From Eubacteriales bacterium (GTDB lineage: Bacteria; Bacillota; Clostridia; Oscillospirales; CAG-272), in NCBI GenBank assembly GCA_045632345.1, contig JAZQWM010000009.1, positions 1,730 through 65,729 on the forward strand: a stretch of DNA of 64,000 bases, written 5' to 3'. The translations under genes were made by a program, and so were the position numbers. Positions 1-64,000 of this stretch are shown one piece after another. Position 1 is the first letter of the stretch. Every line of letters starts with the position of its first letter. A model generated the notes under the pieces. The model was not told the origin of the DNA. It saw nothing but the letters and a program-made list of their open reading frames with translations, and did not search any database.

Positions 1-494
1 CCGTCAATAATTGCTTTGACTTCCTCGAAGGTTTTGCCAATTTCGCTTCCCTTGCCTGCCATTGTTTCAATAAGAACCATTGTTCTTTCGCTATTTTTTA
101 AAATATCGTTTAACGTGTCAATGGTCTTGGCAATTCCAACGTCTGAGCCTTGTGAAACGTGGCTGCCCGGGTGGAAGTTGTAAAGAACATTTGGGATTTT
201 ATCAAGAAGGCGTAAATCCTCTGCCATTGTTCTTTTTGTATAATCACGAATCCCTTCGTCAGCCGCGCATGGATTGAAGGTATATGGCGCGTGGGCAATA
301 ATTGGAGCAAAATTGTTTTCTTCCATTATTTTAATTAAGCCGTTTATATCCTCGTCGGTGGGAATCTTAATTCCGCCGCCACGTGGGTTTCTGGTAAAAA
401 ACTGGAACGTATTTGCACCGATTGAAAGTGCGGTTTTGCCCATATTTGTATATCCGCCCGATACGGATAAATGGCATCCTATGTTAATTTTCAT
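1..494 (-). CDS. nfo: Endonuclease IV (AP endonuclease 2 family), N-terminal part; the C-terminus runs off the window
   Basis: Not in the ORF track because no stop lies in the window. Translating the reverse strand by eye from ATG 494-492 gives MKINIGCHLSVSGGYTNMGKTALSIGANTFQFFTRNPRGG...IIAHAPYTFNPC...NFHPGSH...IETMAGKGSEIG. RBS gaggaagc lies just upstream. Confidence 0.85.
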   Translation of the reverse strand, partial: MKINIGCHLSVSGGYTNMGKTALSIGANTFQFFTRNPRGGGIKIPTDEDINGLIKIMEENNFAPIIAHAPYTFNPCAADEGIRDYTKRTMAEDLRLLDKIPNVLYNFHPGSHVSQGSDVGIAKTIDTLNDILKNSERTMVLIETMAGKGSEIGKTFEEVKAIID

Positions 495-506
495 TTTTGC
501 TTCCTC

Positions 507-1790
507 TTAAATTATGAAATCAAATTCAAAATCATAAATTGAAACAGCGTCTCCGTCCTTACAGCCCGCCTCTTTAAGCTTTTCAATAACGCCGCTCTTA
601 AGTAAAACTCTTTGGAAGAAGGATAGTGATTCTCTGTCATAGAAGTTAACCTGACCAACCAAGTTAAAGAGCCATTCGCCCTCAACTATATAAGTACCCT
701 TATCATCCTTAGTGATTGTAATAGCATGGTCGTCGCCATCACTTAAAATAGCGTCCTCCGGAGCATAATCTGCTTCATAGATTGTAAGCGGTGGTAGTTC
801 GGTAAGCATATTATCAATTTTTTCAATAAGCTCGTCTGTATTTTCGCCTGTATATGCTGAAATATAAATTAAATCCCAGCCCTGCTCCTTGATATATGCT
901 TCAAAAGCATCAACGTCAACAACACTTCTGTCAAGCGAATCCACTTTGTTTGCACAGATAATACGAGGTCTTGTTGATAGCTCTGCAGAAAACTTGGAAA
1001 GCTCTTCGTCAATTACCTTAATATCGTCTATTGGATTTCTGCCCTCGAAGCATGAAATATCCACAACTTGAACAAGAAGTCTGCATCTTTCGATATGGCG
1101 CAAAAACGCATGTCCTAAGCCTTGTCCCTCAGATGCTCCCTCAATAAGTCCCGGAATATCAGCCATTACAAAGCCATGTCCTTCTCTTACTCTAACAACA
1201 CCTAAATTTGGTGAAAGAGTTGTGAAATGATAATCTGCAATTTTAGGTCTTGCATCGCTGACTGCTGCAAGAAGCGATGACTTTCCTGCGCTTGGCAAGC
1301 CAACAAGTCCTACGTCTGCAAGCATTTTAAGTTCAAGAACTAATTCCCATTCCTGACCCTTTGTTCCGCTTTTTGCAAACATTGGAATTTGGCGTGTTGG
1401 TGTAGCAAAATGCTTGTTACCCCAGCCGCCACGTCCGCCCTTGGCGCAAATCCAGTCTTCACAGTCGGACATATCCTTTAATATTTTACCTGATTTTTCG
1501 TCCTTAATAAGCGTTCCCTCAGGTACTTTGATAATAATATCCTCGCCGTTTTTGCCGTGGAACTTAGCTCCTGCGCCATCTCCACCGTTTGTTGCGACAA
1601 ATTTTCTTTTATATCTAAATGACAAAAGAGTATTTGTTCCTTTATCAATAGTGAAAATAACGTTTCCGCCGTTTCCACCGTCGCCGCCGTCAGGTCCACC
1701 CTTGGCAACGTATTTTTCTCTTCTGAAGGAAACGCAGCCGTTTCCGCCGTTTCCTGCTTTTACATAAATTTTAACCTTATCTATAAACAT
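507..1790 (-). CDS. obg: GTPase Obg/CgtA
   Basis: 427-aa ORF. Gly-rich Obg fold (GNGGNGCVSFRREKY, GGDGGNGGNV), G1 GLPSAGKSS, G3 DIPGLIEGA. RBS aggaggt. Confidence 0.96.
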   Translation of the reverse strand: MFIDKVKIYVKAGNGGNGCVSFRREKYVAKGGPDGGDGGNGGNVIFTIDKGTNTLLSFRYKRKFVATNGGDGAGAKFHGKNGEDIIIKVPEGTLIKDEKSGKILKDMSDCEDWICAKGGRGGWGNKHFATPTRQIPMFAKSGTKGQEWELVLELKMLADVGLVGLPSAGKSSLLAAVSDARPKIADYHFTTLSPNLGVVRVREGHGFVMADIPGLIEGASEGQGLGHAFLRHIERCRLLVQVVDISCFEGRNPIDDIKVIDEELSKFSAELSTRPRIICANKVDSLDRSVVDVDAFEAYIKEQGWDLIYISAYTGENTDELIEKIDNMLTELPPLTIYEADYAPEDAILSDGDDHAITITKDDKGTYIVEGEWLFNLVGQVNFYDRESLSFFQRVLLKSGVIEKLKEAGCKDGDAVSIYDFEFDFII

Positions 1791-1844
1791 TTTTTACCTC
1801 CTTGTTTTTGCATGATATAAAGTGAGGTTAATCAATATCAAAAT

Positions 1845-3995
1845 CTATATATTATCTTCTTCGGAGTCCGTATTATCAACGGTTTCGTTTAAATCCTCTT
1901 CCGTCATCTGCACCCTTACGGATGCTTTTTCTATTTTAAGCGGATTTTCCAAAGTATTTTCTATTATTTGATATTCACTTGAGTTATCAAATTCTTCTTT
2001 TTGCTGTTGCTTTTCTTTAGCGCTTGCCGCGTAGTCGTCCATACGCTTTTTAAATTTAGCATCAATGTTTTTAGGCAAACGAACGTATTTTCTGCTTGGA
2101 GTTTTTTCTTGATTAGCTTCCTCATCTAACACGACATCCAAAACTGACATAGTATGGTCGTAGGTCAAGCTTTCAGGAGCTTCCTCTTCTCTTTCGATAC
2201 GGATATACGCAAAGGAAAGAGCGATTAAAATCCAGAACATTAAAAATATTTTTTTGTCATACCACGTATAGTTGGCAACGCCTGCCAAGGTTAGACCTGC
2301 AATAGCGCAAAAGCTTGCACAGCAGTTTATTTTTCTATATTGGTTTTTCGCCTTCAAACAATAGGAAAACGTAAGTCTGATAAGCATAACGCCAAACACT
2401 AATATACCGATAAATACTATTACACCGTACTCTAACAGTGCTTGAATTATTGCGTTATCAAAATATCCCTCGTTAGCTTGGAACGTTGATTTGAAAACCC
2501 CTTCGCCAAGACCGATACCGAAAGGCTTTTTGAGTACTAGGCTTAATCCGTTCATTGTTTCATCAATCAAGCCTGTTAACGATACACCCTCAAGAATTTT
2601 AGTGGATAAAATACTTTCAAGAGCTGTTTTTGGAAGTGTAAAATAAAGAACCGGACACATCACTAAAATGGCTAGCGTTAAATATACGAAGTTCCTATTA
2701 AATATCATCAGCAGCAGTAATGATGCGCATGCTATGCCGATAATGCCTGAAAGTGAATTTGTAAGGCATAAGGCAACCACCATAACTATACCGATTAAAA
2801 TACCGTTTAATTTCTTCCAGCCGTTTCTCTCCGATATAAAATGCACCATGGAAAATGGGATTACCGCGGCAAGATAATGAGCTAAAACGTCGGAGCTATT
2901 GAACGTTCCTACCGCGTTTTGTCCATTAATAAATAAGAATGAAAGCTGTGGAATATTTACTTCCGTATTACCGAATATTACTTGAATAATTGAAATGATA
3001 GCTACCGCTAAGCCTGAAAACACTAGTGAAATCAAGCATCTTCTAAACCATTCCTTTGAGCGTATTAGATTTGTTAATACAAAATAGAACAAGGTGAAGC
3101 ATGCTAAAAACAATGCGTTTGTGATTGACTCCTTAGGGTTAACGGAGATAGAGCCACGTATCAGGGTTAGGGCGAATATCATTATAACAAATACGTCAAA
3201 ATATTCGATTTTAAAGGTTCTTCTGCCTAAAATACACTTTACCGTGTAGCTAAAGAGCACGAATAAAACGCAATATAGAAGTATTTTAACAGGTGCGAAT
3301 GGCAATATTGTAACAACTGCCAAGGCGCCGATTTCCGGGTGGCGTAAAACGCAATATGCTAGTATAGTCAAGAGCATGATTCCCACTAAGCCAAGAGGCG
3401 TAGTAAAATAGGATAAAATTCCTAATCCTATTCCAATGAAAAATGCTACGTTAGTAAGTGATACACGTTTTTTTTCAGAAATTTGTCTCATTCTTTCTTT
3501 GTTCATGCCAAAAAATCTGAACAAAATCAAATCACTTATCTTACTGTTGTAAATATTGGTTGATATAGGTTTTCCCGACACTAAAAAGGGAATGCCTAAA
3601 CCGCATACAATTAGTCCGGATACGAACATAGGAAACGTTACTTCCAAAAACAAAACGTATTCGTTTAACGGATACAATAGCGCTATTGTTGCGCCCATTG
3701 TTATTAGTATAAAGCCGTAATCGCGCGTTGTTACACGAAGCAGCCAATCAGCGAACTTACGGATTGCTTTTATGATAGCGTTTTTTTGAATTGATTTGGA
3801 AACAGCCTTTTTAATTCTGCTGTGTCCTACTTTTTTTCTTTTGCGTTTAGCCGATTGCAGATATTTTTCGTTAGCCTCGTCATATGAGGTAAAGAATCTG
3901 CCAAATATTCCGTTTTTAAAAAGGAAAAAGATTTTTTCACTGATAACATCAAATATTGAGCGACCGTCTATCTTGCTCTTCTTTTTTCTTTCCAA
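1845..3995 (-). CDS. Polytopic membrane protein, O-antigen-ligase (Wzy_C)-like, with a long acidic C-terminal tail
   Basis: 716-aa ORF with many hydrophobic helices. SLSGIIGIACASLLLL and GIGLGEG...DNAIIQALLEYGVIVFIG resemble the Wzy_C core. The last ~110 aa are rich in K, E and D. Confidence 0.55.
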   Translation of the reverse strand: MERKKKSKIDGRSIFDVISEKIFFLFKNGIFGRFFTSYDEANEKYLQSAKRKRKKVGHSRIKKAVSKSIQKNAIIKAIRKFADWLLRVTTRDYGFILITMGATIALLYPLNEYVLFLEVTFPMFVSGLIVCGLGIPFLVSGKPISTNIYNSKISDLILFRFFGMNKERMRQISEKKRVSLTNVAFFIGIGLGILSYFTTPLGLVGIMLLTILAYCVLRHPEIGALAVVTILPFAPVKILLYCVLFVLFSYTVKCILGRRTFKIEYFDVFVIMIFALTLIRGSISVNPKESITNALFLACFTLFYFVLTNLIRSKEWFRRCLISLVFSGLAVAIISIIQVIFGNTEVNIPQLSFLFINGQNAVGTFNSSDVLAHYLAAVIPFSMVHFISERNGWKKLNGILIGIVMVVALCLTNSLSGIIGIACASLLLLMIFNRNFVYLTLAILVMCPVLYFTLPKTALESILSTKILEGVSLTGLIDETMNGLSLVLKKPFGIGLGEGVFKSTFQANEGYFDNAIIQALLEYGVIVFIGILVFGVMLIRLTFSYCLKAKNQYRKINCCASFCAIAGLTLAGVANYTWYDKKIFLMFWILIALSFAYIRIEREEEAPESLTYDHTMSVLDVVLDEEANQEKTPSRKYVRLPKNIDAKFKKRMDDYAASAKEKQQQKEEFDNSSEYQIIENTLENPLKIEKASVRVQMTEEDLNETVDNTDSEEDNI

Positions 3996-4033
3996 TTTCT
4001 CACATCCAATCTTTGTTATACAGTTTGGTAGGT

Positions 4034-4759
4034 TTACTTACGCTTTTTAGTAAAAGGCAAGCCGTTCTTTTCAACATATTTTTCGTAAAGGTCCGGGCGG
4101 CGTTCCTTTGTTAACTCTAAGGATTTTTCAAGCCGCCATTTATCAATATTGGCATGATGACCAGAAAGTAAAACCTCTGGAACTTCTTTGCCGTTGAACA
4201 CGGGAGGGCGTGTATATTGAGGATATTCTAAAAGCCCTGATGCTATGCTTTCCTTTTCGTAGCATTCCTTATCGGATAATACTCCGTCAATAAGACGTGA
4301 AATTGCATCAACCATTATACATGCAGGAATTTCGCCACCTGTTAATACGTAGTCTCCTATAGAAATTTCCTCATCAACTATTTCATCAATTACTCTTTGG
4401 TCAACGCCCTCATAATGTCCGCAAAGGATAACTATGTTATCATACTGTGTTAGCTCTTTTGCAATTTCATGATTGAAAATTCTGCCTCGGGGAGATGCGT
4501 AAATTACGTATCTTTTACATTCAGGCTGTTTTTCGCAAACTGCTTTAAAGCAATCACAGATTGGCTGAGTTGCCATAAGCATTCCCTTGCCGCCTCCATA
4601 TGGAGCGTCATCTGTTTTCTTGTGCTTATCAAGAGTGTAATCGCGTATATTATGGGTCTCAACCGTGATAAGATTGTTTTTTTGCGCTCTACCGATTACA
4701 CTTTCATTTAAAACCGCTTCAACCATTTCCGGAAAAAGCGTCATTACGTCAAATCTCAT
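4034..4759 (-). CDS. trmD: tRNA (guanine37-N1)-methyltransferase
   Basis: 241-aa ORF. MRFDVMTLFPEM, GHYEGVDQRV, YPQYTRP. Confidence 0.96.
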   Translation of the reverse strand: MRFDVMTLFPEMVEAVLNESVIGRAQKNNLITVETHNIRDYTLDKHKKTDDAPYGGGKGMLMATQPICDCFKAVCEKQPECKRYVIYASPRGRIFNHEIAKELTQYDNIVILCGHYEGVDQRVIDEIVDEEISIGDYVLTGGEIPACIMVDAISRLIDGVLSDKECYEKESIASGLLEYPQYTRPPVFNGKEVPEVLLSGHHANIDKWRLEKSLELTKERRPDLYEKYVEKNGLPFTKKRK

Positions 4760-4779
4760 TTTGCTTTCCTTATATTGTT

Positions 4780-5289
4780 TTAGTCAATCATTCCTTCTAT
4801 CGGAGTGATTTTAATTCCTGTTTCTAAGGATATTTCACTAACGAATTCGCTTATTGCAGGAACATAGGCTTCGCTCTTGCCTTCTCTTTGGATTACGTAG
4901 ATGTCCTGCGCGCCTTGGTTGATAACGTCCTTAAGGGTACCATATAGCTCGTTTGTATTAGCGTCTCTTACCTCTAAGCCGATTAGGTCAACTATGAAAA
5001 AGTCGTTTTCATCAACTAAAAGATCTTCTCTTTTAGCGTAAATTGTTTTCATTCTAACGCCGACTACTTGCTCGGGAGTTGTAAATCCGTCAAGTAAAAC
5101 TATTACAGAGTTTTTATAAGGAGAGGACTTTTTAACCTTTACTGCCTTATAGCTATTTCCTTCTTTGAAATATACGGTTTTCAGCTCCATAAAAATCTCT
5201 GCGCTGTCGCAAAAGTGATTAACCACCATCGCGCCGTTTATGCCGTGGGCTCGTGTTATTTGACCGCACTCTAAATATTCGTGTATCAT
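4780..5289 (-). CDS. rimM: 16S rRNA processing protein RimM
   Basis: The ORF runs 4780..5325. I moved the start to ATG 5289 (ggaga RBS upstream). GQITRAHGINGAM N-domain plus a PRC-barrel C-domain; lies directly upstream of trmD. Confidence 0.9.
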   Translation of the reverse strand: MIHEYLECGQITRAHGINGAMVVNHFCDSAEIFMELKTVYFKEGNSYKAVKVKKSSPYKNSVIVLLDGFTTPEQVVGVRMKTIYAKREDLLVDENDFFIVDLIGLEVRDANTNELYGTLKDVINQGAQDIYVIQREGKSEAYVPAISEFVSEISLETGIKITPIEGMID

Positions 5290-5412
5290 ATTATCTCCAT
5301 TCAGTAAGCTTCTAAAATAGATCATAAATTTCCATAGTATATTGTAGCATATTATTATATAAATATCAAGATAAATAATTATAAAAAAGCGATAAAAATG
5401 TTGGAAAAGCCC

Positions 5413-5441
5413 TTGACAAGTTGGAATTTATGTGTTAAAAT
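5413..5441 (+). promoter_or_regulatory. Sigma-A-type promoter of rpmG-secE-nusG
   Basis: TTGACA (5413-5418), 17-nt spacer, TGtTAAAAT (5436-5441). Leaves a leader of about 140 nt. Confidence 0.55.
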
Positions 5442-5587
5442 AGTTGCACCTCTTGTATGGGGTACTTTTTTTGGCGCGCAAAAATGTCAAAAAATAGGTA
5501 AATCCTCTTGTAAGAGGGAGGTACAAAATGCACGCAAGTGCAAATTTATGGGTTCTACCCAAATCATAATTAGGAGGTGCCGCAAAA

Positions 5588-5749
5588 ATGGCTAATGAAG
5601 CAAGAGTCAAGGTTACTTTCGTTTGCACAGAATGCAAACAACGTAATTACGACACAAAGAAAAACAAGAAGAACGACCCTGATAGACTTGAAATGAACAA
5701 GTTCTGTCGTTTTTGTCGTAAGCACACCTTGCACAAGGAATCTAAGTAA
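5588..5749 (+). CDS. rpmG: 50S ribosomal protein L33
   Basis: Below the ORF-track size cutoff. By-eye translation: [56 protein letters not shown] aggaggt 8 nt upstream; CxxC...CxxC zinc ribbon. Confidence 0.93.
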
Positions 5750-5760
5750 GGAGTGAGAGT

Positions 5761-5997
5761 ATGGCAGACAAGACAAACGTAAAAACTCAAAAATCAGACA
5801 AGCCCGGTTTCTTCGCCAGACTCGGCAAAAGATTCAAGGGGCTCAAGAGCGAATTCAATAAAATCAAATGGGCTAACCTCAAGGCTACTACAAAGAGCTT
5901 TGGTATAGTTCTCGTTGGTTTAATTGTATTTGGCGTTGCTATCGGTATTGTTGACTTAGGTCTCGGTTCACTTTTCAGATGGCTTCTCTCTCTATAA
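5761..5997 (+). CDS. secE: Preprotein translocase subunit SecE
   Basis: 78 aa with a basic N-terminus and a single C-terminal TM helix (FGIVLVGLIVFGVAIGIV). Canonical position between rpmG and nusG. Confidence 0.9.
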   Translation: MADKTNVKTQKSDKPGFFARLGKRFKGLKSEFNKIKWANLKATTKSFGIVLVGLIVFGVAIGIVDLGLGSLFRWLLSL

Positions 5998-6009
5998 AGA
6001 GGTGCAGCG

Positions 6010-6549
6010 ATGAGTGATTTTAACGAGCTTAACGTCGGACCAAGATGGTATGTTGTACATACCTACACAGGTTACGAAAATAAGGTTAAAGCAACTATTG
6101 AAAAGGCTGTTGAATACAGAAGTCTTCAAGATTCAATTTTTGACGTAAAGATTCCTGTAATCACAACTACTACTGTTGATGCAAAGGGTAAAGAAAAAAT
6201 CGTTGAAGAAAAGATTTTCCCAGCTTACGTTTTCGTTAAAATGGTTATGAATGATGAAACATGGCACGTTATCAGAAATATTAGCGGTGTTACAGGTTTC
6301 GTAGGTCCTGGATCACGTCCAGTTCCATTAACCGATGAGGAAGCACTTGCAATCGCAGTTGAAGAAAAGGTTGAGCTTAATAAGTTCACAGTTGGCGACG
6401 AAGTAGAAATCATCGACGGTTTCTTAACTGGCCACAGCGGTAAAATCAGCGAAATTTCTGATGACGCTCAAGAAGTTACCGTTATCGTATCATCTATAGG
6501 CCGTGATATGCCTGTAAGTCTTGATGCGAAAGCAATCAAAAAGAAATAA
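6010..6549 (+). CDS. nusG: Transcription termination/antitermination factor NusG
   Basis: 179 aa. NGN motif WYVVHTYTGYENKV; KOW motif GDEVEIIDGFLTGHSGKISEI. Confidence 0.96.
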   Translation: MSDFNELNVGPRWYVVHTYTGYENKVKATIEKAVEYRSLQDSIFDVKIPVITTTTVDAKGKEKIVEEKIFPAYVFVKMVMNDETWHVIRNISGVTGFVGPGSRPVPLTDEEALAIAVEEKVELNKFTVGDEVEIIDGFLTGHSGKISEISDDAQEVTVIVSSIGRDMPVSLDAKAIKKK

Positions 6550-6585
6550 AATTATAGCGCGTGACTGCTATGAGAGTCACAAATC

Positions 6586-6640
6586 AGTGGGAGAGAGAAA
6601 AATCTTTTCTAATTCTCTCGTAGAGTACCACTTAGGAGGT
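6586..6640 (+). promoter_or_regulatory. Candidate L1-binding translational operator hairpin abutting the rplK RBS
   Basis: AGTGG-GAGAGAG...CTCTC-gtagagta-CCACT (6586-6632), immediately followed by taggaggt. Confidence 0.3.
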
Positions 6641-6648
6641 TTTTAATT

Positions 6649-7074
6649 ATGGCTAAGAAAATTCAGGGTTACATTAAACTTCAAATCCCTGCAGGTAAAG
6701 CAACACCACAACCACCAATCGGTCCAGCCCTTGGTCAATACGGTGTTTCAATTCCTAACTTCACAAAGGAATTTAACGAAAGAACAAAAAATGATATCGG
6801 TTACATCATTCCTGTTGTAATCACAGTATATGCTGACCGTTCATTCACATTTATCACAAAGACTCCACCAGCTCCAGTTCTTATTAAGAAGGCTGCAGGT
6901 ATTGAAACTGCTTCAGCTGCTCCTAACAAGACAAAGGTTGCTAAGCTCACAAAGGAACAAGTACAAAAGATCGCTGAAACAAAGATGCCTGACTTAAATG
7001 CAGGTTCTTTAGAGGCTGCTATGAGCATGATCGCTGGTACTGCTCGTTCTATGGGTATCACTGTTGAGGAATAA
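6649..7074 (+). CDS. rplK: 50S ribosomal protein L11
   Basis: 141 aa. [33 protein letters not shown]. Confidence 0.97.
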
Positions 7075-7094
7075 GGATTAGGAGGTAATTTGAG

Positions 7095-7787
7095 ATGAAA
7101 ATGGGAAAGAAATATATCGCAAGTGCGGAACTCATTGAAGCTTCAAAGCTCTATGATCCAGCAGAAGCAATGAAATTAGTTTGCGAAACAGCAAAGGCTA
7201 AATTTGATGAAACTATCGAAGTTCACGTTCGTCTCGGCGTTGACTCACGTCACGCTGACCAACAGGTAAGAGGCGCAGTTGTTCTCCCACACGGTACAGG
7301 TAAGACAGTTCGTACACTTGTATTCGCTAAGGGCGACAAGGCAAAGGCTGCTCTTGATGCAGGCGCTGACTACGTTGGTGACGTTGACTACGTTGAAAAG
7401 ATTACAAAGGAAAACTGGTTTGAGTTCGACGTTGTAATCGCAACTCCTGATATGATGGGTGTTATCGGTCGTCTCGGTAAGGTTCTCGGTCCTAAGGGCC
7501 TTATGCCTAACCCAAAGGCTGGTACAGTTACAATGGATACTGCTAAGGCTGTTACAGAAGCTAAGGCTGGTAAGATTGAGTACCGTCTTGACAAGACAAA
7601 CATCATTCACTGTCCAATCGGTAAGGCTTCATTCGGCGTTGAAAAGCTTGGCGAAAACTTCGCTACTCTTCTCGGTGCTATTATCAAGGCTAAGCCAGCT
7701 GCTGCAAAGGGACAATACATTAAGAGCTGCACAGTAGCTTCTACAATGGGCCCTGGCATCAAGGTTAACTCAGCTAAGATTGGCTAA
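7095..7787 (+). CDS. rplA: 50S ribosomal protein L1
   Basis: 230 aa. [44 protein letters not shown] ggagg 9 nt upstream. Confidence 0.97.
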
Positions 7788-7797
7788 TTTATAAAAT

Positions 7798-7830
7798 TAA
7801 AATCCTCACAAGCTTGTGAGGATTTTTTAT
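7798..7830 (+). terminator. Rho-independent terminator after rplA
   Basis: aatcctcaca-agct-tgtgaggatt followed by a T-run. Confidence 0.85.
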
Positions 7831-7845
7831 TTGTCTTATAAAGTA

Positions 7846-7876
7846 AAATAAAGCGAGATACCTCGCTTTATTTTTA
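7846..7876 (-). terminator. Terminator after the 7884..8507 gene (bidirectional hairpin)
   Basis: aaagcgag-atac-ctcgcttt flanked by A-runs and T-runs. Confidence 0.7.
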
Positions 7877-7883
7877 TCCAATT

Positions 7884-8507
7884 TTAGATATTTGCGTTTG
7901 CTTCTCTCTTTTTCTTTAAGCCGTACTTAATAGCCACCACCATTTCATAAATGAAATATCCGTGAAGCGCTAAGTCAATTATGTACGTTGCATCTAAAGC
8001 TGTAATAGTGTCAACTAAAAGTAAAAGCGTATCGAATGCAAATAGCACCATAGCGCAAATTAGCCAGCCAACCTTTTTCTTTGAGAAAATCCAACAAATG
8101 ATATACGGTATAACACTAATAACACCTATTATAACGGTTGCAATTAAAATTGCTATATCTCCGTCTGCTTCTGCGTAGATATATCCGCCTGTCGCTCCTA
8201 TCATAAGAGTGATATATGAAGAAAAAAGAAAGTACGTTCCATTAAAAATTAATGAGAAAAGGTTCACTATTGATAATACTGTTACTATAAGTAATGAATA
8301 TCTTGCAACCTTATATTTTTGCTCGCCTATCTTTTCTGCAACGTTTTCCGGAGTTATAGCAGTCTCGTTTTGCGCTTCTTCTCCGCCATTTTCATTGGAT
8401 TTCTCTGACACAACATCGGTATATTCTTCTTTAGAAGATTTTCCTTCAATTGAATCTTCAAGCTCGTTTGCAACAGAATTTACGTTGTTTAACTCGTTAT
8501 TTTCCAT
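7884..8507 (-). CDS. Hypothetical membrane protein (acidic N-terminal region plus about 4 TM helices)
   Basis: 207-aa ORF with RBS aaggaga and flanking terminators. I recognise no family. Confidence 0.6.
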   Translation of the reverse strand: MENNELNNVNSVANELEDSIEGKSSKEEYTDVVSEKSNENGGEEAQNETAITPENVAEKIGEQKYKVARYSLLIVTVLSIVNLFSLIFNGTYFLFSSYITLMIGATGGYIYAEADGDIAILIATVIIGVISVIPYIICWIFSKKKVGWLICAMVLFAFDTLLLLVDTITALDATYIIDLALHGYFIYEMVVAIKYGLKKKREANANI

Positions 8508-8581
8508 TTTATTGTCTCCTTTCGCGAAATTTATAATAATTTGACATTACTCTGTCATTATATCACTTAAAATAAGATAAA

Positions 8582-9361
8582 TCAATATAACTTTTCTAAA
8601 AGCTTTATTGATTCCTGTCCCTCTTGAATTTCGCTTGCATTTTGAATAACAAATTCAAGCTGTTCCTTAGCTTTTTCAATTTCGTTTTCTAGTATGTATA
8701 TACGTGCAAGATTATAGGCATACGTTACTTTTAAAAGCTGACAATTAGCATTGAATTTTTCAAGGTGTGCTTTAGCCTGTTCAGCGTCATTTTTCATGAT
8801 AGCAATATCACTTGCGATACCAGATAAACGGCTAATGTTTTCTTCTTTGATTTTAGGATTTGTTATCATATCATTAAAGCCAAATGCTAAGTTATAATTC
8901 TCCTCCGCTTTTGCTGCATTATTTAATGCTGAATAAATTGCCGACAAGTTTAAATTGTACACAAAAAACACATGTGGGTGCTTAGGTGGAATTTTATTTA
9001 GGGCAACAGAAAGCATGATTTCAAGAGCTTTTTCTTGCGTTTCCATTTTTTGTGCTAATGCAGAAGCATAATTCATTTGGGTGATATAGCTTTTGGGGTT
9101 GTATTTATACATAAGCTCAGTATATTCGATATACTCTTTCGGTTTGCAAGTAATTTGATACTCCTTGATTATACTTTTTAATTTCCTATACGGAATTGAA
9201 TTAATTATTAAACCAAATAATAAGCTTACACTAATAAAAATTAGAATTATATATATTCGCCCTAATGTGCTGAAATATTCTGCTAGCGTTATAAAAACAC
9301 ATGCAATAATAATAAAAATCCACGTTAAAAGCTTACTATGTTTTACAATAAATTTATCCAT
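8582..9361 (-). CDS. Hypothetical membrane-anchored helical-repeat (TPR-like) protein
   Basis: 259-aa ORF with two N-terminal TM helices followed by helical-repeat-like sequence. Has its own TTGACA-17-TACAAT promoter. Confidence 0.6.
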   Translation of the reverse strand: MDKFIVKHSKLLTWIFIIIACVFITLAEYFSTLGRIYIILIFISVSLLFGLIINSIPYRKLKSIIKEYQITCKPKEYIEYTELMYKYNPKSYITQMNYASALAQKMETQEKALEIMLSVALNKIPPKHPHVFFVYNLNLSAIYSALNNAAKAEENYNLAFGFNDMITNPKIKEENISRLSGIASDIAIMKNDAEQAKAHLEKFNANCQLLKVTYAYNLARIYILENEIEKAKEQLEFVIQNASEIQEGQESIKLLEKLY

Positions 9362-9389
9362 GTATTATTCCCTTTCATATTATGTTTAC

Positions 9390-9418
9390 ATTGTATCACT
9401 TATAAAATGCTTTGTCAA
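9390..9418 (-). promoter_or_regulatory. Promoter of the 8582..9361 gene
   Basis: Gene-sense TTGACA-17-TACAAT. Confidence 0.5.
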
Positions 9419-9429
9419 TAAAAGCAAAG

Positions 9430-9477
9430 AAAAAAGCTGTAAACCGTAGGTTGCTTCTTGCTAACCTACGGTTTACA
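9430..9477 (-). terminator. Terminator after the NUDIX gene
   Basis: 15-bp stem tgtaaaccgtaggtt / aacctacggtttaca, with a U-run on the minus strand. Confidence 0.85.
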
Positions 9478-9488
9478 TTTTGTATTTT

Positions 9489-9998
9489 TCACAGGGATGT
9501 GTGGATATATCCCATTTTTTCAAGGTATGGTAGATAGCGAACGCGTTGGGCTTCAATCATTTCATTTGAATTTACGAATTTAATAAATTCCTGTTCGTTT
9601 AGCCATTTAAAAGATACAGTTTCGCCTTCTTGTAAAAGGACTTTCGTTTTATCGCAATCAGTAATTGCTAGGAAGTTATGATAAATTGTATTGTGAGACA
9701 CAAAAATAGATATTTCTTCTAAGGATAATGCGGTAATTCCTGTTTCTTCAAGTAATTCTCTTTTTGCACAGGTTAATGGCTCTTCTCCCTTTAGTGCAGA
9801 GCCGCTTGCGGTAGCTTCAAACATGCCGCCATAGTTTGGTTTACGTGGATCTCTTTGCATAAGTAGGTAGTCGCCGTCTTTGTGTCTTACGATAATTTCG
9901 CAAACTAGGTGGTAAAGCCCCTTGGGAATTTCCTTGCCACGAATAAGGTCAACGCCTGCTTTTGTGCCGTCCGATAAATATGCGTCCCAAATTTCCAT
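9489..9998 (-). CDS. NUDIX hydrolase
   Basis: 169 aa. Nudix box GSALKGEEPLTCAKRELLEETGI. Confidence 0.88.
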   Translation of the reverse strand: MEIWDAYLSDGTKAGVDLIRGKEIPKGLYHLVCEIIVRHKDGDYLLMQRDPRKPNYGGMFEATASGSALKGEEPLTCAKRELLEETGITALSLEEISIFVSHNTIYHNFLAITDCDKTKVLLQEGETVSFKWLNEQEFIKFVNSNEMIEAQRVRYLPYLEKMGYIHTSL

Positions 9999-10024
9999 AC
10001 TGTTACCTCTCTTCCTTTAGAATA

Positions 10025-10053
10025 ATTATAGCACTTTTTTATTTTTGTTACAA
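10025..10053 (-). promoter_or_regulatory. Promoter of the NUDIX gene
   Basis: Gene-sense TTGTAA-17-TATAAT. Confidence 0.5.
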
Positions 10054-10067
10054 TATTGATTTCCAAA

Positions 10068-10099
10068 ATAAAAAGCTCTGCAAAATGCAGAGCTTTTTG
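10068..10099 (-). terminator. Terminator (bidirectional) downstream of the methyltransferase 3' region
   Basis: gctctgca-aaa-tgcagagc flanked by A-runs and T-runs. Confidence 0.75.
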
Positions 10100-10113
10100 A
10101 ATATAGATAAGAA

Positions 10114-10127
10114 ATTATCTCTTTGAG
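10114..10127. repeat. Copy A of the rpsI 3'-end word (ATTATCTCTTTGAG; minus strand reads tca aag aga taa)
   Basis: 12-15-nt identity with 11128-11144 (inverted) and 11200-11214 (direct). Confidence 0.85.
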
Positions 10128-10145
10128 TTTTGAGAGTACCGTTTG

Positions 10146-10204
10146 ATATCGTGAATATCGTTAAATATCGTGTGATTTCGTGCGATGTCGTGAATGTCGT
10201 GAGC
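10146..10204. repeat. Six tandem AT(A/G)TCGTG units spaced 9-10 bp apart (iteron-like)
   Basis: TCG cores at 10149, 10158, 10168, 10178, 10188 and 10197. A degenerate seventh lies at 10206. Confidence 0.85.
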
Positions 10205-10222
10205 ATCGCATGATAAAGTGTT

Positions 10223-10250
10223 GCACCAAATTTGCACCAAAATCGCACCA
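10223..10250. repeat. Three GCACCA(AA) units spaced 11 bp apart
   Basis: GCACCA at 10223, 10234 and 10245. Confidence 0.85.
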
Positions 10251-10289
10251 CATTAAACGCCCATTCAGCTCGACAAATTGGAATTTGTT

Positions 10290-10886
10290 TTATTGTTTTC
10301 TGCTTACAATAATGTATGCGTTATCAGTTTCAATTACATTTACAACTGACATTGCGACATCACCGATAATCGATGTTATATTATCGAGAGTATCGGGATA
10401 GATCTTTACTTTACGATTTCCCATATCAATATATTCGCTTTGGTTCTTGTCTATGGACAAGCAAAAGATACCGTCATCATTTAACAATTTATAAACCTTG
10501 GTAATGACAGTTGCCTTATTCTTGAAGTGCATCATAGTAAGGGATGAATATATAACATCGAATGTTCTGGTAAATTGATAATAACTGAAATCATCACATA
10601 TAAAAGAAATGTTCTTGTACTCTTTTAAGTTTTCTTTTGCTCGTTCAATGGTTTTTGGAGAAATATCTATACCTGTGAGGGTCATGCAAAATGGTGCAAC
10701 CTTAACAGCGATTCTTCCTGTGCCAATACCGATCTCAAGAACTTTTTTATTCTTGGTAAGCTCCAATGCTTCTATAAATCGTTCGCCATCCCACTGGGAC
10801 ATATATTCTTGCAACATAGGAGGGTCACGAAAAGGGTCGTTATCTTCATCTATCAATAAATCGTAATGGTCGATTACATTCATCAT
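10290..10886 (-). CDS. Class I SAM-dependent methyltransferase
   Basis: The ORF runs to 10904 (TTG); ATG 10886 is the likelier start. Motif I is VLEIGIGTGRIA and post-I is LTGIDISP. Substrate unknown. Confidence 0.82.
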   Translation of the reverse strand: MMNVIDHYDLLIDEDNDPFRDPPMLQEYMSQWDGERFIEALELTKNKKVLEIGIGTGRIAVKVAPFCMTLTGIDISPKTIERAKENLKEYKNISFICDDFSYYQFTRTFDVIYSSLTMMHFKNKATVITKVYKLLNDDGIFCLSIDKNQSEYIDMGNRKVKIYPDTLDNITSIIGDVAMSVVNVIETDNAYIIVSRKQ

Positions 10887-10933
10887 ATATACCTTCAAAT
10901 TCAAGTTTATCGAGTAGATAACTACCCAAAGTA

Positions 10934-10962
10934 ATTATACCATAAAGCATCTAAAATGTAAA
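10934..10962 (-). promoter_or_regulatory. Promoter of the methyltransferase gene
   Basis: Gene-sense TTTACA-17-TATAAT (TGg upstream). Confidence 0.5.
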
Positions 10963-10980
10963 TAGGACGGCTCAAAATGT

Positions 10981-11127
10981 TATGAATTGAAGCCTTACGG
11001 CTTCATGATTTGAAATCTTTGATTTCATGAATTGAATTGCCCTATCATATCAATGCCGTAGGCAATTCACGAGCCGAAGGTTCAATTCATGGCGCAAGCC
11101 AATTAATGCCCGATAGGGCGATTCATT
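10981..11127. repeat. Cluster of short hairpins and ATGAATTGAA / TTCAATTCAT words
   Basis: ATGAATTGAA at 10982 and 11027, inverted at 11081. Hairpins: gaagcc-ttac-ggcttc, tgaaatc-tttg-gatttca, gaattgcc...ggcaattc, ggc-gcaa-gcc, gccc-gata-gggc. Confidence 0.8.
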
Positions 11128-11144
11128 GTTCTCAAAGAGATAAT
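11128..11144. repeat. Copy B (inverted) of the rpsI 3'-end word (GTTCTCAAAGAGATAAT)
   Basis: Positions 11128-11142 are the perfect reverse complement of 11200-11214 (15 bp); positions 11131-11144 reverse-complement-match copy A over 14 nt. Confidence 0.85.
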
Positions 11145-11176
11145 AAAAAAATGCCCCGAAAAAATCGGAGCATTTT
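11145..11176 (-). terminator. Terminator after rpsI
   Basis: Minus-strand aatgctccga-ttttt-tcggggcatt followed by TTTTTTT. Confidence 0.8.
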
Positions 11177-11198
11177 TTGTATCGACCAAAGGTCGAGA

Positions 11199-11600
11199 CT
11201 ATCTCTTTGAGAACTGTGGTGCGCGACGAGCAGCCTTGAGACCGTACTTCTTTCTTTCCTTCATACGTGGGTCACGTGTGAGGAGACCAGCAGCCTTAAG
11301 AGCGCCTCTTGTTGTTTCGTCAGCTGTGAGTAATGCTCTTGCAATACCGTGACGAATAGCACCTGCTTGACCTGAGATACCGCCGCCTACAACGTTAGCA
11401 ACAACATCGAATTTGCCCATGTTGTTTGTTACGTCGAATGGTTGGTTCATGATAAGCTTTAATGTTTCGAGACCGAAGTAGTCGTCAACGTCTCTTCCGT
11501 TGATAGTGATTGAACCAGTACCTGGATAAAGACGAACGCGAGCTACTGATTTCTTTCTTCTACCTGTTCCGTAGAAATATGGTTTAGCACTTGTATACAT
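11199..11600 (-). CDS. rpsI: 30S ribosomal protein S9
   Basis: 133 aa. [19 protein letters not shown]; C-terminal ...RRAPQFSKR. Confidence 0.97.
11200..11214. repeat. Copy C: the actual rpsI 3' end (…cag ttc tca aag aga tag)
   Basis: TATCTCTTTGAGAAC on the plus strand. Confidence 0.9.
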
Positions 11601-11620
11601 ATTCTTCTATCCTTTCCTGA

Positions 11621-12049
11621 TTATTTTACTTCGTAGTTGATTGGTTGTTGAGCAGCTTGATTGTGGTTAGCACCAGCATAAACCTTAAGTCTTGTGAAAG
11701 ACTTAGCTCCGATTGTGTTGTGTGGGAGCATACCCTTAACTGCAAGCTCCATAGCAAGCTCTGGACGTGTAGCCATAAGAGTCTTGTATTGAACTTCCTT
11801 AAGACCACCGATGTAACCTGAGTGACGACGGTAGTACTTTTGCTCAAGCTTCTTACCTGTTAAGATAGCCTTTGATGCGTTTACGATGATTACGAATTCG
11901 CCACAGTCAGCGTGTGGTGTGAATTCTGGACGGTGCTTACCTCTTAAAATGTTAGCAGCAGCAACAGCTGTCTTACCAAGTGGCTTGTTAGCAGCGTCGA
12001 TAACATACCATTTACGTTCAATGGTGTTGTTAGCCATAAATGTTGACAT
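11621..12049 (-). CDS. rplM: 50S ribosomal protein L13
   Basis: The ORF extends to 12097. I moved the start to ATG 12049 (ggaggaaaacaaaATG). [13 protein letters not shown]. Confidence 0.95.
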
Positions 12050-12099
12050 TTTGTTTTCCTCCATTAAATTGAGTTGTTCTCTTTTTTTATTGCTCACAT

Positions 12100-12128
12100 A
12101 TTATAGCATTTTGTTTGTGATATGTCAA
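12100..12128 (-). promoter_or_regulatory. Promoter of rplM-rpsI
   Basis: Gene-sense TTGACA-17-TATAAT. Confidence 0.65.
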
Positions 12129-12232
12129 TATGTTTTTTAAAATATTTTTTGTTTTAGATTGAATACTCATTTTTTCTCGTTTATTCTCTCATTTTCTCTT
12201 GTTTTCTCAAAAACTATTTTTAAAAAATCGCA

Positions 12233-12261
12233 TAAAAAATAGCGATTTTTCATCGCTATTT
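12233..12261 (-). terminator. Terminator after the 5-FTHF cyclo-ligase gene
   Basis: aatagcgat-ttttc-atcgctatt, with a U-run on the minus strand. Confidence 0.75.
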
Positions 12262-12263
12262 TT

Positions 12264-12857
12264 CTATTTTTCAATTTTTAATTGCTTAATGCCCTTTTCG
12301 GTTAGCATTATATCGCATGGACGGTCAAATCTGCCCTTTGGTAAACTATTTGTTATAAGCTCTGTATAGGTTAGACCTATGGCACTTCCTCTGTATTGGT
12401 TTAGGAATTTGTCGTAATAGCCTTTACCATAGCCTAAGCGATAGCCGTAAACGTCAAATGCAAGTCCCGGAAGGTAGCATACTGCACTTCCTATGGTTGT
12501 TTCAGGGTCATAGACGGGTAATTCTTCCTTTGGCTCTCTTATACCGTAAGCACAGATTTCAAGGTCATCCTCGCTTGTAACAAAGTGAAATTTCATTGTT
12601 CGGTCTTCCATATTACATTTTGGAAATGCAACCTTTTTGCCTTTGGATAATGCTTCGTACATAATCGGCATTACGTCAATTTCAGACTTTATCGGTGCGT
12701 ACAGAAGAATAATTTCCGCATGGCGAAAGCTAACTAATGATGTGGCAAGAGCGCAGATTTTTTTGTCTCTTGCTTCTTTATCCAATTTATCTATGCTATC
12801 ACGCTTTAATGAAAACTCTTTTCTTATCGCGTCCTTTTCTCTTTTTATAGGCGTCAT
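12264..12857 (-). CDS. 5-formyltetrahydrofolate cyclo-ligase
   Basis: 197 aa. GLAFDVYGYRLGYGKGYYDKFL, typical of the MTHFS family. Confidence 0.88.
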   Translation of the reverse strand: MTPIKREKDAIRKEFSLKRDSIDKLDKEARDKKICALATSLVSFRHAEIILLYAPIKSEIDVMPIMYEALSKGKKVAFPKCNMEDRTMKFHFVTSEDDLEICAYGIREPKEELPVYDPETTIGSAVCYLPGLAFDVYGYRLGYGKGYYDKFLNQYRGSAIGLTYTELITNSLPKGRFDRPCDIMLTEKGIKQLKIEK

Positions 12858-12883
12858 AGTACGTTCCTTTCAAGTTAAGTCTA

Positions 12884-13423
12884 TTAGTATATGATAGATG
12901 CTTTTGTTTTTTCTCTTGCTTCCTTGCCTAAAAGCGCTTCAATAATTTCAAGCGCAAAATCGGTTGCGCTGCCCATGGCTCTTGCTGTGATAATTTTGCC
13001 ATCGCGTACAACGCCTGCATTTTGGCAAATTGCTCCTTCTAGCTTGTTTTCAAAGTCTGGATAGCAAGTCGCTTTCTTGTTTTTTAAAATCCCTCTCACG
13101 CCTAACACGTAAGGTGCTGCGCAGATGGCGCAAATGAATTTATCAGCTTCGTTTGCTTTTTTAATAAAAGCATCAACCACCTTGCTTGCATGTAGATTAT
13201 CGCTGCCAGGAAGTCCGCCAGGTAAAATAATCATATCGAAGCTATCGTTTATATCAAGCTCGTTTTCTGTTACATCGCAGATTACAGGAATATTATGTGA
13301 GCCGTTTACAGTCTTGCCTGTAACGCCAACTGTTTTTGTTTCAACCTTGTTTCTTCTAAGTAAATCTAATACGCAAAGCGCTTCAATTTCCTCAAAGCCC
13401 TCTGCTAAGAATAAGTAAACCAT
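12884..13423 (-). CDS. DJ-1/PfpI (ThiJ) family protein
   Basis: 179 aa. LPGG...; nucleophile elbow ICAICAAP. Confidence 0.88.
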   Translation of the reverse strand: MVYLFLAEGFEEIEALCVLDLLRRNKVETKTVGVTGKTVNGSHNIPVICDVTENELDINDSFDMIILPGGLPGSDNLHASKVVDAFIKKANEADKFICAICAAPYVLGVRGILKNKKATCYPDFENKLEGAICQNAGVVRDGKIITARAMGSATDFALEIIEALLGKEAREKTKASIIY

Positions 13424-13424
13424 C

Positions 13425-14087
13425 TTATAATTCCTTTACCTTATTATAGATTTCTTCAAAAATATCCTCACGGGTACGGATTTTTCCGTCCTTATGGCAC
13501 GTAATTCTTGCCCAGCCAAGCTTTTCACAGGAATAGAGTGCTGCGTCATAGCATTTTGCCATATAAGCGGTATCCTTTTCGTGAATATCCATTTTTTGTC
13601 CCGTGGAGTCGCTTCTGCTCTTTACTAAGGACAATGAAATTGATGGTGGAAGCTCAAGATAAAGAACCAAGTCAGGCTCAGGGAGTCCTAGCTTTGTAAA
13701 TTCAAAATCCCATAACCAAGTAAGAAAGCCTTCCCATTCCTCTTCAGGCAGCTTAGATAATTGATGTACTGCATTGGCTGTTGTATAACGGTTGGCTACA
13801 ACGTAGGTATCAGGGTCCTCGATATCCTTTTTCCAGTCGGTTGCGTAGCTTATATATCTATCGCACGCAAAAAACATTGATGCGGTATAAGCGTTTGTAT
13901 CTGAGGGCTTGTCGCCAAGCTTGCCCTCAAGATACATTTTTACAAATAATGAGCTATCACTTTCGTACATTGGGAAGGATAGGATTTTAACCTTTTTACC
14001 TTCGCTGATTAATTTATCTACAAGCTTTTCGCTTTGAGTACCCTTTCCGCTTCCGTCAAGGCCGTCAATTGCTATAAACTTTCCCAT
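13425..14087 (-). CDS. tmk: Thymidylate kinase family protein (dTMP kinase-like)
   Basis: 220 aa. P-loop FIAIDGLDGSGKGTQ. Confidence 0.72.
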   Translation of the reverse strand: MGKFIAIDGLDGSGKGTQSEKLVDKLISEGKKVKILSFPMYESDSSLFVKMYLEGKLGDKPSDTNAYTASMFFACDRYISYATDWKKDIEDPDTYVVANRYTTANAVHQLSKLPEEEWEGFLTWLWDFEFTKLGLPEPDLVLYLELPPSISLSLVKSRSDSTGQKMDIHEKDTAYMAKCYDAALYSCEKLGWARITCHKDGKIRTREDIFEEIYNKVKEL

Positions 14088-14109
14088 AAGTTTCTCCGTT
14101 TTTCTATCT

Positions 14110-17085
14110 TTATTCTTCGTCGTCTTCTCTTCTCATCATTATCTCGCGATAATCATCAAGAGTTATTAAAACATCTCTTGGCTTAGAGCCGTTTGGCTCT
14201 CCGATATAGCCCATGTCATACATTTGGTCAATGATTCTTGCGGCACGTTGGAAGCCAAGTCTTAATTTTCTTTGTAATTGAGAGGACGAAATTTTTCCTT
14301 CCTCTGCGGCAAGTCTTAATGCATCGTAGAATACTGCGTCAAGATCGTCATCCGGGCCGCCGCTTTCTGTGTCCTCGTCCTTCTTCTCCGCCTTAGCAAG
14401 CTTTGCAGCGTTAGAGTCGATTTGCTGCATTACGCTTTCATCGTAATTTGCTTCTCCGTTTGATTTTAAGAAATTGATAACTGATTCAATTTCAGATGCA
14501 GATACAAATGCACCTTGAACACGGATTGGCTTAAGCGCGCCTACGATTTTTACAAGCATATCGCCACGGCTGACAAGCTTTTCTGCACCCTGCTCATCAA
14601 GGATTGTTCTTGAGTCAACCTGTGATGGAACTCTGAATGCAATTCTTGAAGGGATATTATTCTTAATAAGACCTGTAATTACGTCAACAGACGGACGCTG
14701 TGTGCCGATAATAATGTGAATACCTGCTGCACGCGCCTTTTGCGTTAAGCGTGTGATATGTCCTTCAATATCCGGAACAGCCATTTTCAAGTCGGCAAGC
14801 TCGTCAATTACGATAACAATACGGGACATTTTTTCTGCCTCGTAGCCCTCATCAATCTTTTCGTTAAACTCGGTAAGGTTACGAACGCCTGCTTTTTCAA
14901 TATCCTCAAAGCGCTTATCCATTTCAGTAACTGCCCATTGTAATGCGCCAAGTGATTTCTTAGGCTCACATACAACAGGTACTAAAAGGTGCGGAATTCC
15001 GTTATAGTTAGATAATTCAACACGCTTAGGGTCAACTAAGATAAGTCTTAAATCGTCTGGGGACGCTTTATAAAGTAAGCTGATAAGAAGTGAGTTGATA
15101 CATACGGACTTACCCATACCGGTAGCGCCTGCAACTAATAAGTGAGGTGTTTTTTCAATGTCAACGTAAATATCGTCGCCAGAAATGCTTTTACCGATTG
15201 CACAGGTAAGCACAGCATTGGCATTTTGGAACTTTTCCTTAGCAAGTAGGTCTTTAAGATAAACGATTGAGGTTGTTTTATTTGGCACTTCAATACCAAC
15301 TGCACTCTTACCCGGGATTGGACTTTCAATTCTTATGCCCTCTGCAGCTAGGTTAAGCGCGATATCATCGGCAAGGTTGGCGATTGATTTTACTCTTACG
15401 CCTGCCTCAGGCGCAATTTCGTATCTTGTAACCGTTGGTCCTCTTGCAACGTCAACAACGCGTGTTCTAACACCGAAATCGTTTAAGGTATTTACGATTT
15501 TATTTGCGTTTTCGTCAAGCTCCTCACGGATTTCTTCTTGGTTTTCGTCCTGTGATTTGCTCTTTAAGAAGTCAAGAGGTGGGAACTGATGTGGCTTCTT
15601 TGGCTTTGGCTGTTCCATCTTCTTTTCCTCCTTTAGCTCTGCTTTAATTTCTACCCTTGGCTCTTCCTTGGCCTTTGGTGCTTCGTTTTTCTCTTTCGCT
15701 GTAACAACCGGATCGGTATCCGCGCTTGGCATATAGCGTTCCTTGTTGCTACTAGCATTCGGTGTCATGAAGAATACGTCTTCCTGCTCATCTTCAAATT
15801 GTGTGTCGTTTTCTTCAATATAGCCATCGTTTGAATATGATTCGCTCTCGATTTCATCATCTTGAAGCTCCTCAATTGACAATTCTTCCTCGTAAATCTC
15901 TTCAGCCTCTTCTATTGACGCTTCTGAGTTATACTCGATAGCTTCTGAAATAATATCCTCTTCATCAATAATTTCAACCGGCACTTCTTCGTTTTCCGCG
16001 TAGCTTATCAGCTCGTCCTCGTCATCAATATAACTGATGCCATCCATGCTATTTTCCGTCTCAACGTTATGCTCTGCTTCTACACTATATACGTCATCGG
16101 CTTCCAAATTTTGATCAAATCTATTATCACTACCAAGCTTGGTTTTTGTAACTGAAAGATCGTTTACAGTATTCTCCGCATTATCGGTACGATTGCTGCT
16201 TGATACAGAATAATCTTTATTTTCGTCGTATGGCTCAAGCTGATCGCGATGATCGTTTTGGCGAGTAACGTTTACTGCGTGAGTGGTTTCTTCCCCGTCA
16301 TTGCTAACGTCAATTTCCTCGGTGTTAGAAAGCTCAAAATCTGACATAGTGGCATCAAAATCATCTTCATCATCAAATATATCAACGTTTTTGTGCTTAA
16401 CCTTGCCTTTGTTTCTAACGGATGATGGTGTAACAGTGTCAGGTTTTGGCTTCTTCTTTTTGTTTTTAGAGGTTAAAGCCTTTACCATATATACAGGTGT
16501 GATGTTAAACATTTGCAAAAGCATGAGCGTTAGAACGATGAAAACTATAATTATAGCTAAAACGTTACCGCCGATGCTTGTTAATGCCTGTGTAAAAAGT
16601 CCGCCAGATACGCCTCCACCCTGTCCGTTCATTCCGTTTGAATATAGCTCGCCCATATTTTTAACTGCGGCAAGCTCAGAGTCAACAGTTGTGGTTATAA
16701 TGTGCTGGAGCGTGGACATGCCGAAAAGCGCAAAAAATGAGCAGATAACTCTGCGAAAGCAAATTTTTCTTTTCGTATCGTAGTACCACATAATAGCGTG
16801 ATAAAGCATAAACAGCGGAATAAAATACGTTGCAAAGTTGGAAAATAATCCATAGCATACGTTCTTTATCGCCATACCAAGTCCGCCAAGAAGTCCTATC
16901 AATGAAAATAGAACCACAACAGATGATATAGTTAATATATATGGCATGGCTTTGCCGATTATTTTTAAAATCTTCGAGCCATTTTTTGGTTTTGTTTTGT
17001 TTGTTGTATTGTTATTTTTTCCTCTACCCTTTTTGTTGGATATGGTAGAAGCTTTACTTTTTTTACTCTCCTTCAATTTAAACAA
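14110..17085 (-). CDS. ftsK: DNA translocase FtsK/SpoIIIE
   Basis: 991 aa. N-terminal TM helices, a long acidic linker, Walker A GATGMGKS, Walker B IDELADL, and a gamma winged-helix tail. The exact start is uncertain (TTG 17085 or 17076). Confidence 0.95.
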   Translation of the reverse strand: MFKLKESKKSKASTISNKKGRGKNNNTTNKTKPKNGSKILKIIGKAMPYILTISSVVVLFSLIGLLGGLGMAIKNVCYGLFSNFATYFIPLFMLYHAIMWYYDTKRKICFRRVICSFFALFGMSTLQHIITTTVDSELAAVKNMGELYSNGMNGQGGGVSGGLFTQALTSIGGNVLAIIIVFIVLTLMLLQMFNITPVYMVKALTSKNKKKKPKPDTVTPSSVRNKGKVKHKNVDIFDDEDDFDATMSDFELSNTEEIDVSNDGEETTHAVNVTRQNDHRDQLEPYDENKDYSVSSSNRTDNAENTVNDLSVTKTKLGSDNRFDQNLEADDVYSVEAEHNVETENSMDGISYIDDEDELISYAENEEVPVEIIDEEDIISEAIEYNSEASIEEAEEIYEEELSIEELQDDEIESESYSNDGYIEENDTQFEDEQEDVFFMTPNASSNKERYMPSADTDPVVTAKEKNEAPKAKEEPRVEIKAELKEEKKMEQPKPKKPHQFPPLDFLKSKSQDENQEEIREELDENANKIVNTLNDFGVRTRVVDVARGPTVTRYEIAPEAGVRVKSIANLADDIALNLAAEGIRIESPIPGKSAVGIEVPNKTTSIVYLKDLLAKEKFQNANAVLTCAIGKSISGDDIYVDIEKTPHLLVAGATGMGKSVCINSLLISLLYKASPDDLRLILVDPKRVELSNYNGIPHLLVPVVCEPKKSLGALQWAVTEMDKRFEDIEKAGVRNLTEFNEKIDEGYEAEKMSRIVIVIDELADLKMAVPDIEGHITRLTQKARAAGIHIIIGTQRPSVDVITGLIKNNIPSRIAFRVPSQVDSRTILDEQGAEKLVSRGDMLVKIVGALKPIRVQGAFVSASEIESVINFLKSNGEANYDESVMQQIDSNAAKLAKAEKKDEDTESGGPDDDLDAVFYDALRLAAEEGKISSSQLQRKLRLGFQRAARIIDQMYDMGYIGEPNGSKPRDVLITLDDYREIMMRREDDEE

Positions 17086-17244
17086 CTCCTTTGCTTTGAA
17101 ATAGTATGGTATAAAACCTTAAAGCGGCGAAATACTAACATTATTATAAAGCTAGTAAGACATACTTATATATAATATAATAACAGAATCCTTTTGGAAA
17201 ATCAATAGATTTTTGGCAAAAGCAAAAAATATTTTTGGTGGGAT

Positions 17245-17628
17245 ATGAATTTAAAGAATTTTAAAATAAAACACCTTAGCTTGATAATGTTTGTTGTTCT
17301 TTCATTCGTAGCTGGCGGGATAAACGGGTTTTTAGGAACGGGCGGCGGTATCATTTTTATATTCATGCTTTCTTTTCTTACAAACAATGAGACAAGGGAT
17401 AATTATGCTACCTCACTTTGTGCAACCGTTATAATTTCTGCTTTTGGCTTGATTTCATATACAATCAACGGGAAAGTCGATTTTTCTATGATAAGCGTGG
17501 TATGGCTTCCTGCCATTATAGGCGGTGGGTTAGGCGCACTATTTGTTGACAGGATAAAAATAAAGTGGTTGAACTTGATTTTTGCTCTGCTGATTATATA
17601 TTCAGGCTTTCGTATGGTTTTTAAATAA
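17245..17628 (+). CDS. TSUP (TauE/SafE) family half-size transporter subunit
   Basis: 127 aa, about 4 TM helices, GTGGG motif. Confidence 0.72.
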   Translation: MNLKNFKIKHLSLIMFVVLSFVAGGINGFLGTGGGIIFIFMLSFLTNNETRDNYATSLCATVIISAFGLISYTINGKVDFSMISVVWLPAIIGGGLGALFVDRIKIKWLNLIFALLIIYSGFRMVFK

Positions 17629-17640
17629 AACTGAGGGGTA

Positions 17641-18015
17641 ATGATGATATTAAACGTAATCGTAAGCTTTTTAGTGGCTTTGCTAATGGGAATGGGCGTT
17701 GGCGGCGGTGGACTATTTGTAATTTTCCTTACCATGTGTCTAAATTATGGACAAATTTACGCGCAAGGAACGAATCTCGTATTTTTTATTATTGCCATTT
17801 CATCATCCATTTTTGTTCATTTGCAAAAAAGAAAGCTATATTTTAAGCAAATTTTAGTAATGGCAATTATCGGTTCTATTGGTAGCGTGATATTTTCAAG
17901 AATGGTTAATTACGTAAATCCTGAGATACCGAAAAAGATTCTTGGCGGACTGCTGATCATAGGCGGGGCTATCTCATTATACGGTAACCTATTCAAAAAG
18001 GATAAGGTCGAATAA
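17641..18015 (+). CDS. TSUP (TauE/SafE) family half-size transporter subunit
   Basis: 124 aa, about 4 TM helices, GVGGGG motif. Lies 12 nt after the first half. Confidence 0.72.
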   Translation: MMILNVIVSFLVALLMGMGVGGGGLFVIFLTMCLNYGQIYAQGTNLVFFIIAISSSIFVHLQKRKLYFKQILVMAIIGSIGSVIFSRMVNYVNPEIPKKILGGLLIIGGAISLYGNLFKKDKVE

Positions 18016-18080
18016 TTTTCCAATATTGCTTTCGATAGGATACGACTGAGTGAAATATTTAGAAAAATTTGAAAAAGGTC

Positions 18081-18109
18081 TTTACAAAACGGAATGTTTG
18101 TGCTATAAT
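18081..18109 (+). promoter_or_regulatory. Promoter of rpsO
   Basis: TTTACA-17-TATAAT (TGc upstream). Leaves a leader of about 110 nt. Confidence 0.6.
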
Positions 18110-18223
18110 ATCACGCGAAGTCGCCTGCGACTAGGCTTTCGGATATAAGCCCTATAATATTGGGGATTCACCCACCGATGGCGTAGTTCATGGCGCAAAA
18201 ATAAATTTATGAGGTGAAGAAAA

Positions 18224-18478
18224 ATGACAAAGCAGGAAATCATTGCTACTTACGCTACTCACGAGGGTGATACAGGTTCACCAGAAGTACAAATCGCACT
18301 TCTTACAAGCCGTATCAACAACCTTAACGAGCATCTTAAGGTTAACAAGAATGACCACCACAGCCGTAGAGGTCTTCTCAAGATGGTTGGTCATAGAAGA
18401 AACCTCCTTGCTTACCTTGCAAAGGTAGACATCGAGCGTTACCGTGCTATCATCGACAAGCTCGGTCTTAGAAAGTAA
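18224..18478 (+). CDS. rpsO: 30S ribosomal protein S15
   Basis: 84 aa. [45 protein letters not shown]. Confidence 0.97.
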
Positions 18479-18508
18479 TAAAACTGTGCGCACCTTGGTG
18501 CGTAGGCT

Positions 18509-18543
18509 TAGCTGTGCAAATATTTGCACAGCTAAAGTTTTGT
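18509..18543 (+). terminator. Hairpin after rpsO (terminator or attenuator; weak U-run)
   Basis: 12-bp stem tagctgtgcaaa / tttgcacagcta, then aagttttgtt. Confidence 0.5.
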
Positions 18544-18680
18544 TATGAGTAGCTTAGCATAAATTACGGAGCTAGCCGTCTGTAATTTATTAAGTATCGG
18601 CTAAATTTTGTTCAAAAGAAATGCGTGATGAGATAGCAGTTAACCAAACGCCAAAGGCATTTGGCTTAGGGTACAGAATA

Positions 18681-18744
18681 TAGAGGATAGGATATAGGGC
18701 GATAGCTAACTGCTGACCGCTAACCACTAGCCACTGACCACTAC
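18681..18744 (+). repeat. Degenerate heptanucleotide-periodic tract in the pnp leader
   Basis: tagagga taggata tagggcga tagctaa ctgctga ccgctaa ccactag ccactga ccactac. Confidence 0.8.
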
Positions 18745-18819
18745 TTTTGACTTTTGGTTAAATGCTATGTCCTCTCACGCGAAAGTAAAATTAAGATTTA
18801 TAAAACGGAGGAAAACAAA

Positions 18820-20931
18820 ATGGCAAAAATGTTCTCAGAAAAGGTTTTTGACAACTATAAGACCTTTGAGTATGAGCTTGCAGGCCGTAAGCTTATCGTT
18901 GAAAACGGTAAGATGGCAGGTCTTGCAAACGGTAGCGTATTAGTTCGCTACGGTGAAACTGTTATTCTTGCTTGTGCTACTGCATCAGCAGCACCAAGAG
19001 ACGGTATTGACTTCTTACCTCTTTCAGTTGACTACGAGGAAAGAATGTACGCAGTTGGTAAAATCCCAGGCGGTTATTTAAAGAGAGAGGGTAAGCCATC
19101 TGAAAAGGCTGTACTTACATCCCGTGTTATTGACCGTCCAATTAGACCTTTATTCCCTAAGGATTTAAGAAATGACGTTAACCTTTCATTAACAGTTCTT
19201 TCAGTTGACCCAGATTGCTCACCTGAAATTACAGCTATGATTGGTGCTTCTATTGCTTTATCTATCTCAGATATTCCATGGAACGGCCCTATCGGTGGCT
19301 TATTCGTTGGTATGGTTGACGGTAAGATTATCCTTAACCCAACACTTGAGCAAAGAAAAGAAAGCATTCTTGAATTAACTGTTGCTGCTTCTGAAAAGAA
19401 GGTAGTAATGATTGAGGCAGGCGCTAAGGAAGTATCAGATGATGATATGTTCAACGCTATTATGCTTGCTCATGAAGAAATCAAGAAGCTTGTTAAGTTT
19501 ATTAATGAGATTGTAGCTGAAATCGGTAAGCCAAAGTTTGCTTATCCATCATGTGAGCTTGACCACGATATGTTTGACGAAATCTTCGCATTCTGCGAAA
19601 AGGACGTTATGGAAGCTCTTGATACAGACGATAAGACTGTTCGTGATGCTAAGATGCAACCAATTATGGAAAGCATCGTTGCTACGTTTGAAGAAAAGTA
19701 CGAGGACATCAAGACAATTCTTCCAGAGCTTATCTACAAGATTCAAAAGAAGATTGTTCGTAGATGGTTACTTAACGACAAGAAGCGTGTTGACGGTCGT
19801 GGTATGAATGATATCCGTCCATTAACTGCTGAGGTTGGTATGTTTAAGAGAGTTCACGGTAGCGGTATGTTCACACGTGGACAAACTCAGGTTATGACTC
19901 TTGCAACACTTGGTCCTATCTCTGAGTGCCAAATGCTTGACGGTATTGACGAAGAAACTGAAAAGAGATATATGCACCACTACAACATGCCTGGCTATTC
20001 AACAGGCGAAGCTAAGGCTTCCCGTACTCCTGGCAGACGTGAAATCGGACATGGTGCGCTTGCTGAGCGTTCACTTGTTCCTGTTCTTCCATCAGTTGAG
20101 GAATTCCCATATGCAATCAGACTTGTATCTGAGGTTATCTCTTCAAACGGTTCTACATCACAGGCTTCCGTATGTGGCTCTACACTTGCTCTTATGGACG
20201 CCGGTGTTCCAATTAAGGCTCCTGTTGCAGGTATTTCTTGCGGTCTTATCACAGCTGAGGACGGCTCATGGGATACAATGATCGACATTCAAGGTCTTGA
20301 GGACTTCTATGGCGATATGGACTTCAAGGTAGCAGGTACACATAAGGGTATTACTTCTATCCAAATGGACTTAAAGATTGACGGTCTTACACCAGAAATT
20401 ATTAAGAAGGCATTTGAGCAAACACACGCAGGCCGTGATCAAATCATTGATGAGGTTATCTTAAAGGCTATTCCAGCTCCAAGAAGCGAGGTTTCCGACT
20501 TTGCTCCTAAGATGATTTCAATGAAGATTAAGCCTGACAAGATTCGTGAGGTTATCGGCTCCGGCGGAAAGGTAATCCAAAAGATTGTTGCTGATACAGG
20601 CGCTAAGATTGACATTGAGGACGATGGAAGCATCTTCATCTCTGCAGTTGATAAGAATGCTATTGAAGCTGCAAGAGAAATTATTGCAGGTATCGTATTT
20701 GAGCCAGAGGTTGGCGCAATTTACAATGCTAAGGTAACAAGAATCATTCCTATCGGCGCATTCGTTGAGTATGCTCCTGGCAGAGAAGGTCTTGTTCACA
20801 TCTCCAAGCTTGCAAAGGAAAGAACCGAAAAGGTTGAGGACGTTTGCAAGGAAGGCGATGAGTTCCCAGTTAAGTTCTTAGGAATTGACGAAAAGGGACG
20901 CGCAAATCTTTCAAGAAAAGACGCGCTTTAA
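18820..20931 (+). CDS. pnp: Polyribonucleotide nucleotidyltransferase (PNPase)
   Basis: The ORF runs from 18754. I moved the start to ATG 18820 (ggaggaaaacaaaATG). Two RNase PH domains, KH (GSGGKVIQKI) and a C-terminal S1 domain. Confidence 0.96.
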   Translation: MAKMFSEKVFDNYKTFEYELAGRKLIVENGKMAGLANGSVLVRYGETVILACATASAAPRDGIDFLPLSVDYEERMYAVGKIPGGYLKREGKPSEKAVLTSRVIDRPIRPLFPKDLRNDVNLSLTVLSVDPDCSPEITAMIGASIALSISDIPWNGPIGGLFVGMVDGKIILNPTLEQRKESILELTVAASEKKVVMIEAGAKEVSDDDMFNAIMLAHEEIKKLVKFINEIVAEIGKPKFAYPSCELDHDMFDEIFAFCEKDVMEALDTDDKTVRDAKMQPIMESIVATFEEKYEDIKTILPELIYKIQKKIVRRWLLNDKKRVDGRGMNDIRPLTAEVGMFKRVHGSGMFTRGQTQVMTLATLGPISECQMLDGIDEETEKRYMHHYNMPGYSTGEAKASRTPGRREIGHGALAERSLVPVLPSVEEFPYAIRLVSEVISSNGSTSQASVCGSTLALMDAGVPIKAPVAGISCGLITAEDGSWDTMIDIQGLEDFYGDMDFKVAGTHKGITSIQMDLKIDGLTPEIIKKAFEQTHAGRDQIIDEVILKAIPAPRSEVSDFAPKMISMKIKPDKIREVIGSGGKVIQKIVADTGAKIDIEDDGSIFISAVDKNAIEAAREIIAGIVFEPEVGAIYNAKVTRIIPIGAFVEYAPGREGLVHISKLAKERTEKVEDVCKEGDEFPVKFLGIDEKGRANLSRKDAL

Positions 20932-21017
20932 TAAAAAATATAAGGGGCAGTTGCGTTAAGCAAAAGCCCCTTTTTTTGAATGGGGATAGTGAAATGAGTG
21001 CAGAAGACGCGCTTTAA
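20918..21017 (+). repeat. 14-nt direct repeat AAGACGCGCTTTAA (pnp stop region and a second copy 86 bp downstream)
   Basis: Copies at 20918-20931 and 21004-21017; both read ...D A L stop. Confidence 0.85.
20942..20978 (+). terminator. Terminator after pnp
   Basis: ggggc...gcccc stem followed by TTTTTTT. Confidence 0.75.
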
Positions 21018-21074
21018 CACGGAGCGTAGGCGTACTTGCGTACGGTAGAGCCGTGTTCGCGTCTAAAAAACATA

Positions 21075-21112
21075 CATAAAAATGAAGAGAACTTGCTAAA
21101 ATGCAAGTTCTC
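21075..21112 (-). terminator. Terminator about 135 nt after the S1-domain gene
   Basis: gagaacttgc-taaaat-gcaagttctc, with ttcattttt on the minus strand. Confidence 0.7.
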
Positions 21113-21247
21113 AACATTAAAAAATATTTTGATATACAAATAGAGCTTTTTTATGAGATATGTGTCTGTTTTTGGTCTGTGCTTATTACGAGCCTGCGAG
21201 TAACAAGGTTCTGCGCAGCAGGTTCTTATTGCAACATCCCCTTTTTG

Positions 21248-22183
21248 TTAGAATACGGTTTCAACTATTTTCGAGGACTGCTCGGGGGAGTATTTCCAAT
21301 AGTCCATGTGGGTTACGGTATTTGTGTTAATATAGTAATCCTCATCGGTTATTTTTTTGGTGGCGGTATCGTAGGTATCTATGATTACAAGCTTGATTTT
21401 CATTTTATCGGGGATAATGCTTTTGATGTACACGGCGCAGCTTTGACCGACGTATGCGCCATCATAAAGCTCGGCTAAGCCTGCAAGGTTTGGGGTTAGC
21501 TCCACGAATATGCCGTAGTCCTCAATACTTCGTATTATGCCTGAGACGGTTTGACCTACGCTGAAGCTTGATATATTCTCTTCCCACGTACCGAAAAGCT
21601 CCTTGGTGGAAACGCTGAGTCTTCCGCTTTCGTAATCTATATCCTTGACGATTACCTTTATTTCCTCGCGTAAGGAAAATCTTTCGCTAGGATTGGATAT
21701 GCGTGAAATTGAAATACTATCAATGCTGAGAAGTGATGCAACTCCGCAGCCTACGTCAACAAATGCGCCGAATTGCTCAAAATGAGTGATTTTGGCAGGG
21801 ATAATATCTCCTAAGGTTAAATCCATCAAATAGTTGGCTACGCACTCTCTTTGGGCTTCCCTACGTGATAGGATTGCTATCGGCTTTTCGTTTTCTTTTT
21901 TAACGATGTCAATTACCTTAAAGGATACGGGCTTACCAACTCGCGTTATGATGGCAATGTCCTTTATTTTATCGCAATATACGCTTTCATTTTTTGGAAT
22001 TATACCCTTTACGCCGTACAGGTCAACGTGCAAATCAAGAGTTGCACTATCGCACATTGTAACCACGCCCTCAAGAATTTTCCCTTCCCTTTTAGCGTTT
22101 TCTAATCCCTTTAAAGAGGATAGGTATTCCCTGTTTTCCATGGTGCCGTATAGATAGCCCTCGGGAAGATATTTATTTTGCAT
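21248..22183 (-). CDS. S1 RNA-binding domain protein (multiple S1 repeats)
   Basis: 311 aa. Repeated S1-like G.I..G.V..I..FGAFV / YGIFVEL segments. Confidence 0.75.
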   Translation of the reverse strand: MQNKYLPEGYLYGTMENREYLSSLKGLENAKREGKILEGVVTMCDSATLDLHVDLYGVKGIIPKNESVYCDKIKDIAIITRVGKPVSFKVIDIVKKENEKPIAILSRREAQRECVANYLMDLTLGDIIPAKITHFEQFGAFVDVGCGVASLLSIDSISISRISNPSERFSLREEIKVIVKDIDYESGRLSVSTKELFGTWEENISSFSVGQTVSGIIRSIEDYGIFVELTPNLAGLAELYDGAYVGQSCAVYIKSIIPDKMKIKLVIIDTYDTATKKITDEDYYINTNTVTHMDYWKYSPEQSSKIVETVF

Positions 22184-24773
22184 TTACTTTGCCTCCGTTA
22201 TACTTTTTTAGTTTGCTTTTGAATTTTGCTCTTTTGATAAGTAGCTTTCTTATAAAGTCGAATATTACAACAGTGAAGGAAATGGAAATTATGCTGAAAA
22301 GGTCGGAAAAATAAAGAGGAGTAGCTCTGAATAGGTCTCCGCCGAAATAAATAAAGGAAATTTGCATAAGGGAAATTAGTAGCATGATCAGGATAAATGA
22401 TTTGTTTTCACTTATGCCGCTTAATATATTCATTCTTTCCGTTCTTGATATAAAGCATACAAAAACTCCCATAAATATAAATGCGCCGAAAAATGCGCTT
22501 AGAATATATTTATCGTCGCCGCGTCTTAAAATCATAGGGAGAGTGTCGCTCTTTAAAAACCAAATACATAATACAAGAATATATAAGCCTCTTGTTACAA
22601 CGGATTTAAGCATTGATTTTGAGAGAATTTTTTCGTCCCTTGGCTTTGGTGCTTCATGCATATATTCGTTCCTTGACGGCTCGTTAGCAAACGCTAAAGC
22701 GCCTAACGTATCCATAATTATATTTACCCAGAGCATTTGGGTTATGGTTACAGGGTTATCAACGCCGATAAATGGGCCTATAAGGGATATGCCCACAGCA
22801 CCTAGATTCATTGTTAACTGAAAAACTATAAATTTTCGTATTGAATGAAAAATTGTTCTGCCGTATAAAATTGATTTTACTATTGACACGAAGTTATTAT
22901 CGTTTATTATAATATCGCCAGCCTCTTTTGCAATATCCGTTCCGCTGCCCATTGCAAAGCCTACGTCGGCAATTTTAAGTGAGGGCGCGTCGTTTATTCC
23001 ATCTCCCGTCATACCTACCACATATCCGTATTTTTGTGATATTTTAACTAGTCGGCTCTTATCGGACGGCAACGCTCTTGCAATTACAGCCACATTTGGA
23101 AGAACCTTCATTATTTCCTCATCGGTCATATTAGATAGCTGCGTACCTGTTAATGCTATGCTTCTGCCCGTTTGCTTTGATATTATGCCGCATTCTGTGG
23201 CTATTGCGCATGCGGTATCTATGTTATCTCCTGTTATCATAATAACGCCTACTCCTGCGCCTGTTACCTGTTTAATGGCGTTTGGTACGTCCTTGCGGAT
23301 TTTATCTCTTATGGCTAAGAAGCCTACAAATGTTATTTTGTCGCATGAGGTGTCGCTAATTCCTAATTTTATGCCAAGAGCAACTACGCGATAGGTTTCG
23401 CCGGCTAATGCTTTCAGCTTTGATTGAAGCTTTGCTTTATCTAAGTCTGTTATTTCTGTTACTATACCGTTTGATTTTATTATTTGAGTTGCGTTATTTA
23501 TTATTTTCTCAGGCGCACCCTTAAAGAGCGTGTATGTATTATTTTCATGCTCTATAACTGCTACGCTATATTTTTTTGTGCTGTCAAAATGAATTTTTTC
23601 CTTTATTTCAGCTTCCTTTTTTGTTTTAATAAAATAATCTAAAATTGCTCTGTCGGTGGCATCTGAGCCTATTGATTTTTTGCCGTTATATGAAGCGTCA
23701 TTACAGTAATTTGCACACAGGGTTATATATTTTTCTAAAATCGGCACGGATTTTAAATCATTTAATCCTGTGTATTTGTTATCGATTGTATGTATTTCCT
23801 TTACCTTAAGCTTTCCCTCGGTTAACGTTCCTGTTTTATCAGTAAATAGCAGGTTAACGTTTCCTGCCGTTTCAATTCCTACCATTTTTCGTACCAGCAC
23901 GTTATCCTTTATCATTTTTTTCATATTAGAGGAAAGTACCACCGTTATCATCATAGGAAGTCCCTCGGGTACTGCCACTACAACTATTGAAATTGCAAGA
24001 GTCAACGCATTTATAAGATGAGAAAATAAAAACCGTACGTCCTTAATTTTTAGAAGCACGTCGCTCCATATCATATGGCTATCAATTATAAAGACGTTTA
24101 TAAGATATGCTAGAGCAATTAGACCTGCAAATACGTAACCGATTTTACTTATGGCTTTTGCAAGCTCTGTTAAGCGGTGCTTTAATGGGCTAGGGCGTGT
24201 ATCTACGCTTAAATCCTTTGCTACCTTGCCGTAATATGTGTTTTCTCCAACGGAAGCTACGCCCACGGTGCATTTTCCTTGGCATACTATGCTTCCCTTT
24301 AAAACCGTGTCATTTACACTTTTTGATATTTCTTGGCTTTCTCCTGTCAATGCAGATTCATCTACTGTTATTTTTCCGTCTAATATTATTCCGTCTGCAC
24401 AAATCATTTCTCCTGCGTTTAAAATTAATACGTCGTTTACAACCACGTCGTCGGTTAAAATTTCTGTTTCCACGTTGTTTCGCACTGCTATACATTTTGT
24501 ATTTTTGCTTTTTTCCTTTAGCTTTTCAAACGCATTTTCGCTACTGTATTCCGATACGGTTGACACTAGCGTGGCTATCAAGACAGAGGCTGCTATGCCG
24601 CCGCTTTCAAACCAATTTACGTTGGGAAACATGAAAATTATATTTATAAAAAGCGCTATTATAAGCACCTTGATTATTGGGTCTGTGAGATTTAATATAA
24701 AGCATTTAAGAAATGATTTTCTTTTATATTCATTAAGTATATTTGCGCCGTGCTTTTCTCTTGATGCTTGCAC
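22173..24773 (-). CDS. P-type cation-transporting ATPase (Ca2+-ATPase-like, P2 type)
   Basis: 866 aa. DKTGTLT, TGDN, GDGINDAPSL, about 10 TM helices. GTG start; overlaps the S1-protein gene by 11 nt. Confidence 0.92.
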   Translation of the reverse strand: MQASREKHGANILNEYKRKSFLKCFILNLTDPIIKVLIIALFINIIFMFPNVNWFESGGIAASVLIATLVSTVSEYSSENAFEKLKEKSKNTKCIAVRNNVETEILTDDVVVNDVLILNAGEMICADGIILDGKITVDESALTGESQEISKSVNDTVLKGSIVCQGKCTVGVASVGENTYYGKVAKDLSVDTRPSPLKHRLTELAKAISKIGYVFAGLIALAYLINVFIIDSHMIWSDVLLKIKDVRFLFSHLINALTLAISIVVVAVPEGLPMMITVVLSSNMKKMIKDNVLVRKMVGIETAGNVNLLFTDKTGTLTEGKLKVKEIHTIDNKYTGLNDLKSVPILEKYITLCANYCNDASYNGKKSIGSDATDRAILDYFIKTKKEAEIKEKIHFDSTKKYSVAVIEHENNTYTLFKGAPEKIINNATQIIKSNGIVTEITDLDKAKLQSKLKALAGETYRVVALGIKLGISDTSCDKITFVGFLAIRDKIRKDVPNAIKQVTGAGVGVIMITGDNIDTACAIATECGIISKQTGRSIALTGTQLSNMTDEEIMKVLPNVAVIARALPSDKSRLVKISQKYGYVVGMTGDGINDAPSLKIADVGFAMGSGTDIAKEAGDIIINDNNFVSIVKSILYGRTIFHSIRKFIVFQLTMNLGAVGISLIGPFIGVDNPVTITQMLWVNIIMDTLGALAFANEPSRNEYMHEAPKPRDEKILSKSMLKSVVTRGLYILVLCIWFLKSDTLPMILRRGDDKYILSAFFGAFIFMGVFVCFISRTERMNILSGISENKSFILIMLLISLMQISFIYFGGDLFRATPLYFSDLFSIISISFTVVIFDFIRKLLIKRAKFKSKLKKYNGGKVNAK

Positions 24774-24856
24774 CTCTTCGCTTGTTAGTCCTCTTTTTTC
24801 TATATTATCACTTCCCTTCTACATTATATTTATTCGGTAGTTTTTTATTTATTACA

Positions 24857-24891
24857 TAAAAAAATAACCGCTTATAAAAAGCGGTTATTTT
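24857..24891 (-). terminator. Terminator after the 585-aa LRR gene
   Basis: aataaccgc / gcggttatt stem, with a U-run on the minus strand. Confidence 0.75.
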
Positions 24892-24904
24892 ATGTTGAAT
24901 GTAA

Positions 24905-26662
24905 TTATGCTGCTTGCCCTTCAATCTGAGCAAAGGTTAGCGTTTGTGGTGCTTTATCGCAATAGTCCTTAGCATCAGCACTTCCTACGTAGTAAAATTC
25001 GCCGTCATATACGTATGTGCACATTACAAGATTTAATGCTTTAAGGTTAATCTTGTCGCCTTCTTCATATGTCTTAAAGCCTGAGAGCTTAAAGTCAACG
25101 CCTGCGTATGTACTATCAACGCCAGCAATTACAGTATTATTAAGATTAGATGTTACTACACCCTCGTTATATGATAAAGCTAACGCTTCGCCTTCGTCGA
25201 TAATTGTTGCAACAACGCCGTATGCAATTGTTTTGTTGTTCGCTTTATTGTATTCATCAATTGCTACTAGGTTAAATGCATATCCTACGCAAAGCTCTGT
25301 ATTATCCTTATTTGTTGAGTAGCCTACAAATTCAAATAATGCTGCGGCTTCAAGAACGTCATCCTTGGAGCAGCCGTCATTTGTACAATATACGTGCTTT
25401 TCGCCCACTAAAACGTATGAAGTATATGAAATTTCAGTTGTTAAAGCGTGAACTGGGTTTTCAAGAGGCTTTACGTCCTCACATACTGAGCATTTTTCTA
25501 CACATGGGTTAGCTACGTAGTTATGGACTCCCTTATAGAATGCATCGCACTCGCTGTAATTATAAACGATAATGTTTTTGCCAAGTGACTCGGCATAGCC
25601 CTCATAGTTGATTGTTGGGTCGTATGCCATAAGCTCTGCTTTTGCAATTGTATCATTTGCCGTTGCTGCAATAAATTTATCCTGGGATGCCTTAGCTTCA
25701 TTATAAGTACCAGTAAAGAAGAATGTTACGTTCTTGCCTTGACCGAAAATATTATAGAATCCCTTTGATCCGGTTAACACATTAGCAAAAGTGGATGGTA
25801 AGTATATGTACTTTATGCTTGTTGTATTTAAAAACGTTTCGTAGTCAGCATTTGGACTTGTAAACGTTGTGAAGGATGCTCCGAAGTTTACTGTTTCAAG
25901 CTTAGCGCAATCGCAAAATGCCATTTTGCCAACTGTTGTAACTGTGTTAGGCAAAATAACCTCTGTAAGCTCATCACAATTATAGAATGCTGTTTGACCA
26001 ATTGAAGTTACACCTTCAGGAATTGTAATTGACGTAATACCTGTACCGGTAAACATTTGAGTGTTAATAGAGGTTACCGCAACAGGCCAATCAATGTGAA
26101 TATTAAGCTTTGGGCAACCGTTAAAGCCCGCATTGTTAATTTGAGTCATATGAGAAATATCTGAGATATACTCAAGATTTTTGCAGTTTGAGAATGCATT
26201 TTGAGCATGGATTCTCTTCAAATGAGTACCCCAACGCGCTTCTACTATTGTTGGGAAGTTTTCAAACTTTGCGGTGTTATGGTTAATTTCCTCAACATAT
26301 GTAGGAATTTGAATTCTCACAAGGCATTCCTTAATGCTATTAAATGTAACGCCCTCAGCTGCCATTGCGGTTTTTAGAGTGTTATTAAATCCACTTGGAT
26401 TGTAATAGACACTCATATTTACTACATAGTATGCAGGGAACACATAATACTTGCTTCCGTCTGTTAATACAACTCTTGACTCTCTGTCTGTGGCGGTGTT
26501 GCTTTCGCCGTATGCCGCTATGTCAAGTGTTGAAACGAGGCTTGCATCACAATCAAGACCTGGGTCAGAATCGAGTGGAATGATAGCTGCGCTTGCAGAA
26601 ATTGCAAATACGCATATGAGCATAGCAACCATAAGTGCTATGATAAAAATTTTCTTTTTCAT
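24905..26662 (-). CDS. Secreted BspA-type leucine-rich-repeat protein with Cys module and shared C-terminal domain
   Basis: 585 aa. Signal peptide MKKKIFIIALMVAMLICVFAISASA. LRR_5-like repeats (AFSNCKNLEYI, TSITIPEGVTSIGQTAFYNCDELTEV). The C-terminus is homologous to the C-termini of the three genes at 50303, 53412 and 56442. Confidence 0.85.
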   Translation of the reverse strand: MKKKIFIIALMVAMLICVFAISASAAIIPLDSDPGLDCDASLVSTLDIAAYGESNTATDRESRVVLTDGSKYYVFPAYYVVNMSVYYNPSGFNNTLKTAMAAEGVTFNSIKECLVRIQIPTYVEEINHNTAKFENFPTIVEARWGTHLKRIHAQNAFSNCKNLEYISDISHMTQINNAGFNGCPKLNIHIDWPVAVTSINTQMFTGTGITSITIPEGVTSIGQTAFYNCDELTEVILPNTVTTVGKMAFCDCAKLETVNFGASFTTFTSPNADYETFLNTTSIKYIYLPSTFANVLTGSKGFYNIFGQGKNVTFFFTGTYNEAKASQDKFIAATANDTIAKAELMAYDPTINYEGYAESLGKNIIVYNYSECDAFYKGVHNYVANPCVEKCSVCEDVKPLENPVHALTTEISYTSYVLVGEKHVYCTNDGCSKDDVLEAAALFEFVGYSTNKDNTELCVGYAFNLVAIDEYNKANNKTIAYGVVATIIDEGEALALSYNEGVVTSNLNNTVIAGVDSTYAGVDFKLSGFKTYEEGDKINLKALNLVMCTYVYDGEFYYVGSADAKDYCDKAPQTLTFAQIEGQAA

Positions 26663-26698
26663 TGCTTTTCTCCTTAAAAAATATAATATTACATATAC

Positions 26699-26727
26699 AG
26701 TTTATCATATAATTTCGTATTTGTCAA
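26699..26727 (-). promoter_or_regulatory. Promoter of the 585-aa LRR protein gene
   Basis: Gene-sense TTGACA-17-TAAACT with TGa extended -10. Confidence 0.55.
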
Positions 26728-26758
26728 CAAAAAAGCACCGATTATCTCGGTGCTTTTT
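26728..26758 (-). terminator. Terminator after aroG (end of the aro operon)
   Basis: gcaccga-ttatc-tcggtgc flanked by A-runs and T-runs. Confidence 0.8.
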
Positions 26759-26765
26759 GTGTATT

Positions 26766-27794
26766 TTATCTTAAATCTGCTAAGTCGAGGATAAGTCTTT
26801 CTGTCTTTTCCCAGCCTAAGCATGGGTCGGTAATTGATTTACCGTAAATGCCTTCCTCAGCCTTTTGACATCCGTCCTCAATGTAGGACTCAATCATAAT
26901 ACCCTTTACTAAATTGAAAACATCGTTATTATGTCTTGTGCTATGGAGAATTTCCTTACAAATTCTTATCTGCTCTTCCCACTTTTTGCCTGAGTTTGCG
27001 TGGTTAGCGTCAACGATAACGCCTGGGTTTACCAAATTTGTTTTTGCATAACATTCGCAAAGATTGATTAAATCCTCATAGTGATAGTTAGGGAATGAAC
27101 GTCCGTATTTATCTACGTAGCCACGTAAAATAGCGTGCGTTAGAGGATTGCCCTTGCTTTGTACCTCCCAGCCTCTGTATATGAAAGCGTGAGGGTGTTG
27201 ACCTGCTGTAATTGAGTTCATCATTACAGAAATGTCGCCGCCTGTTGGGTTTTTCATGCCTACCGGAATGTCAAGTCCGCTTGCGGTAAGTCTGTGCTGT
27301 TGGTTTTCGGATGAACGCGCACCTACTGCAACGTATGATAAAAGGTCGGACATGTATCTATGATTTTCAGGGTAAAGCATTTCATCAGCACACGTGAAGC
27401 CTGTTTCCTCTACAGCCTTCATATGAAGCTTTCTGATTGCTATAAGTCCCTTAAGCATATCTGGGTTTTCGTTTGGATTTGGTTGGTGGAGCATGCCCTT
27501 ATAGCCGTCTCCTGTTGTTCTTGGTTTGTTGGTGTAAATTCTTGGGATGATAACAATTTTATCCTTTACCTTCTCTTGAACCGTACGAAGCCTTGAAATG
27601 TAATCAAGCACTGCGTCCTCACGGTCTGCCGAGCATGGGCCTATAACTAAAACGAGCTTTTTGCTTTCGCCTGTAAAGACAGCTTGAATCTCCTTATCAT
27701 TTTCTTCCTTTACCCTTGCCATTTCATCGGAAATTGGATACATTTCTTTAACTTCCTTTGGCGTGGGTAGTTTTCTTTTGAAGTCCATATTCAT
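26766..27794 (-). CDS. aroG: 3-deoxy-7-phosphoheptulonate (DAHP) synthase, AroG/F/H type
   Basis: 342 aa. LVLVIGPCSADREDAVLDY, KPRTTGDGYKGM, YGKSITDPCLGWE, colinear with E. coli AroG from memory. Confidence 0.9.
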   Translation of the reverse strand: MNMDFKRKLPTPKEVKEMYPISDEMARVKEENDKEIQAVFTGESKKLVLVIGPCSADREDAVLDYISRLRTVQEKVKDKIVIIPRIYTNKPRTTGDGYKGMLHQPNPNENPDMLKGLIAIRKLHMKAVEETGFTCADEMLYPENHRYMSDLLSYVAVGARSSENQQHRLTASGLDIPVGMKNPTGGDISVMMNSITAGQHPHAFIYRGWEVQSKGNPLTHAILRGYVDKYGRSFPNYHYEDLINLCECYAKTNLVNPGVIVDANHANSGKKWEEQIRICKEILHSTRHNNDVFNLVKGIMIESYIEDGCQKAEEGIYGKSITDPCLGWEKTERLILDLADLR

Positions 27795-27952
27795 AGCTTC
27801 ATTTCTCCTTTCTTGCCACCCGGCGATTATTTTTATAAAAGAGGCTACGGCGTTTTGTCGAAAGTCTCAGTATTTCCTTTATTTTTCCTTGATATCGTTT
27901 TCTATTGAGGTCTAAATACATAGAACCACATCAAGAAATTTCACGTCATTTT

Positions 27953-29158
27953 TTATTCTGCTATCTCCCACTTAATGCCAAGTGATTTTATGTCCTCAAA
28001 GAACGTTGGATAGCTTTTTGAAACTGCTTCGCAGCCTTCAATTTCGCCACCGTAAATCGTGGATAAAACCGCAAGGGACATTACTATTCTGTGGTCGTTG
28101 TGTCCGTATAGTGTTTCAGTTGGCTTTTTAATTTCGCCTTTATGAACTATAACGGAGTTTTCATACACGCTGACATCTATGCCGAATTTTTCAAGCTCAA
28201 GTGCCATAGCTTCAGCTCTGTCGCTTTCCTTGATTTTTAGCCTTTTTGTGCCTGTAAAGGTTGCTCCGTTGTGGGATGCGGCAAGCGCAAATAAAATAGG
28301 CGCTAAATCAGGGCAATTTGACAAGTCAATTTCGGGTGTGCCGTTTTTCAAGCTCAGCATATGCTGTAAATACAACTTATCAGCTTGATATGAGTCAAAT
28401 TTACACCCAATTATAGACACGTTGCCGCCTAAAATGTTAAAAGCATCTAAAAACGCGGTGTTTGACATATCCCCCTCGACAGTTAAGCTTTGAGGCTGAT
28501 ATTTTTGATTTCCCTTTACAAAAAAGGTATTTCCATTGCGGTTAATTTCAATACCGAACGTTTTTAAGGTATCTAAGGTAATATCAATATATCCTGCGCT
28601 TTCAAGGGTGGTTGTTACGTTTACCACGCTATCTCCGTTAAGCAGCGGTAAAGCAAATAAAAGTCCTGAAATAAACTGACTGCTTATATCTCCTCTTACA
28701 TTAAAGGTGTCCGACTTAAGCTTGCCCTCAAATGTAACCGAAGCTGCTTCATTTGTTACCTTTATGCCTTGGCTCTTACAAATATCGTAATAGGCATCAA
28801 GTCCACGGGATAAAAGCTTTTCGGTGCCGTAAAACTTATTCATTCCGCCAAACACAAGCGCGATTGGAATAAAAAATCTAAGTGTACTGCCGCTTTCGTT
28901 ACAGTGAAAGTCGGCAATTTCGTTTTTCGTGAAATTTACGCTATTTACCGTTACTGTATCATTTTCCTTGGAACAGGAAACGCCGAGCGATTTAATACAA
29001 TTAAGGGTGGCTTCCATATCCTTACTGTCAATTATTCCCTTGACGGTGCTTATTCCCTTGGCTAAAGCGGAGCAAATTAAAAGTCTATGGGCATAGCTTT
29101 TTGAGGGTGGGGCGGTAATTTCGCCCTTTGCTATGCTTGGTTTAATAATTACCTTCAT
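27953..29158 (-). CDS. aroA: 3-phosphoshikimate 1-carboxyvinyltransferase (EPSP synthase)
   Basis: 401 aa. PPSKSYAHRLLICSAL, ESDRAEAM. Sits inside the aro operon. Confidence 0.92.
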   Translation of the reverse strand: MKVIIKPSIAKGEITAPPSKSYAHRLLICSALAKGISTVKGIIDSKDMEATLNCIKSLGVSCSKENDTVTVNSVNFTKNEIADFHCNESGSTLRFFIPIALVFGGMNKFYGTEKLLSRGLDAYYDICKSQGIKVTNEAASVTFEGKLKSDTFNVRGDISSQFISGLLFALPLLNGDSVVNVTTTLESAGYIDITLDTLKTFGIEINRNGNTFFVKGNQKYQPQSLTVEGDMSNTAFLDAFNILGGNVSIIGCKFDSYQADKLYLQHMLSLKNGTPEIDLSNCPDLAPILFALAASHNGATFTGTKRLKIKESDRAEAMALELEKFGIDVSVYENSVIVHKGEIKKPTETLYGHNDHRIVMSLAVLSTIYGGEIEGCEAVSKSYPTFFEDIKSLGIKWEIAE

Positions 29159-29586
29159 TTTAACTCCAATAAAGCGTCAATGGCTTCTAAATAACCATCA
29201 AAGCCTTTACCTGTTATTGTTTTAATTGCTATCTGTCTTACATAGCTGATTTGACGGAAGCTATCTCTTTCTTCTACCTTTGATATATGTACCTCAACAG
29301 TTGGAATAGAAACTGCTTTTAAAGCGTCTAAAATCGCTACGCTTGTGTGAGTGTATGCGGCAGGGTTGATTACAATACCATCAACATTATCAAAGTACGC
29401 TCTTTGGATTGCATCTACTAATTCGCCCTCGTGGTTTGATTGAAAAAACGACACGTCCACGCACTTTTTGTCTGCATATACTTTGATTTTTTCAATTAAA
29501 TCGTTATACGTTTGGCTTCCGTATATATCTGGCTCTCTAATCCCTAAAAAGTTGATATTAGGTCCGTTTAATACTAAAATTTTCAT
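29155..29586 (-). CDS. aroQ: Type II 3-dehydroquinate dehydratase
   Basis: 143 aa. MKILVLNGPNINFLGIREPDIYG, NPAAYTHTSVA. Confidence 0.94.
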   Translation of the reverse strand: MKILVLNGPNINFLGIREPDIYGSQTYNDLIEKIKVYADKKCVDVSFFQSNHEGELVDAIQRAYFDNVDGIVINPAAYTHTSVAILDALKAVSIPTVEVHISKVEERDSFRQISYVRQIAIKTITGKGFDGYLEAIDALLELK

Positions 29587-30821
29587 TTTTTATATTCTCC
29601 GTAAATTATGTCAGCTACCTCGCTTGGAGTACCGTTAGCGTCAATTTTTATATCACAGGTTGACAGATAAATTGGATATCTTTCGTCATACCTCTTTTTA
29701 AGAGCGTCAATGTCGCTTGACAATGGTCTATCACTTGTTGGTATTAGATTATCTAAGCTTCTGTCAAGGAAATAGATGCTTCCGTTTTGCTTTAAGCGTC
29801 TTACGTTGTCGGAATTTAGGATTACACCGCCACCTGTGGCTATAATTAAGGAATTTTTAGAGGAAATTTCCTTAATTACCTCACGTTCAATTTTTCTAAA
29901 TTCTGCTTCGCCGTATCTAGAAAAGTACGTGGTGATATCCATTCCTATTTTCTTTACAATTTCATCATCGGCGTCAATAAACGTCTTGCCTGTTTTTTCG
30001 GCTAAAATTTTACCAACTGTTGTTTTACCTGAGGACGGCATTCCTGTCAAAACGATATTATCCTTTTGGGAGAGGATATCGTTGAATATTGTGTTGCAAA
30101 GAGTGTCGCTTGCTTTGGTATCCATAAAATGCTCGTAGGCGTTAATAGCTTGTGAAACCAGCATATATAAGCCCCCTTCGGCTTTGATACCTAGGCTTTG
30201 AGCTTCGATAACTAAATTTGTTTTAAGTGGATTGTAAACCACATCTAAAACGCCCTCAAGCTTTGGGAATTTTGTCAAATTGATTGGAATACCGTCATTA
30301 TTTGGATACATTCCCACCGGGGACGTATTGATAATTATCTCTGTGTCTGTGTGATGCTCGTATATTTCATCATAGGAGTATGCGTTATCAGTTTTGGACT
30401 TATATGCATAGATAATTTCCTCAGCTTCCATATCAGAGGTAACGGCGGTGGCAGTTTTAGCTGTTCCGCCTGTGCCGATAATTAACACTTTTTTATCCTT
30501 AATAGTAATGCCGATTTTGTTTATAAGTACCATCATGCCGAAATAGTCGGTATTATAGCCGTATAGCTTGCCATTTTTATTGACTACCGTATTTACTGCG
30601 CCGATTTTTTTTGCGCTTTCGTCAATATAATCAAGATACGGCATAACTGTTTCCTTATAGGGTATTGTAACGTTGATGGCTAAAAAATCCTTAAATTTCA
30701 TAAACGCTTCAACGTTTTGAGGCTCAATTTCCTTAATTTCGTACACGTAGTCGGCTATTTTTTCGTGTATCACCTTTGAGAAGCTATGTGTTAAATGCTC
30801 CCCTATTAGTCCGTATTTCAT
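29583..30821 (-). CDS. aroE: Bifunctional shikimate dehydrogenase / shikimate kinase (AroE-AroK fusion)
   Basis: 412 aa. N-terminal AroE (YGLIGEHLTHSFSKVIH, NVTIPYK, GYNTDY, GTGGTAKT). C-terminal AroK (IVLTGMPSSGKTTVGKILA, IATGGGVI). Confidence 0.9.
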   Translation of the reverse strand: MKYGLIGEHLTHSFSKVIHEKIADYVYEIKEIEPQNVEAFMKFKDFLAINVTIPYKETVMPYLDYIDESAKKIGAVNTVVNKNGKLYGYNTDYFGMMVLINKIGITIKDKKVLIIGTGGTAKTATAVTSDMEAEEIIYAYKSKTDNAYSYDEIYEHHTDTEIIINTSPVGMYPNNDGIPINLTKFPKLEGVLDVVYNPLKTNLVIEAQSLGIKAEGGLYMLVSQAINAYEHFMDTKASDTLCNTIFNDILSQKDNIVLTGMPSSGKTTVGKILAEKTGKTFIDADDEIVKKIGMDITTYFSRYGEAEFRKIEREVIKEISSKNSLIIATGGGVILNSDNVRRLKQNGSIYFLDRSLDNLIPTSDRPLSSDIDALKKRYDERYPIYLSTCDIKIDANGTPSEVADIIYGEYKK

Positions 30822-30831
30822 TGTTTGTTCC

Positions 30832-31929
30832 TTAATTTATTCCTTTTGTGAATACGTCTGTGCCGTATCTTTGGGCAAGCATATCGCAAATTGCAAGAGC
30901 GCATACGCTATCAACTACAACGCATACTCTTCTAATAATTGCAGGGTCATGTCTGCCCTCGATATTTAAAGACGTATTTTCCATTGAGATAAAATCTACT
31001 GTTTGTTGCTCTTTTGCTATTGACGGGGTAGGCTTTACGGATAGGTTAAAGAGAATTGGCATTCCGTTTGTAATGCCGCCGTTTATGCCGCCGTTATTGT
31101 TTGTTTTAGTTGTGATTTTGCCGTTTTTGATTTCAAATTGGTCATTTGCTTGGCTACCCTTCATATTAACAAAATTGAAGCCTTGACCGAACTCAATGCC
31201 CTTTACTCCACCAATACTGAATAGAGCATGAGATAAAATACTCTCAACGCTATCAAACCAAGGCTCTCCAACGCCTGCAGGAATACCGCTGATTGCTGTT
31301 TGAACTATTCCGCCTACACTATCAAGCTGCTTTCTTGCTTCATCAATTTTATTTATCATTTCCTCTTGGCAATCGTTAAGGACTGGGAATGACTTTTTTG
31401 ATAAATTATCGATATCTGTGTCAACGTTTTCAAATTCTCTGTCGTTAATGTCTGCACATTTTAGAATGTGAGTGCCGATTTTTATATTTAATTTTTCAAG
31501 TGCTTTTAATGCTATTGCTCCACTTGCAACAAGAGCGGCTGTTATTCTCCCTGAGAAGTGTCCGCCACCGCGATAGTCCTCATAGCCGTGATACTTACAG
31601 TATGCGGTATAGTCGGCGTGAGATGGACGAGCAATACCTTTTGTTTTATCATAATCCTTGCTTTTTGTATTTTCGTTTGGAATAACGATACAAATTGGAG
31701 TACCTGTTGTTTTGCCCTCAAAAACTCCGCTTAAAATTTGATAATTATCCATTTCAACGCGAGGAGTGTCTGTTTTTCCCTGTGGTCTGCGCTTTGATAG
31801 TTGATAGGCGATAAAGTCATTATCAACCTCAATTCCAGGTGCAAGACCGTCTATTACAGCACCGATTGCTTGTCCGTGGCTTTCGCCGAAAACTGTTACG
31901 CTAACGCTTTGTCCGAACGTATTTTTCAT
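30832..31929 (-). CDS. aroC: Chorismate synthase
   Basis: 365 aa. FGESHGQAIG, RPSHADYTAY, GGGHFSGR. Confidence 0.95.
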   Translation of the reverse strand: MKNTFGQSVSVTVFGESHGQAIGAVIDGLAPGIEVDNDFIAYQLSKRRPQGKTDTPRVEMDNYQILSGVFEGKTTGTPICIVIPNENTKSKDYDKTKGIARPSHADYTAYCKYHGYEDYRGGGHFSGRITAALVASGAIALKALEKLNIKIGTHILKCADINDREFENVDTDIDNLSKKSFPVLNDCQEEMINKIDEARKQLDSVGGIVQTAISGIPAGVGEPWFDSVESILSHALFSIGGVKGIEFGQGFNFVNMKGSQANDQFEIKNGKITTKTNNNGGINGGITNGMPILFNLSVKPTPSIAKEQQTVDFISMENTSLNIEGRHDPAIIRRVCVVVDSVCALAICDMLAQRYGTDVFTKGIN

Positions 31930-31930
31930 T

Positions 31931-32938
31931 TTAAATACCTCCGTTTATATATTTTCTCATATTTTCTATTTCCATTTCGCGCATTTCAAAGGAGCCGATT
32001 TCCTTTACGTAAATTACGGTGATTTTCGTTCCGCTTGACTTTTTGTCATGTGTGATATATGAAATTAGGATATCTGTGTCTACATTTACGCTATTATTTA
32101 ATAAGTATTTTTCTAAAACCTTAGTAAGCTTTTCTTTTACTCTCTGGCTGCATAATGGAAGCATGCCAAGCGCTACGCATTCGCCATGCAATAGCTTACC
32201 GTCCATATAGCTTTCAATGGCGTGTCCTACGGTGTGACCGAAGTTAAGTACCTTGCGAAGTCCTTTTTCCTTTGGGTCTATTTCCACTACGTTTTTCTTT
32301 ATAAGTAGTGATTTTTCAATGATTGTATCAATATCGTGTGTGAAGTCTGTGCTATTTTCGATAAGGTTAAAAAGCTCTTTGTCGCTTGTTAAGGACATTT
32401 TGATTGCTTCGCAAAGCCCTGCGTTTATTTGTCTAATATCAAGGGTTTTAAGCGTGTCAGAGTCAATTAAAACCTTTTTAGGCTGATAAAATGAGCCGAT
32501 AATATTTTTTACGCCGTTAAAATCTATTGCTGCCTTGCCGCCGATTGAGGAATCAAGCTGGGATAAAAGTGTAGTTGGAATATTATAAAAATCAACGCCA
32601 CGCATATAGCTTGATGCTACAAAGCCGCTAAGGTCTCCTACTACACCGCCGCCTACTGCAATTACGCAATCCGTACGAGTAAAGGAATACTCAACCATTT
32701 TTTCAAGAAGCATTTTGTAGTTGTCAAAGGATTTACTTTTTTCGCCCTGTGGGATTACGCATATATAGCCTTCCTTGGCTTGGTTTTTAACCGATTGAGC
32801 GTACGTCGATGGCACGCCGTCATCTGTTACTATTAAGCATTTTCTATTCAAATTAAGATAATCTGAGGCTTTATTTAAAGCACCTCTTTCAAGCACGATA
32901 TCGTAGCTTTGTTCTCCTAAATTTAACGGTATAATCAT
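31931..32938 (-). CDS. aroB: 3-dehydroquinate synthase
   Basis: 335 aa. IAVGGGVVGDLSGFVAS, FGHTVGHAIE. Confidence 0.94.
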   Translation of the reverse strand: MIIPLNLGEQSYDIVLERGALNKASDYLNLNRKCLIVTDDGVPSTYAQSVKNQAKEGYICVIPQGEKSKSFDNYKMLLEKMVEYSFTRTDCVIAVGGGVVGDLSGFVASSYMRGVDFYNIPTTLLSQLDSSIGGKAAIDFNGVKNIIGSFYQPKKVLIDSDTLKTLDIRQINAGLCEAIKMSLTSDKELFNLIENSTDFTHDIDTIIEKSLLIKKNVVEIDPKEKGLRKVLNFGHTVGHAIESYMDGKLLHGECVALGMLPLCSQRVKEKLTKVLEKYLLNNSVNVDTDILISYITHDKKSSGTKITVIYVKEIGSFEMREMEIENMRKYINGGI

Positions 32939-32968
32939 ATTTCACCTCGTTTAAGAGGCGCATGCCTC

Positions 32969-34063
32969 TTAGTTATCAGTATTGTAAGTGCCTGCAAGCT
33001 TTAATTTATCGCAGGTGGCATTTAGCTCTCTTAGCATGTCCTTGCCGTCTTGGGTGCTTATATTTCCGTCTGCTTCAATATAGAAGTAATAGCTCCACAT
33101 AAGCTCCTTCATCGGACGTGAACGTAAATTTCTCATATTAAAGCCGTGTGCGCCGATAATATCAAGTGTTTTAGCAAGTGCGCCTGCTTCATTTTTTACT
33201 GTGAATACCAAAATAAAATGGTCGTCCATTCTTCTCTTTTTACTTGTGTTATCATTGCGAACGCGAGAAAATGCAGCAAAGCGTGTTGTATTGTTTCTGC
33301 TTTCGTTGATTTTACTTTCCAAGATTTTAAGACCGAAAATTCTTGCGGTTTCGTCAGAGGCGATTGCGGCAATTTCAATGCTTCCGCTTTCCTTAACCAT
33401 CTTTGCAGATAAAGCTGTATTTGTATAGGGCTTTTCCTCGTAATTATGCTTTGAAATAAAGCTATTGCACTGGGACAATGCTTGTGGATGGCTAACCACC
33501 TGCTTAATTGTATCAAGAGTTGCGCCTTCGTTAGCAAGGAGATTATGCTCAACGGCAAGGTCGGTTACTTGATTAATATATAGGTTGCCTGAGAAGATAA
33601 GGTCCATTACGGTTCCTACGTCTCCTGCAAAGCTGTTTTCGATAGGCAATACGCAGGAATCGCAGTCTCCGTCCTCAACGGATTTATACGCTTCCTCAAA
33701 CGTAGGGTATGCGATTAAATTAGCGTGTGGAAACATTTTCTTGGCAGCTATGTAAGCAAATGCGCCCTCTACCCCTGAATAAGATACTTTCATACCGTTA
33801 TTTAAACGTGATTGATAATTACGGGAAAGAGTCATATTGTATTCAAGAAATTTCACGTAGTATTCCTTAATTTCGTTATCCTCAATATAATTTGAGTTAT
33901 TGTTGATTATTTCCTTTTCGCGTGTGGAGTCGAGTATTGAAAGTCCATGCTCTTTTTTGTATTTGGCAACAAGCTGAGCAGCACACATCCTTTTTTCAAA
34001 GAGCTGTGCCATTTCCTTATCAACCTCGTTTATGATTTTTCTTGCTTCTTCAAGTTCATTCAT
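32969..34063 (-). CDS. pheA: Bifunctional chorismate mutase / prephenate dehydratase (P-protein)
   Basis: 364 aa. N-terminal AroQ-class CM helix (INEVDKEMAQLFEKRM), PDT domain (NTTRF) and a C-terminal ACT domain. Confidence 0.9.
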   Translation of the reverse strand: MNELEEARKIINEVDKEMAQLFEKRMCAAQLVAKYKKEHGLSILDSTREKEIINNNSNYIEDNEIKEYYVKFLEYNMTLSRNYQSRLNNGMKVSYSGVEGAFAYIAAKKMFPHANLIAYPTFEEAYKSVEDGDCDSCVLPIENSFAGDVGTVMDLIFSGNLYINQVTDLAVEHNLLANEGATLDTIKQVVSHPQALSQCNSFISKHNYEEKPYTNTALSAKMVKESGSIEIAAIASDETARIFGLKILESKINESRNNTTRFAAFSRVRNDNTSKKRRMDDHFILVFTVKNEAGALAKTLDIIGAHGFNMRNLRSRPMKELMWSYYFYIEADGNISTQDGKDMLRELNATCDKLKLAGTYNTDN

Positions 34064-34114
34064 ATATGTCTCCTAATGCTAAATAGCATACTAATATGTT
34101 ATAATATAATAAAT

Positions 34115-34143
34115 ATTATACTACTGTAAAATTATAATGTCAA
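34115..34143 (-). promoter_or_regulatory. Promoter of the pheA-aro operon
   Basis: Gene-sense TTGACA-17-TATAAT. Confidence 0.65.
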
Positions 34144-34183
34144 GTATAAATATGTATATAGTTCTACTGCTTTTTCTCAAAAA

Positions 34184-34207
34184 GTGAATAAATATTCACA
34201 TATTCAT
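34184..34207. promoter_or_regulatory. Candidate operator: GTGAATA-aa-TATTCAC palindrome plus a third TATTCAT half-site
   Basis: Perfect 7-bp arms at 34184-34190 and 34193-34199, starting 41 bp upstream of the pheA -35. Extra half-site at 34201-34207. Confidence 0.3.
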
Positions 34208-34221
34208 TACATATACATAAA

Positions 34222-34254
34222 ACAAAAAGAATCCGAAAATATCGGATTCTTTTG
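34222..34254 (-). terminator. Terminator after the Cys3-His lipoprotein gene
   Basis: agaatccga-aaata-tcggattct, with a U-run on the minus strand. Confidence 0.8.
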
Positions 34255-34265
34255 TATATTAGTTA

Positions 34266-36281
34266 TTAGCCTTCGTATGCATAGAAGCTTACAGTTGCAT
34301 CTGCAGAAGCTGTAATTGTTACGTTAGTAACGCCCTCGTTCTCGTAGAGATCGAAGAATGTCTCAGCAGAATTTACTGTGTATGTCTTGCTTTCTTCGCC
34401 ACATTCAACTACGATTGTGTACGTAGTATCAGCAGATGCGCTTGAAAGCTTGATAATGCCCTTAGAAATATCAATGCTATCTTCTGTTACAGCAAGGCTG
34501 TATGCTACGTTAGCTGTAAGTGTTGTTGGTTCAGCTGGATTTCCGTAGCCCTTGAGTTCCCATGAGAGTGATGTGTTCTCGTCGATAACGAGGTCGCCAT
34601 CCATGATTGGCTCATCCATGTATGTTGTTATATCTCTGTATGTAACGTTGCATACTGAACATACAAGACGACCGTCGATGTACTCAGTAAATGGATGCTC
34701 TGTTCTTCTTGTGAAGTCCTTTTGGCACTTTTCTGTACAATCAGCATCGTTTGTACATGCGTAGTATGTATAACCCACAGACGTACATGTTGGATTTACA
34801 ACCTCTTGTGTTAAAATCCATTTATCTTCGCCGTTAGCGCCTACACCGTGCTTAAGAAGTGGTTTTTCTTCTTCAGTATATGTTTGTCTCCACTCTGTGT
34901 TACAATCGCCACATTCCCAAATTGTGTACGCATTCTTAATACATGTTGTAGGAACGAATTCGATTGGATTTCCATCTGCATCAACTGTCTTGTTAATTGT
35001 TGCCTTATGTGGAACTGTTTTAACGTTTCTTTCTTCTCTACAGCCTAAAGTACATGTGGTTTCTGCTGTTGTACTTGTCTCACAAATTGTACACACATAG
35101 AGGTCATAACCATATGCATAGCACTTTGCATCGATAACAGCTGTTGGAGCTTCTGCAAATACGTGGTCAAGCTTTTCGCCTGAGTGTCTCTTTTCTGTTG
35201 CTGTACAAGCAGCATCAGTTGTACACTTGAATTCTTCATATGCAGCCTCGTGACATGTAGCTGCCTTTGAGCTGATTAGCTCATCTGTTACATAGTGAAC
35301 GCCTGTTGCAGGAATCGCTTTAACATAGCTATTGCCAGTATCAGGGTCAATCTCAACGTCAAGAATTTCACCACATTCAGGTCTCATACACTTAGGTGTA
35401 ATTGTACCTTCTGTGATACACGTTGGCTCTACTCTTGTGATGTAGTCAACGTTTTCGTAATCAACTAAGTGTCCATTAGCCCCATCGTGTTCACCAGGAA
35501 GAACGTTCTTCTCTGTACAGCCTGCGTTTAAGCACTCATAATAGTCGTAACCAGGAAGTGTACACGTTGGTCGGTTCCATTGAACGTTCTCTTCGTCCCA
35601 ATCGTGACCGAGAGCGTCAGCAGTTTTAACTGTCCATGTTTCATCACATACTGTACATTTAAAGTTGTCTGTACCCTCTGTTAAGCATGTAGCTGGGGAA
35701 GAACCTGTTTGAACTTCTGTGTGTGGGAGTTTTGGAATTTCATCAACCTTACCACGAGCACCACATGTCTTACAAACTTGTGATACTGAGCCAGGAGCCT
35801 TACATGTAGCTTCTACTGTAACCTGTTCGTAATCATGCGCCCATCTAACTAATTCGCCTGTGCCATCTTCCGCTTCGCCGCAGATTGAACATACAGTCTC
35901 CTCAATACCGTTTTGTTGCTTACCGCAATCAACCGGTGTTGTCATCTTTTTCTCGCTGAAATCATGGAACTCAGCGCTTGACTTAATTTCGTCTTTTGGT
36001 TCACTTTCAGCTCCACATACTGAACATACTTGGTATGTGTAACCGTTATGACGGCATGTTGGCGCTTTAACGATTTCTTCGCCAAACGCGTGAGGAAGTG
36101 CCGCAACTTCTCTTTCCTCTGATTCGCCACATTCACAAGCAAAAATTGCTTTACCTGCAGCTTCACATGTTGCCTCTGTAATAACCTCTGTTTGCTTAAA
36201 GTCATGCTCATGTCCGCATGAAACTAAAACAAATGTAAGAGCTAGTACAGCAAGTACTAATAACAATACTCTTTTTTTCAT
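34266..36281 (-). CDS. Lipoprotein built from about 12 tandem Cys3-His modules plus a C-terminal beta-rich domain
   Basis: 671 aa. Lipobox LVSC|G. Repeated H-x(8-20)-[TK]C-x(8-12)-C-x2-C-x(8-20)-H modules. Has its own TTGACT-17-TATAAT promoter and terminator. Confidence 0.82.
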   Translation of the reverse strand: MKKRVLLLVLAVLALTFVLVSCGHEHDFKQTEVITEATCEAAGKAIFACECGESEEREVAALPHAFGEEIVKAPTCRHNGYTYQVCSVCGAESEPKDEIKSSAEFHDFSEKKMTTPVDCGKQQNGIEETVCSICGEAEDGTGELVRWAHDYEQVTVEATCKAPGSVSQVCKTCGARGKVDEIPKLPHTEVQTGSSPATCLTEGTDNFKCTVCDETWTVKTADALGHDWDEENVQWNRPTCTLPGYDYYECLNAGCTEKNVLPGEHDGANGHLVDYENVDYITRVEPTCITEGTITPKCMRPECGEILDVEIDPDTGNSYVKAIPATGVHYVTDELISSKAATCHEAAYEEFKCTTDAACTATEKRHSGEKLDHVFAEAPTAVIDAKCYAYGYDLYVCTICETSTTAETTCTLGCREERNVKTVPHKATINKTVDADGNPIEFVPTTCIKNAYTIWECGDCNTEWRQTYTEEEKPLLKHGVGANGEDKWILTQEVVNPTCTSVGYTYYACTNDADCTEKCQKDFTRRTEHPFTEYIDGRLVCSVCNVTYRDITTYMDEPIMDGDLVIDENTSLSWELKGYGNPAEPTTLTANVAYSLAVTEDSIDISKGIIKLSSASADTTYTIVVECGEESKTYTVNSAETFFDLYENEGVTNVTITASADATVSFYAYEG

Positions 36282-36318
36282 ATCCTACTCCTTTTTAATG
36301 AGAATTTGTTACAACTGT

Positions 36319-36347
36319 ATTATATTATATTAAAAGTTTAAAGTCAA
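36319..36347 (-). promoter_or_regulatory. Promoter of the Cys3-His lipoprotein gene
   Basis: Gene-sense TTGACT-17-TATAAT. Confidence 0.6.
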
Positions 36348-36468
36348 TAGATTTGTTGATTTTTGTTTATTTGCACAATAAATATGTCACACTTTTGTGC
36401 ATTTTGACTATTAAAAAATTGTTTTTTATATACCGCCTCTACCATTATTATATATTAGACTTTTTTTG

Positions 36469-36504
36469 CAAAAAAACAAGACTGCAAAACATTGCAATCT
36501 TGCT
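36469..36504 (-). terminator. Terminator after ftsH
   Basis: 10-bp stem with one mismatch (caagactgca / tgcaatcttg), with U7 on the minus strand. Confidence 0.65.
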
Positions 36505-36514
36505 TTTATTCAGT

Positions 36515-38797
36515 TTAATTATCTGAGGAAGTATTATCATCATCGCTTTCGACGTTTTCAATAATCTCAGCGTCTACTTGCTCTGCATCCTCTTCATCGT
36601 TAAAATCCGTATCATTTGAATCTGCAATTTGAAGAACCTCATCCTCGTCATCAAGCAAGCCAAGCTCTTTTTCAAGACGGCGGCGTTCTTCTAATTTTTT
36701 ACGATTTTCTTCTTCGATAGCCTTACGCTTTTCTTCCTCAAGCTTTTCAGCTCTTCTTTTGTTTTCCTCTTCGCTTCTGCGCTTCTTTTCGGTAACTAGG
36801 TTTTCAACCTGTTCCATTGTTGCGCCCTCTGTCATAGCAAGAGCAAACTGCTCGTCATCCATGATTTCGTATTTAAGAAGGAATTCCGTTATAAAGTCAA
36901 GCTTTTCTCTGTATTTTTCAATGGTTGAGTATGCAAGATTATAAGCATCATCAACAATTTTTTTGATTTCCGCATCAATTTTAGATGCTGTGCTTTCTGA
37001 ATAGCTTGGTGTTGAGCTGAAATCTCTGCCTAAGAATACCTCATCGCTACCGTGATTTGAACCAAAGTGGATTGTGCCAAGCTCGCTGCTCATACCGTAA
37101 ACCGTAACCATTTTTCTTGCAGTTTCGGTAGCGCGCATAATATCGTTAGATGCTCCGCCTGTATAGTCATCAAATACGATTTGCTCAGCAACTCTACCGC
37201 CAAGCATCATAGCGATTCTTTCCTGCATTTCTTTTTTGGACTCACTATATTTATCCTCAGTTGGTGGAGTTAAGGTGTAGCCTAATGCTCTGCCGCTTGG
37301 AATAATTGAAATTTGGCGAACAGGGTCTTGAGTTTCAAGAACGTGAGCAAGAATTGCGTGTCCTGCCTCGTGAACTGCTGTGTTTCTCTTTTCCCTCTCA
37401 CTCATTTTTCTTGCTTTCTTTTGTGTACCTACCGTTACCTTAATCATGGCATCCTCGATTTCGGTCATACCGATAAGAGTTTTGCCGTTTCTTGCAGCAA
37501 GTAAAGCTGCCTCGTTAAGTAGGTTTGCAATATCTGCACCCGTGAAGCCAACAGTTGTTTGAGCAATTTTGTGCATATCAACAGTTTCTTCAAATGGCTT
37601 ACCCTTAGAGTGAACATGTAAAATCGCTTCTCTGCCCTCTAGGTCTGGATAGCCTATTGTTACCTGTCTATCAAATCTGCCCGGTCTTAATAATGCTGAG
37701 TCAAGAATGTCAGGACGGTTAGTTGCCGCCATAACGATAATGCCCGATTGTGTACCGAAGCCATCCATTTCAACTAAAAGCTGATTAAGTGTTTGCTCTC
37801 TTTCATCATGGCCGCCGCCTAAGCCTGCACCTCTTTGACGTCCTACTGCGTCAATTTCATCAATGAATATAATTGCGGCAGGTGTTTTTCTTGCTTGCTC
37901 AAATAAATCTCTTACACGGGAAGCACCTACACCAACATAAAGCTCAACGAAGTCTGAGCCTGACATTGAGAAAAATGGTACGCCTGCTTCGCCTGCAACT
38001 GCCTTGGCAAGCAATGTTTTACCTGTACCCGGAGGGCCTACTAATAATACGCCTCTTGGAATTTTCGCGCCAAGCTGTGTAAATCTTGCAGGGTTACGAA
38101 GGTATTCAACTACCTCCTTTAATTCTTCCTTTTCCTCTTCAGCGCCTGCTACGTCGTCAAAGGTTACGTTTTTAACAGTTGACTGTACTGCCTTTGATTT
38201 ACCGAAGCCGCCCATTTTTCCGTTACCTTGGCTACGGAATAAGAAAAACATTGACACGCCAATAACGATTACTAAAATAATCGTAGGAAGGTATTGCATA
38301 AAAGCAGACTGCTGCTTTAATGCCTTTGTGCTTGTTTTAAATGAGCTGTCAACGCCTTGTGCGTCAAGCTCATCCTTGATTGTGTATAGTAAGCTATTGG
38401 CTACGCCTACGTTTGTGCCAAAGAACTCAATGTACTCCTCGTAGGTAAGTGTTATAGTTTTAACCTTTTTAGCAAGGTCTTTATCATTTCTGCTATTTCC
38501 GTCAAAATAGTTATCCCAATCCTCTTTTGATTCAAAGATTGTTACTGTGTATTTATTGATGTTTCTAATGTAACCGTAAACTCGTCTTGTCTTTTCCGGA
38601 ACGTCAGTTTCATCAATTACGCCATCTCCGTTTGAATCTACGGGTATAGCTACAACCTCTTGAAATTTAGCCACCATATCGTCATACGTTAGCGGTTTTT
38701 CATCGTTATTCTGCTTGAACATTGCAAAAATTGCAATCATGATAGCTGTGATTATTATGAAGTAAAAAATATAAGTTATAACGTTACTCTTCTTCAT
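36515..38797 (-). CDS. ftsH: ATP-dependent zinc metalloprotease FtsH (with long charged C-terminal extension)
   Basis: 760 aa. Walker [12 protein letters not shown], zinc motif HEAGHA. Confidence 0.97.
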
Positions 38798-38828
38798 TTA
38801 TCCGAAGCACCTCCTGTTTATGTGGTAT

Positions 38829-40163
38829 TTATATTTTTTTAACTCTGTACACTTTTATATTTGTTTCGCCGTTTTTTGATTTAGCCTCATCGCGTGTTGC
38901 AACCAGCGGTATATAAAGTATTCCATTTTCATCGCAAATTAGCGGAATTTTATCTCTGTAATGGGACGGGATATGCTTATCGCAGAAAATGGTTTTTAAT
39001 TTTTTGGTCATTTTGCCTTGAATCATTTTGTCGCCGTCTTTTTTGTTTCTGACAATCAGCTTACCCTCGGATTTTAAAATTACCGTTTCAACGTGCTCGT
39101 ACTTCTTTAAGTCAGGAACCATTTCCGTGTTAACGGCAATAGCTGTCTTTATTTCCTCAATGTAATTAAGACCTTCTCTTAGTGCTTTGTTGTATTTTAG
39201 CTTAATTAAGTTTTCTGTGTTTACAAACTTAACGTATCCTCTTTCCTTTTTGAATGAGGTTTTATTAGGCAAATTGATATATTGACCTACATTGCCACTT
39301 TCTGCTAATTTCAAGCATGCGTCTATTGATTTTCTATCAAGAGTGTCTCTTGAAATCGTTAAGAGTAATCTTGATGCGATTGGTCTTTCCAATGAATTAA
39401 GAAGATCTGTGCTTACTCTTGTTCTAATTCTGTTTTCTTCAATGATTTTGTCGCAAGCATCCTGAATAAATTTATCGTCATCGCGAAGAAGCTCGCCCAT
39501 TCTAAGACATGAATCAATAAACGATGGATTAATTTTTTCGAGCATTGGAATTACTTCGTGTCTTATATAATTTCGAGTATAATCTGTGTCAAGATTAGTA
39601 GAGTCGTTTACGAAGGTAATTGAATTTTTCTTGCAATATTCGAGAATTTCTTCCTTGGAGCAATAGATAAGAGGTCTTACAACGTTATTAGCCACAGGCT
39701 TAATTCCAGCAATTCCCTTTGCTCCGCTTCCTCTTGATAAATTAAATATTACAGTTTCAGCATTATCGTTTGCATTATGGGCAGTTACAATACATTTATA
39801 GTCGCTGTTTTGTGAAATTATTTTATTAAAGATTTTATATCTTTCTTCTCTTGCCGTTTCCTCAAGGCCTTGCTTTCTTTCCTCAGCCAAATATGGAACG
39901 TCAATACGGAAGGATAAAAACTTTACGCCGAGCTTTTTGCACATGTTTTTACAGAAAAACTCGTCTCTTAGCGCTTCCTCGCCTCTTATCATATGATTGA
40001 TATGAATCGCTAAAAGCTTTTTTGTTTTCTTTGACAAATAATGCAGTATTGCGCTTGAATCCGCTCCACCTGAAAAGCCTATTATAGCGCCTTCATAAAT
40101 ATTACTCATTTCATATTGCTTGATAGCTTTTTCAATCTTATTTTCCACAACTAAAATCCTCAA
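38829..40163 (-). CDS. tilS: tRNA(Ile)-lysidine synthetase
   Basis: PP-loop GFSGGADSS. The ORF begins at TTG 40163. GTG 40148 is a plausible real start (gagga 8 nt upstream). Confidence 0.9.
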   Translation of the reverse strand: MRILVVENKIEKAIKQYEMSNIYEGAIIGFSGGADSSAILHYLSKKTKKLLAIHINHMIRGEEALRDEFFCKNMCKKLGVKFLSFRIDVPYLAEERKQGLEETAREERYKIFNKIISQNSDYKCIVTAHNANDNAETVIFNLSRGSGAKGIAGIKPVANNVVRPLIYCSKEEILEYCKKNSITFVNDSTNLDTDYTRNYIRHEVIPMLEKINPSFIDSCLRMGELLRDDDKFIQDACDKIIEENRIRTRVSTDLLNSLERPIASRLLLTISRDTLDRKSIDACLKLAESGNVGQYINLPNKTSFKKERGYVKFVNTENLIKLKYNKALREGLNYIEEIKTAIAVNTEMVPDLKKYEHVETVILKSEGKLIVRNKKDGDKMIQGKMTKKLKTIFCDKHIPSHYRDKIPLICDENGILYIPLVATRDEAKSKNGETNIKVYRVKKI

Positions 40164-40244
40164 ACTGTATTTATTTTTTACGATTTATGCTTAAAGAAAA
40201 TTTGCTTTGTATATAATACTATAAAAAATATAAAATTTCAAGAG

Positions 40245-40277
40245 AAAAAAAGAAAAAACCGCTTTTTTCAGCGGTTG
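40245..40277 (-). terminator. Terminator after the 85-aa ORF
   Basis: aaccgc-ttttttca-gcggtt, with a long U-run on the minus strand. Confidence 0.6.
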
Positions 40278-40286
40278 TTCAGAATT

Positions 40287-40544
40287 TCAACACATTTGAT
40301 CGAAAATTATGTACTTTATTGTGCCCTCACAGGCTTTATTTTTTACTAAAAACTTGAATATTCTTAATGCCTCACTTCTATCGGTCGTTAGGTTCATTAC
40401 TTTTTCGCAGCTTTGCTTATTAGTTAACAGATTATTCTCAATGCAAATTATTGAATACTTTTTATTAAACTCCACTAGCTGATACGTTTCTGTAACGTTC
40501 TTCGTTACCTTTAAGGTTTCGCTTTTGCAAATTTTACTTTTCAT
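40287..40544 (-). CDS. Hypothetical small protein
   Basis: 85-aa ORF with RBS gaggt and a terminator downstream. I recognise no family. Confidence 0.5.
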   Translation of the reverse strand: MKSKICKSETLKVTKNVTETYQLVEFNKKYSIICIENNLLTNKQSCEKVMNLTTDRSEALRIFKFLVKNKACEGTIKYIIFDQMC

Positions 40545-40752
40545 GATATACCTCGGTTTTAAATTGTACTGCTAAATTAAATAGCTTCCAAAATTATACC
40601 ACAAAAATTTTTAAGTTCCGTCAAACCCGTTTTTATTATATAGTATAGCAGCTTCGATAATCTTTAATAAAGTTCCTTTATTTAATTGCCACTTATTACC
40701 GGTTGTAAAAATTTTGTTATCATGCTAAGATTTTAGTAAAAGGGGGGAACTT

Positions 40753-40968
40753 ATGAAGGATAAGGATAAATTAAAATTTTTGTATCTTCTGAAAGGATTA
40801 TGGCTTTATGCTATTCTTTTCGGTTTTTTAGCTTTAAGGTTAGAGCTTGGAGTTTTTTGCGGTAATATACTTAGAATTGAAGTAGATACTACATATATGC
40901 TTGACAGCTTAGTTGCAACAAATTTTATCCTTGGTGGAGCTAGCTTTTTGGTTTTCAAGTATTTTTAG
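40753..40968 (+). CDS. Hypothetical small membrane protein (2 TM)
   Basis: 71-aa ORF with a strong RBS (aaagggggg) and two hydrophobic helices. Confidence 0.5.
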   Translation: MKDKDKLKFLYLLKGLWLYAILFGFLALRLELGVFCGNILRIEVDTTYMLDSLVATNFILGGASFLVFKYF

Positions 40969-41018
40969 TTTTGTGCAAAATGCCAATTTGACAGTTTTTT
41001 CAAAAATTTCCAACACCG

Positions 41019-41372
41019 GAAAATGAATATTTTTTTGTCAAGATGAAAATTGATAATTTTTTAAATTCTACACGTTGATTTTTGGCAAATGAATAAAATG
41101 AGGTGCCACTTTTCCACTTTTCCACGGTCTCTTTCCGTGGAAAAGTGGAAAAGTGCCGTGATTTGGCTTGAGTTTTGCACGGTTTCCACGGAGTTTTCCA
41201 CGTTTTTAGCATTTTCGCACACTAAAGCGTGGATATTTTCTGTTTTATACATTTGCCTATCTTGATTGTGCAACATTAACAAATTTAGTTAGTAAACTAA
41301 TATATTTTCGCGATTTGGACACCAAATTATTTTTAGAAAAATGAATAAAGACAATAGCCGAAAATGAATAAA
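41019..41372 (+). repeat. Four same-orientation AAATGAATA(AA) words flanking the DnaA-box cluster
   Basis: Copies at 41021-41029, 41087-41097, 41339-41349 and 41362-41372. Confidence 0.8.
41107..41236. promoter_or_regulatory. Cluster of eight DnaA-box-like 8-mers, including a perfect 21-bp inverted repeat
   Basis: TTTTCCAC at 41110, 41118 and 41194. Inverted GTGGAAAA at 41137 and 41145. TTTTGCAC at 41173, GTTTCCAC at 41182, inverted GTGGATAT at 41229. Palindrome arms 41107-41127 and 41135-41155. Confidence 0.6.
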
Positions 41373-41515
41373 TTTTTACAGCTTTTCGACAATAAAATCT
41401 GTTGTTTTTTGTAGAATAATATCATTTATGATAATATTTTGTGTTTTTCATTTTTTCATGGTCAAAATGCATAAATTGTTAACTTTTCTTTAATATTGAA
41501 ATTTGTGTTTGGCAT

Positions 41516-41552
41516 AAAACAAAAAAGGATTTTGCATCTGCAAAATCCTTTT
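41516..41552 (-). terminator. Terminator after the DUF1846 gene (hairpin also usable on the plus strand)
   Basis: aggattttgca-tc-tgcaaaatcct flanked by A-runs and T-runs. Confidence 0.7.
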
Positions 41553-41562
41553 CAAATTTTAA

Positions 41563-43047
41563 TTAACCGTGGAATAATTTTTTCGTTTGGTAAACAGGCT
41601 CACAGGTCAGATTAACACCTAGCTTTCTAAAGGTTGCTGTATCAACAGGACTTAAGATAACTGTTGAATGTAGCTCTGCTCCCTTAAGAAGCTTTAATGC
41701 ATCCATTGCTTTCTTAGCTTCTTTATCGGTTGCCGCTGTTATGGCAAGAGCAATAAGCACCTCGTCGGTATGTAATCTTGGATTGTGATTTCCTAAATTT
41801 TCGATTTTTAACTTTTGTACAGGCTCTAATACGTCATGGGAAATAATATCTATATCCTTATCAATGCCGGCTATTGCTTTAACTGCATTTATAAGTGCGG
41901 CAGAGGATGAGCCTAAAAGCGAGGTTGTTTTTCCTGTAACTACTCTACCGTCGCAAAGCTCGATTGCTACGGCAGGAGCGCCTGTTTCCTCTGCTTTATC
42001 AAGAGCAGCTTGAATACATTTTCTTTGCTTAACTGTAATATCACTTTGATTCATAAGAAGCTTGATTTTGTTTATTTCGTCTTGGCAATCACAGCCCTTT
42101 CTTTGAATGCAAAGAGCATTATAGTATCTTCTTATAATTTCGTTTTTAGCAGCTTCTCTTACTGCTTCATCATCAATGATGCAGTTGCCAGCCATATTAA
42201 CACCCATGTCTGTTGGGGATTTATATGGACATTTACCCATAATTCCCTCGTACATTGCACGAAGAACAGGGAAAATTTCAACGTCGCGGTTATAATTGAT
42301 TGCAGTTTCTCCATATGCTTCTAGATGGTATGGGTCAATCATGTTTATATCGTTTAAGTCGGCAGTTGCAGATTCGTAAGCTACGTTTACAGGGTGTGAA
42401 AGAGGAATGTTCCAAATTGGGAACGTTTCAAACTTTGCGTATCCTGCCTTTACTCCATGCTTATGGTCATGATAAATTTGAGAAAGACACGTTCCCATTT
42501 TACCGCTTCCCGGTCCAGGAGCTGTAACGATTACTAAGGATCTTTCCGTTTCAACGTACTCGTTTTTACCGAAGCCGTTCTCGCTTACTACCTTAGCAAC
42601 GTCATATGGATAATTTTCTATTTCAAAATGCTTATATACCTTAATGCCCTTGCTTTCAAGAGTCTTTTTGAAGCTTTCTACAACTGAGGTTGCGCTATAT
42701 CTTGCAAGCACAACGCTTCCTACAAATAAGCCGAAGCCACGGAATGCATCAATTAAACGGAAGGTTTCAAGGTCATAGGTAATACCAAGGTCGCCTCTTA
42801 TTTTATTTTTCTCAATATCATGCGCGTTTACAACGATGATAACCTCTGCTTGATCCTTTAATTCAGCAAGCATTTTAATTTTACTGTCAGGAGCAAAGCC
42901 AGGTAACACTCTAGAAGCGTGATGGTCATCAAAGAGCTTTCCGCCGAATTCAAGATATAGCTTATCTCCGAATTGGCTTATTCTTTCCTTGATTTTTTCT
43001 GATTGAGTTTTAAGATACATTTCATTATCAAAGCCTATTTTGTACAT
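41563..43047 (-). CDS. DUF1846 / UPF0371 family protein (function unknown)
   Basis: 494 aa. The N-terminus MYKIGFDNEMYLKTQSEKIKERI...LYLEFGGKLFDDHHASRVLPGF matches my memory of the UPF0371 family. Starts 3 nt after the pfp stop. Confidence 0.7.
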   Translation of the reverse strand: MYKIGFDNEMYLKTQSEKIKERISQFGDKLYLEFGGKLFDDHHASRVLPGFAPDSKIKMLAELKDQAEVIIVVNAHDIEKNKIRGDLGITYDLETFRLIDAFRGFGLFVGSVVLARYSATSVVESFKKTLESKGIKVYKHFEIENYPYDVAKVVSENGFGKNEYVETERSLVIVTAPGPGSGKMGTCLSQIYHDHKHGVKAGYAKFETFPIWNIPLSHPVNVAYESATADLNDINMIDPYHLEAYGETAINYNRDVEIFPVLRAMYEGIMGKCPYKSPTDMGVNMAGNCIIDDEAVREAAKNEIIRRYYNALCIQRKGCDCQDEINKIKLLMNQSDITVKQRKCIQAALDKAEETGAPAVAIELCDGRVVTGKTTSLLGSSSAALINAVKAIAGIDKDIDIISHDVLEPVQKLKIENLGNHNPRLHTDEVLIALAITAATDKEAKKAMDALKLLKGAELHSTVILSPVDTATFRKLGVNLTCEPVYQTKKLFHG

Positions 43048-43050
43048 TGT

Positions 43051-44283
43051 TCAATATCCTCTTATCTTAAAATGAACGGGAAGCCCGTTTTCGTATTTTA
43101 TATTTCTTTCGCCTATGATTAAAGGAGCTATATACTCCATACATTCATTTGTAACGTTGTTTTTCTCAGGGCTTATATAGTTAGCGGGAACAAATTTGAC
43201 CTTATTGGCTATTTTTTCTATATCCTCATATGAAAGCTCAATCTGATAGTCTCTTGAGCTTTTTCTTTTGAATACAACCATTTTGCCGTTTATTCCCTTT
43301 TCAGCACATTCTGCTGCATACCTTCCAATAGCAACGCTTTCAGAAATATCGGTTGCTGATGCAATGTGAGACGAGCATCTTTGAGGCAAGCTCAATTCAA
43401 CTGAGCGCACCTTACAGTCAATCTGCTCTCTTATCATAATTTCAAGAGATTTTCCCGCACCGGACAAATATTTATGTCCAAATGCATCAACTGCTCCGCT
43501 TTGCGTGTTTTCGCTCACGTATATTCCGTTTGAATATTTAATTCCCTCACTTACTGCTATAACGACGTTTGATTTTTCAGTAAACAGCTTATTTACTGAA
43601 GAAATAAGCTCCTCACCGCTAAAGCTAACCTCAGGCAAATAAATAAGGTCTGCTCCGTTGTTGCCGAAATATTTCGGTAAGCCTGCAGAGGCTGTAAGCC
43701 AACCTGCATCTCTGCCCATAATTTCAATAATTGTAACCGCGTTGCAAAGATAGCACGCAGTATCACGAGCAATTTCCTGAACGGTGGTTGATATATATTT
43801 AGCAGCTGAGCCAAAGCCAGGAGTATGATCTGTGATTACCAGGTCATTATCAATAGTTTTTGGAATACCGATTACGTTAATTTTATAATCGCAGCTTTTT
43901 GAATATTCGCTAATCTTTGACACGGTATCCATAGAATCATTACCGCCGATATAGAAAAAGTAACGAATATCGTTTCTTTTAAAAATATCAAAAATCCGCT
44001 GATAAATTGTAATATCTTCCTTTACGCTTGGAATTCTTTTACGGCATGAGCCAAGAGCAGATGCAGGGGTTGATTCCAATAAAAAAAGCTGCTCTTCATT
44101 ATCAAACAAGTAAGATAAATCAATAAGGTTTTCATTAAGAAAGCCTTCAATTCCGTTTTTCATTCCGAATAATTTTTTAATTGATTTAGACGTGCTTGCT
44201 CCTCTGATAACACCCGAAAGAGTAGCGTTGATAGCTGAGGTGGGTCCGCCTGACTGTCCGATTATTGCGTTTCCTACTAACAA
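43051..44283 (-). CDS. pfp: Phosphofructokinase, PPi-dependent type predicted
   Basis: The ORF runs to 44301. I moved the start to TTG 44283 (aaggaga RBS upstream). GQSGGPTSAINA, GGNDS and PKTIDNDL; Asp and Lys at the two PPi-versus-ATP marker positions. Confidence 0.82.
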   Translation of the reverse strand: MLVGNAIIGQSGGPTSAINATLSGVIRGASTSKSIKKLFGMKNGIEGFLNENLIDLSYLFDNEEQLFLLESTPASALGSCRKRIPSVKEDITIYQRIFDIFKRNDIRYFFYIGGNDSMDTVSKISEYSKSCDYKINVIGIPKTIDNDLVITDHTPGFGSAAKYISTTVQEIARDTACYLCNAVTIIEIMGRDAGWLTASAGLPKYFGNNGADLIYLPEVSFSGEELISSVNKLFTEKSNVVIAVSEGIKYSNGIYVSENTQSGAVDAFGHKYLSGAGKSLEIMIREQIDCKVRSVELSLPQRCSSHIASATDISESVAIGRYAAECAEKGINGKMVVFKRKSSRDYQIELSYEDIEKIANKVKFVPANYISPEKNNVTNECMEYIAPLIIGERNIKYENGLPVHFKIRGY

Positions 44284-44313
44284 TAAAATTCTCCTTAACA
44301 AACCACAAGAAAT

Positions 44314-44342
44314 AGTATATCATATTATAAAATAAAAGTCAA
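44314..44342 (-). promoter_or_regulatory. Promoter of pfp-DUF1846
   Basis: Gene-sense TTGACT-17-TATACT with TGa extended -10. Confidence 0.55.
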
Positions 44343-44541
44343 ACAAATTAAGATAAAATATTTCTTTTTTTATTTATTATTTTCATTTTTCGCAAAATTC
44401 ACTCGTTTTTTAAACGTTTTAGTCAAAATAAACAAAAATTTTAAAAATATTTTGAAATTTCTATTTATTTTAATCAAAAATTGTGATATAATATAATCAA
44501 CAAAGGAAGTTCCTTTGAATTTACTCACAAGAGGTGATTTT

Positions 44542-45072
44542 ATGAAGATGAATTTTACGGCAAGACAAATGAAGGTTTATGAATCTGTGAAATTAACCGC
44601 AGAGAAAAAGCTATCCAAGTTCGATAAGTTCTTTGATGATGGCGCAGAAATGGATGTTACCTTCTCCATGCCTAAAAATCTTGAAAAGGTTGAAATTACC
44701 ATCTATGCAAGCGGCATGATGTTTCGTGCTGAGGAAGCTGCTGAAACGTTTGCAACCGCTATTGACAGAGCAAGTGAGGCCCTTGAAAGACAAATTAGAA
44801 AAAACAAAACAAGACTTCAAAAGCGTGTTAAGGACGAGGGCTATGCCATAGTAGATGAAGAATATCCATACCTTGAAGAAGAAGAAATTTTACTTGAAGA
44901 GGTAAAAATCAAAACATTTTCATTTAAGCCAATGTCCCTTGATGAAGCAATTTTACAAATGAATCTTTTAGGACATGATTTCTACGTATTTAAGGATGCG
45001 GAAAACAATGAAACCTGTGTAGTTTATAAGCGCAAGGCAGGGGGATACGGCTTAATCGTTCCTGAGTTATAA
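44542..45072 (+). CDS. hpf: Ribosome hibernation promoting factor, long form
   Basis: The ORF runs from 44515. I moved the start to ATG 44542 (agaggtga RBS). An S30AE domain plus the C-terminal dimerisation domain (KPMSLDEAILQMNLLGHDFYVF). Confidence 0.92.
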   Translation: MKMNFTARQMKVYESVKLTAEKKLSKFDKFFDDGAEMDVTFSMPKNLEKVEITIYASGMMFRAEEAAETFATAIDRASEALERQIRKNKTRLQKRVKDEGYAIVDEEYPYLEEEEILLEEVKIKTFSFKPMSLDEAILQMNLLGHDFYVFKDAENNETCVVYKRKAGGYGLIVPEL

Positions 45073-45078
45073 TACAAC

Positions 45079-45111
45079 AAAACCACCCTGTTTTTGCAGG
45101 GTGGTTTTTTA
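45079..45111 (+). terminator. Terminator after hpf
   Basis: ccaccctg-tttttg-cagggtgg followed by TTTTTT. Confidence 0.85.
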
Positions 45112-45170
45112 AGGTGCGAGGGTCATGGGGTATGGCGTCTAGCTAGCCACTTGTTACTGTCGCCTATTAA

Positions 45171-45209
45171 CAAAAAAGCAAATGAAATTGTAGTTTCATT
45201 TGCTTTTTA
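45171..45209 (-). terminator. Terminator after the E2-like acyltransferase gene
   Basis: 11-bp stem agcaaatgaaa / tttcatttgct flanked by A-runs and T-runs. Confidence 0.8.
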
Positions 45210-45211
45210 CG

Positions 45212-46093
45212 TTATCTTATGTCTTTTATAACCGTTTCCGGTGGAGTATCAAGAACCTCAGGCTTTTTAAAGAGCGTGCGCATATATTTCATGGCAGAGG
45301 CGTAATAGAAGCCGTCGCAAATTCTTTCATCAAGGTTATAGGTAACCTCAACGTAGTTGTATTTATAGACACTTCCGTCGGGATTTACTCTAAACTCTCT
45401 TTGCTTTGCGCCAAATGCGCAGAAGGTCGGAACGTTACCGAAATCGTAAAGGTGATGAACGATTGGCGGAATACCAAGTGAGCCCATTGAGGTAATAAAG
45501 AATGATGCGTGGAATGGGCTGAGATTTGTAAGCGCCTTTGGAAGAAGTCCCCAGTAATCAAGGAAGCGTAAAAATCTTACCGTCCATCTTAGAAAAATGC
45601 CTGGGATATAGTTAATAATTTTAATGAGCTTATCTAAGCCGTTTTTCTTAACCTCTCTGTATTCCTCAATTTTATCGTTTAATTGATTATATACGTCCTC
45701 GGCTGTGCAATCAGGCTTAACCATAATTTTAATAACGGTATCAGGAGATTCAAGCGTCATTTCCTTTTTGATTACAAGGCAAATTTCAACGTTCTCTCTT
45801 GAATATATTTTTTGACCTCTGATAAAACGGTTGATTGCAGGTCTTTGTGAGCAAGTTCTTGCATATGCTGCAACTAAGATATGCATCATATTGAAGTTTT
45901 TTAAGCCCTGCTCCTGCTTCTTCTTTATGTATTTATCAATAGGGGTTAAATTTATTTTATCAAAAATAAAGTTTTGTGAGCCGATACGATTTTCCATAAT
46001 AAACGGAATTAAGCGTGCCATTGGAGAAATTCCGCGCACTCTATGTACCTTATTCTTTAGCGGCTTTACCTTGACCTTTTTTTCTTTTTTCAT
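45212..46093 (-). CDS. 2-oxoacid dehydrogenase E2 / CAT-like acyltransferase catalytic-domain protein (no lipoyl domain)
   Basis: The ORF runs to GTG 46102; ATG 46093 has the better RBS. The C-terminal LDERICDG sits where E2/CAT enzymes carry DHRxxDG. Confidence 0.6.
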   Translation of the reverse strand: MKKEKKVKVKPLKNKVHRVRGISPMARLIPFIMENRIGSQNFIFDKINLTPIDKYIKKKQEQGLKNFNMMHILVAAYARTCSQRPAINRFIRGQKIYSRENVEICLVIKKEMTLESPDTVIKIMVKPDCTAEDVYNQLNDKIEEYREVKKNGLDKLIKIINYIPGIFLRWTVRFLRFLDYWGLLPKALTNLSPFHASFFITSMGSLGIPPIVHHLYDFGNVPTFCAFGAKQREFRVNPDGSVYKYNYVEVTYNLDERICDGFYYASAMKYMRTLFKKPEVLDTPPETVIKDIR

Positions 46094-46242
46094 GCTGTCC
46101 ACCCATTTAAGTTTAATTTCAGTTTAATTTAAGGTAGATATATTTTACCATATTTTTCGCAATTTGTACAGTACTTTTTTGTTTTTTTCAATGACTTGTC
46201 AACATTTTTAAAAGAAAATAGCGACACATGCCTCAGTTTTTA

Positions 46243-46271
46243 TTGATTTTAGCAATAAAATGTGATATAAT
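46243..46271 (+). promoter_or_regulatory. Promoter of deoB-cdd-pdp
   Basis: TTGATT-17-TATAAT with TGa extended -10. Confidence 0.55.
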
Positions 46272-46307
46272 TAAATTGAAAAGAAACTAACGACAAGGGG
46301 GATAAAT

Positions 46308-47468
46308 ATGAAGAGAATATTTTTAACTGTGCTTGACAGCTTTGGCGTTGGCTATTTGCCCGACGCAGATAAATTTGGAGACATGGGAGCTAACACGCTA
46401 AAGAGCGTTGCAAAAAGCGAAAGCTTAAATATACCTAACCTTATTAAATGCGGTCTTGGAAACATAGACGGTGTTGACGCTATCTCAAAATGCGACACAC
46501 CTACCAGCATATACGGTAGATTAAGAGAAAAATCTATGGGCAAGGACACAACCGTTGGACATTGGGAAATTGGCGGTATTGTATCAGACAGCCCGTTGCC
46601 TACGTATCCAGACGGATTTCCAAATGAGGTTTTAGAGGAGTTTACCGCTCTTACCGGCTACGGTGTATTATGTAATAAGCCATATTCGGGAACTCAGGTT
46701 ATAAATGATTATGGCAAGGAGCATCTTGAAACAGGAAAGCTGATTATTTACACATCTGCTGACAGCGTATTTCAAATTGCGGCTCACGAGGAGCTTGTTC
46801 CTCTTGAAAAGCTATACTCTGTGTGCGAAATTGCAAGAAAAATGCTTGTAGGTAAGCACGGAGTTGGCAGAGTTATTGCAAGACCATTTGTGGGAGAATA
46901 TCCTAATTTTAAGAGAACGGCAAACAGACGCGATTTTTCGCTTGAGCCAACAGGCAAAACTGTGCTTGATGCATTATATGAAAGTAAATTTGATGTAATT
47001 TCAGTTGGCAAGATTTACGATATATTTGCCCATCGCGGAATTAGTGAATATCATTTGACACATTCCAATACTGAGGGCATTGCTAAAATGCTTGAAATTA
47101 TGGAGCGTGATTTTAACGGTCTTTGCTTTACAAATTTAGTTGATTTTGATATGCTTTACGGACACAGAAACGATGCTAACGGCTATGCAGCTGCTTTAAG
47201 TGAGTTTGACTTATGTATCCCTGAGATTACGAAGCGACTTAACGATGATGATATTTATATTATCACCGCAGACCATGGCTGCGACCCTGGAGATGTTAGC
47301 ACAGACCATACAAGAGAGTATGTGCCTATTATTATTCTTGGCAAGAATATTGAAAGTAAAAATATCGGCACTATTGATTACTTCTCCACCATTGCTAAAA
47401 CTATTGGAGATTTAATGGGACTTGACTATGAATGTAAGGGCACTTCCCTTGCAAATTTAATTAAGTGA
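46308..47468 (+). CDS. deoB: Phosphopentomutase
   Basis: 386 aa. LDSFGVG, GKDTTVGHWE, TADHGCDP. Confidence 0.95.
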   Translation: MKRIFLTVLDSFGVGYLPDADKFGDMGANTLKSVAKSESLNIPNLIKCGLGNIDGVDAISKCDTPTSIYGRLREKSMGKDTTVGHWEIGGIVSDSPLPTYPDGFPNEVLEEFTALTGYGVLCNKPYSGTQVINDYGKEHLETGKLIIYTSADSVFQIAAHEELVPLEKLYSVCEIARKMLVGKHGVGRVIARPFVGEYPNFKRTANRRDFSLEPTGKTVLDALYESKFDVISVGKIYDIFAHRGISEYHLTHSNTEGIAKMLEIMERDFNGLCFTNLVDFDMLYGHRNDANGYAAALSEFDLCIPEITKRLNDDDIYIITADHGCDPGDVSTDHTREYVPIIILGKNIESKNIGTIDYFSTIAKTIGDLMGLDYECKGTSLANLIK

Positions 47469-47477
47469 GGTAATAAA

Positions 47478-47882
47478 ATGATAAATTACGAGGAGCTTGT
47501 TCAGCTAGCACTTTTTTCAAGGCAAAGAGCTTATTCGCCTTATTCAAATTTTAAGGTTGGCGCGTATCTTTTAGATGCTAACGATGAATGCTATTACGGC
47601 TGTAATATTGAAAACGCTTCCTACTCTGCTACAATTTGTGCGGAAAGAGGCGCGTTTATGCAGGCGGTATCTGTTGGAACCAGAAAATTCAAGGCGATTT
47701 GCATTGTGGGCGGAACTAATGAAATTACAGATTTTTGCTACCCCTGTGGCGTTTGTTTACAGTTCATGAGTGAATTTTGCGATAAGGATTTTGAAATCGT
47801 ATTGTTTAACGGCAAGGAAATTCGAGTACATACTCTTGGAGAGCTTTTGCCATACGTATTTGATAAGGAACAATTAAAATGA
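47478..47882 (+). CDS. cdd: Cytidine deaminase
   Basis: 134 aa. CAERGA and PCGVCLQ zinc ligands. Confidence 0.94.
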   Translation: MINYEELVQLALFSRQRAYSPYSNFKVGAYLLDANDECYYGCNIENASYSATICAERGAFMQAVSVGTRKFKAICIVGGTNEITDFCYPCGVCLQFMSEFCDKDFEIVLFNGKEIRVHTLGELLPYVFDKEQLK

Positions 47883-49177
47883 GAGCTTACGATATTATTT
47901 ATAAGAAAAGACAGGGGCTTGCTAACTCAAAAGAAGAAATTGAGTTTATGATTAACGGATATATGTCCGGAGACGTGGCTGATTATCAAATTTCAGCATA
48001 TCTTATGGCTATTTGCTTTAACTCAATGAATGAAGCTGAAACCTTTTACTTAACCGACGTAATGATGCGCTCGGGAGACTTAGTTGATTTAAGTCAATTT
48101 GGCAATTTATCCGTTGACAAGCACAGTACAGGCGGGGTTGGCGATAAAACAACGTTAATTGTTGCGCCTATTGTCGCTTCTCTTGGTTGCAAGGTTGCTA
48201 AAATGTCCGGTCGCGGTCTTGGTCATACAGGTGGCACGGTTGATAAGCTGGAGTCATTAGACGGATATAAATCTTCTCTTTCATCAGAGGAATTTTTAGG
48301 TCAGGTTGAAAGCGTTGGTATTGCCGTTACGGGACAAAGCGGAAATTTAGCTCCTGCTGACAAAAAGCTATACGCGTTAAGAGACGTAACTGCAACTATT
48401 GACTGCATACCTTTAATTGCTTCAAGCATTATGTCAAAGAAGCTAGCATCAGGTGCTAACACTATCGTTCTTGACGTAAAGTGTGGCAGCGGAGCTTTTA
48501 TGAAAGACCCCGAAAGTGCAAAAGCGTTGGCTAAGGCTATGATTGATATTGGCAAGAAATTTGGAAGAAACGTTCGTGCTTTAATTACAAACATGGACGT
48601 GCCTCTTGGCTCCTTTGTGGGTAACGCGTTAGAGGTTTATGAGGCAGTACAGGTATTAAGCGGTAAGGGCGAAAAAAATCTTACTGAGATTTGTATTTCT
48701 CTTGCTTCAAATATGGTTTCTCTTTCATTGAATATTGATATTGATGAAGCGAAATCGCGTGTTGAAAATGCTATATCAAGCGGTAAGGCACTTGAGAAAA
48801 TGAAGGAATGGATAGATGCTCAAGGCGGAGATATTGCTCCTTTAAACGAGCCAAGCTTACTTCTTAACGCTCCATGCAAAAAGGAATATAAAGCTGCTAC
48901 AAGCGGCTATATTTCAAAGATCAATGCGGAACGCGTCGGAATTGCATCAATGCTTTTAGGTGCAGGCCGTGCTAAGAAGGACGATATTATTGATTATCGT
49001 GCCGGCATCGAGCTTATATGCAAGCAGGGTCAATACGTAAATAAGGGCGACACACTTTGCGTGCTTTATTCATCAAATGAAGATTTATTTAATTCCTGTG
49101 AAGGAAAACTAGAGGAAGCTTTTTCATATGATACACGTGCTGTAAATGACAGCAAGCTGATTTACGATATATTATAA
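47879..49177 (+). CDS. pdp: Pyrimidine-nucleoside (thymidine) phosphorylase
   Basis: 432 aa. DKHSTGGVGDKT, SGRGLGHTGGTVDKLES. Overlaps cdd by 4 nt. Confidence 0.94.
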   Translation: MRAYDIIYKKRQGLANSKEEIEFMINGYMSGDVADYQISAYLMAICFNSMNEAETFYLTDVMMRSGDLVDLSQFGNLSVDKHSTGGVGDKTTLIVAPIVASLGCKVAKMSGRGLGHTGGTVDKLESLDGYKSSLSSEEFLGQVESVGIAVTGQSGNLAPADKKLYALRDVTATIDCIPLIASSIMSKKLASGANTIVLDVKCGSGAFMKDPESAKALAKAMIDIGKKFGRNVRALITNMDVPLGSFVGNALEVYEAVQVLSGKGEKNLTEICISLASNMVSLSLNIDIDEAKSRVENAISSGKALEKMKEWIDAQGGDIAPLNEPSLLLNAPCKKEYKAATSGYISKINAERVGIASMLLGAGRAKKDDIIDYRAGIELICKQGQYVNKGDTLCVLYSSNEDLFNSCEGKLEEAFSYDTRAVNDSKLIYDIL

Positions 49178-49181
49178 AATT

Positions 49182-49213
49182 ACTGCCTACGAAAATTTCG
49201 TAGGCAGTTTTTC
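49182..49213 (+). terminator. Terminator after pdp
   Basis: ctgcctacg...cgtaggcag stem followed by TTTTT. Confidence 0.85.
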
Positions 49214-49222
49214 AAACATGTA

Positions 49223-49251
49223 TTGATTTTATAAATTTTTAGGTATATAAT
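49223..49251 (+). promoter_or_regulatory. Promoter of the PHP-domain gene
   Basis: TTGATT-17-TATAAT. Confidence 0.5.
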
Positions 49252-49284
49252 ATAAGCGATAATATAAAATGAGGTAAATTTAAG

Positions 49285-49950
49285 ATGTTTAAAACGGAAT
49301 TACATTGCCACTCAAACGATATTAGCGCATGCGCTAGAGTTGGCACTACGGAAATTATAGATACGTTTGTTAAGGCGGGATATTCTTCTCTCGTTTTAGC
49401 TAACCACCTAAACAGCTGGACAGTTGATAATATTTGTCCTAACGACTGGAACGGATTTGTTGACAAGTATTATGAGGCTTACGAGAAACTAAAAAAGGAC
49501 GCTGAGGGTAAATTAAATATTTTATTTGGTGCGGAGCTAAGATTTAACGGAAGCAACAATGACTATTTAGTTTTCGGTATGACTAAGGAATTTTTATATG
49601 AGCATCCGGATATTTTTGATTTACATGCTGAGAAGTTCCACAATCTTGCCAAAGAAAATAACATGCTCTTTATTCAAGCCCACCCATTTAGAAACTGGAT
49701 GATGGTAATTGACCCAAGAATGGTTGACGGCGTTGAGGTATTTAACGGACATTTCGGTCATGATTCAAGAAATGAAATTGCTGACATGTGGGCTGAAAAG
49801 TTTAATTTAATTAAGACATCAGGCACAGATTTCCACTATATTACATCCCCTGCAAACGGTGGTATTTTCACAGAGGAAGAAATTACCGATATGGCTCAGC
49901 TTGTTGAAATTTTAAAGAGCGGCAATTACACTTTAAATAGAGATTGCTAA
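49285..49950 (+). CDS. PHP-domain metal-dependent phosphoesterase
   Basis: 221 aa. N-terminal ELHCHS; later HPF and DFH metal-ligand-like positions. Confidence 0.7.
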   Translation: MFKTELHCHSNDISACARVGTTEIIDTFVKAGYSSLVLANHLNSWTVDNICPNDWNGFVDKYYEAYEKLKKDAEGKLNILFGAELRFNGSNNDYLVFGMTKEFLYEHPDIFDLHAEKFHNLAKENNMLFIQAHPFRNWMMVIDPRMVDGVEVFNGHFGHDSRNEIADMWAEKFNLIKTSGTDFHYITSPANGGIFTEEEITDMAQLVEILKSGNYTLNRDC

Positions 49951-49962
49951 CACGGAGAAAAC

Positions 49963-50271
49963 ATGATTACACTTTCACAGTATAATGCTAAGTTTGAGGA
50001 ATGCTACAAAAGAATGACAAGAGTTAGAAATCTTGCAAGCGCATTAAAGGACGGTCGCTTTTGGTTTGGCGCAACGTCATTCAGATTAGACGTTGACAAA
50101 TATATGAAAACCATTAAATCTGTAAATGATGCATATAACTCTTCCCCATCGTATAAAAGCAAGGATTTTACACAGTACGTAGAAAAGCTTGAATATGACG
50201 TTAAGGGATACGAGGAATATTTAATAAAGGTTAAGGAAATATCGGAAGCGACTAGAAAAGCAGGATATTAA
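49963..50271 (+). CDS. Hypothetical protein
   Basis: 102-aa ORF with RBS ggaga, probably helical. I recognise no family. Confidence 0.5.
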   Translation: MITLSQYNAKFEECYKRMTRVRNLASALKDGRFWFGATSFRLDVDKYMKTIKSVNDAYNSSPSYKSKDFTQYVEKLEYDVKGYEEYLIKVKEISEATRKAGY

Positions 50272-50302
50272 AAAGCAAGAGGATTTTCCTCTTGCTTTTT
50301 TG
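50270..50302 (-). terminator. Bidirectional terminator between the 102-aa ORF and giant paralog 1 (GCAAGAGG stem family)
   Basis: gcaagagg-atttt-cctcttgc flanked by A5 and T6. Confidence 0.8.
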
Positions 50303-53248
50303 TTATTCTGTTAGTGAGTTTATCGACACACCTGTTGGTAGGCTTGTTTGAGTAGCTTGTAGATATACTGTTGTATCTCCCTCAGTTAAGTAGATTGCCA
50401 TAACAACTGCTAGGTCTTTATTTGCATCGTTAAAGCCTGATACCTTCAAGTCAAAGCCACAGAATTTTCTGTCAAGCTCTGCTTTTTGAGTAAAGGATAC
50501 TATCTCGTTATCAAGAGGAGCTTTTCCGTTGAGCTTTTCTTCAAGCGATAATACAACGCCGTAGCTTACTGACGTTTGATTTAAAGCTTCATAAGCATCA
50601 ATGGCACTCTTATTTATCATAAAGCCCATTGTAATTTCAAGTCTGCCATCCTCTGGCATTGAGTAGCCTAGGAATAAGAATAGTGGATCGGCAGATGGTG
50701 CTTCCTCAATATATTCACTCTCGCACACGCTGCAAATACAGGTCTTTGTACCTGTAAATACAAATCCGTTTGCGTAAGAAACGCCGATTATTTCGCCTTC
50801 CTTATGACCTGTAATTGGTAATAGCTCGTAGGTGTACGTAATTTCCTCATAGTTATTGCTATTTGTTTTTTGGTTAGTAAACACCTTAACGGTTACCTCG
50901 CCCTCAACGAATTCTCCGCAAGGGCAGTCGCCCTTATAACCCTTAAAGCCCACCTCTGTACACGTATCAACAACCTTGGTTGCTTCAACTAGTGGATGCG
51001 GAATACCGTAAACAATTTTATATGCAGGATAGGTTACACCGTCAACGGTTTTAGATTCACAGTTACTGAATGCGCTTCCGTGTGTAATTGGAGCGTTTGT
51101 ATAAACGGTAATACCGTGGCTCTTATGGAATGCATCATTGCTAAGTGAAAGCTCTGTTGAGTGAATATAAATTTCCGCAGGTCCTGTTGTTGGGTCGTTA
51201 TCGTCTGCCCATTCGTACGAGTAGCAGAACGTCCAGCCTGCTGGGAATTTATTTACTTCCATTAAAACAGCCTTTTTGAGCTTATAGTTTCTATTAAACG
51301 GGTCGTTATCTAAGGAAGTTATTCCTCTGCCTACGTAGATATATTCTATATTGTTTTCCCAGAATGCACTACCTGTAAATTGAGGTCTTGAATAGTCAGG
51401 CAAAATAATTTCTTTAATGCCTGTACAGTTACCAAATGCTTTACCTGCAAGAACATAATCGCTGTTTGTTGAGAAGGTTACCCTCTCAATGCTTTTTACC
51501 ATGCTGAAAACTTCTGCTTCATAGGTAACGAACGCGCCTTCCTTATCGGAAAGAATATTTTTGATTGCGGTGTTTGCGCAGCCCTTTTTAAACGTTACGT
51601 TGGCAGCGCCAATATTGATGGTTTCAAGTGAGGATAATTGTGCAAAGCTATATACGTTGATTTTTGCACCGTCCTCAATATTTATTGTTCTTAATCTATA
51701 TGCACCAAATTCAAATCTAATTGCTGAAATACATGCAGGAACAGATACCTCGGCAACGTCATCTGATGAGAAATCTCCGTAATACTTAATGCCTGTGATT
51801 GTATATGAGTATGCGCCCTCTTCGCCTGATGCTTCAAGATGGAATATATCGGTAACGGGAACACTCATTTTCACTTCTCCGTCTGATGTGTAGAAAACAA
51901 CTTCAACGCTTATGAATGATGGGTCATAGGAATACTTTTTGTTTTCTATTTTTCCACAAGAGGAGCATTCATAGGTTTTAACTCCCGCTTCCGTTGGAGT
52001 GGCAGGAACGTCATTTATAACGCTGAAGCTATGAGGTGCTTTTCCCTCTGATTCAATATAGTATGAATGCTGACATAGTGAACACGTAAATTCTGTTCTG
52101 CCTGATGATATACAGGTTGCTGCATATTCAGACTTTTCATAATTATGGATACAGTCAATAGGTACTACTGTAACAAACACCGTATCACCGACCTTTTGGG
52201 ATACTGTCGTGTGTGTATCAAGTAATAGCTCCTTAAGAGCTTCCGTTTCTGCAAAATTCAAAACAAATGAGCCACCTGTTACGTTGAAGTAGTTAAGCTG
52301 TTCATTATTATATGAATTTGTATTAGCTGAGAAAATCGCTGCATTTTCCTCGATAAAGATAAACGAGCCGCCGCTGATATTAACGTTTATAATACCTACG
52401 TAGGTTGTTCCGCCTGTAAGTGAAGGTCCTGTTAAAACGATTTCGGCTCCCTCATAAACGTTAACGTTTGGTTGTCTTTCCAAGTCTCTATCCATGTGTA
52501 GCAGTCTATACGCGGTAACCTTACCGTAAATATCCATTGTTGGATATAGCTGTGTACCAATGGTGTTTGTATCGCAGCCAAGAATAGCGGTTGATGCTTC
52601 AACTACGATATCAGCGCCGATAAGTAAATAGTTATTATTTCCCGCATAAGTATGAGAGTGCATTCTAAAAAGGTGCGCGCCTAAGCCTGACGTATCGCTT
52701 GGCTCAAATATAATTTCGCCCTCTCCGTAAAATCTTCTGCCTGCTCTTTCCTGCTCAAAGCCACGGTTTGTGCCTTTGATTGTCAAGGAATGTCCATTCA
52801 TAAAGAAATTGGTAATGCCTTGGTTTTTTGTTGAAATGGTGCCGCTTTCTGATACTAAGTCATTCATAAGCTTTACTGCTGTACCGTTTGCAACGGCAGT
52901 TTTCATGGCTTCGATTGTATCAACCTCAAGTGCCTTAAACTGATAAAGAGGTGTATTCTTATCAAAGCTTACAACGTCTCCTGCGCTCCACGCTTTACCG
53001 TCAGGTGTTGCCCATACTAAGCAGTAGCCTGTATCTACTGTTTTTGTAGGGAGTGTAATTTTTTCTCCCTTAGCAACAACTTGCGTTCCCTCTGTTCCAA
53101 CAGTCTTATCCAAGGAAGTTGAGTTTATTCCCGTCATATAGGAAATTGTTATTTGCTCCTGCTCTGCAAAGGTATTAAATGCCAAAAGCATAGCTGAGCA
53201 AATTGTAACTGTTATTATCGCTAATATAAGCAATATTCTTTTTTTCAT
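50303..53248 (-). CDS. Giant secreted protein, paralog 1: Flg_new-like repeat, Cys3-His modules, BspA-type LRRs, shared C-terminal domain
   Basis: The ORF runs to 53272. I moved the start to ATG 53248 (taaggagaaaagctATG), giving 981 aa. Signal peptide MKKRILLILAIITVTICSAMLLAFNTFA. Confidence 0.88.
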   Translation of the reverse strand: MKKRILLILAIITVTICSAMLLAFNTFAEQEQITISYMTGINSTSLDKTVGTEGTQVVAKGEKITLPTKTVDTGYCLVWATPDGKAWSAGDVVSFDKNTPLYQFKALEVDTIEAMKTAVANGTAVKLMNDLVSESGTISTKNQGITNFFMNGHSLTIKGTNRGFEQERAGRRFYGEGEIIFEPSDTSGLGAHLFRMHSHTYAGNNNYLLIGADIVVEASTAILGCDTNTIGTQLYPTMDIYGKVTAYRLLHMDRDLERQPNVNVYEGAEIVLTGPSLTGGTTYVGIINVNISGGSFIFIEENAAIFSANTNSYNNEQLNYFNVTGGSFVLNFAETEALKELLLDTHTTVSQKVGDTVFVTVVPIDCIHNYEKSEYAATCISSGRTEFTCSLCQHSYYIESEGKAPHSFSVINDVPATPTEAGVKTYECSSCGKIENKKYSYDPSFISVEVVFYTSDGEVKMSVPVTDIFHLEASGEEGAYSYTITGIKYYGDFSSDDVAEVSVPACISAIRFEFGAYRLRTINIEDGAKINVYSFAQLSSLETINIGAANVTFKKGCANTAIKNILSDKEGAFVTYEAEVFSMVKSIERVTFSTNSDYVLAGKAFGNCTGIKEIILPDYSRPQFTGSAFWENNIEYIYVGRGITSLDNDPFNRNYKLKKAVLMEVNKFPAGWTFCYSYEWADDNDPTTGPAEIYIHSTELSLSNDAFHKSHGITVYTNAPITHGSAFSNCESKTVDGVTYPAYKIVYGIPHPLVEATKVVDTCTEVGFKGYKGDCPCGEFVEGEVTVKVFTNQKTNSNNYEEITYTYELLPITGHKEGEIIGVSYANGFVFTGTKTCICSVCESEYIEEAPSADPLFLFLGYSMPEDGRLEITMGFMINKSAIDAYEALNQTSVSYGVVLSLEEKLNGKAPLDNEIVSFTQKAELDRKFCGFDLKVSGFNDANKDLAVVMAIYLTEGDTTVYLQATQTSLPTGVSINSLTE

Positions 53249-53282
53249 AGCTTTTCTCCTTAATATATACAATTACAATAAA

Positions 53283-53311
53283 ATTTTATCATATTTAGTT
53301 ATAATTGTCAA
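53283..53311 (-). promoter_or_regulatory. Promoter of giant paralog 1
   Basis: Gene-sense TTGACA-17-TAAAAT with TGa extended -10. Confidence 0.6.
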
Positions 53312-53373
53312 TAAATCGAGCGATATATATGCGTTTTTGGCAACAATGCACAAAACAATATTTTTATTTTTAT

Positions 53374-53406
53374 GCAAAAAAGCAAGAGGCTTAGCCTCTT
53401 GCTTTT
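53374..53406 (-). terminator. Terminator after giant paralog 2 (GCAAGAGG stem family)
   Basis: agcaagaggc-tta-gcctcttgct flanked by A6 and T4. Confidence 0.8.
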
Positions 53407-53411
53407 CTATT

Positions 53412-56288
53412 TTAGGATAATGAGTTTATTGATACCCCTGTTGGTAGGTTGGTTTGAGTATCTTGCAGATATACCGTTGTATCTCCATCGGTTACGTAGA
53501 TTGCCATAACGACTGCTAAATCCTTAATATTATCGTTAAAGCCTGAAATCTTTAAGTCAAAGCCACAGAGTTTTCTGTCAAGCTCTGTCTTTTGAGTATA
53601 TGATGCCACCTCGCTATCGAGAGGAGCTTTACCGTTAAGATTGTTTTCAAGGGCTAATACAACGCCGTAATTGAAGGTATTTCCAGATAATTCTTCGTAG
53701 GTATCAATTACTTTATTGTTAATCATAAAGCCCATTGTGATTTCAAGTCTGCCATCCTCAGGCATTGAGTAGCCTAAGAATACAAATAATGGGGCAGCAC
53801 TTGGCACAAGCTCTGTGTATTCCTCGTTACAAACGCGACAAATACAATCCTTTAAGCCCTCAAGCATGTAGCCATTGAGATAGTCAACGTAAACAATATC
53901 ACCCTCAAAGTGTCCTGTTGCAGGAATTACGGTTGAATAATATACTTTATCTACAAAGTTTTCGCTATTAGTAAGAGCTGCTGTAAAGGTTCTTGCAGTT
54001 ACTTCTCCGTCTAATTGAACACCGCAAGGACAATCAGTCTTATATCCGTTTACGCCGTTTTCTGTACATGTTGGCTCCTCGTATGCTTCAACGAGCTTAT
54101 GAGGAATACCGTACACAATGGTATATGCAGGATAGTACACGTCGTTTTTAGTTACTTCGGTACAGCCATTGAATGCACTTCCGTTTGTAATAGGCGCATT
54201 TGTGTAAATGGTAACGCCATGACATTGATAGAACGTATTGTTTGGAAGTGAGAGTGAATCTGAGTGAATGTAAACCTCAACAGGCTTTTCTGCAGTATTT
54301 TCAACACAGAAGGTATATTCTTGGATTATTTTAACAACGTCCATAAGAACGATTTTCTCAACGTTTTGGCAATAGTCAAACGCTTTACCATCAAGATATT
54401 TTATTCCTCTACCTAAATAGATATATTTGAGTGAAGTGCACTTATAGAACGGAGGATCCATTTTAAACGTTACATCTGAATAGTCAGGGGCTATAAACTC
54501 TGTTATACCTACTCCTCTAAAGCTATTGCTTCCAAATACGTACTTACTGTAAGAGCTAAGCTTTAATTCTGTAATAGATGATCTACCGTCAAATACCTGT
54601 GTGTCAAAGGTTATGTCTGCTCCCTGCACCTCTGATTTAATAGAGAATATTACTTTATTAGTACAGCCCTTAACAAATTTTACAGTTGATGCGCCAATTT
54701 CAATATGAGTTAACGCTTTACAATTTGCAAAGCTGCTAACAGTTACATTTGCTCCGTCGATTATTACGAGCTTTTGAAGCGTTGTGTTTTCTGATGCAAA
54801 ATTTATATCAGCTATGCCCACAGGAACGTTGATAGCTACTATATTTGCTACTGTATAGCCGCCAAAGTCCTTTAAGCCAACTAGCTTATATTGATTATTG
54901 CCCATGCTTTCTAAGTTGAATACGTCGCTTACCTTTACAGATACTTCTTCTTCAATTTCGTCTGTTTTTACGGTAACCTTTACTTCCTTTTCAGCTACGT
55001 CGTCATAATAGATTTCGCTTTTTGTATCAAAGCAAACCTTACACTCATAGCTCTTTACGCCCGCTGACGTATAGGTAGGTTGCTTATCATCTACTAATTT
55101 CCAGTCATGGTCTGCATAATCCCCATATACAACGGTATAAGTGTGATTGCATTTTGAACAGGTATAAGTTTTATCTGCAAGCGCAATACAAGTTGCATTA
55201 ATCTCACTGGTAACTGCGTAAGTATGAGCGCATTCGCTCTCTTCTACAACGATATAGTAGGTTGCTCCGCCAAGCTCAAGTGGTTGAATTTTATATCCTA
55301 AAGCGATATATTCTTCAACTTTTTCTCCAAAAGCCACGTTAAACGTGCCGCCGGATATTGATATAATTTGACGATCGCCATATGATACGGTATCGTTATT
55401 ATTCCAATAGTCTGTTCCGCTTGCATTTTCAGCTAATTTAATATATCCGTCGGTTACTGTTATGCGAACCTTACCGTTTCCTGCGGCATCATAAGTTCCG
55501 ATCGTAAATAGCGCGTCTCCTGTTACGGTTAAATCTTTAGCGTTGATTTTAATGTCAAGCTCATGGTTAAGAGTAGATATATAAGCGATTTTTGCGCAAG
55601 AGGCTTTACCAAAAATATGAATTGGAATTACGCTATTATTGCCGTTAGTGTAATGTAATAACGTTCCTTTTGTTGATATAGTAACATCCTTACCAACGAT
55701 AAGTCTTTGGTTTCCGTCGCCGAAGCCGTGTGAAGAAGCATTAAAGAAATTGCCTGTTCCTGTGTGGATAACGGAACCTTCGCCTACAAGTATAACACCT
55801 GCTCTTTGCTCTTCAAACAAATTTTTTGCTGATGAGGTAATTGAGTAGCCGTTTAAATCAAAGATTACTCTACCGCCCCAAGGTGGCGCGATTCTAGACT
55901 CTAAAACGATATCCTCTTGAAGACGTACAAAGATTTGGTCCCATTGGCTGTTACCCTGTGTAGCACCTTGGTACTTAATGCTTTCGTTTGTTCCGTCATA
56001 TCCGTACGCCTCATACAAATCAAGGTCGCTTGTTAACGTAACTACTTCGCCAACATCGTAAACATCACCCTCTACATTATACCAGCCAAAAAGTGTTTTT
56101 CCACTTTGGTTAGTATAGCCTGTGCTTTTTATGGTAATTTGTCCGTTTGCATCAGTTGTGGCCGTTTCCTTTACAGAACCCCATATATCACGGTAGGTTA
56201 CCAAGTATTCTTCAGCGCATACTGATATTGCGAAAATAAAAGCAAAAACGAATATTAGTGAAATAAATATAAGTATTTTCTTTTTCAT
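53412..56288 (-). CDS. Giant secreted protein, paralog 2 (same architecture)
   Basis: 958 aa. Signal peptide MKKKILIFISLIFVFAFIFAISVCA. The C-terminal ~126 aa are close to paralog 1 (PLF(L/V)FLGYSMPEDGRLEITMGFMIN). Confidence 0.88.
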   Translation of the reverse strand: MKKKILIFISLIFVFAFIFAISVCAEEYLVTYRDIWGSVKETATTDANGQITIKSTGYTNQSGKTLFGWYNVEGDVYDVGEVVTLTSDLDLYEAYGYDGTNESIKYQGATQGNSQWDQIFVRLQEDIVLESRIAPPWGGRVIFDLNGYSITSSAKNLFEEQRAGVILVGEGSVIHTGTGNFFNASSHGFGDGNQRLIVGKDVTISTKGTLLHYTNGNNSVIPIHIFGKASCAKIAYISTLNHELDIKINAKDLTVTGDALFTIGTYDAAGNGKVRITVTDGYIKLAENASGTDYWNNNDTVSYGDRQIISISGGTFNVAFGEKVEEYIALGYKIQPLELGGATYYIVVEESECAHTYAVTSEINATCIALADKTYTCSKCNHTYTVVYGDYADHDWKLVDDKQPTYTSAGVKSYECKVCFDTKSEIYYDDVAEKEVKVTVKTDEIEEEVSVKVSDVFNLESMGNNQYKLVGLKDFGGYTVANIVAINVPVGIADINFASENTTLQKLVIIDGANVTVSSFANCKALTHIEIGASTVKFVKGCTNKVIFSIKSEVQGADITFDTQVFDGRSSITELKLSSYSKYVFGSNSFRGVGITEFIAPDYSDVTFKMDPPFYKCTSLKYIYLGRGIKYLDGKAFDYCQNVEKIVLMDVVKIIQEYTFCVENTAEKPVEVYIHSDSLSLPNNTFYQCHGVTIYTNAPITNGSAFNGCTEVTKNDVYYPAYTIVYGIPHKLVEAYEEPTCTENGVNGYKTDCPCGVQLDGEVTARTFTAALTNSENFVDKVYYSTVIPATGHFEGDIVYVDYLNGYMLEGLKDCICRVCNEEYTELVPSAAPLFVFLGYSMPEDGRLEITMGFMINNKVIDTYEELSGNTFNYGVVLALENNLNGKAPLDSEVASYTQKTELDRKLCGFDLKISGFNDNIKDLAVVMAIYVTDGDTTVYLQDTQTNLPTGVSINSLS

Positions 56289-56323
56289 TTTCAGTTCTCC
56301 TTATAATATATTGTTACGATTTA

Positions 56324-56352
56324 AGTTTACCATATTTTGTTCTATTTGTCAA
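56324..56352 (-). promoter_or_regulatory. Promoter of giant paralog 2
   Basis: Gene-sense TTGACA-17-TAAACT with TGg extended -10. Confidence 0.6.
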
Positions 56353-56394
56353 TAATCTCATAATTTTCAAATTGTTTTTATTCAATTTGCACAA

Positions 56395-56427
56395 ACAAAA
56401 AAGCAAGAGGTTGCCCTCTTGCTTTTT
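56395..56427 (-). terminator. Terminator after giant paralog 3 (GCAAGAGG stem family)
   Basis: gcaagagg-ttgc-cctcttgc flanked by A-runs and T-runs. Confidence 0.8.
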
Positions 56428-56441
56428 CATTAAGATTTGAA

Positions 56442-59400
56442 TTATTCTACCGGTGTTTCTTCTTCCTTTGGTTCTTCCGCAGGTGGATTTACAGGAGCTT
56501 CACTTCCAAGATATTTGTTAATTGAAATTGAAGCCGGTAAATCTGTTTGAGTATCTTGTAGATATACCAAGCTATCGCCCTCAGCTACGTATGCAGCCAT
56601 AACAAGCTCTAAATCATAAAGCTCAGTTGTAAAGCCTGAAACAACAAAGTCAAATGATAAAAACTCCTTAGGTACAGTTGTCTTAACCACAGCCACATTC
56701 TCAAGCGTTTCATCAAATGGAGCCTTGCCATCAAGAGCGTTAGCTAATGCAAAAGCAACGCCGTAGCTTATCGAAGTTTCTGCCACTGATTCATATTCTG
56801 CGATTGCTTCCTTATTTACAATATAGCCAATGCTCATTTGGAGTCTTCCGTCCTCAGGCATTGAGTAGCCATTAAAGATGAATAATGCTGCTGCATCCTT
56901 TTCTACTGTATGCTCAACGTTACATCTTGTACAGATGTATGATACTGCGCCCTTTTCAAGATAGCTTACGTATGCGATGTTTGTCTTTTCGCCAAGCTTA
57001 TCGTGTCCTAAAGGAGCGATTTCTGTTACAGTGAATGTAACTGCCTCATCAACTGCTGTATCAGCTGTGATATTGTGCTTCTTTTCATACTTATTGATTA
57101 CTGTTGTTTCAGTAAAGTACGTTTCAGAGCCACATGGACACTTTGTGATATCTACAATCCAAGTATTTAAGCCGATATTTACACAGTCAGGGTCAACAAC
57201 GTGGTTTGTAAGTGGATGAGCAAGACCGAGATATACTGTCCAAGCCTTAAAGCCGTTTGTATCGCCACAGTTTGCAAATACTTCGCCGCTTGTGCCGATA
57301 TTGTCTGTTATTGTATATACGAAGATACCGTCGCACTCCTTAAATAAGCCCTTATTGAATACAAAGTCAAGTGAGTGGTTATAAACATAGAAAGGTGTTG
57401 CGTAGTTGCTTGAGCCAGCGTATTCAAATTCATATTCGCTTGTGTGTGTAACACCTTCCATGATATAAAGTGTTTCAAGCGCTTTAAGGTTTCTAAATGG
57501 ATAGTTTTTAATCTCAATATTCTTACCGATATAGAGAGTTACAGCCTTATCACATTCCTTAAATGCATCAACGCCTGTGAATTCTACATTTATGTTATCT
57601 TCAAATGTGATTGAAGCGAAGTCAGCATAACGGAATGCTTCTCTACCAATCTTAAATGTGGATGTATTTGAGAATACGACGTCGTTTGTTGGTGATGTGC
57701 TTCTGAATGCATAGTCGCCGATTGTGTAGGTTGAGTTTTCACCAAATGCAAGATATGTTACTGTGCTTCTGCCGTCAAATGCCTGTGAGCCAAATGTTGC
57801 GGTTACATTATTTGCGGTAAAGTCAAGCGTATTAATTGCTGAACAATCACGGAAGCAGTAGTATCCAAAATCATATGTAGAATTTGCACCGAATTTTACC
57901 TCGGTAAGCTTTGCGTTCTTAAAGCACTCTTGACCGAATGTATATGTGGAGTTTTCGCCGCTTACATCAAGTGATGTAATTGCGCTCTTTCCGTTAAATA
58001 CATGGTTAGCAACTATAACTGTTAAGTTATTTGCACTTGCATCAATCCTTTGAAGATTATTTGTTGAGCTGTAGCAGTTGCTATTAAAGTTATAGGTTGA
58101 GCCTTCTCCAAGTGTTAATTCAGTAAAAATAGAGTTTCTGAACGCTTCGCTATTGAATGTATATGTGCCGTTTTTACCGTTGATTAAAAGCGTCTGAAGT
58201 GTGTTCTTACCGAATCCGTACGCATTTACTGTTACATTTAAGCTGTCTGCGCTTGCATCAATCTTAGCTATTGGAGTTGAACCATTAAAGCAGTTATTGA
58301 ATACGTAGGTTGAGCCTTTACCGAGTGTTACCTCTGCAATCTTTGTATCAACAAACGCGCTACCGTTAAAGGTATATGTGGAGTTTTCGCCGTTAATCTT
58401 TAAGGTATCAAACGCTGTATGTCCCTTAAACGCCTCTCCTTCAATCAATAATGTAATTCCGCTTGCGCTTGCATCAAGAGCTTTGAAGGATGATTTATTT
58501 GGAGTACCGTTTATGCAGTATCTCTTGAATGTGTATGATGAATTCGGTGCTAAAACAAACTCTGTAAATAATGCATCATTAAATGTGCCTTCGCTAATTA
58601 CATATGTTGAATTTTCACCAAATTTAAGTGTTGTGATAGCACCTGTTTGCTTGTTGTCTAACCATGAGTTAAAGGCACTATTGTTCATAGTTACAGTCAT
58701 ATTGCCTGCACTCATATCAATTTCTTCAAGTATTGTGTTTGTAAATGCTTGTTGACCTATTGTGTAGCTGCTGTTTGGCGCTAACACAACCTTTGGAATT
58801 GGGCAATATGTAAAGCATCTTGATCCTATGCTATACGTTGCATTTTCGCCGAATTTTACGCTTGTAAGTGTTTTACAGTTTTCAAACATTCTATACATTA
58901 AATCAAAGCTTACTCCATCAGGGAAAACAAGCTCTGTCATATCGTTTCCGTAGAAGTTTTGTTCGCCTGAGAATGTATATGTGTTTGTTGCAGGGAATTT
59001 TAATTCTGTAATTGTACAGTTATAGAATGCATATGACTTAATATCGTAAGTTGAATTTTCGCCAAAAATAAGATTTGTTAACGCGCCTCTTCCATTAAAT
59101 GCACTTGGCATAAAGGTTACCGTATGATTGCCCGCGCTTAAGTCGATTGTAGCAATCTTTTGCATGTCGCGTCTTTCGTTGTTTGGACTATAGTAGCTAC
59201 AGCTTGCGCAGAATACTACATTAGCATTTTTGCCTACTGTAATCTTTTCAACCTTTCTTAGGTTACCGATATTTTGAAACTCAACCTTTGCGCCTTCTGC
59301 GATATTAAGCTCAGCTACGCCGTATTCTACATTATTATATTTTTCGTAGTTGTGAGTTGTGATGTAGATATACATAATTCCCTTAGGAATTGTAATACCG

Positions 59401-61349
59401 TAAATGTTTCTAATCTTATAGTCGCCAAATGCTTTAACTGCGGAAAGAGTATAAACATAGTCTCCATCTGAGCCTGATGTAGCAAAGTCGAAAACCTCGC
59501 TTGCCTTAACAGTGATTTCCTCAAATGTGCCATCATCAAGTCTAATCTTAACTAAAATGTCAAGGTTAGATGGATCAAGGTTGTATGGAGATGTTTTTGA
59601 CATACCACACATTGAGCACGCGTATGATTTTGAACCAAGGGATGTAAGTGTTGCTTCGATGTGCTCACCTAAAACAAGGTTGTGGTTAAGCTTTTCGCCC
59701 CATGTGAAGTATACATTATGACCGCACTCTGTACAGTTATAGTCTGCATATGCAGCGTGGCTACATGTAGCATCTGTTGGTTCGCCACTGAATGTGTGCT
59801 CACATGCTGCAGGAACAACTACTTGGAATGTTGTGTTGTCTGCTACAAGATTTTGAAGCTTATAGTCAACTGATGTAGTAGCGTTCTTAAATAAGAAGAA
59901 GTTAGCACCTTGAACCATTACGAAATCATCTGTTAATTTATCGTATGTTGTAGTTGTTGTGCCATCGCCGTTATCTACTACTGTTGCTTCGTAAATAAGT
60001 AATGTTTCAATAGCGTTGCCATCAGCGTTCTTTGTTGATGTGTATCTATACTCTGTTTTGTTGCCTGCGAAGTCAGTTACAACGAGCTTTGCAGGATTTG
60101 TTCCATCGTACTTGCTGAATACGAGCTTGTATGCAGCCTTGTTGTAGTATGGAACATAGTATGTTGAGTCGTTATTGTTTGTAACAAGACCATTACCGCC
60201 ATCGTGAATCATATTAACATAATCTTCTGTTAAAAATGATGAAATAGCAGGAACCTTATTGTCAGGAAGAACGAATGAACCGCCTGAAATCTTGATTGAG
60301 TCTCTATTTGTATCTGTAACCTCATATGGTGAGTATGTTGCAGATCCTACAACAAATTCCTCAAGGTATTCATCTGACCAGAATGAAAGGTTTTCAGCCT
60401 CTGCAGGTAAGTAGAATGTACCACCGTAAATTCTTATTTGAATAGCGTGGCTGTTGAAGTAGTATTGCGTATTTGATGATTTGTAATAGCACTGATATAA
60501 TGCAGGACCATTAATTTTAACTACTGCGTTTTCATAAATTTCAAAAACTTGAGTTCTGGTTGGGCCTGTGCTTGTTACCATAAGACCGTAAACATCAATC
60601 TTACCGTAAATTCTGATCCAAGGATAGTGTGGGTTAGTGCCATCCCAGTCCTGTGTGAGCCAGAAGTCAGGAGCGTTAATTGTAACATCGCGACCAACAA
60701 CGGATTTGTTCTTTGTACCATTATAGCCGTGACCTTGGCTATTGATTACATAGTATGAGCCAACCTTACCATCTGTGCTTGTTACATTTAATGTACCTTC
60801 ACCTAAGATTTGCTTACCCGAACGCTGATTACCGATAATATCACCGTTTCTTGTCATATCGATAGTGTGGCCATTTAAGATAAGTGCGGACATATCCTGG
60901 TCCCTAACATCAATACCAACGGTGGTTATGATATCAGCCATTAAGATAGCGGCAATGCTTTCGTTTGTCATAGCATAGTTAACTTCTGTAATTGTGTAAC
61001 ATTCCTTAGCTACGCATCTGAAAAGCTTTGTGTCCTTATCGAATGATACGGTCTCTCCCGCTTTATATGTGCGACCGTCTTCTGTGTAGAATACAAGCTG
61101 GAAGCCATCTTGTCCTACATATGAGTTGTCGGCAGTTAATGGAAGCGTAAATTCTTCTCCTGCCTTTACTGTTTGTTTACCGCCTGCATATGCAACTGTA
61201 TCAAGAGTGGTTGTAGTACTTGTTGTATCTTGAGACTTTACATATGAAACGGTAATGTCCTTTGCTTCTGCTTCGTTTGCAATTGCTACAACGCCAAGAA
61301 CTAAAATAGCAACTAAAACGAAAATCAAAGCAATTAAACTCTTTTTCAT
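56442..61349 (-). CDS. Giant secreted protein, paralog 3, with an expanded LRR array
   Basis: The ORF runs to 61394. I moved the start to ATG 61349 (aaaggagaaaccaaaATG), giving 1635 aa. Signal peptide MKKSLIALIFVLVAILVLGVVAIANEAEA. Confidence 0.88.
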   Translation of the reverse strand: MKKSLIALIFVLVAILVLGVVAIANEAEAKDITVSYVKSQDTTSTTTTLDTVAYAGGKQTVKAGEEFTLPLTADNSYVGQDGFQLVFYTEDGRTYKAGETVSFDKDTKLFRCVAKECYTITEVNYAMTNESIAAILMADIITTVGIDVRDQDMSALILNGHTIDMTRNGDIIGNQRSGKQILGEGTLNVTSTDGKVGSYYVINSQGHGYNGTKNKSVVGRDVTINAPDFWLTQDWDGTNPHYPWIRIYGKIDVYGLMVTSTGPTRTQVFEIYENAVVKINGPALYQCYYKSSNTQYYFNSHAIQIRIYGGTFYLPAEAENLSFWSDEYLEEFVVGSATYSPYEVTDTNRDSIKISGGSFVLPDNKVPAISSFLTEDYVNMIHDGGNGLVTNNNDSTYYVPYYNKAAYKLVFSKYDGTNPAKLVVTDFAGNKTEYRYTSTKNADGNAIETLLIYEATVVDNGDGTTTTTYDKLTDDFVMVQGANFFLFKNATTSVDYKLQNLVADNTTFQVVVPAACEHTFSGEPTDATCSHAAYADYNCTECGHNVYFTWGEKLNHNLVLGEHIEATLTSLGSKSYACSMCGMSKTSPYNLDPSNLDILVKIRLDDGTFEEITVKASEVFDFATSGSDGDYVYTLSAVKAFGDYKIRNIYGITIPKGIMYIYITTHNYEKYNNVEYGVAELNIAEGAKVEFQNIGNLRKVEKITVGKNANVVFCASCSYYSPNNERRDMQKIATIDLSAGNHTVTFMPSAFNGRGALTNLIFGENSTYDIKSYAFYNCTITELKFPATNTYTFSGEQNFYGNDMTELVFPDGVSFDLMYRMFENCKTLTSVKFGENATYSIGSRCFTYCPIPKVVLAPNSSYTIGQQAFTNTILEEIDMSAGNMTVTMNNSAFNSWLDNKQTGAITTLKFGENSTYVISEGTFNDALFTEFVLAPNSSYTFKRYCINGTPNKSSFKALDASASGITLLIEGEAFKGHTAFDTLKINGENSTYTFNGSAFVDTKIAEVTLGKGSTYVFNNCFNGSTPIAKIDASADSLNVTVNAYGFGKNTLQTLLINGKNGTYTFNSEAFRNSIFTELTLGEGSTYNFNSNCYSSTNNLQRIDASANNLTVIVANHVFNGKSAITSLDVSGENSTYTFGQECFKNAKLTEVKFGANSTYDFGYYCFRDCSAINTLDFTANNVTATFGSQAFDGRSTVTYLAFGENSTYTIGDYAFRSTSPTNDVVFSNTSTFKIGREAFRYADFASITFEDNINVEFTGVDAFKECDKAVTLYIGKNIEIKNYPFRNLKALETLYIMEGVTHTSEYEFEYAGSSNYATPFYVYNHSLDFVFNKGLFKECDGIFVYTITDNIGTSGEVFANCGDTNGFKAWTVYLGLAHPLTNHVVDPDCVNIGLNTWIVDITKCPCGSETYFTETTVINKYEKKHNITADTAVDEAVTFTVTEIAPLGHDKLGEKTNIAYVSYLEKGAVSYICTRCNVEHTVEKDAAALFIFNGYSMPEDGRLQMSIGYIVNKEAIAEYESVAETSISYGVAFALANALDGKAPFDETLENVAVVKTTVPKEFLSFDFVVSGFTTELYDLELVMAAYVAEGDSLVYLQDTQTDLPASISINKYLGSEAPVNPPAEEPKEEETPVE
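57465..59162 (-). repeat. Coding super-repeat: about 72-aa units, each of three ~24-aa BspA-type LRRs, in giant paralog 3
   Basis: G(E/K)N(S/A/G)TY anchors at ORF aa 778, 849, 926, 1002, 1073, 1146 and 1218. ID(A/L/M)SA anchors at aa 750, 892, 973, 1045, 1117 and 1190. Confidence 0.85.
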
Positions 61350-61384
61350 TTTGGTTTCTCCTTTAAGATATATAATATATATTA

Positions 61385-61413
61385 ATGATATCACATATTG
61401 TGTAATATGTCAA
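61385..61413 (-). promoter_or_regulatory. Promoter of giant paralog 3
   Basis: Gene-sense TTGACA-17-TATCAT with TGa extended -10. Confidence 0.6.
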
Positions 61414-61476
61414 CCAACGAGTGATTAAAAGAGGTTTTTTCGTAATATTGCACAAAACTAAGATGGTTTATTTATA

Positions 61477-61506
61477 CAAAAAAGCAAGAGCTTTGTTGCT
61501 CTTGCC
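61477..61506 (-). terminator. Terminator after valS (GCAAGAGC stem, same family)
   Basis: gcaagagc-tttgtt-gctcttgc preceded by A6. Confidence 0.75.
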
Positions 61507-61518
61507 TTTAGTTTTGAT

Positions 61519-64000
61519 TTAGAGTGATGCTAAAGCATCAAGGATGCCTTGCTTTTGGCTTTCGTATTTTGCAAGCTTTGCTTTTTCGCCCTCAACTACC
61601 TTTTCAGGCGCTTTGTTTACAAACTCTGCGTTGGAAAGCTTCTTTACAAGTCTGTCTATTTCAACGTTTACCTTGTCAAGCTCGCCGTTTAAGCGTGCTT
61701 TTTCCTTTTCGGTATCAATCATTTCAGCCATTGGGATGTAGATTGTAGCCGCGTGAGTGATAATTTGAACTGCGTTTTCGCCTTGGTAGTCCTCAGTTAA
61801 TTCAACCTCGGAAGCAGATGCAAGCTTCTTAAAGAACTCGAATGTTGCCTCGTTGAAGCTGTCTGTATGCTTAGATGAAATGAAAACCTTTGCCTTTCTT
61901 GAAGGTGGAACGTTCATTTCTGTTCTTCTTTGACGAATAGCTTTAATTGTTTCAATTACTCTTTCCATAATTTCAAGCTCTGTGTCAAAATTATACTCAT
62001 TTTTAGACACAGGGTAGGATGAAATCATGATGCTTTCGCTTTCCTCAAAGTGTGGAAGTGAGAGGTAGATTTCCTCTGTGATAAATGGCATAAATGGATG
62101 TAGGAGCTTTAAGATGCTTTCAAGAACGTAAACGATAACGTTTTGTGAAACTAAGTTTGCTTCTGTTCCCTTAGCGGAAAGTGTTGTCTTTGAAAGCTCA
62201 ATATACCAGTCGCAGAATACGTCCCAGATAAAGTCGTAGATTTCGCCAAGAGCAATACCTAATTCGTATGAATCAAGGTTGTCTCTTACGCGCTTAATAA
62301 GTGAGTTAAGCTTGCCTAAAATCCATTTATCTTGGATACCGAGCTTACACTCGCATGGCATTTCAACCTTTTCAATATCAAGGTTCATCATTACGAAGCG
62401 GGCAGCATTCCAAAGCTTGTTAGCGAAGTTTCTTGCGCTTTCAATCTTTTCATCGCTGAAACGCATATCGTTTCCTGGGGAGTTGCCTGTTGCTAAAGCA
62501 AAGCGGAGTGCGTCTGCGCCGTATTTTTCAATAATTACAAGTGGGTCAATGCCGTTACCTAAGGATTTTGACATTTTTCTGCCTTGAGCATCACGAACAA
62601 GACCGTGGATAAGAACTGTGTCAAATGGCTTCTCTCCCATGTACTCAAGACCGCTGAAAATCATTCTTGATACCCAGAAGGTAATGATATCGTAGCCGGT
62701 AACAAGTGTATTTGTTGGGTAGAAGTATTTTAAGTCCTCTGTTTGGTTTGGCCAACCGAGTGTTGAGAATGGCCAGAGGGCGGATGAGAACCAGGTATCA
62801 AGTGTATCTGGGTCTTGGCGCATTTCCTTGCCGCACTTTGGACAAGTAGCCTTGCCTTCCTTTGTTACTACGATTTCATCGCAGTCATCGCAGTAGAATG
62901 CAGGAATTCTGTGTCCCCACCATAATTGACGGGAGATACACCAGTCTCTGATATTTTCCATCCAGTGGAAGTAGTTCTTTTCAAATCTTTCAGGAACGAA
63001 TTTGATGTCGCCGTTTCTTACCGCATCAATAGCAGGCTTTGCAAGTGGCTCCATTTTAACGAACCATTGGAGTGATACTCTTGGCTCAACGGTTGTGCCG
63101 CAACGGTAGCAGGTGCCTACGTTATGTGAGTAGTCCTCAACCTTGATCAAGAAGCCTTGCTCGTCAAGATCCTTAACGATTGCTTTTCTTGCTTCAAAGC
63201 GGTCCATACCCGCGTATGCTTGGTAGTCCTCTGTGATTTTTGCATCAGGAGTCATAACGTTAATAATTGGTAAATTATGACGCTTACCAACCTCAAAGTC
63301 GTTAGGGTCGTGGGCAGGAGTGATTTTAACTACGCCTGTACCGAAGTCCATTTCAACGTATTCGTCAGCAACTACCGGAATTTCACGGTTTACAAGTGGA
63401 ATAATGAGAGTTTTGCCGATAATGTCTTTGTATCTTTCATCGTTAGGGTTTACAGCTACTGCTGTATCGCCAAGCATTGTTTCAGGACGGGTTGTAGCAA
63501 ATTCAAGGTAACCGCTGCCGTCCTTGAATGGATACTTAATGTGCCAGAAGTGGCCTGCTTGATCCTCGTATTCTACCTCTGCATCGGAAATTGAGGTTAA
63601 GCAATGTGGACACCAGTTGATAATTCTTTCGCCACGGTAGATAAGTCCCTTATTGTAAAGGCGAACGAATACCTCTTTAACTGCCTCGGAGCAGCCCTCG
63701 TCCATTGTGAAGCGTTCTCTTGACCAGTCGCATGATGAGCCTAATTTTTTAAGCTGAGAAATAATTCTTCCGCCGTATTGCTCCTTCCATGCCCATGCTC
63801 TTTCAAGGAAGCCGTCTCTGCCGATATCGTCCTTTGTTACGCCGTCCTTACGCATAGCTTCAACGATTTTTGCTTCTGTTGCGATTGAAGCGTGGTCTGT
63901 GCCTGGGAGCCAAAGTGTTGAATAGCCGTTCATTCTCTTGTAGCGAATGAGGATATCTTGTAATGTGTTATCAAGGGCGTGTCCCATGTGGAGCTGACCT
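61519..64000 (-). CDS. valS: Valine--tRNA ligase, N-terminus beyond the window
   Basis: The frame stays open to the window edge (…[15 protein letters not shown] is the HIGH region). KMSKS motif as [10 protein letters not shown]; C-terminal coiled coil. Confidence 0.96.

Follow-up and report, generated by a model that had tools for sequence, protein, structure and literature searches.

In B. subtilis stable DnaA-box clusters (DBCs) exist outside of oriC; they are intergenic and mostly origin-proximal, and their position is not conserved between species (PMC3245932). DnaA is stably bound there, initiation is restrained and adjacent genes are sometimes regulated. We have analysed a locus in a 64,000-nucleotide stretch of clostridial DNA (the window) which, like the DBCs, is an intergenic array of several DnaA-box-like sites, apparently off oriC, in a Firmicute. 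The DBC boxes are consensus-grade, whereas those of the present element are off-consensus (G or T at position 9, T at position 3) and are built around a palindromic core. Further differences are a fixed spacing, extra invariant motifs and a stable address at tilS-ftsH, retained down to a TilS identity of 47%.

In E. coli the non-coding DnaA-box loci datA, DARS1 and DARS2 modulate DnaA and do not start replication. They consist of defined boxes, some of them opposed, together with sites for accessory proteins; sequence and location are conserved among relatives. They act via IHF or Fis and ATP hydrolysis or nucleotide exchange and are proteobacterial; to our knowledge Firmicutes lack such a system. 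The element likewise is a conserved non-coding locus with DnaA-box-like sites in both orientations, yet it has no sequence relationship to datA/DARS, and an effect on the nucleotide state is known from the latter. The A-site hairpins of enterobacteria, located on single-stranded plasmid DNA, carry a dnaA box in the stem and direct DnaA-dependent primosome assembly. The element has in common with them DnaA-box sequences as the stem of a long perfect hairpin, but it is a chromosomal site with no sign of single-strandedness.

The unwinding module of Firmicute origins comprises two tandem DnaA boxes, a GC spacer, DnaA-trios and an A+T-rich DUE; the trio reads 3'-GAT-5', and the basal system needs at least three of them after a short GC-rich spacer (PMC8287927, PMC6669920, PMC7561715). 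Tandem boxes 0-3 bp apart, a nearby A+T-rich region and a box type matching that of the dnaA-dnaN spacers of Subdoligranulum and Vescimonas connect the element with this module. Unlike it, the element is without evident trios, not beside dnaA and without a strand switch. Arrays in phages and between mutS and mutL of Vescimonas share with it the order box, 3 nt, box, 0 nt, box, i.e., GTGGAAAA-CTnn-GTGGAAAA-n-GTG. They are isolated modules of canonical TGTGGA[A/T]AA 9-mers, whereas the module of the element sits in ~410 bp together with a palindrome.

DnaA-box clusters outside of origins are known from few model species and are poorly conserved, so that functional features are hard to tell. The element is a natural experiment in which boxes, spacing, palindrome, accessory motifs and genomic address have long been frozen by selection.

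Anatomy and address of the element

The non-coding element spans ~410 bp (40969-41376) with the repeat cluster as its core. An nhmmer core profile matches at 40969-41376 and demonstrates one full copy per locus in 12 related loci (E from 8e-110 to 2.5e-51); second copies were absent across 2.3 Mb of related-locus DNA. The region is thus conserved in close relatives, the absence of which the sequence-only reading of the window had named as an argument against its own proposal. The neighbourhood is as follows:

36515-38797, minus strand: ftsH (Pfam), syntenic with the element in 12 genomes/contigs
38829-40163, minus strand: tilS (Pfam), syntenic with the element in 12 genomes/contigs
40287-40544, minus strand: orf85, upstream of tilS, a small protein of the DUF6514 family (15.2 bits, under the Pfam cut-off; homologs in L190 and L194 are over it with 26.3-26.6 bits), with its own promoter and terminator
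40753-40968, plus strand: orf71, gene of a small hydrophobic protein, antisense to tilS, which stops at the element border
41522-41553, minus strand: intrinsic terminator of the DUF1846 gene, outside of the element, a 14-bp stem followed by a T run
41563-43047, minus strand: gene of a DUF1846 protein (Pfam)

In 12 genomes/contigs the element is positioned 0.5-0.9 kb upstream of tilS-ftsH, the TilS identity among them being 47-100%, and the neighbourhood to which the initial reading had drawn attention is kept in all of them. The carriers constitute a broad group of uncultured gut Clostridia. At the position of orf71 (71 aa in the window) ORFs of 70-81 aa are present in at least 8 genomes, with identities of 53-96% inside the closer clade; orf71 matches no Pfam family. 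No credible small ORF, and none conserved in frame, exists within the element. A pattern scan of metagenomes returned L187 as its one true homolog, besides a GC-rich hairpin which is unrelated; blastn against plasmids gave no match to the element, and in Vescimonas no such element is located upstream of tilS, which there comes after rplI-dnaB.

The other side of the element is variable. The convergent flanking genes reported in the first reading, orf71 and the DUF1846 gene, are real in the window; in relatives other genes, in either orientation, replace the latter. Among 80 loci found by scanning for DUF1846 proteins only the three closest possess the element, because it moves with tilS and not with DUF1846. 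The DUF1846 terminator is confined to the window, L001 and L002 and marks a rearrangement boundary. The convergent setting is an accident of rearrangement in the lineage of the window.

Within the element the following features are discerned (bits refer to the B. subtilis DnaA matrix, A3 and A4 to alignments):

40972-40980, minus strand: flanking box TTTTGCACA, 8.6 bits, A at position 9, within the invariant block TTGCACAAA
41036-41099, unstranded: invariant motifs other than boxes, towards orf71, namely TGTCAA (41036-41041), TTCTACA (41066-41072) and ATTTTTGGCAAATGAATAAAAT (41078-41099)
41107-41155, unstranded: palindromic core, tandem TTTTCCAC TTTTCCAC (8-bp period) facing two inverted boxes over a loop
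41173-41201, plus strand: three-box direct-repeat module, TTTTGCACG, GTTTCCACG, (GAG)TTTTCCACG, start-to-start 9 and 12 bp
41228-41236, minus strand: additional box ATATCCACG, 7.0 bits
41267-41275, minus strand: flanking box-like TGTTGCACA, 5.4 bits, A at position 9, conserved block TTGT..ACA in A4
41276-41303, plus strand: promoter-like site TTAACA, 16 nt, TAATAT, from a consensus scan, directed away from the boxes
41337-41371, unstranded: ATGAATA / TTATTCAT repeat pair in the A+T-rich arm, direct-repeat families D1, D2 and D4

The perfect inverted repeat described initially is exact: its arms (41107-41127 and 41135-41155) are 21 nt long, 100% complementary and separated by a 7-nt loop. As single-stranded DNA a 121-nt segment has a folding energy of -29.4 kcal/mol (z = -6.1 against shuffles). 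In 12 genomes the inner palindrome boxes are invariant; the outer ones vary to TTTTCAAC/GTTGAAAA, partly in step, as exemplified by the outer-stem pair 269/301, which is CG in 6, AU in 3 and other in 3. The boxes of the three-box module are invariant or nearly so in these genomes, and their spacing is fixed. ATATCCACG is found in the window, L001, L003 and L189, and the remaining genomes have GTKGAAAA nearby; in relatives this position holds a box of variable orientation. The block TTGCACAAA adjoins the stop codon of orf71, and the columns of TTTTGCACA (443-451 of A4) are invariant.

The orf71 side of A4 contains the invariant columns TTGACA, TGTAGAA and TT...CA..TG.C.AAAAT. No sigma-70 pairing of TTGACA with TAGAA[T/A] at a legal spacing is seen in the alignment. 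At the opposite edge TGTTGCACA adjoins the -35 hexamer of the promoter-like site, which has a match at equivalent alignment columns in 8 of 12 genomes and may function as a promoter. Its spacer harbors a palindrome, TTAGT-N2-ACTAA (41289-41300), that in L187 is retained through a change on both sides, TTAGTCGACTAA. The adjoining stretch was correctly recognized as AT-rich (41237-41520, 77% A+T versus 61.5% for the window). The match to the Spo0A box (TGTCGAA) noticed therein, TTCGACA, is present at 41385-41391, but its conservation does not extend even to the three closest relatives (L001-L003). Additional copies of the ATGAATA/TTATTCAT repeat are located at 41023-41029 and 41089-41095; TTTATTCA does not vary in A3, and 11 of 12 A4 sequences have it; the L192-L196 group has TTATTCAC as this motif, which is nearer to the DnaA box. 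A dif-like block at 41410-41440 was dropped because of a spacing misfit and conservation in the closest clade only; likenesses to sigma-54, sigma-H, CtsR, CIRCE, CodY and ARG-box sites were dropped by eye as poor fits. The window contains no 16-bp parS palindrome at up to 2 mismatches.

The boxes and their relation to DnaA sites

The density of the cluster is evident. In 64 kb TTTTCCAC occurs 8 times on both strands against 3.2 +/- 1.7 expected, and five of these copies are within 92 bp (41110-41201), as the first reading implied; the Poisson estimate for at least 5 copies in any 100-bp window is ~1e-9 to 1e-11. The other 8-mers listed then are also present, TTTTGCAC at 41173, GTTTCCAC at 41182 and GTGGATAT at 41229-41236. 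Hence the eight proposed boxes exist as 8-mers; as 9-mers they all have T or G at position 9 and for this reason do not fit TTWTNCACA, and all are two mismatches away from TTATCCACA. Across the window TTWTNCACA is not enriched (9 observed, 9.3 expected), and TTTTGCACA is its sole match in the element region. At clostridial origins a cluster has been defined as three or more TTWTNCACA boxes, none with more than one mismatch, at an average spacing below 100 bp (PMC7561715). By this definition the element is a cluster, with 8 boxes of at most one mismatch in ~300 bp (40972-41275): TTTTCCACT twice, TTTTCCACG three times, TTTTGCACG, TTTTGCACA and TGTTGCACA.

Compared with the window, the boxes retain 82-96% identity over their columns where that of tilS DNA is only 53-77%; the hairpin loop is down to 18-45%. 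Judged by these alignments selection on the boxes is strong and purifying, and it acts on the boxes, not on pairing or coding. From 84 instances the logo A-S-TTTT-[C74 G9 T1]-[C70 A12 G2]-A-C-[G39 T30 A12 C3] was obtained, i.e., a consensus A-S-TTTTC[C/A]AC-[G/T/A]. The experimental B. subtilis DnaA matrix has C78 T43 A16 G13 at position 5 and C100 A45 at position 6 and is near-invariant at positions 2, 4, 7 and 8 (PMC4447404 table S3). The element boxes are free at positions 5 and 6, the very ones where DnaA is tolerant.

Positions 9 and 3 present a different picture. In B. subtilis position 9 is A in 135 of 150 DnaA sites (90%; PMC4447404 table S3). The element boxes lack this consensus A typical of bound B. 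subtilis sites: 69 of 84 have G or T (39 G, 30 T) and 12 have A. At position 3, 81 of 84 boxes have T, versus A in 96 of 150 B. subtilis sites. Therefore, single boxes attain only 4-8.6 bits, whereas the consensus reaches 13.5. If sites of 5 bits or above are counted, the element is the densest 400-bp window in 11 of 11 loci (10-17 sites versus no more than 7-11 elsewhere); if 7 bits are required, it ranks first in only 6 of 11.

Does this box type occur at genuine origins? The sequence-only reading had made its proposal dependent on the box type used at oriC of this genome, and for family relatives the answer is positive: the type is used by Subdoligranulum (TTTTCCAC, TTTTCAAC, CGTTTTCCACGG) and by Vescimonas (TTTTCCACA), which are distant family members, the Vescimonas TilS match having 35% identity over about half of the protein. 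The dnaA-dnaN spacer of Subdoligranulum variabile displays AAGTTTTCAACA, a tandem with overlap (TAGTTTTCAACTTTCAACA), CGTTTTCCACGG and ATTTCAACA in inverted orientation. Behind these come a box, a GC spacer and trios of the CTA/TTA form; TTTTCAACA and TTTTCAACT are there as well. Box type and prefix of the element (AAG/TAG/CG-TTTTC[C/A]AC) populate this origin. In Vescimonas fastidiosa TTTTCCACA is the box which adjoins the DnaA-trios.

Candidate functions of the element

We consider it reasonably probable that the element is a conserved cis-acting DnaA-box cluster away from oriC, bound cooperatively by DnaA and comparable to the DBCs and datA. The palindrome is the core of a ~410-bp cis element in which no fewer than eight DnaA-box-like sites, of either orientation, are arranged in order: the three-box module with its spacings of 3 and 0 nt, two tandem pairs which face one another, and weaker flanking boxes. 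We infer that the binder is the chromosomal initiator DnaA, which would occupy the array cooperatively at a distance from oriC. Because each box departs from the consensus at position 9, where A is absent, binding at any one site is expected to be weak, and consequently occupancy would be set by DnaA concentration and oligomerisation. The locus might hold or modulate DnaA and in this manner tune initiation; an effect on initiation control is speculative. It may also set the activity of the small outward-facing promoter at the element edge.

Certain observations do not fit easily. With a period of 8 bp the tandem boxes in the arms overlap, an arrangement seemingly tight for two DnaA domains; the same overlap is found in the Subdoligranulum origin. 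Some both-sided change in the outer arms is not predicted by independent monomer sites. The invariant non-box motifs TGTAGAA, TTGACA and TTAGT-N2-ACTAA argue against DnaA acting alone, and other proteins must therefore be involved too. If DnaA binds, the alignment is a map of functional positions and spacings, including the avoidance of A at position 9, and the element is a marker for replication-control regions in metagenome-assembled genomes without cultured representatives.

Might the array be bound by a sequence-specific protein other than DnaA which reads A-S-TTTTCCAC-G? We regard this as unlikely. Ribbon-helix-helix centromere/operator proteins of Gram-positive plasmids read contiguous short repeats in both orientations, and a candidate would be a small oligomerising protein which reads such repeats, direct and inverted. 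In that case the element would serve as operator, centromere-like or architectural site. In line with such a protein, the boxes deviate at positions 3 and 9 from the DnaA consensus, systematically and in a conserved manner, and they carry a conserved A-S prefix; the 8-bp tandem boxes are contiguous, the arms are symmetric with partly coordinated change, and the repeat strand GTGGAAAA is purine-rich. However, the same box type and prefix fill a bona fide dnaA-dnaN origin, phages place canonical DnaA 9-mers in the same three-box geometry, and the variable positions are those which DnaA tolerates.

A second candidate is the adjacent DUF6514 protein. The structural model of orf85 (pLDDT 90) predicts a PUR/Whirly-like fold with PUR-alpha repeats, Whirly proteins and PARP WGR domains, all of which bind nucleic acids, as best PDB matches; these are weak (E 0.03-0.1, TM ~0.5). 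The gene is located by the element in 9 of 12 genomes, a point in favor of this candidate, and it is missing there in L192, L196 and L187; no candidate repeat-binding gene is consistently adjacent. Homolog searches with DUF6514 reached the same clade only.

A combination of both ideas appears very unlikely to us: the palindrome would extrude as a hairpin or cruciform, DUF6514 would hold the purine-rich GTGGAAAA strand, and DnaA or helicase would be loaded or released away from oriC. If true, this would constitute a new chromosomal replication-control site and not a passive DnaA sink, in effect a second, dnaA-unlinked initiation or restart site conserved by tilS-ftsH.

It is likewise very unlikely that the element is the chromosomal origin of the lineage, or a second origin, set apart from dnaA as in E. 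coli, with the A+T-rich TTATTCAT-repeat arm as unwinding region. Compatible with this view are the many boxes, facing either way, alongside an A+T-rich repeat region, a sequence and position kept across a wide clade as is typical of origins, and the location at a synteny breakpoint. So are the coding directions in L192-L194, which lead away from the element for every coding base on the tilS side and for 61-74% of those on the far side, and the minimum of the cumulative GC skew of the window near 44 kb. Against it, dnaA is absent within 23-41 kb in the window and within 10 kb in 8 other genomes; no DnaA domain was detected in window ORFs of at least 120 aa, nor by tblastn in the window or the element-bearing loci. 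The element is not at the Firmicute-type oriC location beside dnaA (rpmH-dnaA-dnaN). The family relatives Vescimonas and Subdoligranulum, as well as Monoglobus, which NCBI assigns to a different taxonomic order, have rpmH next to dnaA, and in the former two dnaN is beside dnaA, with boxes, GC spacer and DnaA-trios.

No box scores highly against the consensus. Tandem boxes are present, yet no run of CTA/TTA or TAG trios is evident next to any strong box, as checked by eye only against a permissive published pattern, and 5' of the three-box module there is no sequence conservation. No switch in gene orientation or strand composition is seen at the element: 84% of the coding bases of the window run in one direction through it, including valS on the far side, and the skew minimum tracks gene orientation. 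GC-skew breakpoint scans and regressions show no side effect near the element; when GC and GC3 skew were regressed on orientation of the genes and on side, a procedure of low power, no side term emerged within +/-10 kb in 8 of 8 loci. The sequence-only reading had left the choice between a cluster outside of oriC and an origin-like element. The cluster is supported at the sequence level by selection, matrix, boxes of relatives and conservation; the origin-like alternative is not supported, with no dnaA nearby, no evident trios, no switch in composition or orientation and dnaA-linked origins in relatives. The element probably is not oriC; most likely, as far as sequence comparisons can tell, it is a predicted DnaA-binding control site and not the replication origin itself.

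Finally, that the palindrome acts as RNA, either as terminator or stability hairpin of the orf71 transcript or as part of a small RNA, is very improbable. In its favor are the high stability of the hairpin, the transcription of orf71 in its direction, some both-sided changes in the outer stem, and a promoter-like site and terminators which could bound a ~250-nt transcript on the other arm. Against it, a U-run after the stem is lacking on either strand, a separate variable hairpin lies immediately 3' of orf71, the RNAalifold covariation term is unfavourable (+0.77 kcal/mol), only 3 of 40 pairs have a compensatory change, among varying pairs as many sequences break as compensate, and identical boxes outside of the hairpin are conserved equally. 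RNA structure is not supported. Rfam returned nothing at gathering threshold for the whole window; below it, in E-value mode (40100-41650), only spurious microRNA-precursor models matched the palindrome, far under their cut-offs. There are no tRNAs in the window.

The three-box geometry in phages and Vescimonas

The geometry of the three-box module is common to 23 viral contigs of at least 6 families, with canonical TGTGGA[A/T]AA boxes. In the viral arrays the unconstrained flanking base always is T, which results in the canonical TGTGGAAAA; in one family TGTGGATAA alternates with TGTGGAAAA in a single array. Pfam and PHROG searches with genes by viral arrays (L082, L179) gave nothing useful, and matches to the 16-mer TTTTCCACTTTTCCAC in viral contigs are mostly scattered and single. 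Vescimonas has the same geometry between its mutS and mutL genes, at a distance of 34 kb from dnaA. The occurrence in phages suggests a common DnaA-array module which is reused by mobile elements. In one phage contig (L199) the three-box array is positioned between the terminase and the SPP1-type portal genes.

Architecture and conservation of the repeat cluster

The non-coding element upstream of tilS is, on the best-supported reading, a putative DnaA-binding array outside oriC. The dense cluster with a perfect 21-bp inverted repeat, which the sequence-only reading had placed at 41107-41236, is confirmed. The sites are listed here together with two small genes, both with signals of their own, that separate tilS from the cluster:

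41107-41127 / 41135-41155: perfect 21-nt inverted repeat with a 7-nt loop, two tandem TTTTCCAC opposite two inverted TTTTCCAC
3' of the palindrome, within 41107-41236: direct repeats TTTTGCACG, GTTTCCACG and TTTTCCACG, then inverted ATATCCACG
40972-40980, minus strand: flanking site TTTTGCACA, A at position 9
41267-41275, minus strand: flanking site TGTTGCACA, A at position 9
40287-40544, minus strand: orf85, a DUF6514-family protein
40753-40968, plus strand: orf71, a small hydrophobic protein

TTTTCCAC occurs eight times in the 64-kb window versus 3.2 +/- 1.7 in shuffles, and five of these eight copies are packed into 92 bp (chance probability about 1e-9 or less). The likeness of the eight cluster sites to a DnaA box is limited to the 8-mer core. 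This core is present as claimed, yet none of the eight fits the 9-mer TTWTNCACA, a pattern without enrichment in the window; each is two mismatches away from TTATCCACA.

Conservation was read from an alignment of 12 element sequences, in which invariant or near-invariant features were listed. The three direct boxes appear as GTGGAAAA, 4 nt, GTKGAAA and then GTGNAAAA with a fixed spacing, i.e., 12 and 9 bp from start to start. The inner boxes of the palindrome are equally (near-)invariant, as are the non-box motifs TGTAGAA, TTGACA and TT...CA..TG.C.AAAAT, the ATATTCA / TTTATTCA repeats, TTGCACAAA at the orf71 end and the palindrome TTAGT-N2-ACTAA. In genomes whose tilS DNA is only 53-77% identical to the window, box columns keep 82-96% identity; the palindrome loop varies freely (18-45%). 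Conserved boxes around a drifting loop are the pattern expected for protein-binding sites, and the non-box invariants would imply additional binding partners. The ATGAATA repeat pair at window 41337-41371 frames a tiny ORF, MNK[G/D][N/K]S[R/L]K, in about 8 of 12 genomes (minus-strand sense in the relatives). Half of its variable sites are second codon positions; therefore, conservation at the DNA level is likelier than that of a peptide.

Box type and candidate binding proteins

The logo of 84 box instances reads A-S-TTTT-[C74 G9 T1]-[C70 A12 G2]-A-C-[G39 T30 A12 C3]. The DnaA matrix of B. subtilis comprises 150 experimentally bound sites (PMC4447404 table S3); it is variable at positions 5 (C78 T43 A16 G13) and 6 (C100 A45) and tight at positions 2, 4, 7, and 8 (PMC4447404). 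The logo agrees with it at the free and at the tight positions alike. The two disagree at position 3 (A96 G33 T18 in B. subtilis vs T in 81 of 84 element boxes) and position 9 (A in 135 of 150 vs 12 of 84). Because of these two mismatches single boxes score just 4-8.6 bits with the B. subtilis matrix, the consensus scoring 13.5. When sites of at least 5 bits are counted, no other 400-bp window is as dense as the element in any of the 11 loci tested (10-17 sites compared to at most 7-11 elsewhere).

Origins of family relatives were taken from the PLSDB 'plasmid' collection, which includes their chromosome pieces. Vescimonas fastidiosa has the classical region jag-yidC-rnpA-rpmH, dnaA, dnaN-recF-gyrB-gyrA; its dnaA-dnaN spacer ends in GGGGGTTTTCCACAAAAGTTTTCTCTACGACTATTATTACTAAAAAATAC, i.e., a TTTTCCACA box, a weak second box and CTA/TTA trios. 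The spacer of Subdoligranulum variabile (genes by Pfam) carries AAGTTTTCAACA, overlapping tandem TAGTTTTCAACTTTCAACA, CGTTTTCCACGG and inverted ATTTCAACA, followed by AAATCCACA-GCCCC-TATTACTACGTCTA. Boxes of the element's type are therefore in use at a real dnaA-linked origin of the family. The match extends to the A/S prefix, C alternating with A at position 6, a base other than A at position 9 and tandems that overlap; the 12-mer CGTTTTCCACGG is identical. The comparison with oriC that the sequence-only reading suggested, carried out in distant family relatives, does find boxes of this type at the dnaA-dnaN origin of Subdoligranulum. The Vescimonas TilS match has 35% identity over about half of the protein, i.e., the relatives are distant, and their box type would apply to the window organism by extension. 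Three records filed as plasmids (L221, L222, L223; NZ_AP023416.1, NZ_OY725740.1, OY725844.1) carry core genes of the chromosome, rpmH-dnaA-dnaN-gyrBA or others. These records represent pieces of chromosomes or second chromosomes rather than plasmids (Vescimonas pMM35_01 has 861 kb), and such records are a trap in plasmid surveys.

Searching viral sequences for the three-box pattern retrieved 23 contigs (L197-L219) from at least six families, GC 29-58%. The unconstrained base preceding GTGG is always T, which yields the canonical TGTGGAAAA; the viral array is TGTGGAAAA-CTn-TGTGGAAAA-TGTGGA[A/T]AA, i.e., canonical DnaA 9-mers. One viral family alternates TGTGGATAA with TGTGGAAAA inside one array, and in one phage family the module is flanked by the large terminase and an SPP1-type portal gene. 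Examples and an isolated chromosomal module, 34 kb from dnaA, are:

L199 (viral contig) 6851-6874: three-box array
L213 (viral contig) 1786-1809: three-box array
Vescimonas fastidiosa NZ_AP023416.1 261932-261962 (L220 12001-12031): isolated three-box module GGTGGAAAACTTTGTGGAAAAGTGCAAAA in the 123-bp mutS-mutL spacer

Phage arrays and relatives' origins are two independent lines which support DnaA as the probable ligand. A putative non-origin DnaA-box cluster is supported at the sequence level by box logo, matrix density and relatives' origin boxes, but positions 3 and 9 are off-consensus. Individually weak sites would be set in a fixed geometry, so that binding would be cooperative and would respond to the DnaA level. 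The proposed action would resemble that of B. subtilis DnaA-box clusters (PMC3245932) or, alternatively, E. coli datA. The element would then be a new, highly ordered and unusually well-conserved form of non-origin DnaA-box locus in uncultured gut Clostridia. Local transcriptional control is also possible in view of one conserved feature:

41276-41303: promoter-like site, facing outward; a box-like site directly adjoins the -35 hexamer, and the spacer contains a palindrome

That a different repeat-binding protein occupies the boxes instead of DnaA is rather unlikely. The neighboring DUF6514 protein (homologs in L001-L003, L189, L190, L193-L195, which are tilS-linked loci of relatives) is modeled with high confidence as a unit of four strands and two helices (pLDDT 90). 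The closest PDB structures are PUR-alpha repeats, Whirly ssDNA-binding proteins and PARP WGR domains (E 0.03-0.1, TM about 0.5), and the protein may represent a so far uncharacterised PUR/Whirly-like nucleic-acid binder of bacteria. Such a fold is intriguing beside a purine-rich repeat, although three genomes lack the gene next to the element.

Origin, RNA and terminator readings

That the element is a replication origin, as the sequence-only reading had considered, is highly improbable and not supported. It has the look of one, with boxes beside an A+T-rich repeat arm, strong conservation and, in some relatives, divergent gene orientation. However, dnaA is missing within 23-41 kb in the window and within 10 kb in eight other genomes, and relatives possess standard dnaA-linked origins with trios. 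Here, no trio run is evident beside the strong boxes, and conservation is lacking 5' of the three-box module. One direction accounts for 84% of the window's coding bases, straight across the element. When GC and GC3 skew were regressed on gene orientation and side, a side term emerged in 0 of 8 loci (+/-10 kb). Neither dnaA nor dnaN was found in the 64-kb window, and its cumulative skew minimum, near 44 kb, follows gene orientation.

The element is apparently neither RNA nor terminator: the RNAalifold covariation term is unfavourable (+0.77 kcal/mol; compensatory change in 3 of 40 pairs), no U-run follows the stem, and a separate variable hairpin lies 3' of orf71. In the alignment 87% of hairpin cells are paired, and among varying pairs breakage is about as frequent as compensation. 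Pair 269/301 is CG in six sequences, AU in three and unpaired in three; L003, a close relative, has an uncompensated TTAT. Below the Rfam threshold only microRNA hairpin models match. The outer boxes of the palindrome change partly symmetrically, and as a DNA hairpin, if extruded, the 121-nt segment would be very stable (-29.4 kcal/mol, z = -6.1).

Linkage to tilS and genomic setting

With the DUF1846 protein as query, the cluster turned up in the three closest genomes only (L001-L003); at DUF1846 identities of 86% and below the tilS-ftsH pair is located elsewhere. A metagenome pattern scan located a diverged copy adjoining a tilS of just 55% identity. Further loci were contigs of TilS homologs (77, 63, 58, 54, 51, 51, and 47% identity to the window), and all carry the element 0.5-0.9 kb upstream of tilS. 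An nhmmer profile detects exactly one complete copy in each locus (E 8e-110 to 2.5e-51; 40969-41376 in the window) and no second copy anywhere in 2.3 Mb of fetched DNA. The region is thus conserved in relatives, where its absence had been considered.

Gene order on the tilS side does not change: first the element, then an antisense orf71-like gene, in most cases the DUF6514 gene, tilS, ftsH, an uncharacterised ~700-aa protein, pheA and the aro operon. The orf71-like ORF (70-81 aa), between element and DUF6514/tilS, is retained in at least eight genomes; orf71 is fast-evolving and has no Pfam family. The ~700-aa protein has 626-735 aa in relatives and comes after ftsH in every clade genome but L189; in the window it is:

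34266-36281, minus strand: 671-aa protein without Pfam domain, next after ftsH

The opposite side is variable, with DUF1846, Band_7, Lipase_3, beta-lactamase-fold, defence or BspA-like LRR genes in either orientation. The position between convergent gene ends therefore holds for the window but is not general, i.e., it is a local accident. In the window lineage a block ending in DUF1846 was placed against the element. This block (PHP-like / pyrimidine-nucleoside phosphorylase / cdd / phosphopentomutase ... hpf / PFK / DUF1846) occupies window 41563-49950, opposite tilS, and L189 10225-17941, downstream of ftsH; it is translocated, not inverted, and one breakpoint is the exact element edge.

The window is ordinary chromosome of low GC (38%) from an uncultured Clostridia. 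The nearest public record among related MAGs is fecal and labelled Eubacteriales, others Oscillospiraceae. Genes include obg, trmD, rimM, nusG, rplK, rplA, rpsI, rplM, ftsK, pnp, the aro operon, ftsH, tilS, the DUF1846 gene, a PPi-type PFK, hpf and valS. Neither a tRNA gene nor an Rfam family at gathering threshold is present in 1-64000, a stretch with several operons of ribosomal proteins and one for aromatic amino acids. This lineage apparently lacks the leader and riboswitch families known from model Firmicutes, or has versions too diverged to match.

The variable side encodes BspA-type LRR proteins of very large size, up to 1650 aa. Coordinates of the variable region are window 50303-61394 and 24905-26662, L190 1-4077, L195 71-6020 and L196 273-3648; its defence-type genes in relatives comprise GmrSD, an nSTAND NTPase, a resolvase fragment and GGGtGRT. 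L003 has an insertion of about 300 bp (3273-3600) immediately 3' of the DUF1846 gene, absent from the window, L001 and L002, which consists of short tandem units, CCTACAT / CCTATAT plus TTCGCAA-type repeats.

Follow-up and report, generated by a model that had tools for sequence, protein, structure and literature searches.

A tandem array of secreted BspA-type leucine-rich repeat paralogs with a common C-terminal domain in a member of the Eubacteriales

The 64,000-nucleotide stretch of Eubacteriales DNA analysed here (the window) contains three adjacent, intact minus-strand genes, A, B and C, encoding paralogous proteins that possess secretion signals, BspA-type leucine-rich repeats (LRRs) and a common C-terminal domain (CTD). 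On balance, and with modest confidence, we propose that they represent a recombining, probably co-regulated family of Sec-secreted ligand-binding proteins in gut Clostridia, encoded by independently transcribed genes. The host belongs to an uncultured, presumably Gram-positive-type lineage of gut Clostridia within the Eubacteriales.

Gene content and intergenic units of the array

Gene A (50303..53248) encodes 981 residues, gene B (53412..56288) 958 and gene C (56442..61349) 1635, all on the minus strand, the coding start being taken in each case as the ATG behind AAGGAGA; longer open reading frames beginning at TTG or GTG codons (989 and 1650 residues) represent upstream alternatives. An NCBI protein (P0190) is 100% identical to the product of gene C, and gene B has a 96% identical counterpart (P0001) at the related locus L005. 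The full-length alignment of A and B shows 40% identity (E = 0), while C aligns with A or B in three collinear blocks at 25-33% identity (E 1e-9 to 1e-56), and the family alignment contains 57 invariant columns. The claim of an earlier note on this DNA, that these giant proteins are paralogs with one module order, is thus borne out.

A further gene, D (24905..26662, minus strand, 585 residues), encodes a signal peptide, LRR_5 repeats (E 1e-26), a short Cys region and the CTD, but is without the head and the upstream box described below; CTD carriers most often have this short form, the majority being 450-700 residues long. Two genes outside the array, at 24905 and 34266, had been regarded as related to it. 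This holds for D, which contains both LRR_5 and CTD, whereas in gene E (34266) the resemblance is limited to the Cys modules. The five genes extend over 14.5 kb, or 22.7% of the window, in agreement with the original estimate of about 23%. Elsewhere the window carries housekeeping genes, and the base composition of the array is that of the housekeeping genes adjoining it.

Each array gene is preceded on the minus strand by a TTGACA-17-TAxxxT promoter with a TG extension, namely TTGACA-17-TATCAT for C (61385..61413, matching 11 of 12 consensus positions), TTGACA-17-TAAACT for B (56324..56352) and TTGACA-17-TAAAAT for A (53283..53311), with first hexamers at 61413, 56352 and 53311. These promoters, like the terminators, are called as consensus matches, and promoter-like sites across the region (46, compared with 37.1 +/- 6.9 in shuffled sequences) show no significant enrichment; the promoter positions of A, B and C are conserved across related loci. 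Upstream of the promoter of C lies a box, TTTGTGCAATATTACGAAAAA (61436..61456, minus strand), an imperfect palindrome of the form TTTGT-N-ACAAA that is a candidate operator, and boxes of the same type precede B (56375..56395) and A (53334..53354) on the same strand. The window contains three matches to this box, where 0.13 would be expected, every one of them at an array promoter, and the box is found at a fixed spacing of ~41 bp 5' of the -35 hexamer in 15 family promoters from 8 genomes. The array genes are probably co-regulated.

All three genes close with a 13-14 bp hairpin of the form AAAAGCAAGAGG-loop-CCTCTTGCTTTTT. These terminators are located at 56401..56424 after C (AAGCAAGAGG-loop-CCTCTTGCTT), 53378..53406 after B and 50270..50300 after A, the last forming the 3' boundary of the array; its 5' boundary is the valS terminator hairpin (61484..61505, GCAAGAGC-loop-GCTCTTGC), which is of the same type. 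The intergenic unit of terminator, palindromic box and promoter is kept across 8 genomes. The array therefore consists, as initially described, of self-contained promoter-gene-terminator units, in each of which a near-consensus promoter and an AAGGAGA ribosome-binding site precede the gene and a hairpin terminator follows it. The limits first assigned to the array coincide exactly with the terminator of A (50270) and the -35 hexamer of C (61413). Integron-type gene cassettes were ruled out, the 3' hairpins being canonical terminators with a GC stem and a T-run. No integrase flanks the array in six syntenic loci, which are bordered by valS on one side and by an ORF of 102 residues and a PHP gene on the other.

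Module architecture of the array proteins

In the product of gene A a signal peptide (residues 1-28) is followed by an N-terminal beta domain (29-105), a head (106-365), Cys/His region 1 (366-440), the LRR_5 domain (441-749), Cys/His region 2 (750-855) and the CTD (856-981). The corresponding modules of B are the signal peptide (1-25), N-terminal beta domain (26-97), head (98-352), Cys/His region 1 (353-427), a cap with LRR_5 (428-727), Cys/His region 2 (728-833) and CTD (834-958). In C the signal peptide (1-29), N-terminal beta domain (30-120), head (121-515) and Cys/His region 1 (516-590) are followed by a long LRR_5 domain (591-1375), Cys/His region 2 (1376-1488), the CTD (1489-1615) and a Pro/Glu-rich tail (1616-1635). 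The signal peptides were read from the sequence, and MKK, a hydrophobic core and an AxA-like site are seen on each paralog. An AlphaFold2 model of the gene B product (mean pLDDT 87.5) is nearly all beta.

The LRRs are of the BspA type, as previously proposed: LRR_5 (PF13306) scores 40.5, 48.8, 142.2 and 93.6 bits in A, B, C and D, in every case above the Pfam gathering cut-off of 27.7, and is matched in seven stretches of C (E 1e-41). PDB-profile and Foldseek matches were restricted to BspA-type LRR proteins, namely 4fs7, 4gt6 (a 'cell surface protein'), TpLRR (6mlx) and PcpA (4cp6). LRR_5 is the sole segment assignable to a described family; searches of Pfam, NCBIfam and PDB sequences gave no match for the head, the Cys/His modules or the CTD, and Foldseek searches against the PDB agree with this. 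The searches thus neither placed every segment in characterised families nor identified the array as a locus already described.

The N-terminal domain had been likened to the Flg_new repeat, a resemblance that remains sub-threshold: residues 26-97 of B match profile positions 1-63 of 65 with 17.5 bits (E 0.0046) against a cut-off of 27, and E < 1 was obtained for one of ten family heads. The Gly/Asn/Thr-rich region reported to follow it is enriched in these residues, but only mildly (27-29%, compared with 23-26% in whole proteins), and the LNG(H/Y)(S/T)(I/L) motif was found. The predicted secondary structure of the head is a run of short strands, with a sequence periodicity of ~25-30 residues. 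A score of 18.5 bits against the beta-helix domain G8 is below the cut-off of 22.9 and beta-helix matches in fold searches have a probability < 0.4; the head is probably a beta-solenoid. Invariant columns in the solenoid part of the head alignment are mostly Gly, plus N121, R137, H162 and P197.

The paired Cys3-His modules and second Cys region that had been recognised in the earlier note are represented by eight invariant or nearly invariant residues before the LRR (C353, H355, C367, C377, C380, H394, C416 and C419) and seven after it (H730, C741, C753, C755, H793, C817 and C820). Each of these modules is predicted as a three-stranded sheet, and matches to zinc ribbons were sub-threshold only; the two Cys3His-patterned modules ahead of the LRR are presumably zinc-stabilised.

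The CTD, of ~125 residues, is likewise present in A, B, C and D, which can be aligned over its length. In B the C-terminal unit (residues 728-958; 53415..54107, minus strand) comprises Cys/His region 2 and the CTD, predicted as two beta-sandwich domains. Its AlphaFold2 model (pLDDT 89.4) is nearly all beta, and Foldseek searches against the PDB retrieved only weak generic beta-sandwiches (DUF3823 4fxt, CBM21 7qfa and FnIII), the best matches having TM-scores of 0.27-0.39. A profile of the CTD matches 1032 protein clusters (50% identity) of secreted proteins. In contrast, the full-length family is confined to metagenome-assembled genomes (MAGs) of uncultured animal-gut Clostridia, where its members carry no annotation beyond 'leucine-rich repeat protein' or 'hypothetical', so that the term lineage-specific used in the earlier note is appropriate to the full-length family but not to the CTD. 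Signal-peptide-like N-termini are present on 91 of 101 CTD carriers, and in 107 of 119 complete cases no more than 10 residues separate the end of the domain from the C-terminus. LRR_5 was found in 54 of the 76 carriers sampled, while others possess metallophosphatase or SdrD_B/SpaA-like domains. The CTD is not strictly terminal, since it is internal in a few proteins such as P0120, in which a phosphodiesterase and a LamG domain both lie behind the CTD. It behaves as a portable extracellular module.

In accordance with the initial description, no known anchor was detected in A, B or C, which contain neither LPXTG nor wall-binding modules. A and B terminate in ...LPTGVSINSL(TE/S) and C in ...LPASISINKYLG followed by an acidic tail; there is no C-terminal hydrophobic anchor, and hydrophobic runs within the final 45 residues do not exceed 7. 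A sortase-anchored surface protein was ruled out, as the LPXTG-hydrophobic-positive tail is missing. No Pfam or NCBIfam match (E <= 0.01) to SLH, CWB2, choline-binding, LysM, SH3b, GW or WxL domains was obtained for A-D, and known wall-binding models do not match the CTD even at E <= 10. LPXTG is present in 0 of 101 CTD-bearing proteins, and known wall-binding domains in none of 76. A type IX secretion (T9SS) sorting domain was also rejected, since neither Por_Secre_tail nor TIGR04183 is matched and the host is a member of the Clostridia. We infer that the CTD may itself retain the proteins on the surface and, because no specific structural match is available, argue for this role from the position and distribution of the domain.

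Gene number, gene order and mosaic genes

The earlier note had proposed a survey of copy number in related genomes, and this revealed one to four family genes beside valS among the loci compared, all of which derive from MAGs or metagenome contigs. Between valS and the 102-residue ORF there is one gene in L001, two in L003 and L005, three in the window and in L017, and four in L016. Gene order also varies, being C-B-A in the window, A-like, C and two B-like genes in L016, and A-like, B-like in L003; gene A is missing from the closely related locus L005. The head regions of A, B and C show 19-25% identity between paralogs, and at the nucleotide level the genes are ~40-50% identical over most of their length. 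Recent tandem duplication was rejected as the origin of the array, which comprises old paralog types that occur in varying number and order in related genomes.

Within individual genes, different segments show discordant similarities. The head cassette of gene C (59805..60989, minus strand, residues 121-515) is hypervariable. When C is compared with its counterpart in L005 in 26-residue sliding windows, identity is 22-62% over residues 126-515 and 92-100% in the LRR (49% for the head as a whole, 93% for the middle part), and a blastn search of 59754-60760 against the L005 locus gave no alignment. For the counterpart of C in L002, a more distant genome, head identity is 91% and that of the middle part 85%. 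In a further group of relatives (P0196-P0198) the CTD is 21-26% identical, compared with 68-75% in the LRR, the C-terminal unit having been replaced. This patchwork of identities indicates that the genes are mosaics with exchanged head cassettes.

The CTD of gene A (50306..50683, minus strand) is apparently homogenised with that of B. It is 76% identical to the B domain and 47% to that of L009, the protein most like A in head and middle. Over their first 500 residues A and B have ~20-35% amino acid identity, a figure that climbs to 70-78% in the CTD, and third-codon-position identity at identical residues is ~0.8 in the CTD, compared with 0.2-0.6 in the majority of windows closer to the 5' end. 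Gene conversion has apparently homogenised the 3' ends of A and B; shared constraint could also produce high identity in the CTD, but the synonymous-site signal argues for conversion. Between paralogs the CTD is the best-conserved part of the proteins; the head is the least conserved part.

Proposed function, alternatives and relation to known systems

We envisage the array proteins as strings of beta-rich modules, in which a small N-terminal domain, a variable head and two Cys3His modules would precede the LRR, the likely ligand-binding surface, and a second pair of Cys/His modules, folded as a beta-sandwich, would lie ahead of a beta-sandwich CTD. The proteins may act as adhesins or receptor-binding proteins whose ligands are bound on or close to the cell surface. 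Head and LRR length would set specificity, and the shared CTD would tether the proteins, without a covalent bond, to the envelope or to a partner. Their description as a surface or adhesin system is an argument by analogy with BspA-type LRR proteins. The locus may evolve as a set of cassettes, a cassette being one gene together with its box, promoter and terminator. The conserved intergenic junctions and 3' ends would offer sites for homologous recombination, which could add, delete or reorder whole genes, and could also swap heads and C-terminal units and homogenise CTDs; the displayed set of proteins would consequently vary from strain to strain. A bolder extension, which we put forward only tentatively, is that the CTD and preceding Cys/His module constitute an undescribed envelope-attachment module widespread in uncultured gut Clostridia and that the valS-linked array is a contingency locus with heads exchanged between species. 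The CTD would then be a functional counterpart of SLH, CWB2 or the T9SS CTD and define a new class of displayed proteins, and head exchange would vary binding specificity or evade phage or host immunity.

The lack of any known anchor would also be expected if the proteins were released to the medium as soluble binding proteins or enzymes, with a polysaccharide lyase or hydrolase as head, an LRR for targeting and a CTD that binds substrate carbohydrate. Weak fold matches of the CTD to starch-binding CBM21 (7qfa) and to the SusE/F-like DUF3823 protein 4fxt, its occurrence on secreted phosphoesterases and the sub-threshold similarity of the head to G8 are compatible with such a role. We nevertheless consider release unlikely, as the solenoid part of the head contains no invariant Asp or Glu, unlike a glycoside hydrolase, no lyase or hydrolase family is matched by the head in Pfam or PDB profiles, and a least-conserved head is better suited to a specificity or antigenic module than to a catalytic one; an enzymatic head, though less likely, is conceivable. 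The C-terminal unit might alternatively be a sorting or export signal, perhaps cleaved, for a dedicated pathway whose machinery lies elsewhere in the genome, as a counterpart of the T9SS CTD. A beta-sandwich that is usually C-terminal, borne by diverse cargo with signal peptides and best conserved between paralogs, would fit this role. It is an improbable one, however, given that Pfam and NCBIfam searches matched none of the T9SS CTD models, that the domain is internal in some proteins and that the window contains no candidate machinery among its housekeeping genes; moreover, the T9SS is known only from Bacteroidota and their relatives and requires an outer membrane.

The portability of the CTD and its C-terminal position on many different secreted proteins could also reflect an assembly (cohesin-dockerin type) or oligomerisation module that assembles them into a multi-protein surface complex by docking on a scaffold or S-layer protein, and a distant LRR_5 relative (P0020) with a dockerin (PF00404) in place of the CTD suggests that docking modules may be interchangeable. 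With no cohesin or dockerin match to the CTD in sequence or fold, and no scaffold gene near the array in the loci examined, we give this only a slight chance. Errors of metagenome assembly or binning across repeats are a highly unlikely source of the variable gene number and order and of the mosaic genes. The comparison loci are all metagenomic, and conserved intergenic cassettes and CTD-coding ends are repeats prone to misassembly, but the paralogs are too divergent in nucleotide sequence for assembly collapse, an identical four-gene arrangement is found in L002 and L016, which come from different samples, and in every copy-number variant the ORFs and the flanking synteny (valS to the 102-residue ORF and PHP gene) are intact.

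The proposal of a recombining family of ligand-binding proteins has wider implications. Surface display in many uncultured gut Clostridia is largely unknown, and many of their large proteins are labelled just 'leucine-rich repeat protein'. The CTD occurs in about a thousand families of secreted proteins, is not in Pfam, NCBIfam or the PDB, and is a candidate for a new attachment module. Genomes with exchanged genes, heads and C-terminal units form a natural series that marks the parts under diversifying pressure, and the conserved upstream palindrome could lead to the regulator of the array genes. If the CTD is indeed an anchor, thousands of 'hypothetical' or 'LRR' proteins in gut metagenomes could be better annotated; if not, the array would be another lineage-specific BspA-like gene family.

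BspA-type proteins are adhesins that often form multigene families, and LRR surface proteins of this type in multigene families are a known theme. Like the array proteins, Tannerella forsythia BspA, Treponema denticola LrrA and Treponema pallidum TpLRR (6mlx), which is matched by the profile of the LRR_5 region, are secreted and combine LRR_5 with an N-terminal signal peptide. Their hosts have an outer membrane, however, and BspA contains Big_2 domains and a T9SS C-terminal domain that are absent from the array proteins, whereas the head, Cys/His modules and CTD have no counterpart in BspA, LrrA or TpLRR. The T9SS CTD of Bacteroidota is a beta-sandwich that ends many unrelated secreted cargos, including BspA. 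Both it and the array CTD are terminal beta-sandwiches on diverse secreted cargo, but they lack sequence similarity, belong to different phyla and envelope types, and the array CTD is sometimes internal. The best profile and fold matches (Foldseek probability 0.97-1.0) are to BACOVA_04585 (4fs7, E 5e-18), a Faecalibacterium prausnitzii 'leucine rich cell surface protein' (4gt6, 2e-11) and 4h09 (5e-6), which share the gut habitat of the array host. These structures have no published function, cover only the LRR (~300 of 958 residues) and are without the flanking modules.

Among Gram-positive LRR adhesins, streptococcal HupY/LrrG and Streptococcus pneumoniae PcpA (4cp6) match the array family weakly; gene D is not a member of the HupY family, scoring 29.8 bits against a cut-off of 1250. 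PcpA ends in choline-binding repeats, which the array proteins lack, but its design logic, an LRR domain joined to a non-covalent anchor at the C-terminus, is the one proposed here. Listeria internalins form a clustered family of secreted LRR proteins with strain-variable content, recombination between paralogs and common C-terminal LPXTG or GW anchors. The array proteins have a different LRR subtype and are without the inter-repeat Ig domain, LPXTG and GW, but they resemble the internalins in the clustering of secreted LRR genes, in variable gene content, in recombination between paralogs and in the possession of a shared C-terminal module.

Architecture of the array proteins

The array comprises three intact open reading frames on the minus strand, genes A (50303-53248), B (53412-56288) and C (56442-61349), which encode proteins of 981, 958 and 1635 amino acids, respectively, when counted from the ATG 3' of the AAGGAGA ribosome-binding site (longer TTG or GTG starts are upstream alternatives). 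As read from the sequence, each product starts with a Sec signal peptide, in which MKK is followed by a hydrophobic core and then an AxA-like cleavage site. The paralogy proposed in an earlier note is confirmed by BLASTP, which gives 40% identity for A against B from end to end and 25-33% for either one against C, in three collinear blocks. Recent tandem duplication of A, B and C was rejected because their heads, which follow the N-terminal beta domain, are 19-25% identical between paralogs, and horizontal acquisition of the array was rejected because its GC and GC3 are similar to those of neighbouring genes. Two related genes lie elsewhere in the window. Like the array genes, gene D (24905-26662, 585 aa) encodes leucine-rich repeats (LRR) and the C-terminal domain, along with a short Cys region, while gene E (34266-36281, minus strand) encodes a 671-residue predicted lipoprotein with an LVSC lipobox that shares only the Cys modules. 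The five genes total 14.5 kb, or 22.7% of the window, in agreement with the earlier figure of about 23%, and the remainder is indeed housekeeping (obg, trmD, nusG, L1, ftsK, pnp, a P-type ATPase, shikimate-pathway genes, ftsH, tilS and valS). A 125-residue ORF antisense to gene C (58378-58755, plus strand), inside the LRR-coding repeats, is most likely spurious.

When whole proteins and segments were searched at permissive E-values, only LRR_5, plus LRR_8 in C, exceeded the Pfam cut-off, and no NCBIfam model matched above threshold; Flg_new, G8 and several zinc-ribbon models all remained sub-threshold in the array proteins. The LRR domain genuinely belongs to LRR_5. Sequence-profile matches in the PDB, obtained with the family alignment, the head, the C-terminal unit (Cys/His region 2 plus the C-terminal domain) and protein E, were restricted to BspA-type LRR structures (4fs7, 4gt6, 4h09, 6mlx and 4cp6). 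The likeness of the N-terminal module to Flg_new is sub-threshold: residues 26-97 of B align to the whole profile, but their score of 17.5 bits falls short of the required 27. The heads do contain the LNG(H/Y)(S/T)(I/L) motif, together with a conserved QR(S/A)G...GEG...H(G/S/T)Y signature and a sub-threshold match to G8, and their supposed richness in Gly, Asn and Thr exists as a mild enrichment only. In C-type proteins the N-terminal beta domain is constrained more strongly than the head that follows it; in P0190-P0242 it is 56-82% identical (C residues 30-125) where the heads of distant members are 37-50% identical.

The paired Cys3-His modules are well founded as a conserved ligand-type pattern on both sides of the LRR. 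In an alignment of 19 family sequences, C353, H355, C367, C377, C380, H394, C416 and C419 before the LRR and H730, C741, C753, C755, H793, C817 and C820 after it are invariant or nearly so, which arithmetically gives two Cys3His sets on each side. The ligands before the LRR are proposed to group as C353/H394/C416/C419 and H355/C367/C377/C380. The modules presumably bind zinc and would serve as rigid connectors. Protein E consists almost entirely of tandem modules of the type flanking the LRR in A, B and C, with an H...C...CxxC Cys3His pattern and about 40 aa each; at least seven fit the strict pattern and its 40 Cys residues suggest about 13. This protein, which has no match in Pfam, NCBIfam or the PDB, may form an extracellular zinc-module stalk.

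AlphaFold2 gave a confident model of full-length B (mean pLDDT 87.5) that is nearly all beta. Its head appears as a series of short strands with a sequence period of about 25-30 residues, a pattern compatible with, though not proof of, a beta-solenoid. Foldseek searches with the whole model returned BspA-type LRR proteins as the only high-probability matches in the PDB and LRR proteins only among the BFVD viral structures; rows for insulin receptor, tailspike and pectate lyase were disregarded owing to low probability and an rmsd above 25 A. The C-terminal unit (B 728-958), modelled separately (pLDDT 89.4), forms two beta-sandwich domains and retrieved only generic beta-sandwiches from the PDB at TM-scores of 0.39 or below, including DUF3823 (4fxt, E 3e-4), CBM21 (7qfa) and FnIII tandems. 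A, B and C belong to a Sec-secreted, beta-rich, multidomain protein family with a BspA-type LRR.

A portable and conserved C-terminal domain

A profile built from the window's four copies of the C-terminal domain (CTD) was searched against 1.84 billion representative proteins and matched 1032 clusters at E <= 1e-3 and 374 at E <= 1e-10. The distribution described here comes from this exhaustive search, as a word-indexed homolog search with the same profile recovered only 15 fragments. Carriers are typically 450-700 aa long, similar to gene D, and those with names are all Clostridia MAG entries called "leucine-rich repeat protein" or "hypothetical protein". A signal-peptide-like N-terminus is present in 91 of 101 carriers, a lipobox in five and LPXTG in none; LRR_5 was detected in 54 of the 76 carriers scanned, and none of these 76 contains a known wall-binding domain. 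Exceptions to the usual domain partnership include P0166, an LRR protein with SdrD_B/SpaA-like domains, and P0091 (816 aa), in which the CTD ends a metallophosphatase. Of 119 cases whose domain end is complete, 107 have it no more than 10 residues from the C-terminus. In P0120 (1252 aa), a CTD-like domain is internal (519-627) and N-terminal to a phosphodiesterase and a LamG domain. Judging by P0091 and P0120, the CTD is not confined to LRR proteins, and its place is not always terminal.

We infer that the array proteins bind ligands while displayed on the cell surface, where the CTD would hold them. Less probably, they might be released binding proteins or enzymes. No recognisable anchor was found in the array proteins, which fail the tests for LPXTG and known wall-binding modules, just as the earlier note had reported for LPXTG, SLH and choline-binding anchors. 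The CTD is both portable and conserved. With lower probability, it might be an export or sorting signal, or a docking module; its distribution is what a common module for attachment, docking or sorting would show, and does not discriminate among the three. The window also encodes a 716-aa membrane protein (1845-3995, minus strand) with a Wzy_C/O-antigen-ligase-like domain (E 2e-8), which could have a role in surface glycopolymer synthesis or protein glycosylation and so be relevant to the target of a wall-binding domain.

Transcription signals and the intergenic unit

The region's three best promoter-like sites lie 27-36 nt 5' of the three ribosome-binding sites and read TTGACA-17- followed by TATCAT, TAAACT and TAAAAT for C, B and A, respectively, with a TG extension in each. 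Its three strongest hairpins, with 13-14 bp stems (AAAAGCAAGAGG-loop-CCTCTTGCTTTTT), are each directly 3' of a stop codon; the window has three copies of precisely this hairpin, and shuffled sequence has none. Over the whole region, promoter-like and terminator-like sites are not significantly more numerous than in shuffles, so the argument for transcription units rests on position and conservation; on these grounds the promoter-gene-terminator units first described stand, with a predicted promoter and terminator hairpin per gene. The array's predicted transcription signals are strong, conserved and independent. The hairpin, GCAAGAG(G/C)-loop-(C/G)CTCTTGC with a T-run (50270-50300, 53378-53406, 56401-56424 and 61484-61505), bounds every cassette and also ends valS, whose terminator is a close variant of that in the array. 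It is kept in related loci, and its copies look like junctions for gain or loss of whole genes.

The intergenic unit runs from the terminator hairpin through GCATAAA, an imperfect palindrome (TTTGTGCA-N6-ACAAAAA), TTGACA-17-TGnTAnnnT and a short leader to AAGGAGAA, and is found in 15 family genes from eight genomes, offering homologous junctions for cassette exchange. The palindrome (53334-53354, 56375-56395 and 61436-61456, minus strand) precedes the -35 element of each array gene by about 41 bp, at equal distance in the 15 family promoters, and is perfect in locus L006; gene D is without it. With its centre, by our estimate, near -70 relative to the predicted transcription start, it could be bound by a dimeric activator, or serve as a common operator, and the array is probably co-regulated through it.

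Variation of the locus and comparison with known systems

Full-length A/B-type proteins have only 20 relatives in 5.8 billion proteins and the C type has 79. The genomes with matches are MAGs recovered from the guts of deer, goat and other animals; their labels read Clostridia, Eubacteriales or Candidatus Coproplasma. We compared the syntenic site between valS and two genes that converge on the array, a PHP-domain gene (49285-49950, plus strand) and a 102-aa ORF without a family match (49963-50271, plus strand). This site holds a single B-like gene in L001, an A-like then a B-like gene in L003, C and B without A in L005 (B 96% identical), C, B and A in the window, a C-like gene (1622 aa) followed by 958-aa and 978-aa genes in L017, and an A-like gene, C and two B-like genes in L016 and L002. 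In more distant genomes, family members are encoded elsewhere. An assembly artefact of these MAGs is an unlikely source of the differences in gene number and order. The 102-aa ORF and PHP gene are strictly syntenic with the 3' boundary of the array in all six related loci, regardless of array gene number. In L005 the 3' end of the B counterpart (10569-11477) aligns to both B (53367-54275) and A (50263-51171) of the window, which fits recombination in the conserved CTD-coding region with one cassette removed or added. An integron-like cassette system was rejected, as there is no integrase and the hairpins are ordinary terminators.

The genes themselves are mosaic. Gene C of the window and its L005 counterpart are 92-100% identical through the LRR and 22-62% identical over residues 126-515, and blastn gave no alignment of their head regions. 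The C head is 91% identical to that of L002, although the housekeeping DNA of L002 is more distant (about 82% identity to the window, against 86-92% for L005). C-type proteins P0196-P0198 are 65-82% identical from the N-terminus through the LRR and 21-43% in the C-terminal unit. When A is compared with B, amino-acid identity is about 20-35% over the first 500 residues and climbs to 70-78% in the CTD; at identical residues, identity of the third codon position is 0.2-0.6 in most upstream windows and about 0.8 in the CTD. The CTD of A is 76% identical to that of B and 47% to that of L009, which is closest to A in the head and middle; the comparison points to gene conversion within the array for the two CTDs. 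A diversity-generating retroelement is a poor fit for the head variation, which replaces about 1 kb at once and does not consist of point changes; no reverse-transcriptase-like gene was seen among the window genes examined, a part of the ORFs. Recombination drives the variation, which affects how many genes are present and in what order, as well as their heads and C-terminal units; the head variation may reflect diversifying pressure on specificity, or on phage/host recognition.

Gut bacteria commonly have families of LRR adhesin genes. The literature on BspA/LRR proteins in Clostridia, on Coproplasma and on PF13306 did not yield this architecture. Of the suggested lineage-specific surface or adhesin system, surface display is probable, and the CTD is widespread. 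Of what is new at this locus, the undescribed CTD family and the natural recombination series are the most useful. The array and its proteins fail the tests for T9SS CTD, Flg_new and integron cassettes. In design the proteins resemble PcpA, which combines an LRR with a non-covalent C-terminal anchor, a role that the CTD would play here. In its clustered, recombining LRR paralogs the array resembles the internalin family, whose shared anchoring modules offer a parallel, and T9SS substrates such as BspA follow a similar logic, with a C-terminal beta-sandwich on varied cargo.

Follow-up and report, generated by a model that had tools for sequence, protein, structure and literature searches.

The window analysed here, a stretch of DNA of 64,000 nucleotides from a gut Clostridia genome, carries four related genes, referred to as A to D, that encode secreted leucine-rich repeat (LRR) proteins:

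50303 to 53272, minus strand: gene A; longest ORF of 989 aa, from TTG
53412 to 56288, minus strand: gene B, 958 aa; in tandem with its paralog A, whose architecture it shares
56442 to 61394, minus strand: gene C; longest ORF of 1650 aa; tandem paralog
24905 to 26662, minus strand: gene D, 585 aa; dispersed paralog

In A and C the longest ORF opens at an upstream TTG/GTG codon; translation more probably begins at a downstream ATG, at 53248 in gene A and at 61349 in gene C. Protein A consists, in this order, of a signal peptide, an N-terminal region, a mid-protein Cys module, BspA-type LRR_5 repeats, Cys/His modules and a C-terminal domain, and protein D of a signal peptide, LRR_5 repeats, Cys/His modules and the C-terminal domain. 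The LRR_5 region is expanded in protein C, where it comprises eight stretches (E = 9e-48). Sec-type signal peptides are visible in the sequences of all four proteins, and the LRR_5 model (PF13306) matches A, B, C and D with 40.4, 48.8, 161.8 and 93.6 bits, respectively, against a cut-off of 27.7. Judged by these two sequence features, A to D are BspA-type LRR proteins with a signal peptide.

A C-terminal domain shared by the four proteins

We use CTD for the C-terminal domain common to proteins A to D. The first-pass annotation had aligned the four C-termini at 50303-50686, 53412-53792, 56442-56888 and 24905-25342, and these coordinates proved exact: the motif [AP]LFxFxGYS starts at minus-strand positions 50686, 53792, 56888 and 25342, and each CTD extends to the stop codon of its ORF.

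50306 to 50686, minus strand: CTD of A, residues 863-989; stop codon at 50303-50305 (HMM E = 1e-64)
53415 to 53792, minus strand: CTD of B, residues 833-958 (HMM E = 2.3e-65)
56508 to 56888, minus strand: folded part of the CTD of C, residues 1503-1629 (HMM E = 6.7e-64)
56445 to 56507, minus strand: tail of C, 21 aa, acidic and Pro/Glu-rich, GSEAPVNPPAEEPKEEETPVE, outside the fold
24908 to 25342, minus strand: CTD of D, residues 441-585 (HMM E = 4.3e-53)

Relative to copy A, the CTD is about 76-77% identical in B, 50% in C and 29-33% in D. Copies A and D still yield a significant match (BLASTP E = 8e-14), and the alignment stands in a profile-profile comparison, with a probability of 99.3% (E = 3.6e-20, hhalign) for independent A/B/C-like and D-like profiles. 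When an HMM built from the four copies was run against the six-frame translation of the window, only A to D were matched, the next best hit having E = 1.2. Chance or compositional similarity is ruled out by the HMM, BLASTP and hhalign results, and what the four regions contain is one genuine domain in four copies, unclassified until now. The length of about 125-150 aa proposed for it holds at its lower end: the fold occupies about 125 aa, the surplus in C being the 21-aa tail and that in D two loop insertions relative to A-C.

The Cys/His hairpin modules

Directly upstream of each CTD lie Cys/His hairpin modules, two of them in protein A, where they follow the pattern H..C...G...CxCG ... GH....Y..GF...G.K..C..C:

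50687 to 50998, minus strand: two Cys/His hairpin modules of A, residues 759-862
53793 to 54101, minus strand: Cys/His modules of B, residues 730-832
56889 to 57218, minus strand: Cys/His modules of C, residues 1393-1502
25343 to 25552, minus strand: Cys/His modules of D, shorter, residues 371-440; ECDAFYKGVH...CVEKCSVC...H...YCTNDGC

A Cys module had initially been credited to only three of the four copies; the count is corrected here to four of four, as D reads CVEKCSVC...H...YCTNDGC. Such modules usually stand before the CTD in other members as well: across the family (126 sequences) three Cys columns are conserved at 93-94% and one His column at 68%, and the hairpin module probably binds metal. 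An AlphaFold2 model of A residues 755-989, covering the modules and the CTD, has a pLDDT of 89.3 (above 95 from the second module onward) and a pTM of 0.79. The Cys/His module and the CTD thus appear to make up one C-terminal unit. The extracellular hairpin module likewise lacks annotation, and is brought to light here alongside the CTD.

Predicted fold and database searches

The AlphaFold2 model of the CTD of A is very confident (pLDDT 96.6, pTM 0.87); in it, about 125 residues fold into an acidic, Ig-like beta-sandwich that includes one helix. Acidity is uniform among the 61 members compared: the median pI is 4.34, none (0/61) lies above pI 7, and the median net charge is -9. A nearly invariant Ser is located in a G-Y-S turn at the end of the first strand. 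Several Tyr/Phe positions are also conserved across the family; in the model most of the conserved aromatics sit in predicted strands, and are probably core residues.

The designation of the domain as unassigned is borne out by these searches. At E <= 1, no Pfam-A or NCBIfam profile gave a match overlapping the CTD in proteins A-D, and when the 61 members were searched singly against Pfam-A at the same threshold, no family was matched by more than one of them (best E = 0.0038). The CBM models of Pfam, CBM_21 included, do not match the CTD, the LRR_adjacent model has no match in A-D or in the CTD members, and sequence searches of the PDB with the CTD returned nothing. We also searched for a phage origin, or a use in phage cell-wall binding, by tblastn in GenBank phages, and in IMG/VR and BFVD; nothing was found.

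Foldseek searches of the CTD model against the PDB and BFVD gave no match at E <= 1e-3, the best TM being about 0.4. The best PDB matches are to CBM21, DUF3823, FN3 and GH2 Ig-like domains. CBM21 (7qfa) is matched with a Foldseek probability of 0.99, at TM 0.38-0.41, and the comparison with the CBM21 class as a whole gives TM 0.37-0.41 at 4-5% identity; for CBM21 (7qfa/7qf7) and DUF3823 (4fxt, a Bacteroides ovatus protein) together, E is about 1e-2 to 1e-3 and TM 0.26-0.41, and the superpositions have an rmsd of 5-7 A or worse at 4-16% identity. Both are small beta-sandwiches like the CTD, but neither shows a sequence-profile match, and the CTD does not reach a fold-level match (TM > 0.5) to the CBM21 class. 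This resemblance is generic Ig-like similarity and no evidence of homology or starch binding. The CTD defines a family that is missing from Pfam, NCBIfam and the PDB; its members form roughly 1,000 clusters (50% identity), and its fold is predicted very confidently.

Distribution and architecture of the family

An exhaustive search recovered CTD homologs in 987 clusters at 50% identity with E <= 1e-3, and in 343 with E <= 1e-10. All traceable homologs come from uncultured Clostridia gut MAGs; the clusters are named 'leucine-rich repeat protein' or 'hypothetical protein [Clostridia bacterium]', MAG. In the genome collection, matches are confined to four MAGs of gut Clostridia/Eubacteriales; each of these genomes has at least 4-11 copies, and CTD genes are arranged in tandem arrays of two to three or more. 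LRR_5 accompanies the CTD in 56 of 84 and in 25 of 29 homologs. The CTD unit is the conserved end-piece of a large, tandemly amplified family of Sec-secreted BspA-type LRR proteins.

The CTD is C-terminal in 161 of 163 sequences, the exceptions being P0149 (N-terminal) and P0124 (internal). This bias needs to be interpreted cautiously, as most C-terminal occurrences share one paralogous architecture, and shared ancestry may account for it no less than functional constraint. The residues that follow the CTD are few (median 5 aa across the family), acidic and not conserved. One CTD subfamily ends in EEVTQ. Two proteins are ordered LRR, SdrD_B/CarboxypepD_reg stalk, CTD, and in adhesins with a signal peptide-LRR-stalk-anchor layout the last element is normally the anchor, whose place the CTD occupies. 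The domain also ends a metallophosphoesterase (P0091), and is found placed beside a phosphodiesterase. Extracellular metallophosphoesterases of Firmicutes are commonly wall-anchored. YfkN has been cited as an instance of this class of wall-anchored extracellular enzymes (10.64898/2026.05.12.724683). Independent fusions are, however, few and split, with the CTD C-terminal in P0091, internal in P0124 and N-terminal in P0149.

The observation that the CTD is common to secreted proteins with no visible anchor was upheld: all four proteins have signal peptides, and neither an LPXTG motif nor a C-terminal hydrophobic segment is present in A-D (0/4) or in full-length family members (0/122), so that a sortase signal or membrane anchor after the CTD is excluded for these 122. 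LPXTG-type sorting signals are likewise absent from the 412 ORFs of the window and related loci, and none of the known Pfam anchor domains occurs alongside the CTD in the 123 full-length homologs scanned. The CTD genes of the window have housekeeping genes as neighbours, namely those for ValRS, a PHP-domain protein, nucleoside-salvage enzymes, DAHP synthase and a P-type ATPase. No dedicated sortase, secretion or processing gene was found beside the CTD copies of the window or at any of 18 related loci, where recurrent neighbours (e.g. Mfd) represent orthologous synteny only.

Conservation among paralogs

In each paralog compared, conservation is highest in the CTD. Between A and B, identity rises from 24% in the N-terminal region to 41% in the LRR region, 51% in the Cys/His modules and 76% in the CTD; the corresponding values between A and C are 32%, 33%, 29% and 50%. 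Recent gene conversion is ruled out as the source of the A/B similarity, as the CTD DNA of this pair is only 80% identical and the longest exact run is 20 nt. The conservation of the CTD is therefore attributed to selection, and fits one common partner for all paralogs.

Possible roles of the C-terminal unit

We tentatively propose that the CTD serves as a non-covalent cell-surface retention module, a reading to which we give somewhat less than an even chance. Once the protein is exported, its variable regions (N-terminal and LRR) would point outward and bind ligands or diversify antigenically, and the conserved C-terminal unit would hold it on the cell through non-covalent binding to an invariant envelope component; candidates are a wall glycopolymer, an S-layer or a membrane-tethered partner protein. 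The unit would thereby do the job of SLH, CWB2, WxL or LPXTG modules in other Gram-positive bacteria. The analysis shows the homology, the size of the family, the place of the CTD in the protein, its predicted fold, the gradient of conservation and the lack of known anchors, whereas both the retention on the cell and the ligand of the CTD are inferred; CTD proteins could simply be released from the cell. If the ligand were an anionic polymer, cations would have to bridge the two, because the CTD is uniformly acidic, whereas several classical wall-binding modules are basic. Foldseek and the gene neighbourhoods of the window and 18 related loci yielded no binding partner, no structural homolog of known ligand and no conserved neighbour gene.

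The first-pass annotation had suggested a sorting, attachment or export role. Its attachment part is supported indirectly, by the anchor-like position, the conservation and the lack of a co-occurring anchor, whereas sorting and export are made less likely by the placements in P0149 and P0124, by the lack of a conserved terminal motif and by the lack of a dedicated gene beside the copies in the window and the 18 related loci. A bolder version, possible but doubtful in our view, is that the Cys/His module and the acidic sandwich form a new class of Gram-positive anchor that replaces sortase, SLH and CWB2 in an uncultured gut Clostridia lineage, and displays a large, diversifying set of LRR adhesins and some enzymes; its receptor might be a membrane lipoprotein made of these same Cys/His modules, encoded at 34266-36281 in the window.

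The structural matches bear on a different role, in which the CTD would be an outward-facing CBM-like or lectin-like module that binds host or dietary material as a second adhesive specificity. The best matches, weak as they are, are carbohydrate-associated beta-sandwiches (CBM21, DUF3823 and GH2 Ig-like domains), the Tyr/Phe positions are conserved, and the CTD works N-terminally and internally, as CBMs do. Nevertheless, a TM of about 0.4 at 4-16% identity is the generic Ig-like level and no Pfam CBM model matches; most of the conserved aromatics are probably core residues; and the CTD is the best-conserved region in proteins that otherwise diverge, whereas the target-facing end of an adhesin family would be expected to diversify. 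We consider this role unlikely.

No more probable, to our judgement, is that the CTD is a structural end-cap, or a folding or oligomerisation module, with no partner at all, on proteins that are released or self-assemble. This would agree with the tight coupling of the CTD to the Cys/His module in a predicted rigid unit (pTM 0.79), with its near restriction to one protein family and with the lack of a partner gene at the window and the 18 related loci; moreover, acidic secreted proteins without an anchor are common. It leaves unexplained, however, why constraint is stronger on the CTD than on the LRR scaffold, and why there should be an independent metallophosphoesterase fusion and an adjacency to a phosphodiesterase. 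LRR caps also normally adjoin the repeats, whereas about 100 aa of Cys/His modules, or stalks, separate the CTD from them.

It is very unlikely that the CTD acts as a signal for sorting or export which a dedicated machine recognises at the C-terminus and may then cleave off, in the manner of T9SS CTD, sortase or exosortase substrates. The almost invariable position at the extreme C-terminus would suit such a signal, as would the predicted Ig-like beta-sandwich, a fold also found in T9SS C-terminal domains, and the BspA protein of Tannerella is itself a T9SS cargo. However, the rare members with the CTD at the N-terminus or internally make a strict C-terminal sorting signal unlikely, no conserved extreme C-terminal or cleavage motif exists family-wide, Sec signal peptides are already present on all members, and no Por_Secre_tail or NCBIfam sorting-domain model matches the CTD. 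The T9SS is, moreover, confined to Bacteroidota (PMC5445135).

Least probable of all, and in our opinion barely worth entertaining, is a divergent microbial GAIN-like (MAIN) autoproteolytic module that frees the ectodomain under shear force: MAIN domains are beta-sandwiches that come after adhesion or enzymatic domains, LRRs and phosphoesterases included, in large secreted Bacillota proteins (10.64898/2026.05.12.724683), and the G-Y-S turn offers a nearly invariant Ser, but the catalytic H-X-[S/T] is absent (no column reaches 15% His, and H.[ST] occurs in only 2 of 61 CTDs), the conserved Ser ends the first strand instead of preceding the last, no anchoring element lies downstream, and no GAIN structure is among the best 50 Foldseek PDB matches.

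The practical significance is limited for now, as the traceable homologs all belong to uncultured organisms, the Ig-like sandwich is a generic fold and the mechanism is only proposed. If retention is true, the CTD would represent a previously unrecognised route of surface-protein display in Gram-positive gut bacteria, would make the surface repertoire of a widespread uncultured Clostridia lineage predictable from sequence, and could serve as a new display tag.

Comparison with known systems

By analogy, the closest match to how the CTD may work is found in the SLH, CWB2, WxL, GW and LysM/SH3b modules. These are likewise terminal modules on many different secreted proteins without a covalent anchor, are more conserved than their passenger regions, and occasionally occur at the other terminus. 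The CTD differs from them in having no sequence match, in being present as a single copy instead of tandem repeats, and in being strongly acidic. The SLH and CWB2 folds also differ from the Ig-like beta-sandwich predicted for the CTD.

Like the Clostridial CTD, the T9SS CTD (Por_Secre_tail, PF18962 / TIGR04183) terminates secreted BspA-type LRR proteins and has an Ig-like beta-sandwich fold. The two nevertheless differ in length (75 positions in the Pfam model, against about 125 aa), in host (Bacteroidota, against a lineage annotated as Clostridia/Eubacteriales) and in placement, as the Clostridial CTD tolerates N-terminal and internal positions. Identity with the T9SS domain was rejected: the only Por_Secre_tail match, at residues 1046-1096 of P0143, falls outside the CTD (1535-1666) and scores 20.9 bits, below the cut-off of 27. 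Identity with MAIN/GAIN domains was also rejected, as the CTD has neither the H-X-S/T motif nor a downstream anchor; an anchor comes after MAIN domains, but no further folded element follows the CTD.

The Listeria internalins provide a further example of a bacterial surface protein with an Ig-like beta-sandwich, the inter-repeat domain, downstream of LRRs. The CTD, in contrast to the internalin type, does not join directly onto the final LRR: Cys/His modules (about 100 aa) or stalk domains intervene.

Four secreted proteins share a homologous C-terminal domain

Four minus-strand genes of the window encode secreted leucine-rich-repeat (LRR) proteins, A to D, which end in a homologous C-terminal domain (CTD).

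50303-53272, minus strand: ORF A, 989 aa
53412-56288, minus strand: ORF B, 958 aa
56442-61394, minus strand: ORF C, 1650 aa
24905-26662, minus strand: ORF D, 585 aa

The first-pass annotation had aligned the four C-termini by eye, and its placements are exact: the [AP]LFxFxGYS motif starts at 50686 (A), 53792 (B), 56888 (C) and 25342 (D), and each region extends to the stop codon. Full-length alignment of the four C-termini yields 26 invariant columns, with identities to the A CTD of 77% (B), 50% (C) and 29% (D). A and D, which have diverged most, are still matched by BLASTP (E = 8e-14), and the alignment holds in a profile-profile comparison, in which an A/B/C-like profile matches an independent D-like profile (hhalign, probability 99.3%, E = 3.6e-20). 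When an HMM was built from the four copies, as the first-pass annotation had proposed, and searched against a six-frame translation of the window, it recovered these four ORFs only (E = 1e-53 to 1e-65; next best match, E = 1.2). Chance is rejected by these E-values as the source of the similarity. The folded domain comprises about 125 aa, at the lower end of the 125-150 aa first estimated; C is longer because of a Pro/Glu-rich tail, D because of insertions in loops.

All four proteins open with Sec-type signal peptides (in D, MKKKIFIIALMVAMLICVFAISASA followed by A) and carry BspA-type LRR_5 repeats above the Pfam cut-off. In A and C the longest ORF begins with TTG/GTG, respectively 8 and 15 codons (53249-53272 and 61350-61394) upstream of ATG codons that open canonical signal peptides (MKKRILL... 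and MKKSLIAL...); these ATG codons are likely to be the true starts. The signal peptide is unusually conserved (consensus MKKKxxLxxxxxxxxxCxFAISxSA, in A-D, e.g. at 26588-26662, and in family homologs), against a mean column identity of just 11-12% family-wide.

Family membership and position of the CTD

Neither Pfam-A nor NCBIfam matched the C-terminal region of A-D, even at E ≤ 1, and among 61 diverse members scanned singly at that threshold each Pfam family matched one at most. Profile searches of all PDB sequences gave no match to the CTD, and a single insignificant one (E = 0.23) to the extended unit. By these Pfam-A, NCBIfam and PDB sequence searches the CTD is not a known domain, and its initial description as unassigned stands.

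HMMER, run exhaustively over 1.84 billion cluster representatives, returned 987 proteins at E ≤ 1e-3, of which 343 reach E ≤ 1e-10. Those homologs whose source could be traced all come from metagenome-assembled genomes (MAGs) and bear the name 'leucine-rich repeat protein' or 'hypothetical protein [Clostridia bacterium]'. The partner domains are overwhelmingly BspA LRR_5 (56/84 and 25/29 homologs); SdrD_B/CarboxypepD_reg stalk domains lie between the LRRs and the CTD in two proteins, and one member, P0091, is a metallophosphoesterase.

The CTD lies at the extreme C-terminus in 161 of 163 retrieved sequences, followed by tails (median 5 aa) that are acidic and share no motif; neither LPXTG nor a C-terminal hydrophobic segment was found in any of 122 full-length members. 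The two exceptions are each present on several contigs. In P0124 (1252 aa) the CTD is internal (522-655) and is followed by phosphodiesterase and LamG domains, and in P0149 (320 aa) it directly follows the signal peptide, lacks the Cys/His module and precedes LRR-like sequence. To judge from these arrangements, the CTD can be functional at the N-terminus or internally. One subfamily (P0046, P0054, P0062, P0071, P0081, P0092, P0111 and others) has a conserved, acidic C-terminal tail, ...YNDIVG.PST[ED]EEVTQ-COOH; the last five residues are EEVTQ in seven sequences and the last three VTQ in eight, and the motif does not occur in the window copies.

The CTD as a candidate surface-retention domain

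No other part of the paralogs is as well conserved as the CTD. Identity between A and B is 24% in the N-terminal region, 41% in the LRRs, 51% in the Cys/His modules and 76% in the CTD; the corresponding values for A and C are 32, 33, 29 and 50%, and A and D are 34% identical in the CTD and 8-21% elsewhere. At the DNA level the CTDs of A and B share only 80% identity and no exact run exceeds 20 nt; the conservation is therefore due to purifying selection and not to recent gene conversion. That the end-piece is conserved while its passengers diverge suggests that it interacts with something shared by all the paralogs.

The reading that we favour, tentatively, is that the CTD would bind a conserved envelope component and so hold the secreted protein non-covalently on the cell surface. 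This reading is drawn from the position of the CTD, the conservation gradient and the absence of an alternative anchor. The CTD fills the anchor slot of signal peptide-adhesive domain-stalk-anchor architectures, and never occurs together with a known anchor domain among the homologs scanned. All 61 CTDs examined are acidic, with a pI no higher than 7 (median 4.34) and a median net charge of -9; this sets the CTD apart from several classical wall binders.

Weak CBM21/DUF3823 similarity would fit an outward-facing, CBM-like ligand-binding module; this is unlikely, as the CTD is the most conserved region and not the most variable. That the CTD serves only as a structural or oligomerisation end-cap, on proteins that are released, likewise seems doubtful. 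Of the sorting, wall-attachment or export role guessed at first pass, attachment is the part retained. It is very improbable that the CTD is a genuine C-terminal signal for sorting or export: it also occurs N-terminally and internally, a terminal motif is absent, the host belongs to the Clostridia, and Por_Secre_tail, the T9SS C-terminal sorting domain, has no match on the CTD (its sole match, in P0143 at 1046-1096, is sub-threshold). MAIN/GAIN-type autoproteolytic release modules have recently been described for Bacillota surface proteins (10.64898/2026.05.12.724683), but the CTD can scarcely be one, as it lacks the H-X-S/T motif (no column reaches 15% His, and any H.[ST] occurs in only 2/61 domains) and no anchor follows it.

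Cys/His modules

Conservation extends about 100 residues upstream of the CTD, over two Cys/His hairpin modules, which precede it in all four window copies and not in three as first noted. Across 126 sequences of this region the Cys columns are 93-94% conserved and one His 68%; the consensus into the CTD start is ...tC...G....y.gC.Cg....a.gH.....i.Y.gYl..G.kt..C..Cg.......a.pLFtFLGYS. AlphaFold2 models residues 755-989 of A confidently (pLDDT 89.3, above 95 from the second module onward; pTM 0.79), with the modules as beta-hairpins joined to the predicted beta-sandwich of the CTD; the model has no convincing PDB neighbours.

A second set of the same modules lies mid-protein in A (window ~51900-52130, residues 381-460; e.g. 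CIHNYEKSEYAATCISSGRTEFTCSLCQHSYY...KTYECSSCGK), between the N-terminal region and the LRRs, and at equivalent positions in B and C. The extracellular hairpin module, too, seems to be without Pfam annotation. One further ORF consists almost entirely of about ten tandem modules of the pre-CTD type (H...[AP]TC...G.....C..CG), ending in a Cys-poor region of about 110 aa.

34266-36281, minus strand: 671-aa ORF with a lipoprotein-type signal (MKKRVLLLVLAVLALTFVLVSC followed by GHEH)

It has no match in Pfam or among PDB sequences, and its product, tethered to the membrane, may be related to the LRR proteins or be a partner of theirs.

Genomic context

In a species-representative genome collection, all 18 related loci belong to four gut MAGs of uncultured Clostridia/Eubacteriales (from water-deer caecum, goat caecum and faecal samples), with at least 4-11 family copies per genome. 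No dedicated neighbouring gene was found beside the CTD genes in the window (neighbours: ValRS, a PHP-domain protein, nucleoside-salvage enzymes, DAHP synthase and a P-type ATPase) or in the related loci, where the only recurrent neighbours, e.g. Mfd, reflect synteny; a search of GenBank phages and IMG/VR found no CTD carrier.

The A-B-C trio resembles the tandem arrays in related MAGs, in which two, three or more family genes follow one another head to tail (L010, 2840-7604; L011, 1-3504; L018, 2-4369; L012, 1-4435; L004, 2-7449; L001, 1-4381). Such arrays are typical of expanding, diversifying surface-protein families. L001 and L016 lie on one contig (JBGVPY010000097.1, 63,742 bp) of 'Eubacteriales bacterium fecal_MAG_177' and are syntenic there with A and D, with flanking genes in common; the DNA of the window is thus from an organism closely related to that MAG.

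The Wzy_C (O-antigen ligase-like) domain (E = 2.3e-8) of a 716-aa membrane-protein ORF (window 1845-3995, minus strand) is a hint that this organism has a glycosylation system or a surface glycopolymer, which would be relevant if the CTD binds a wall glycan.
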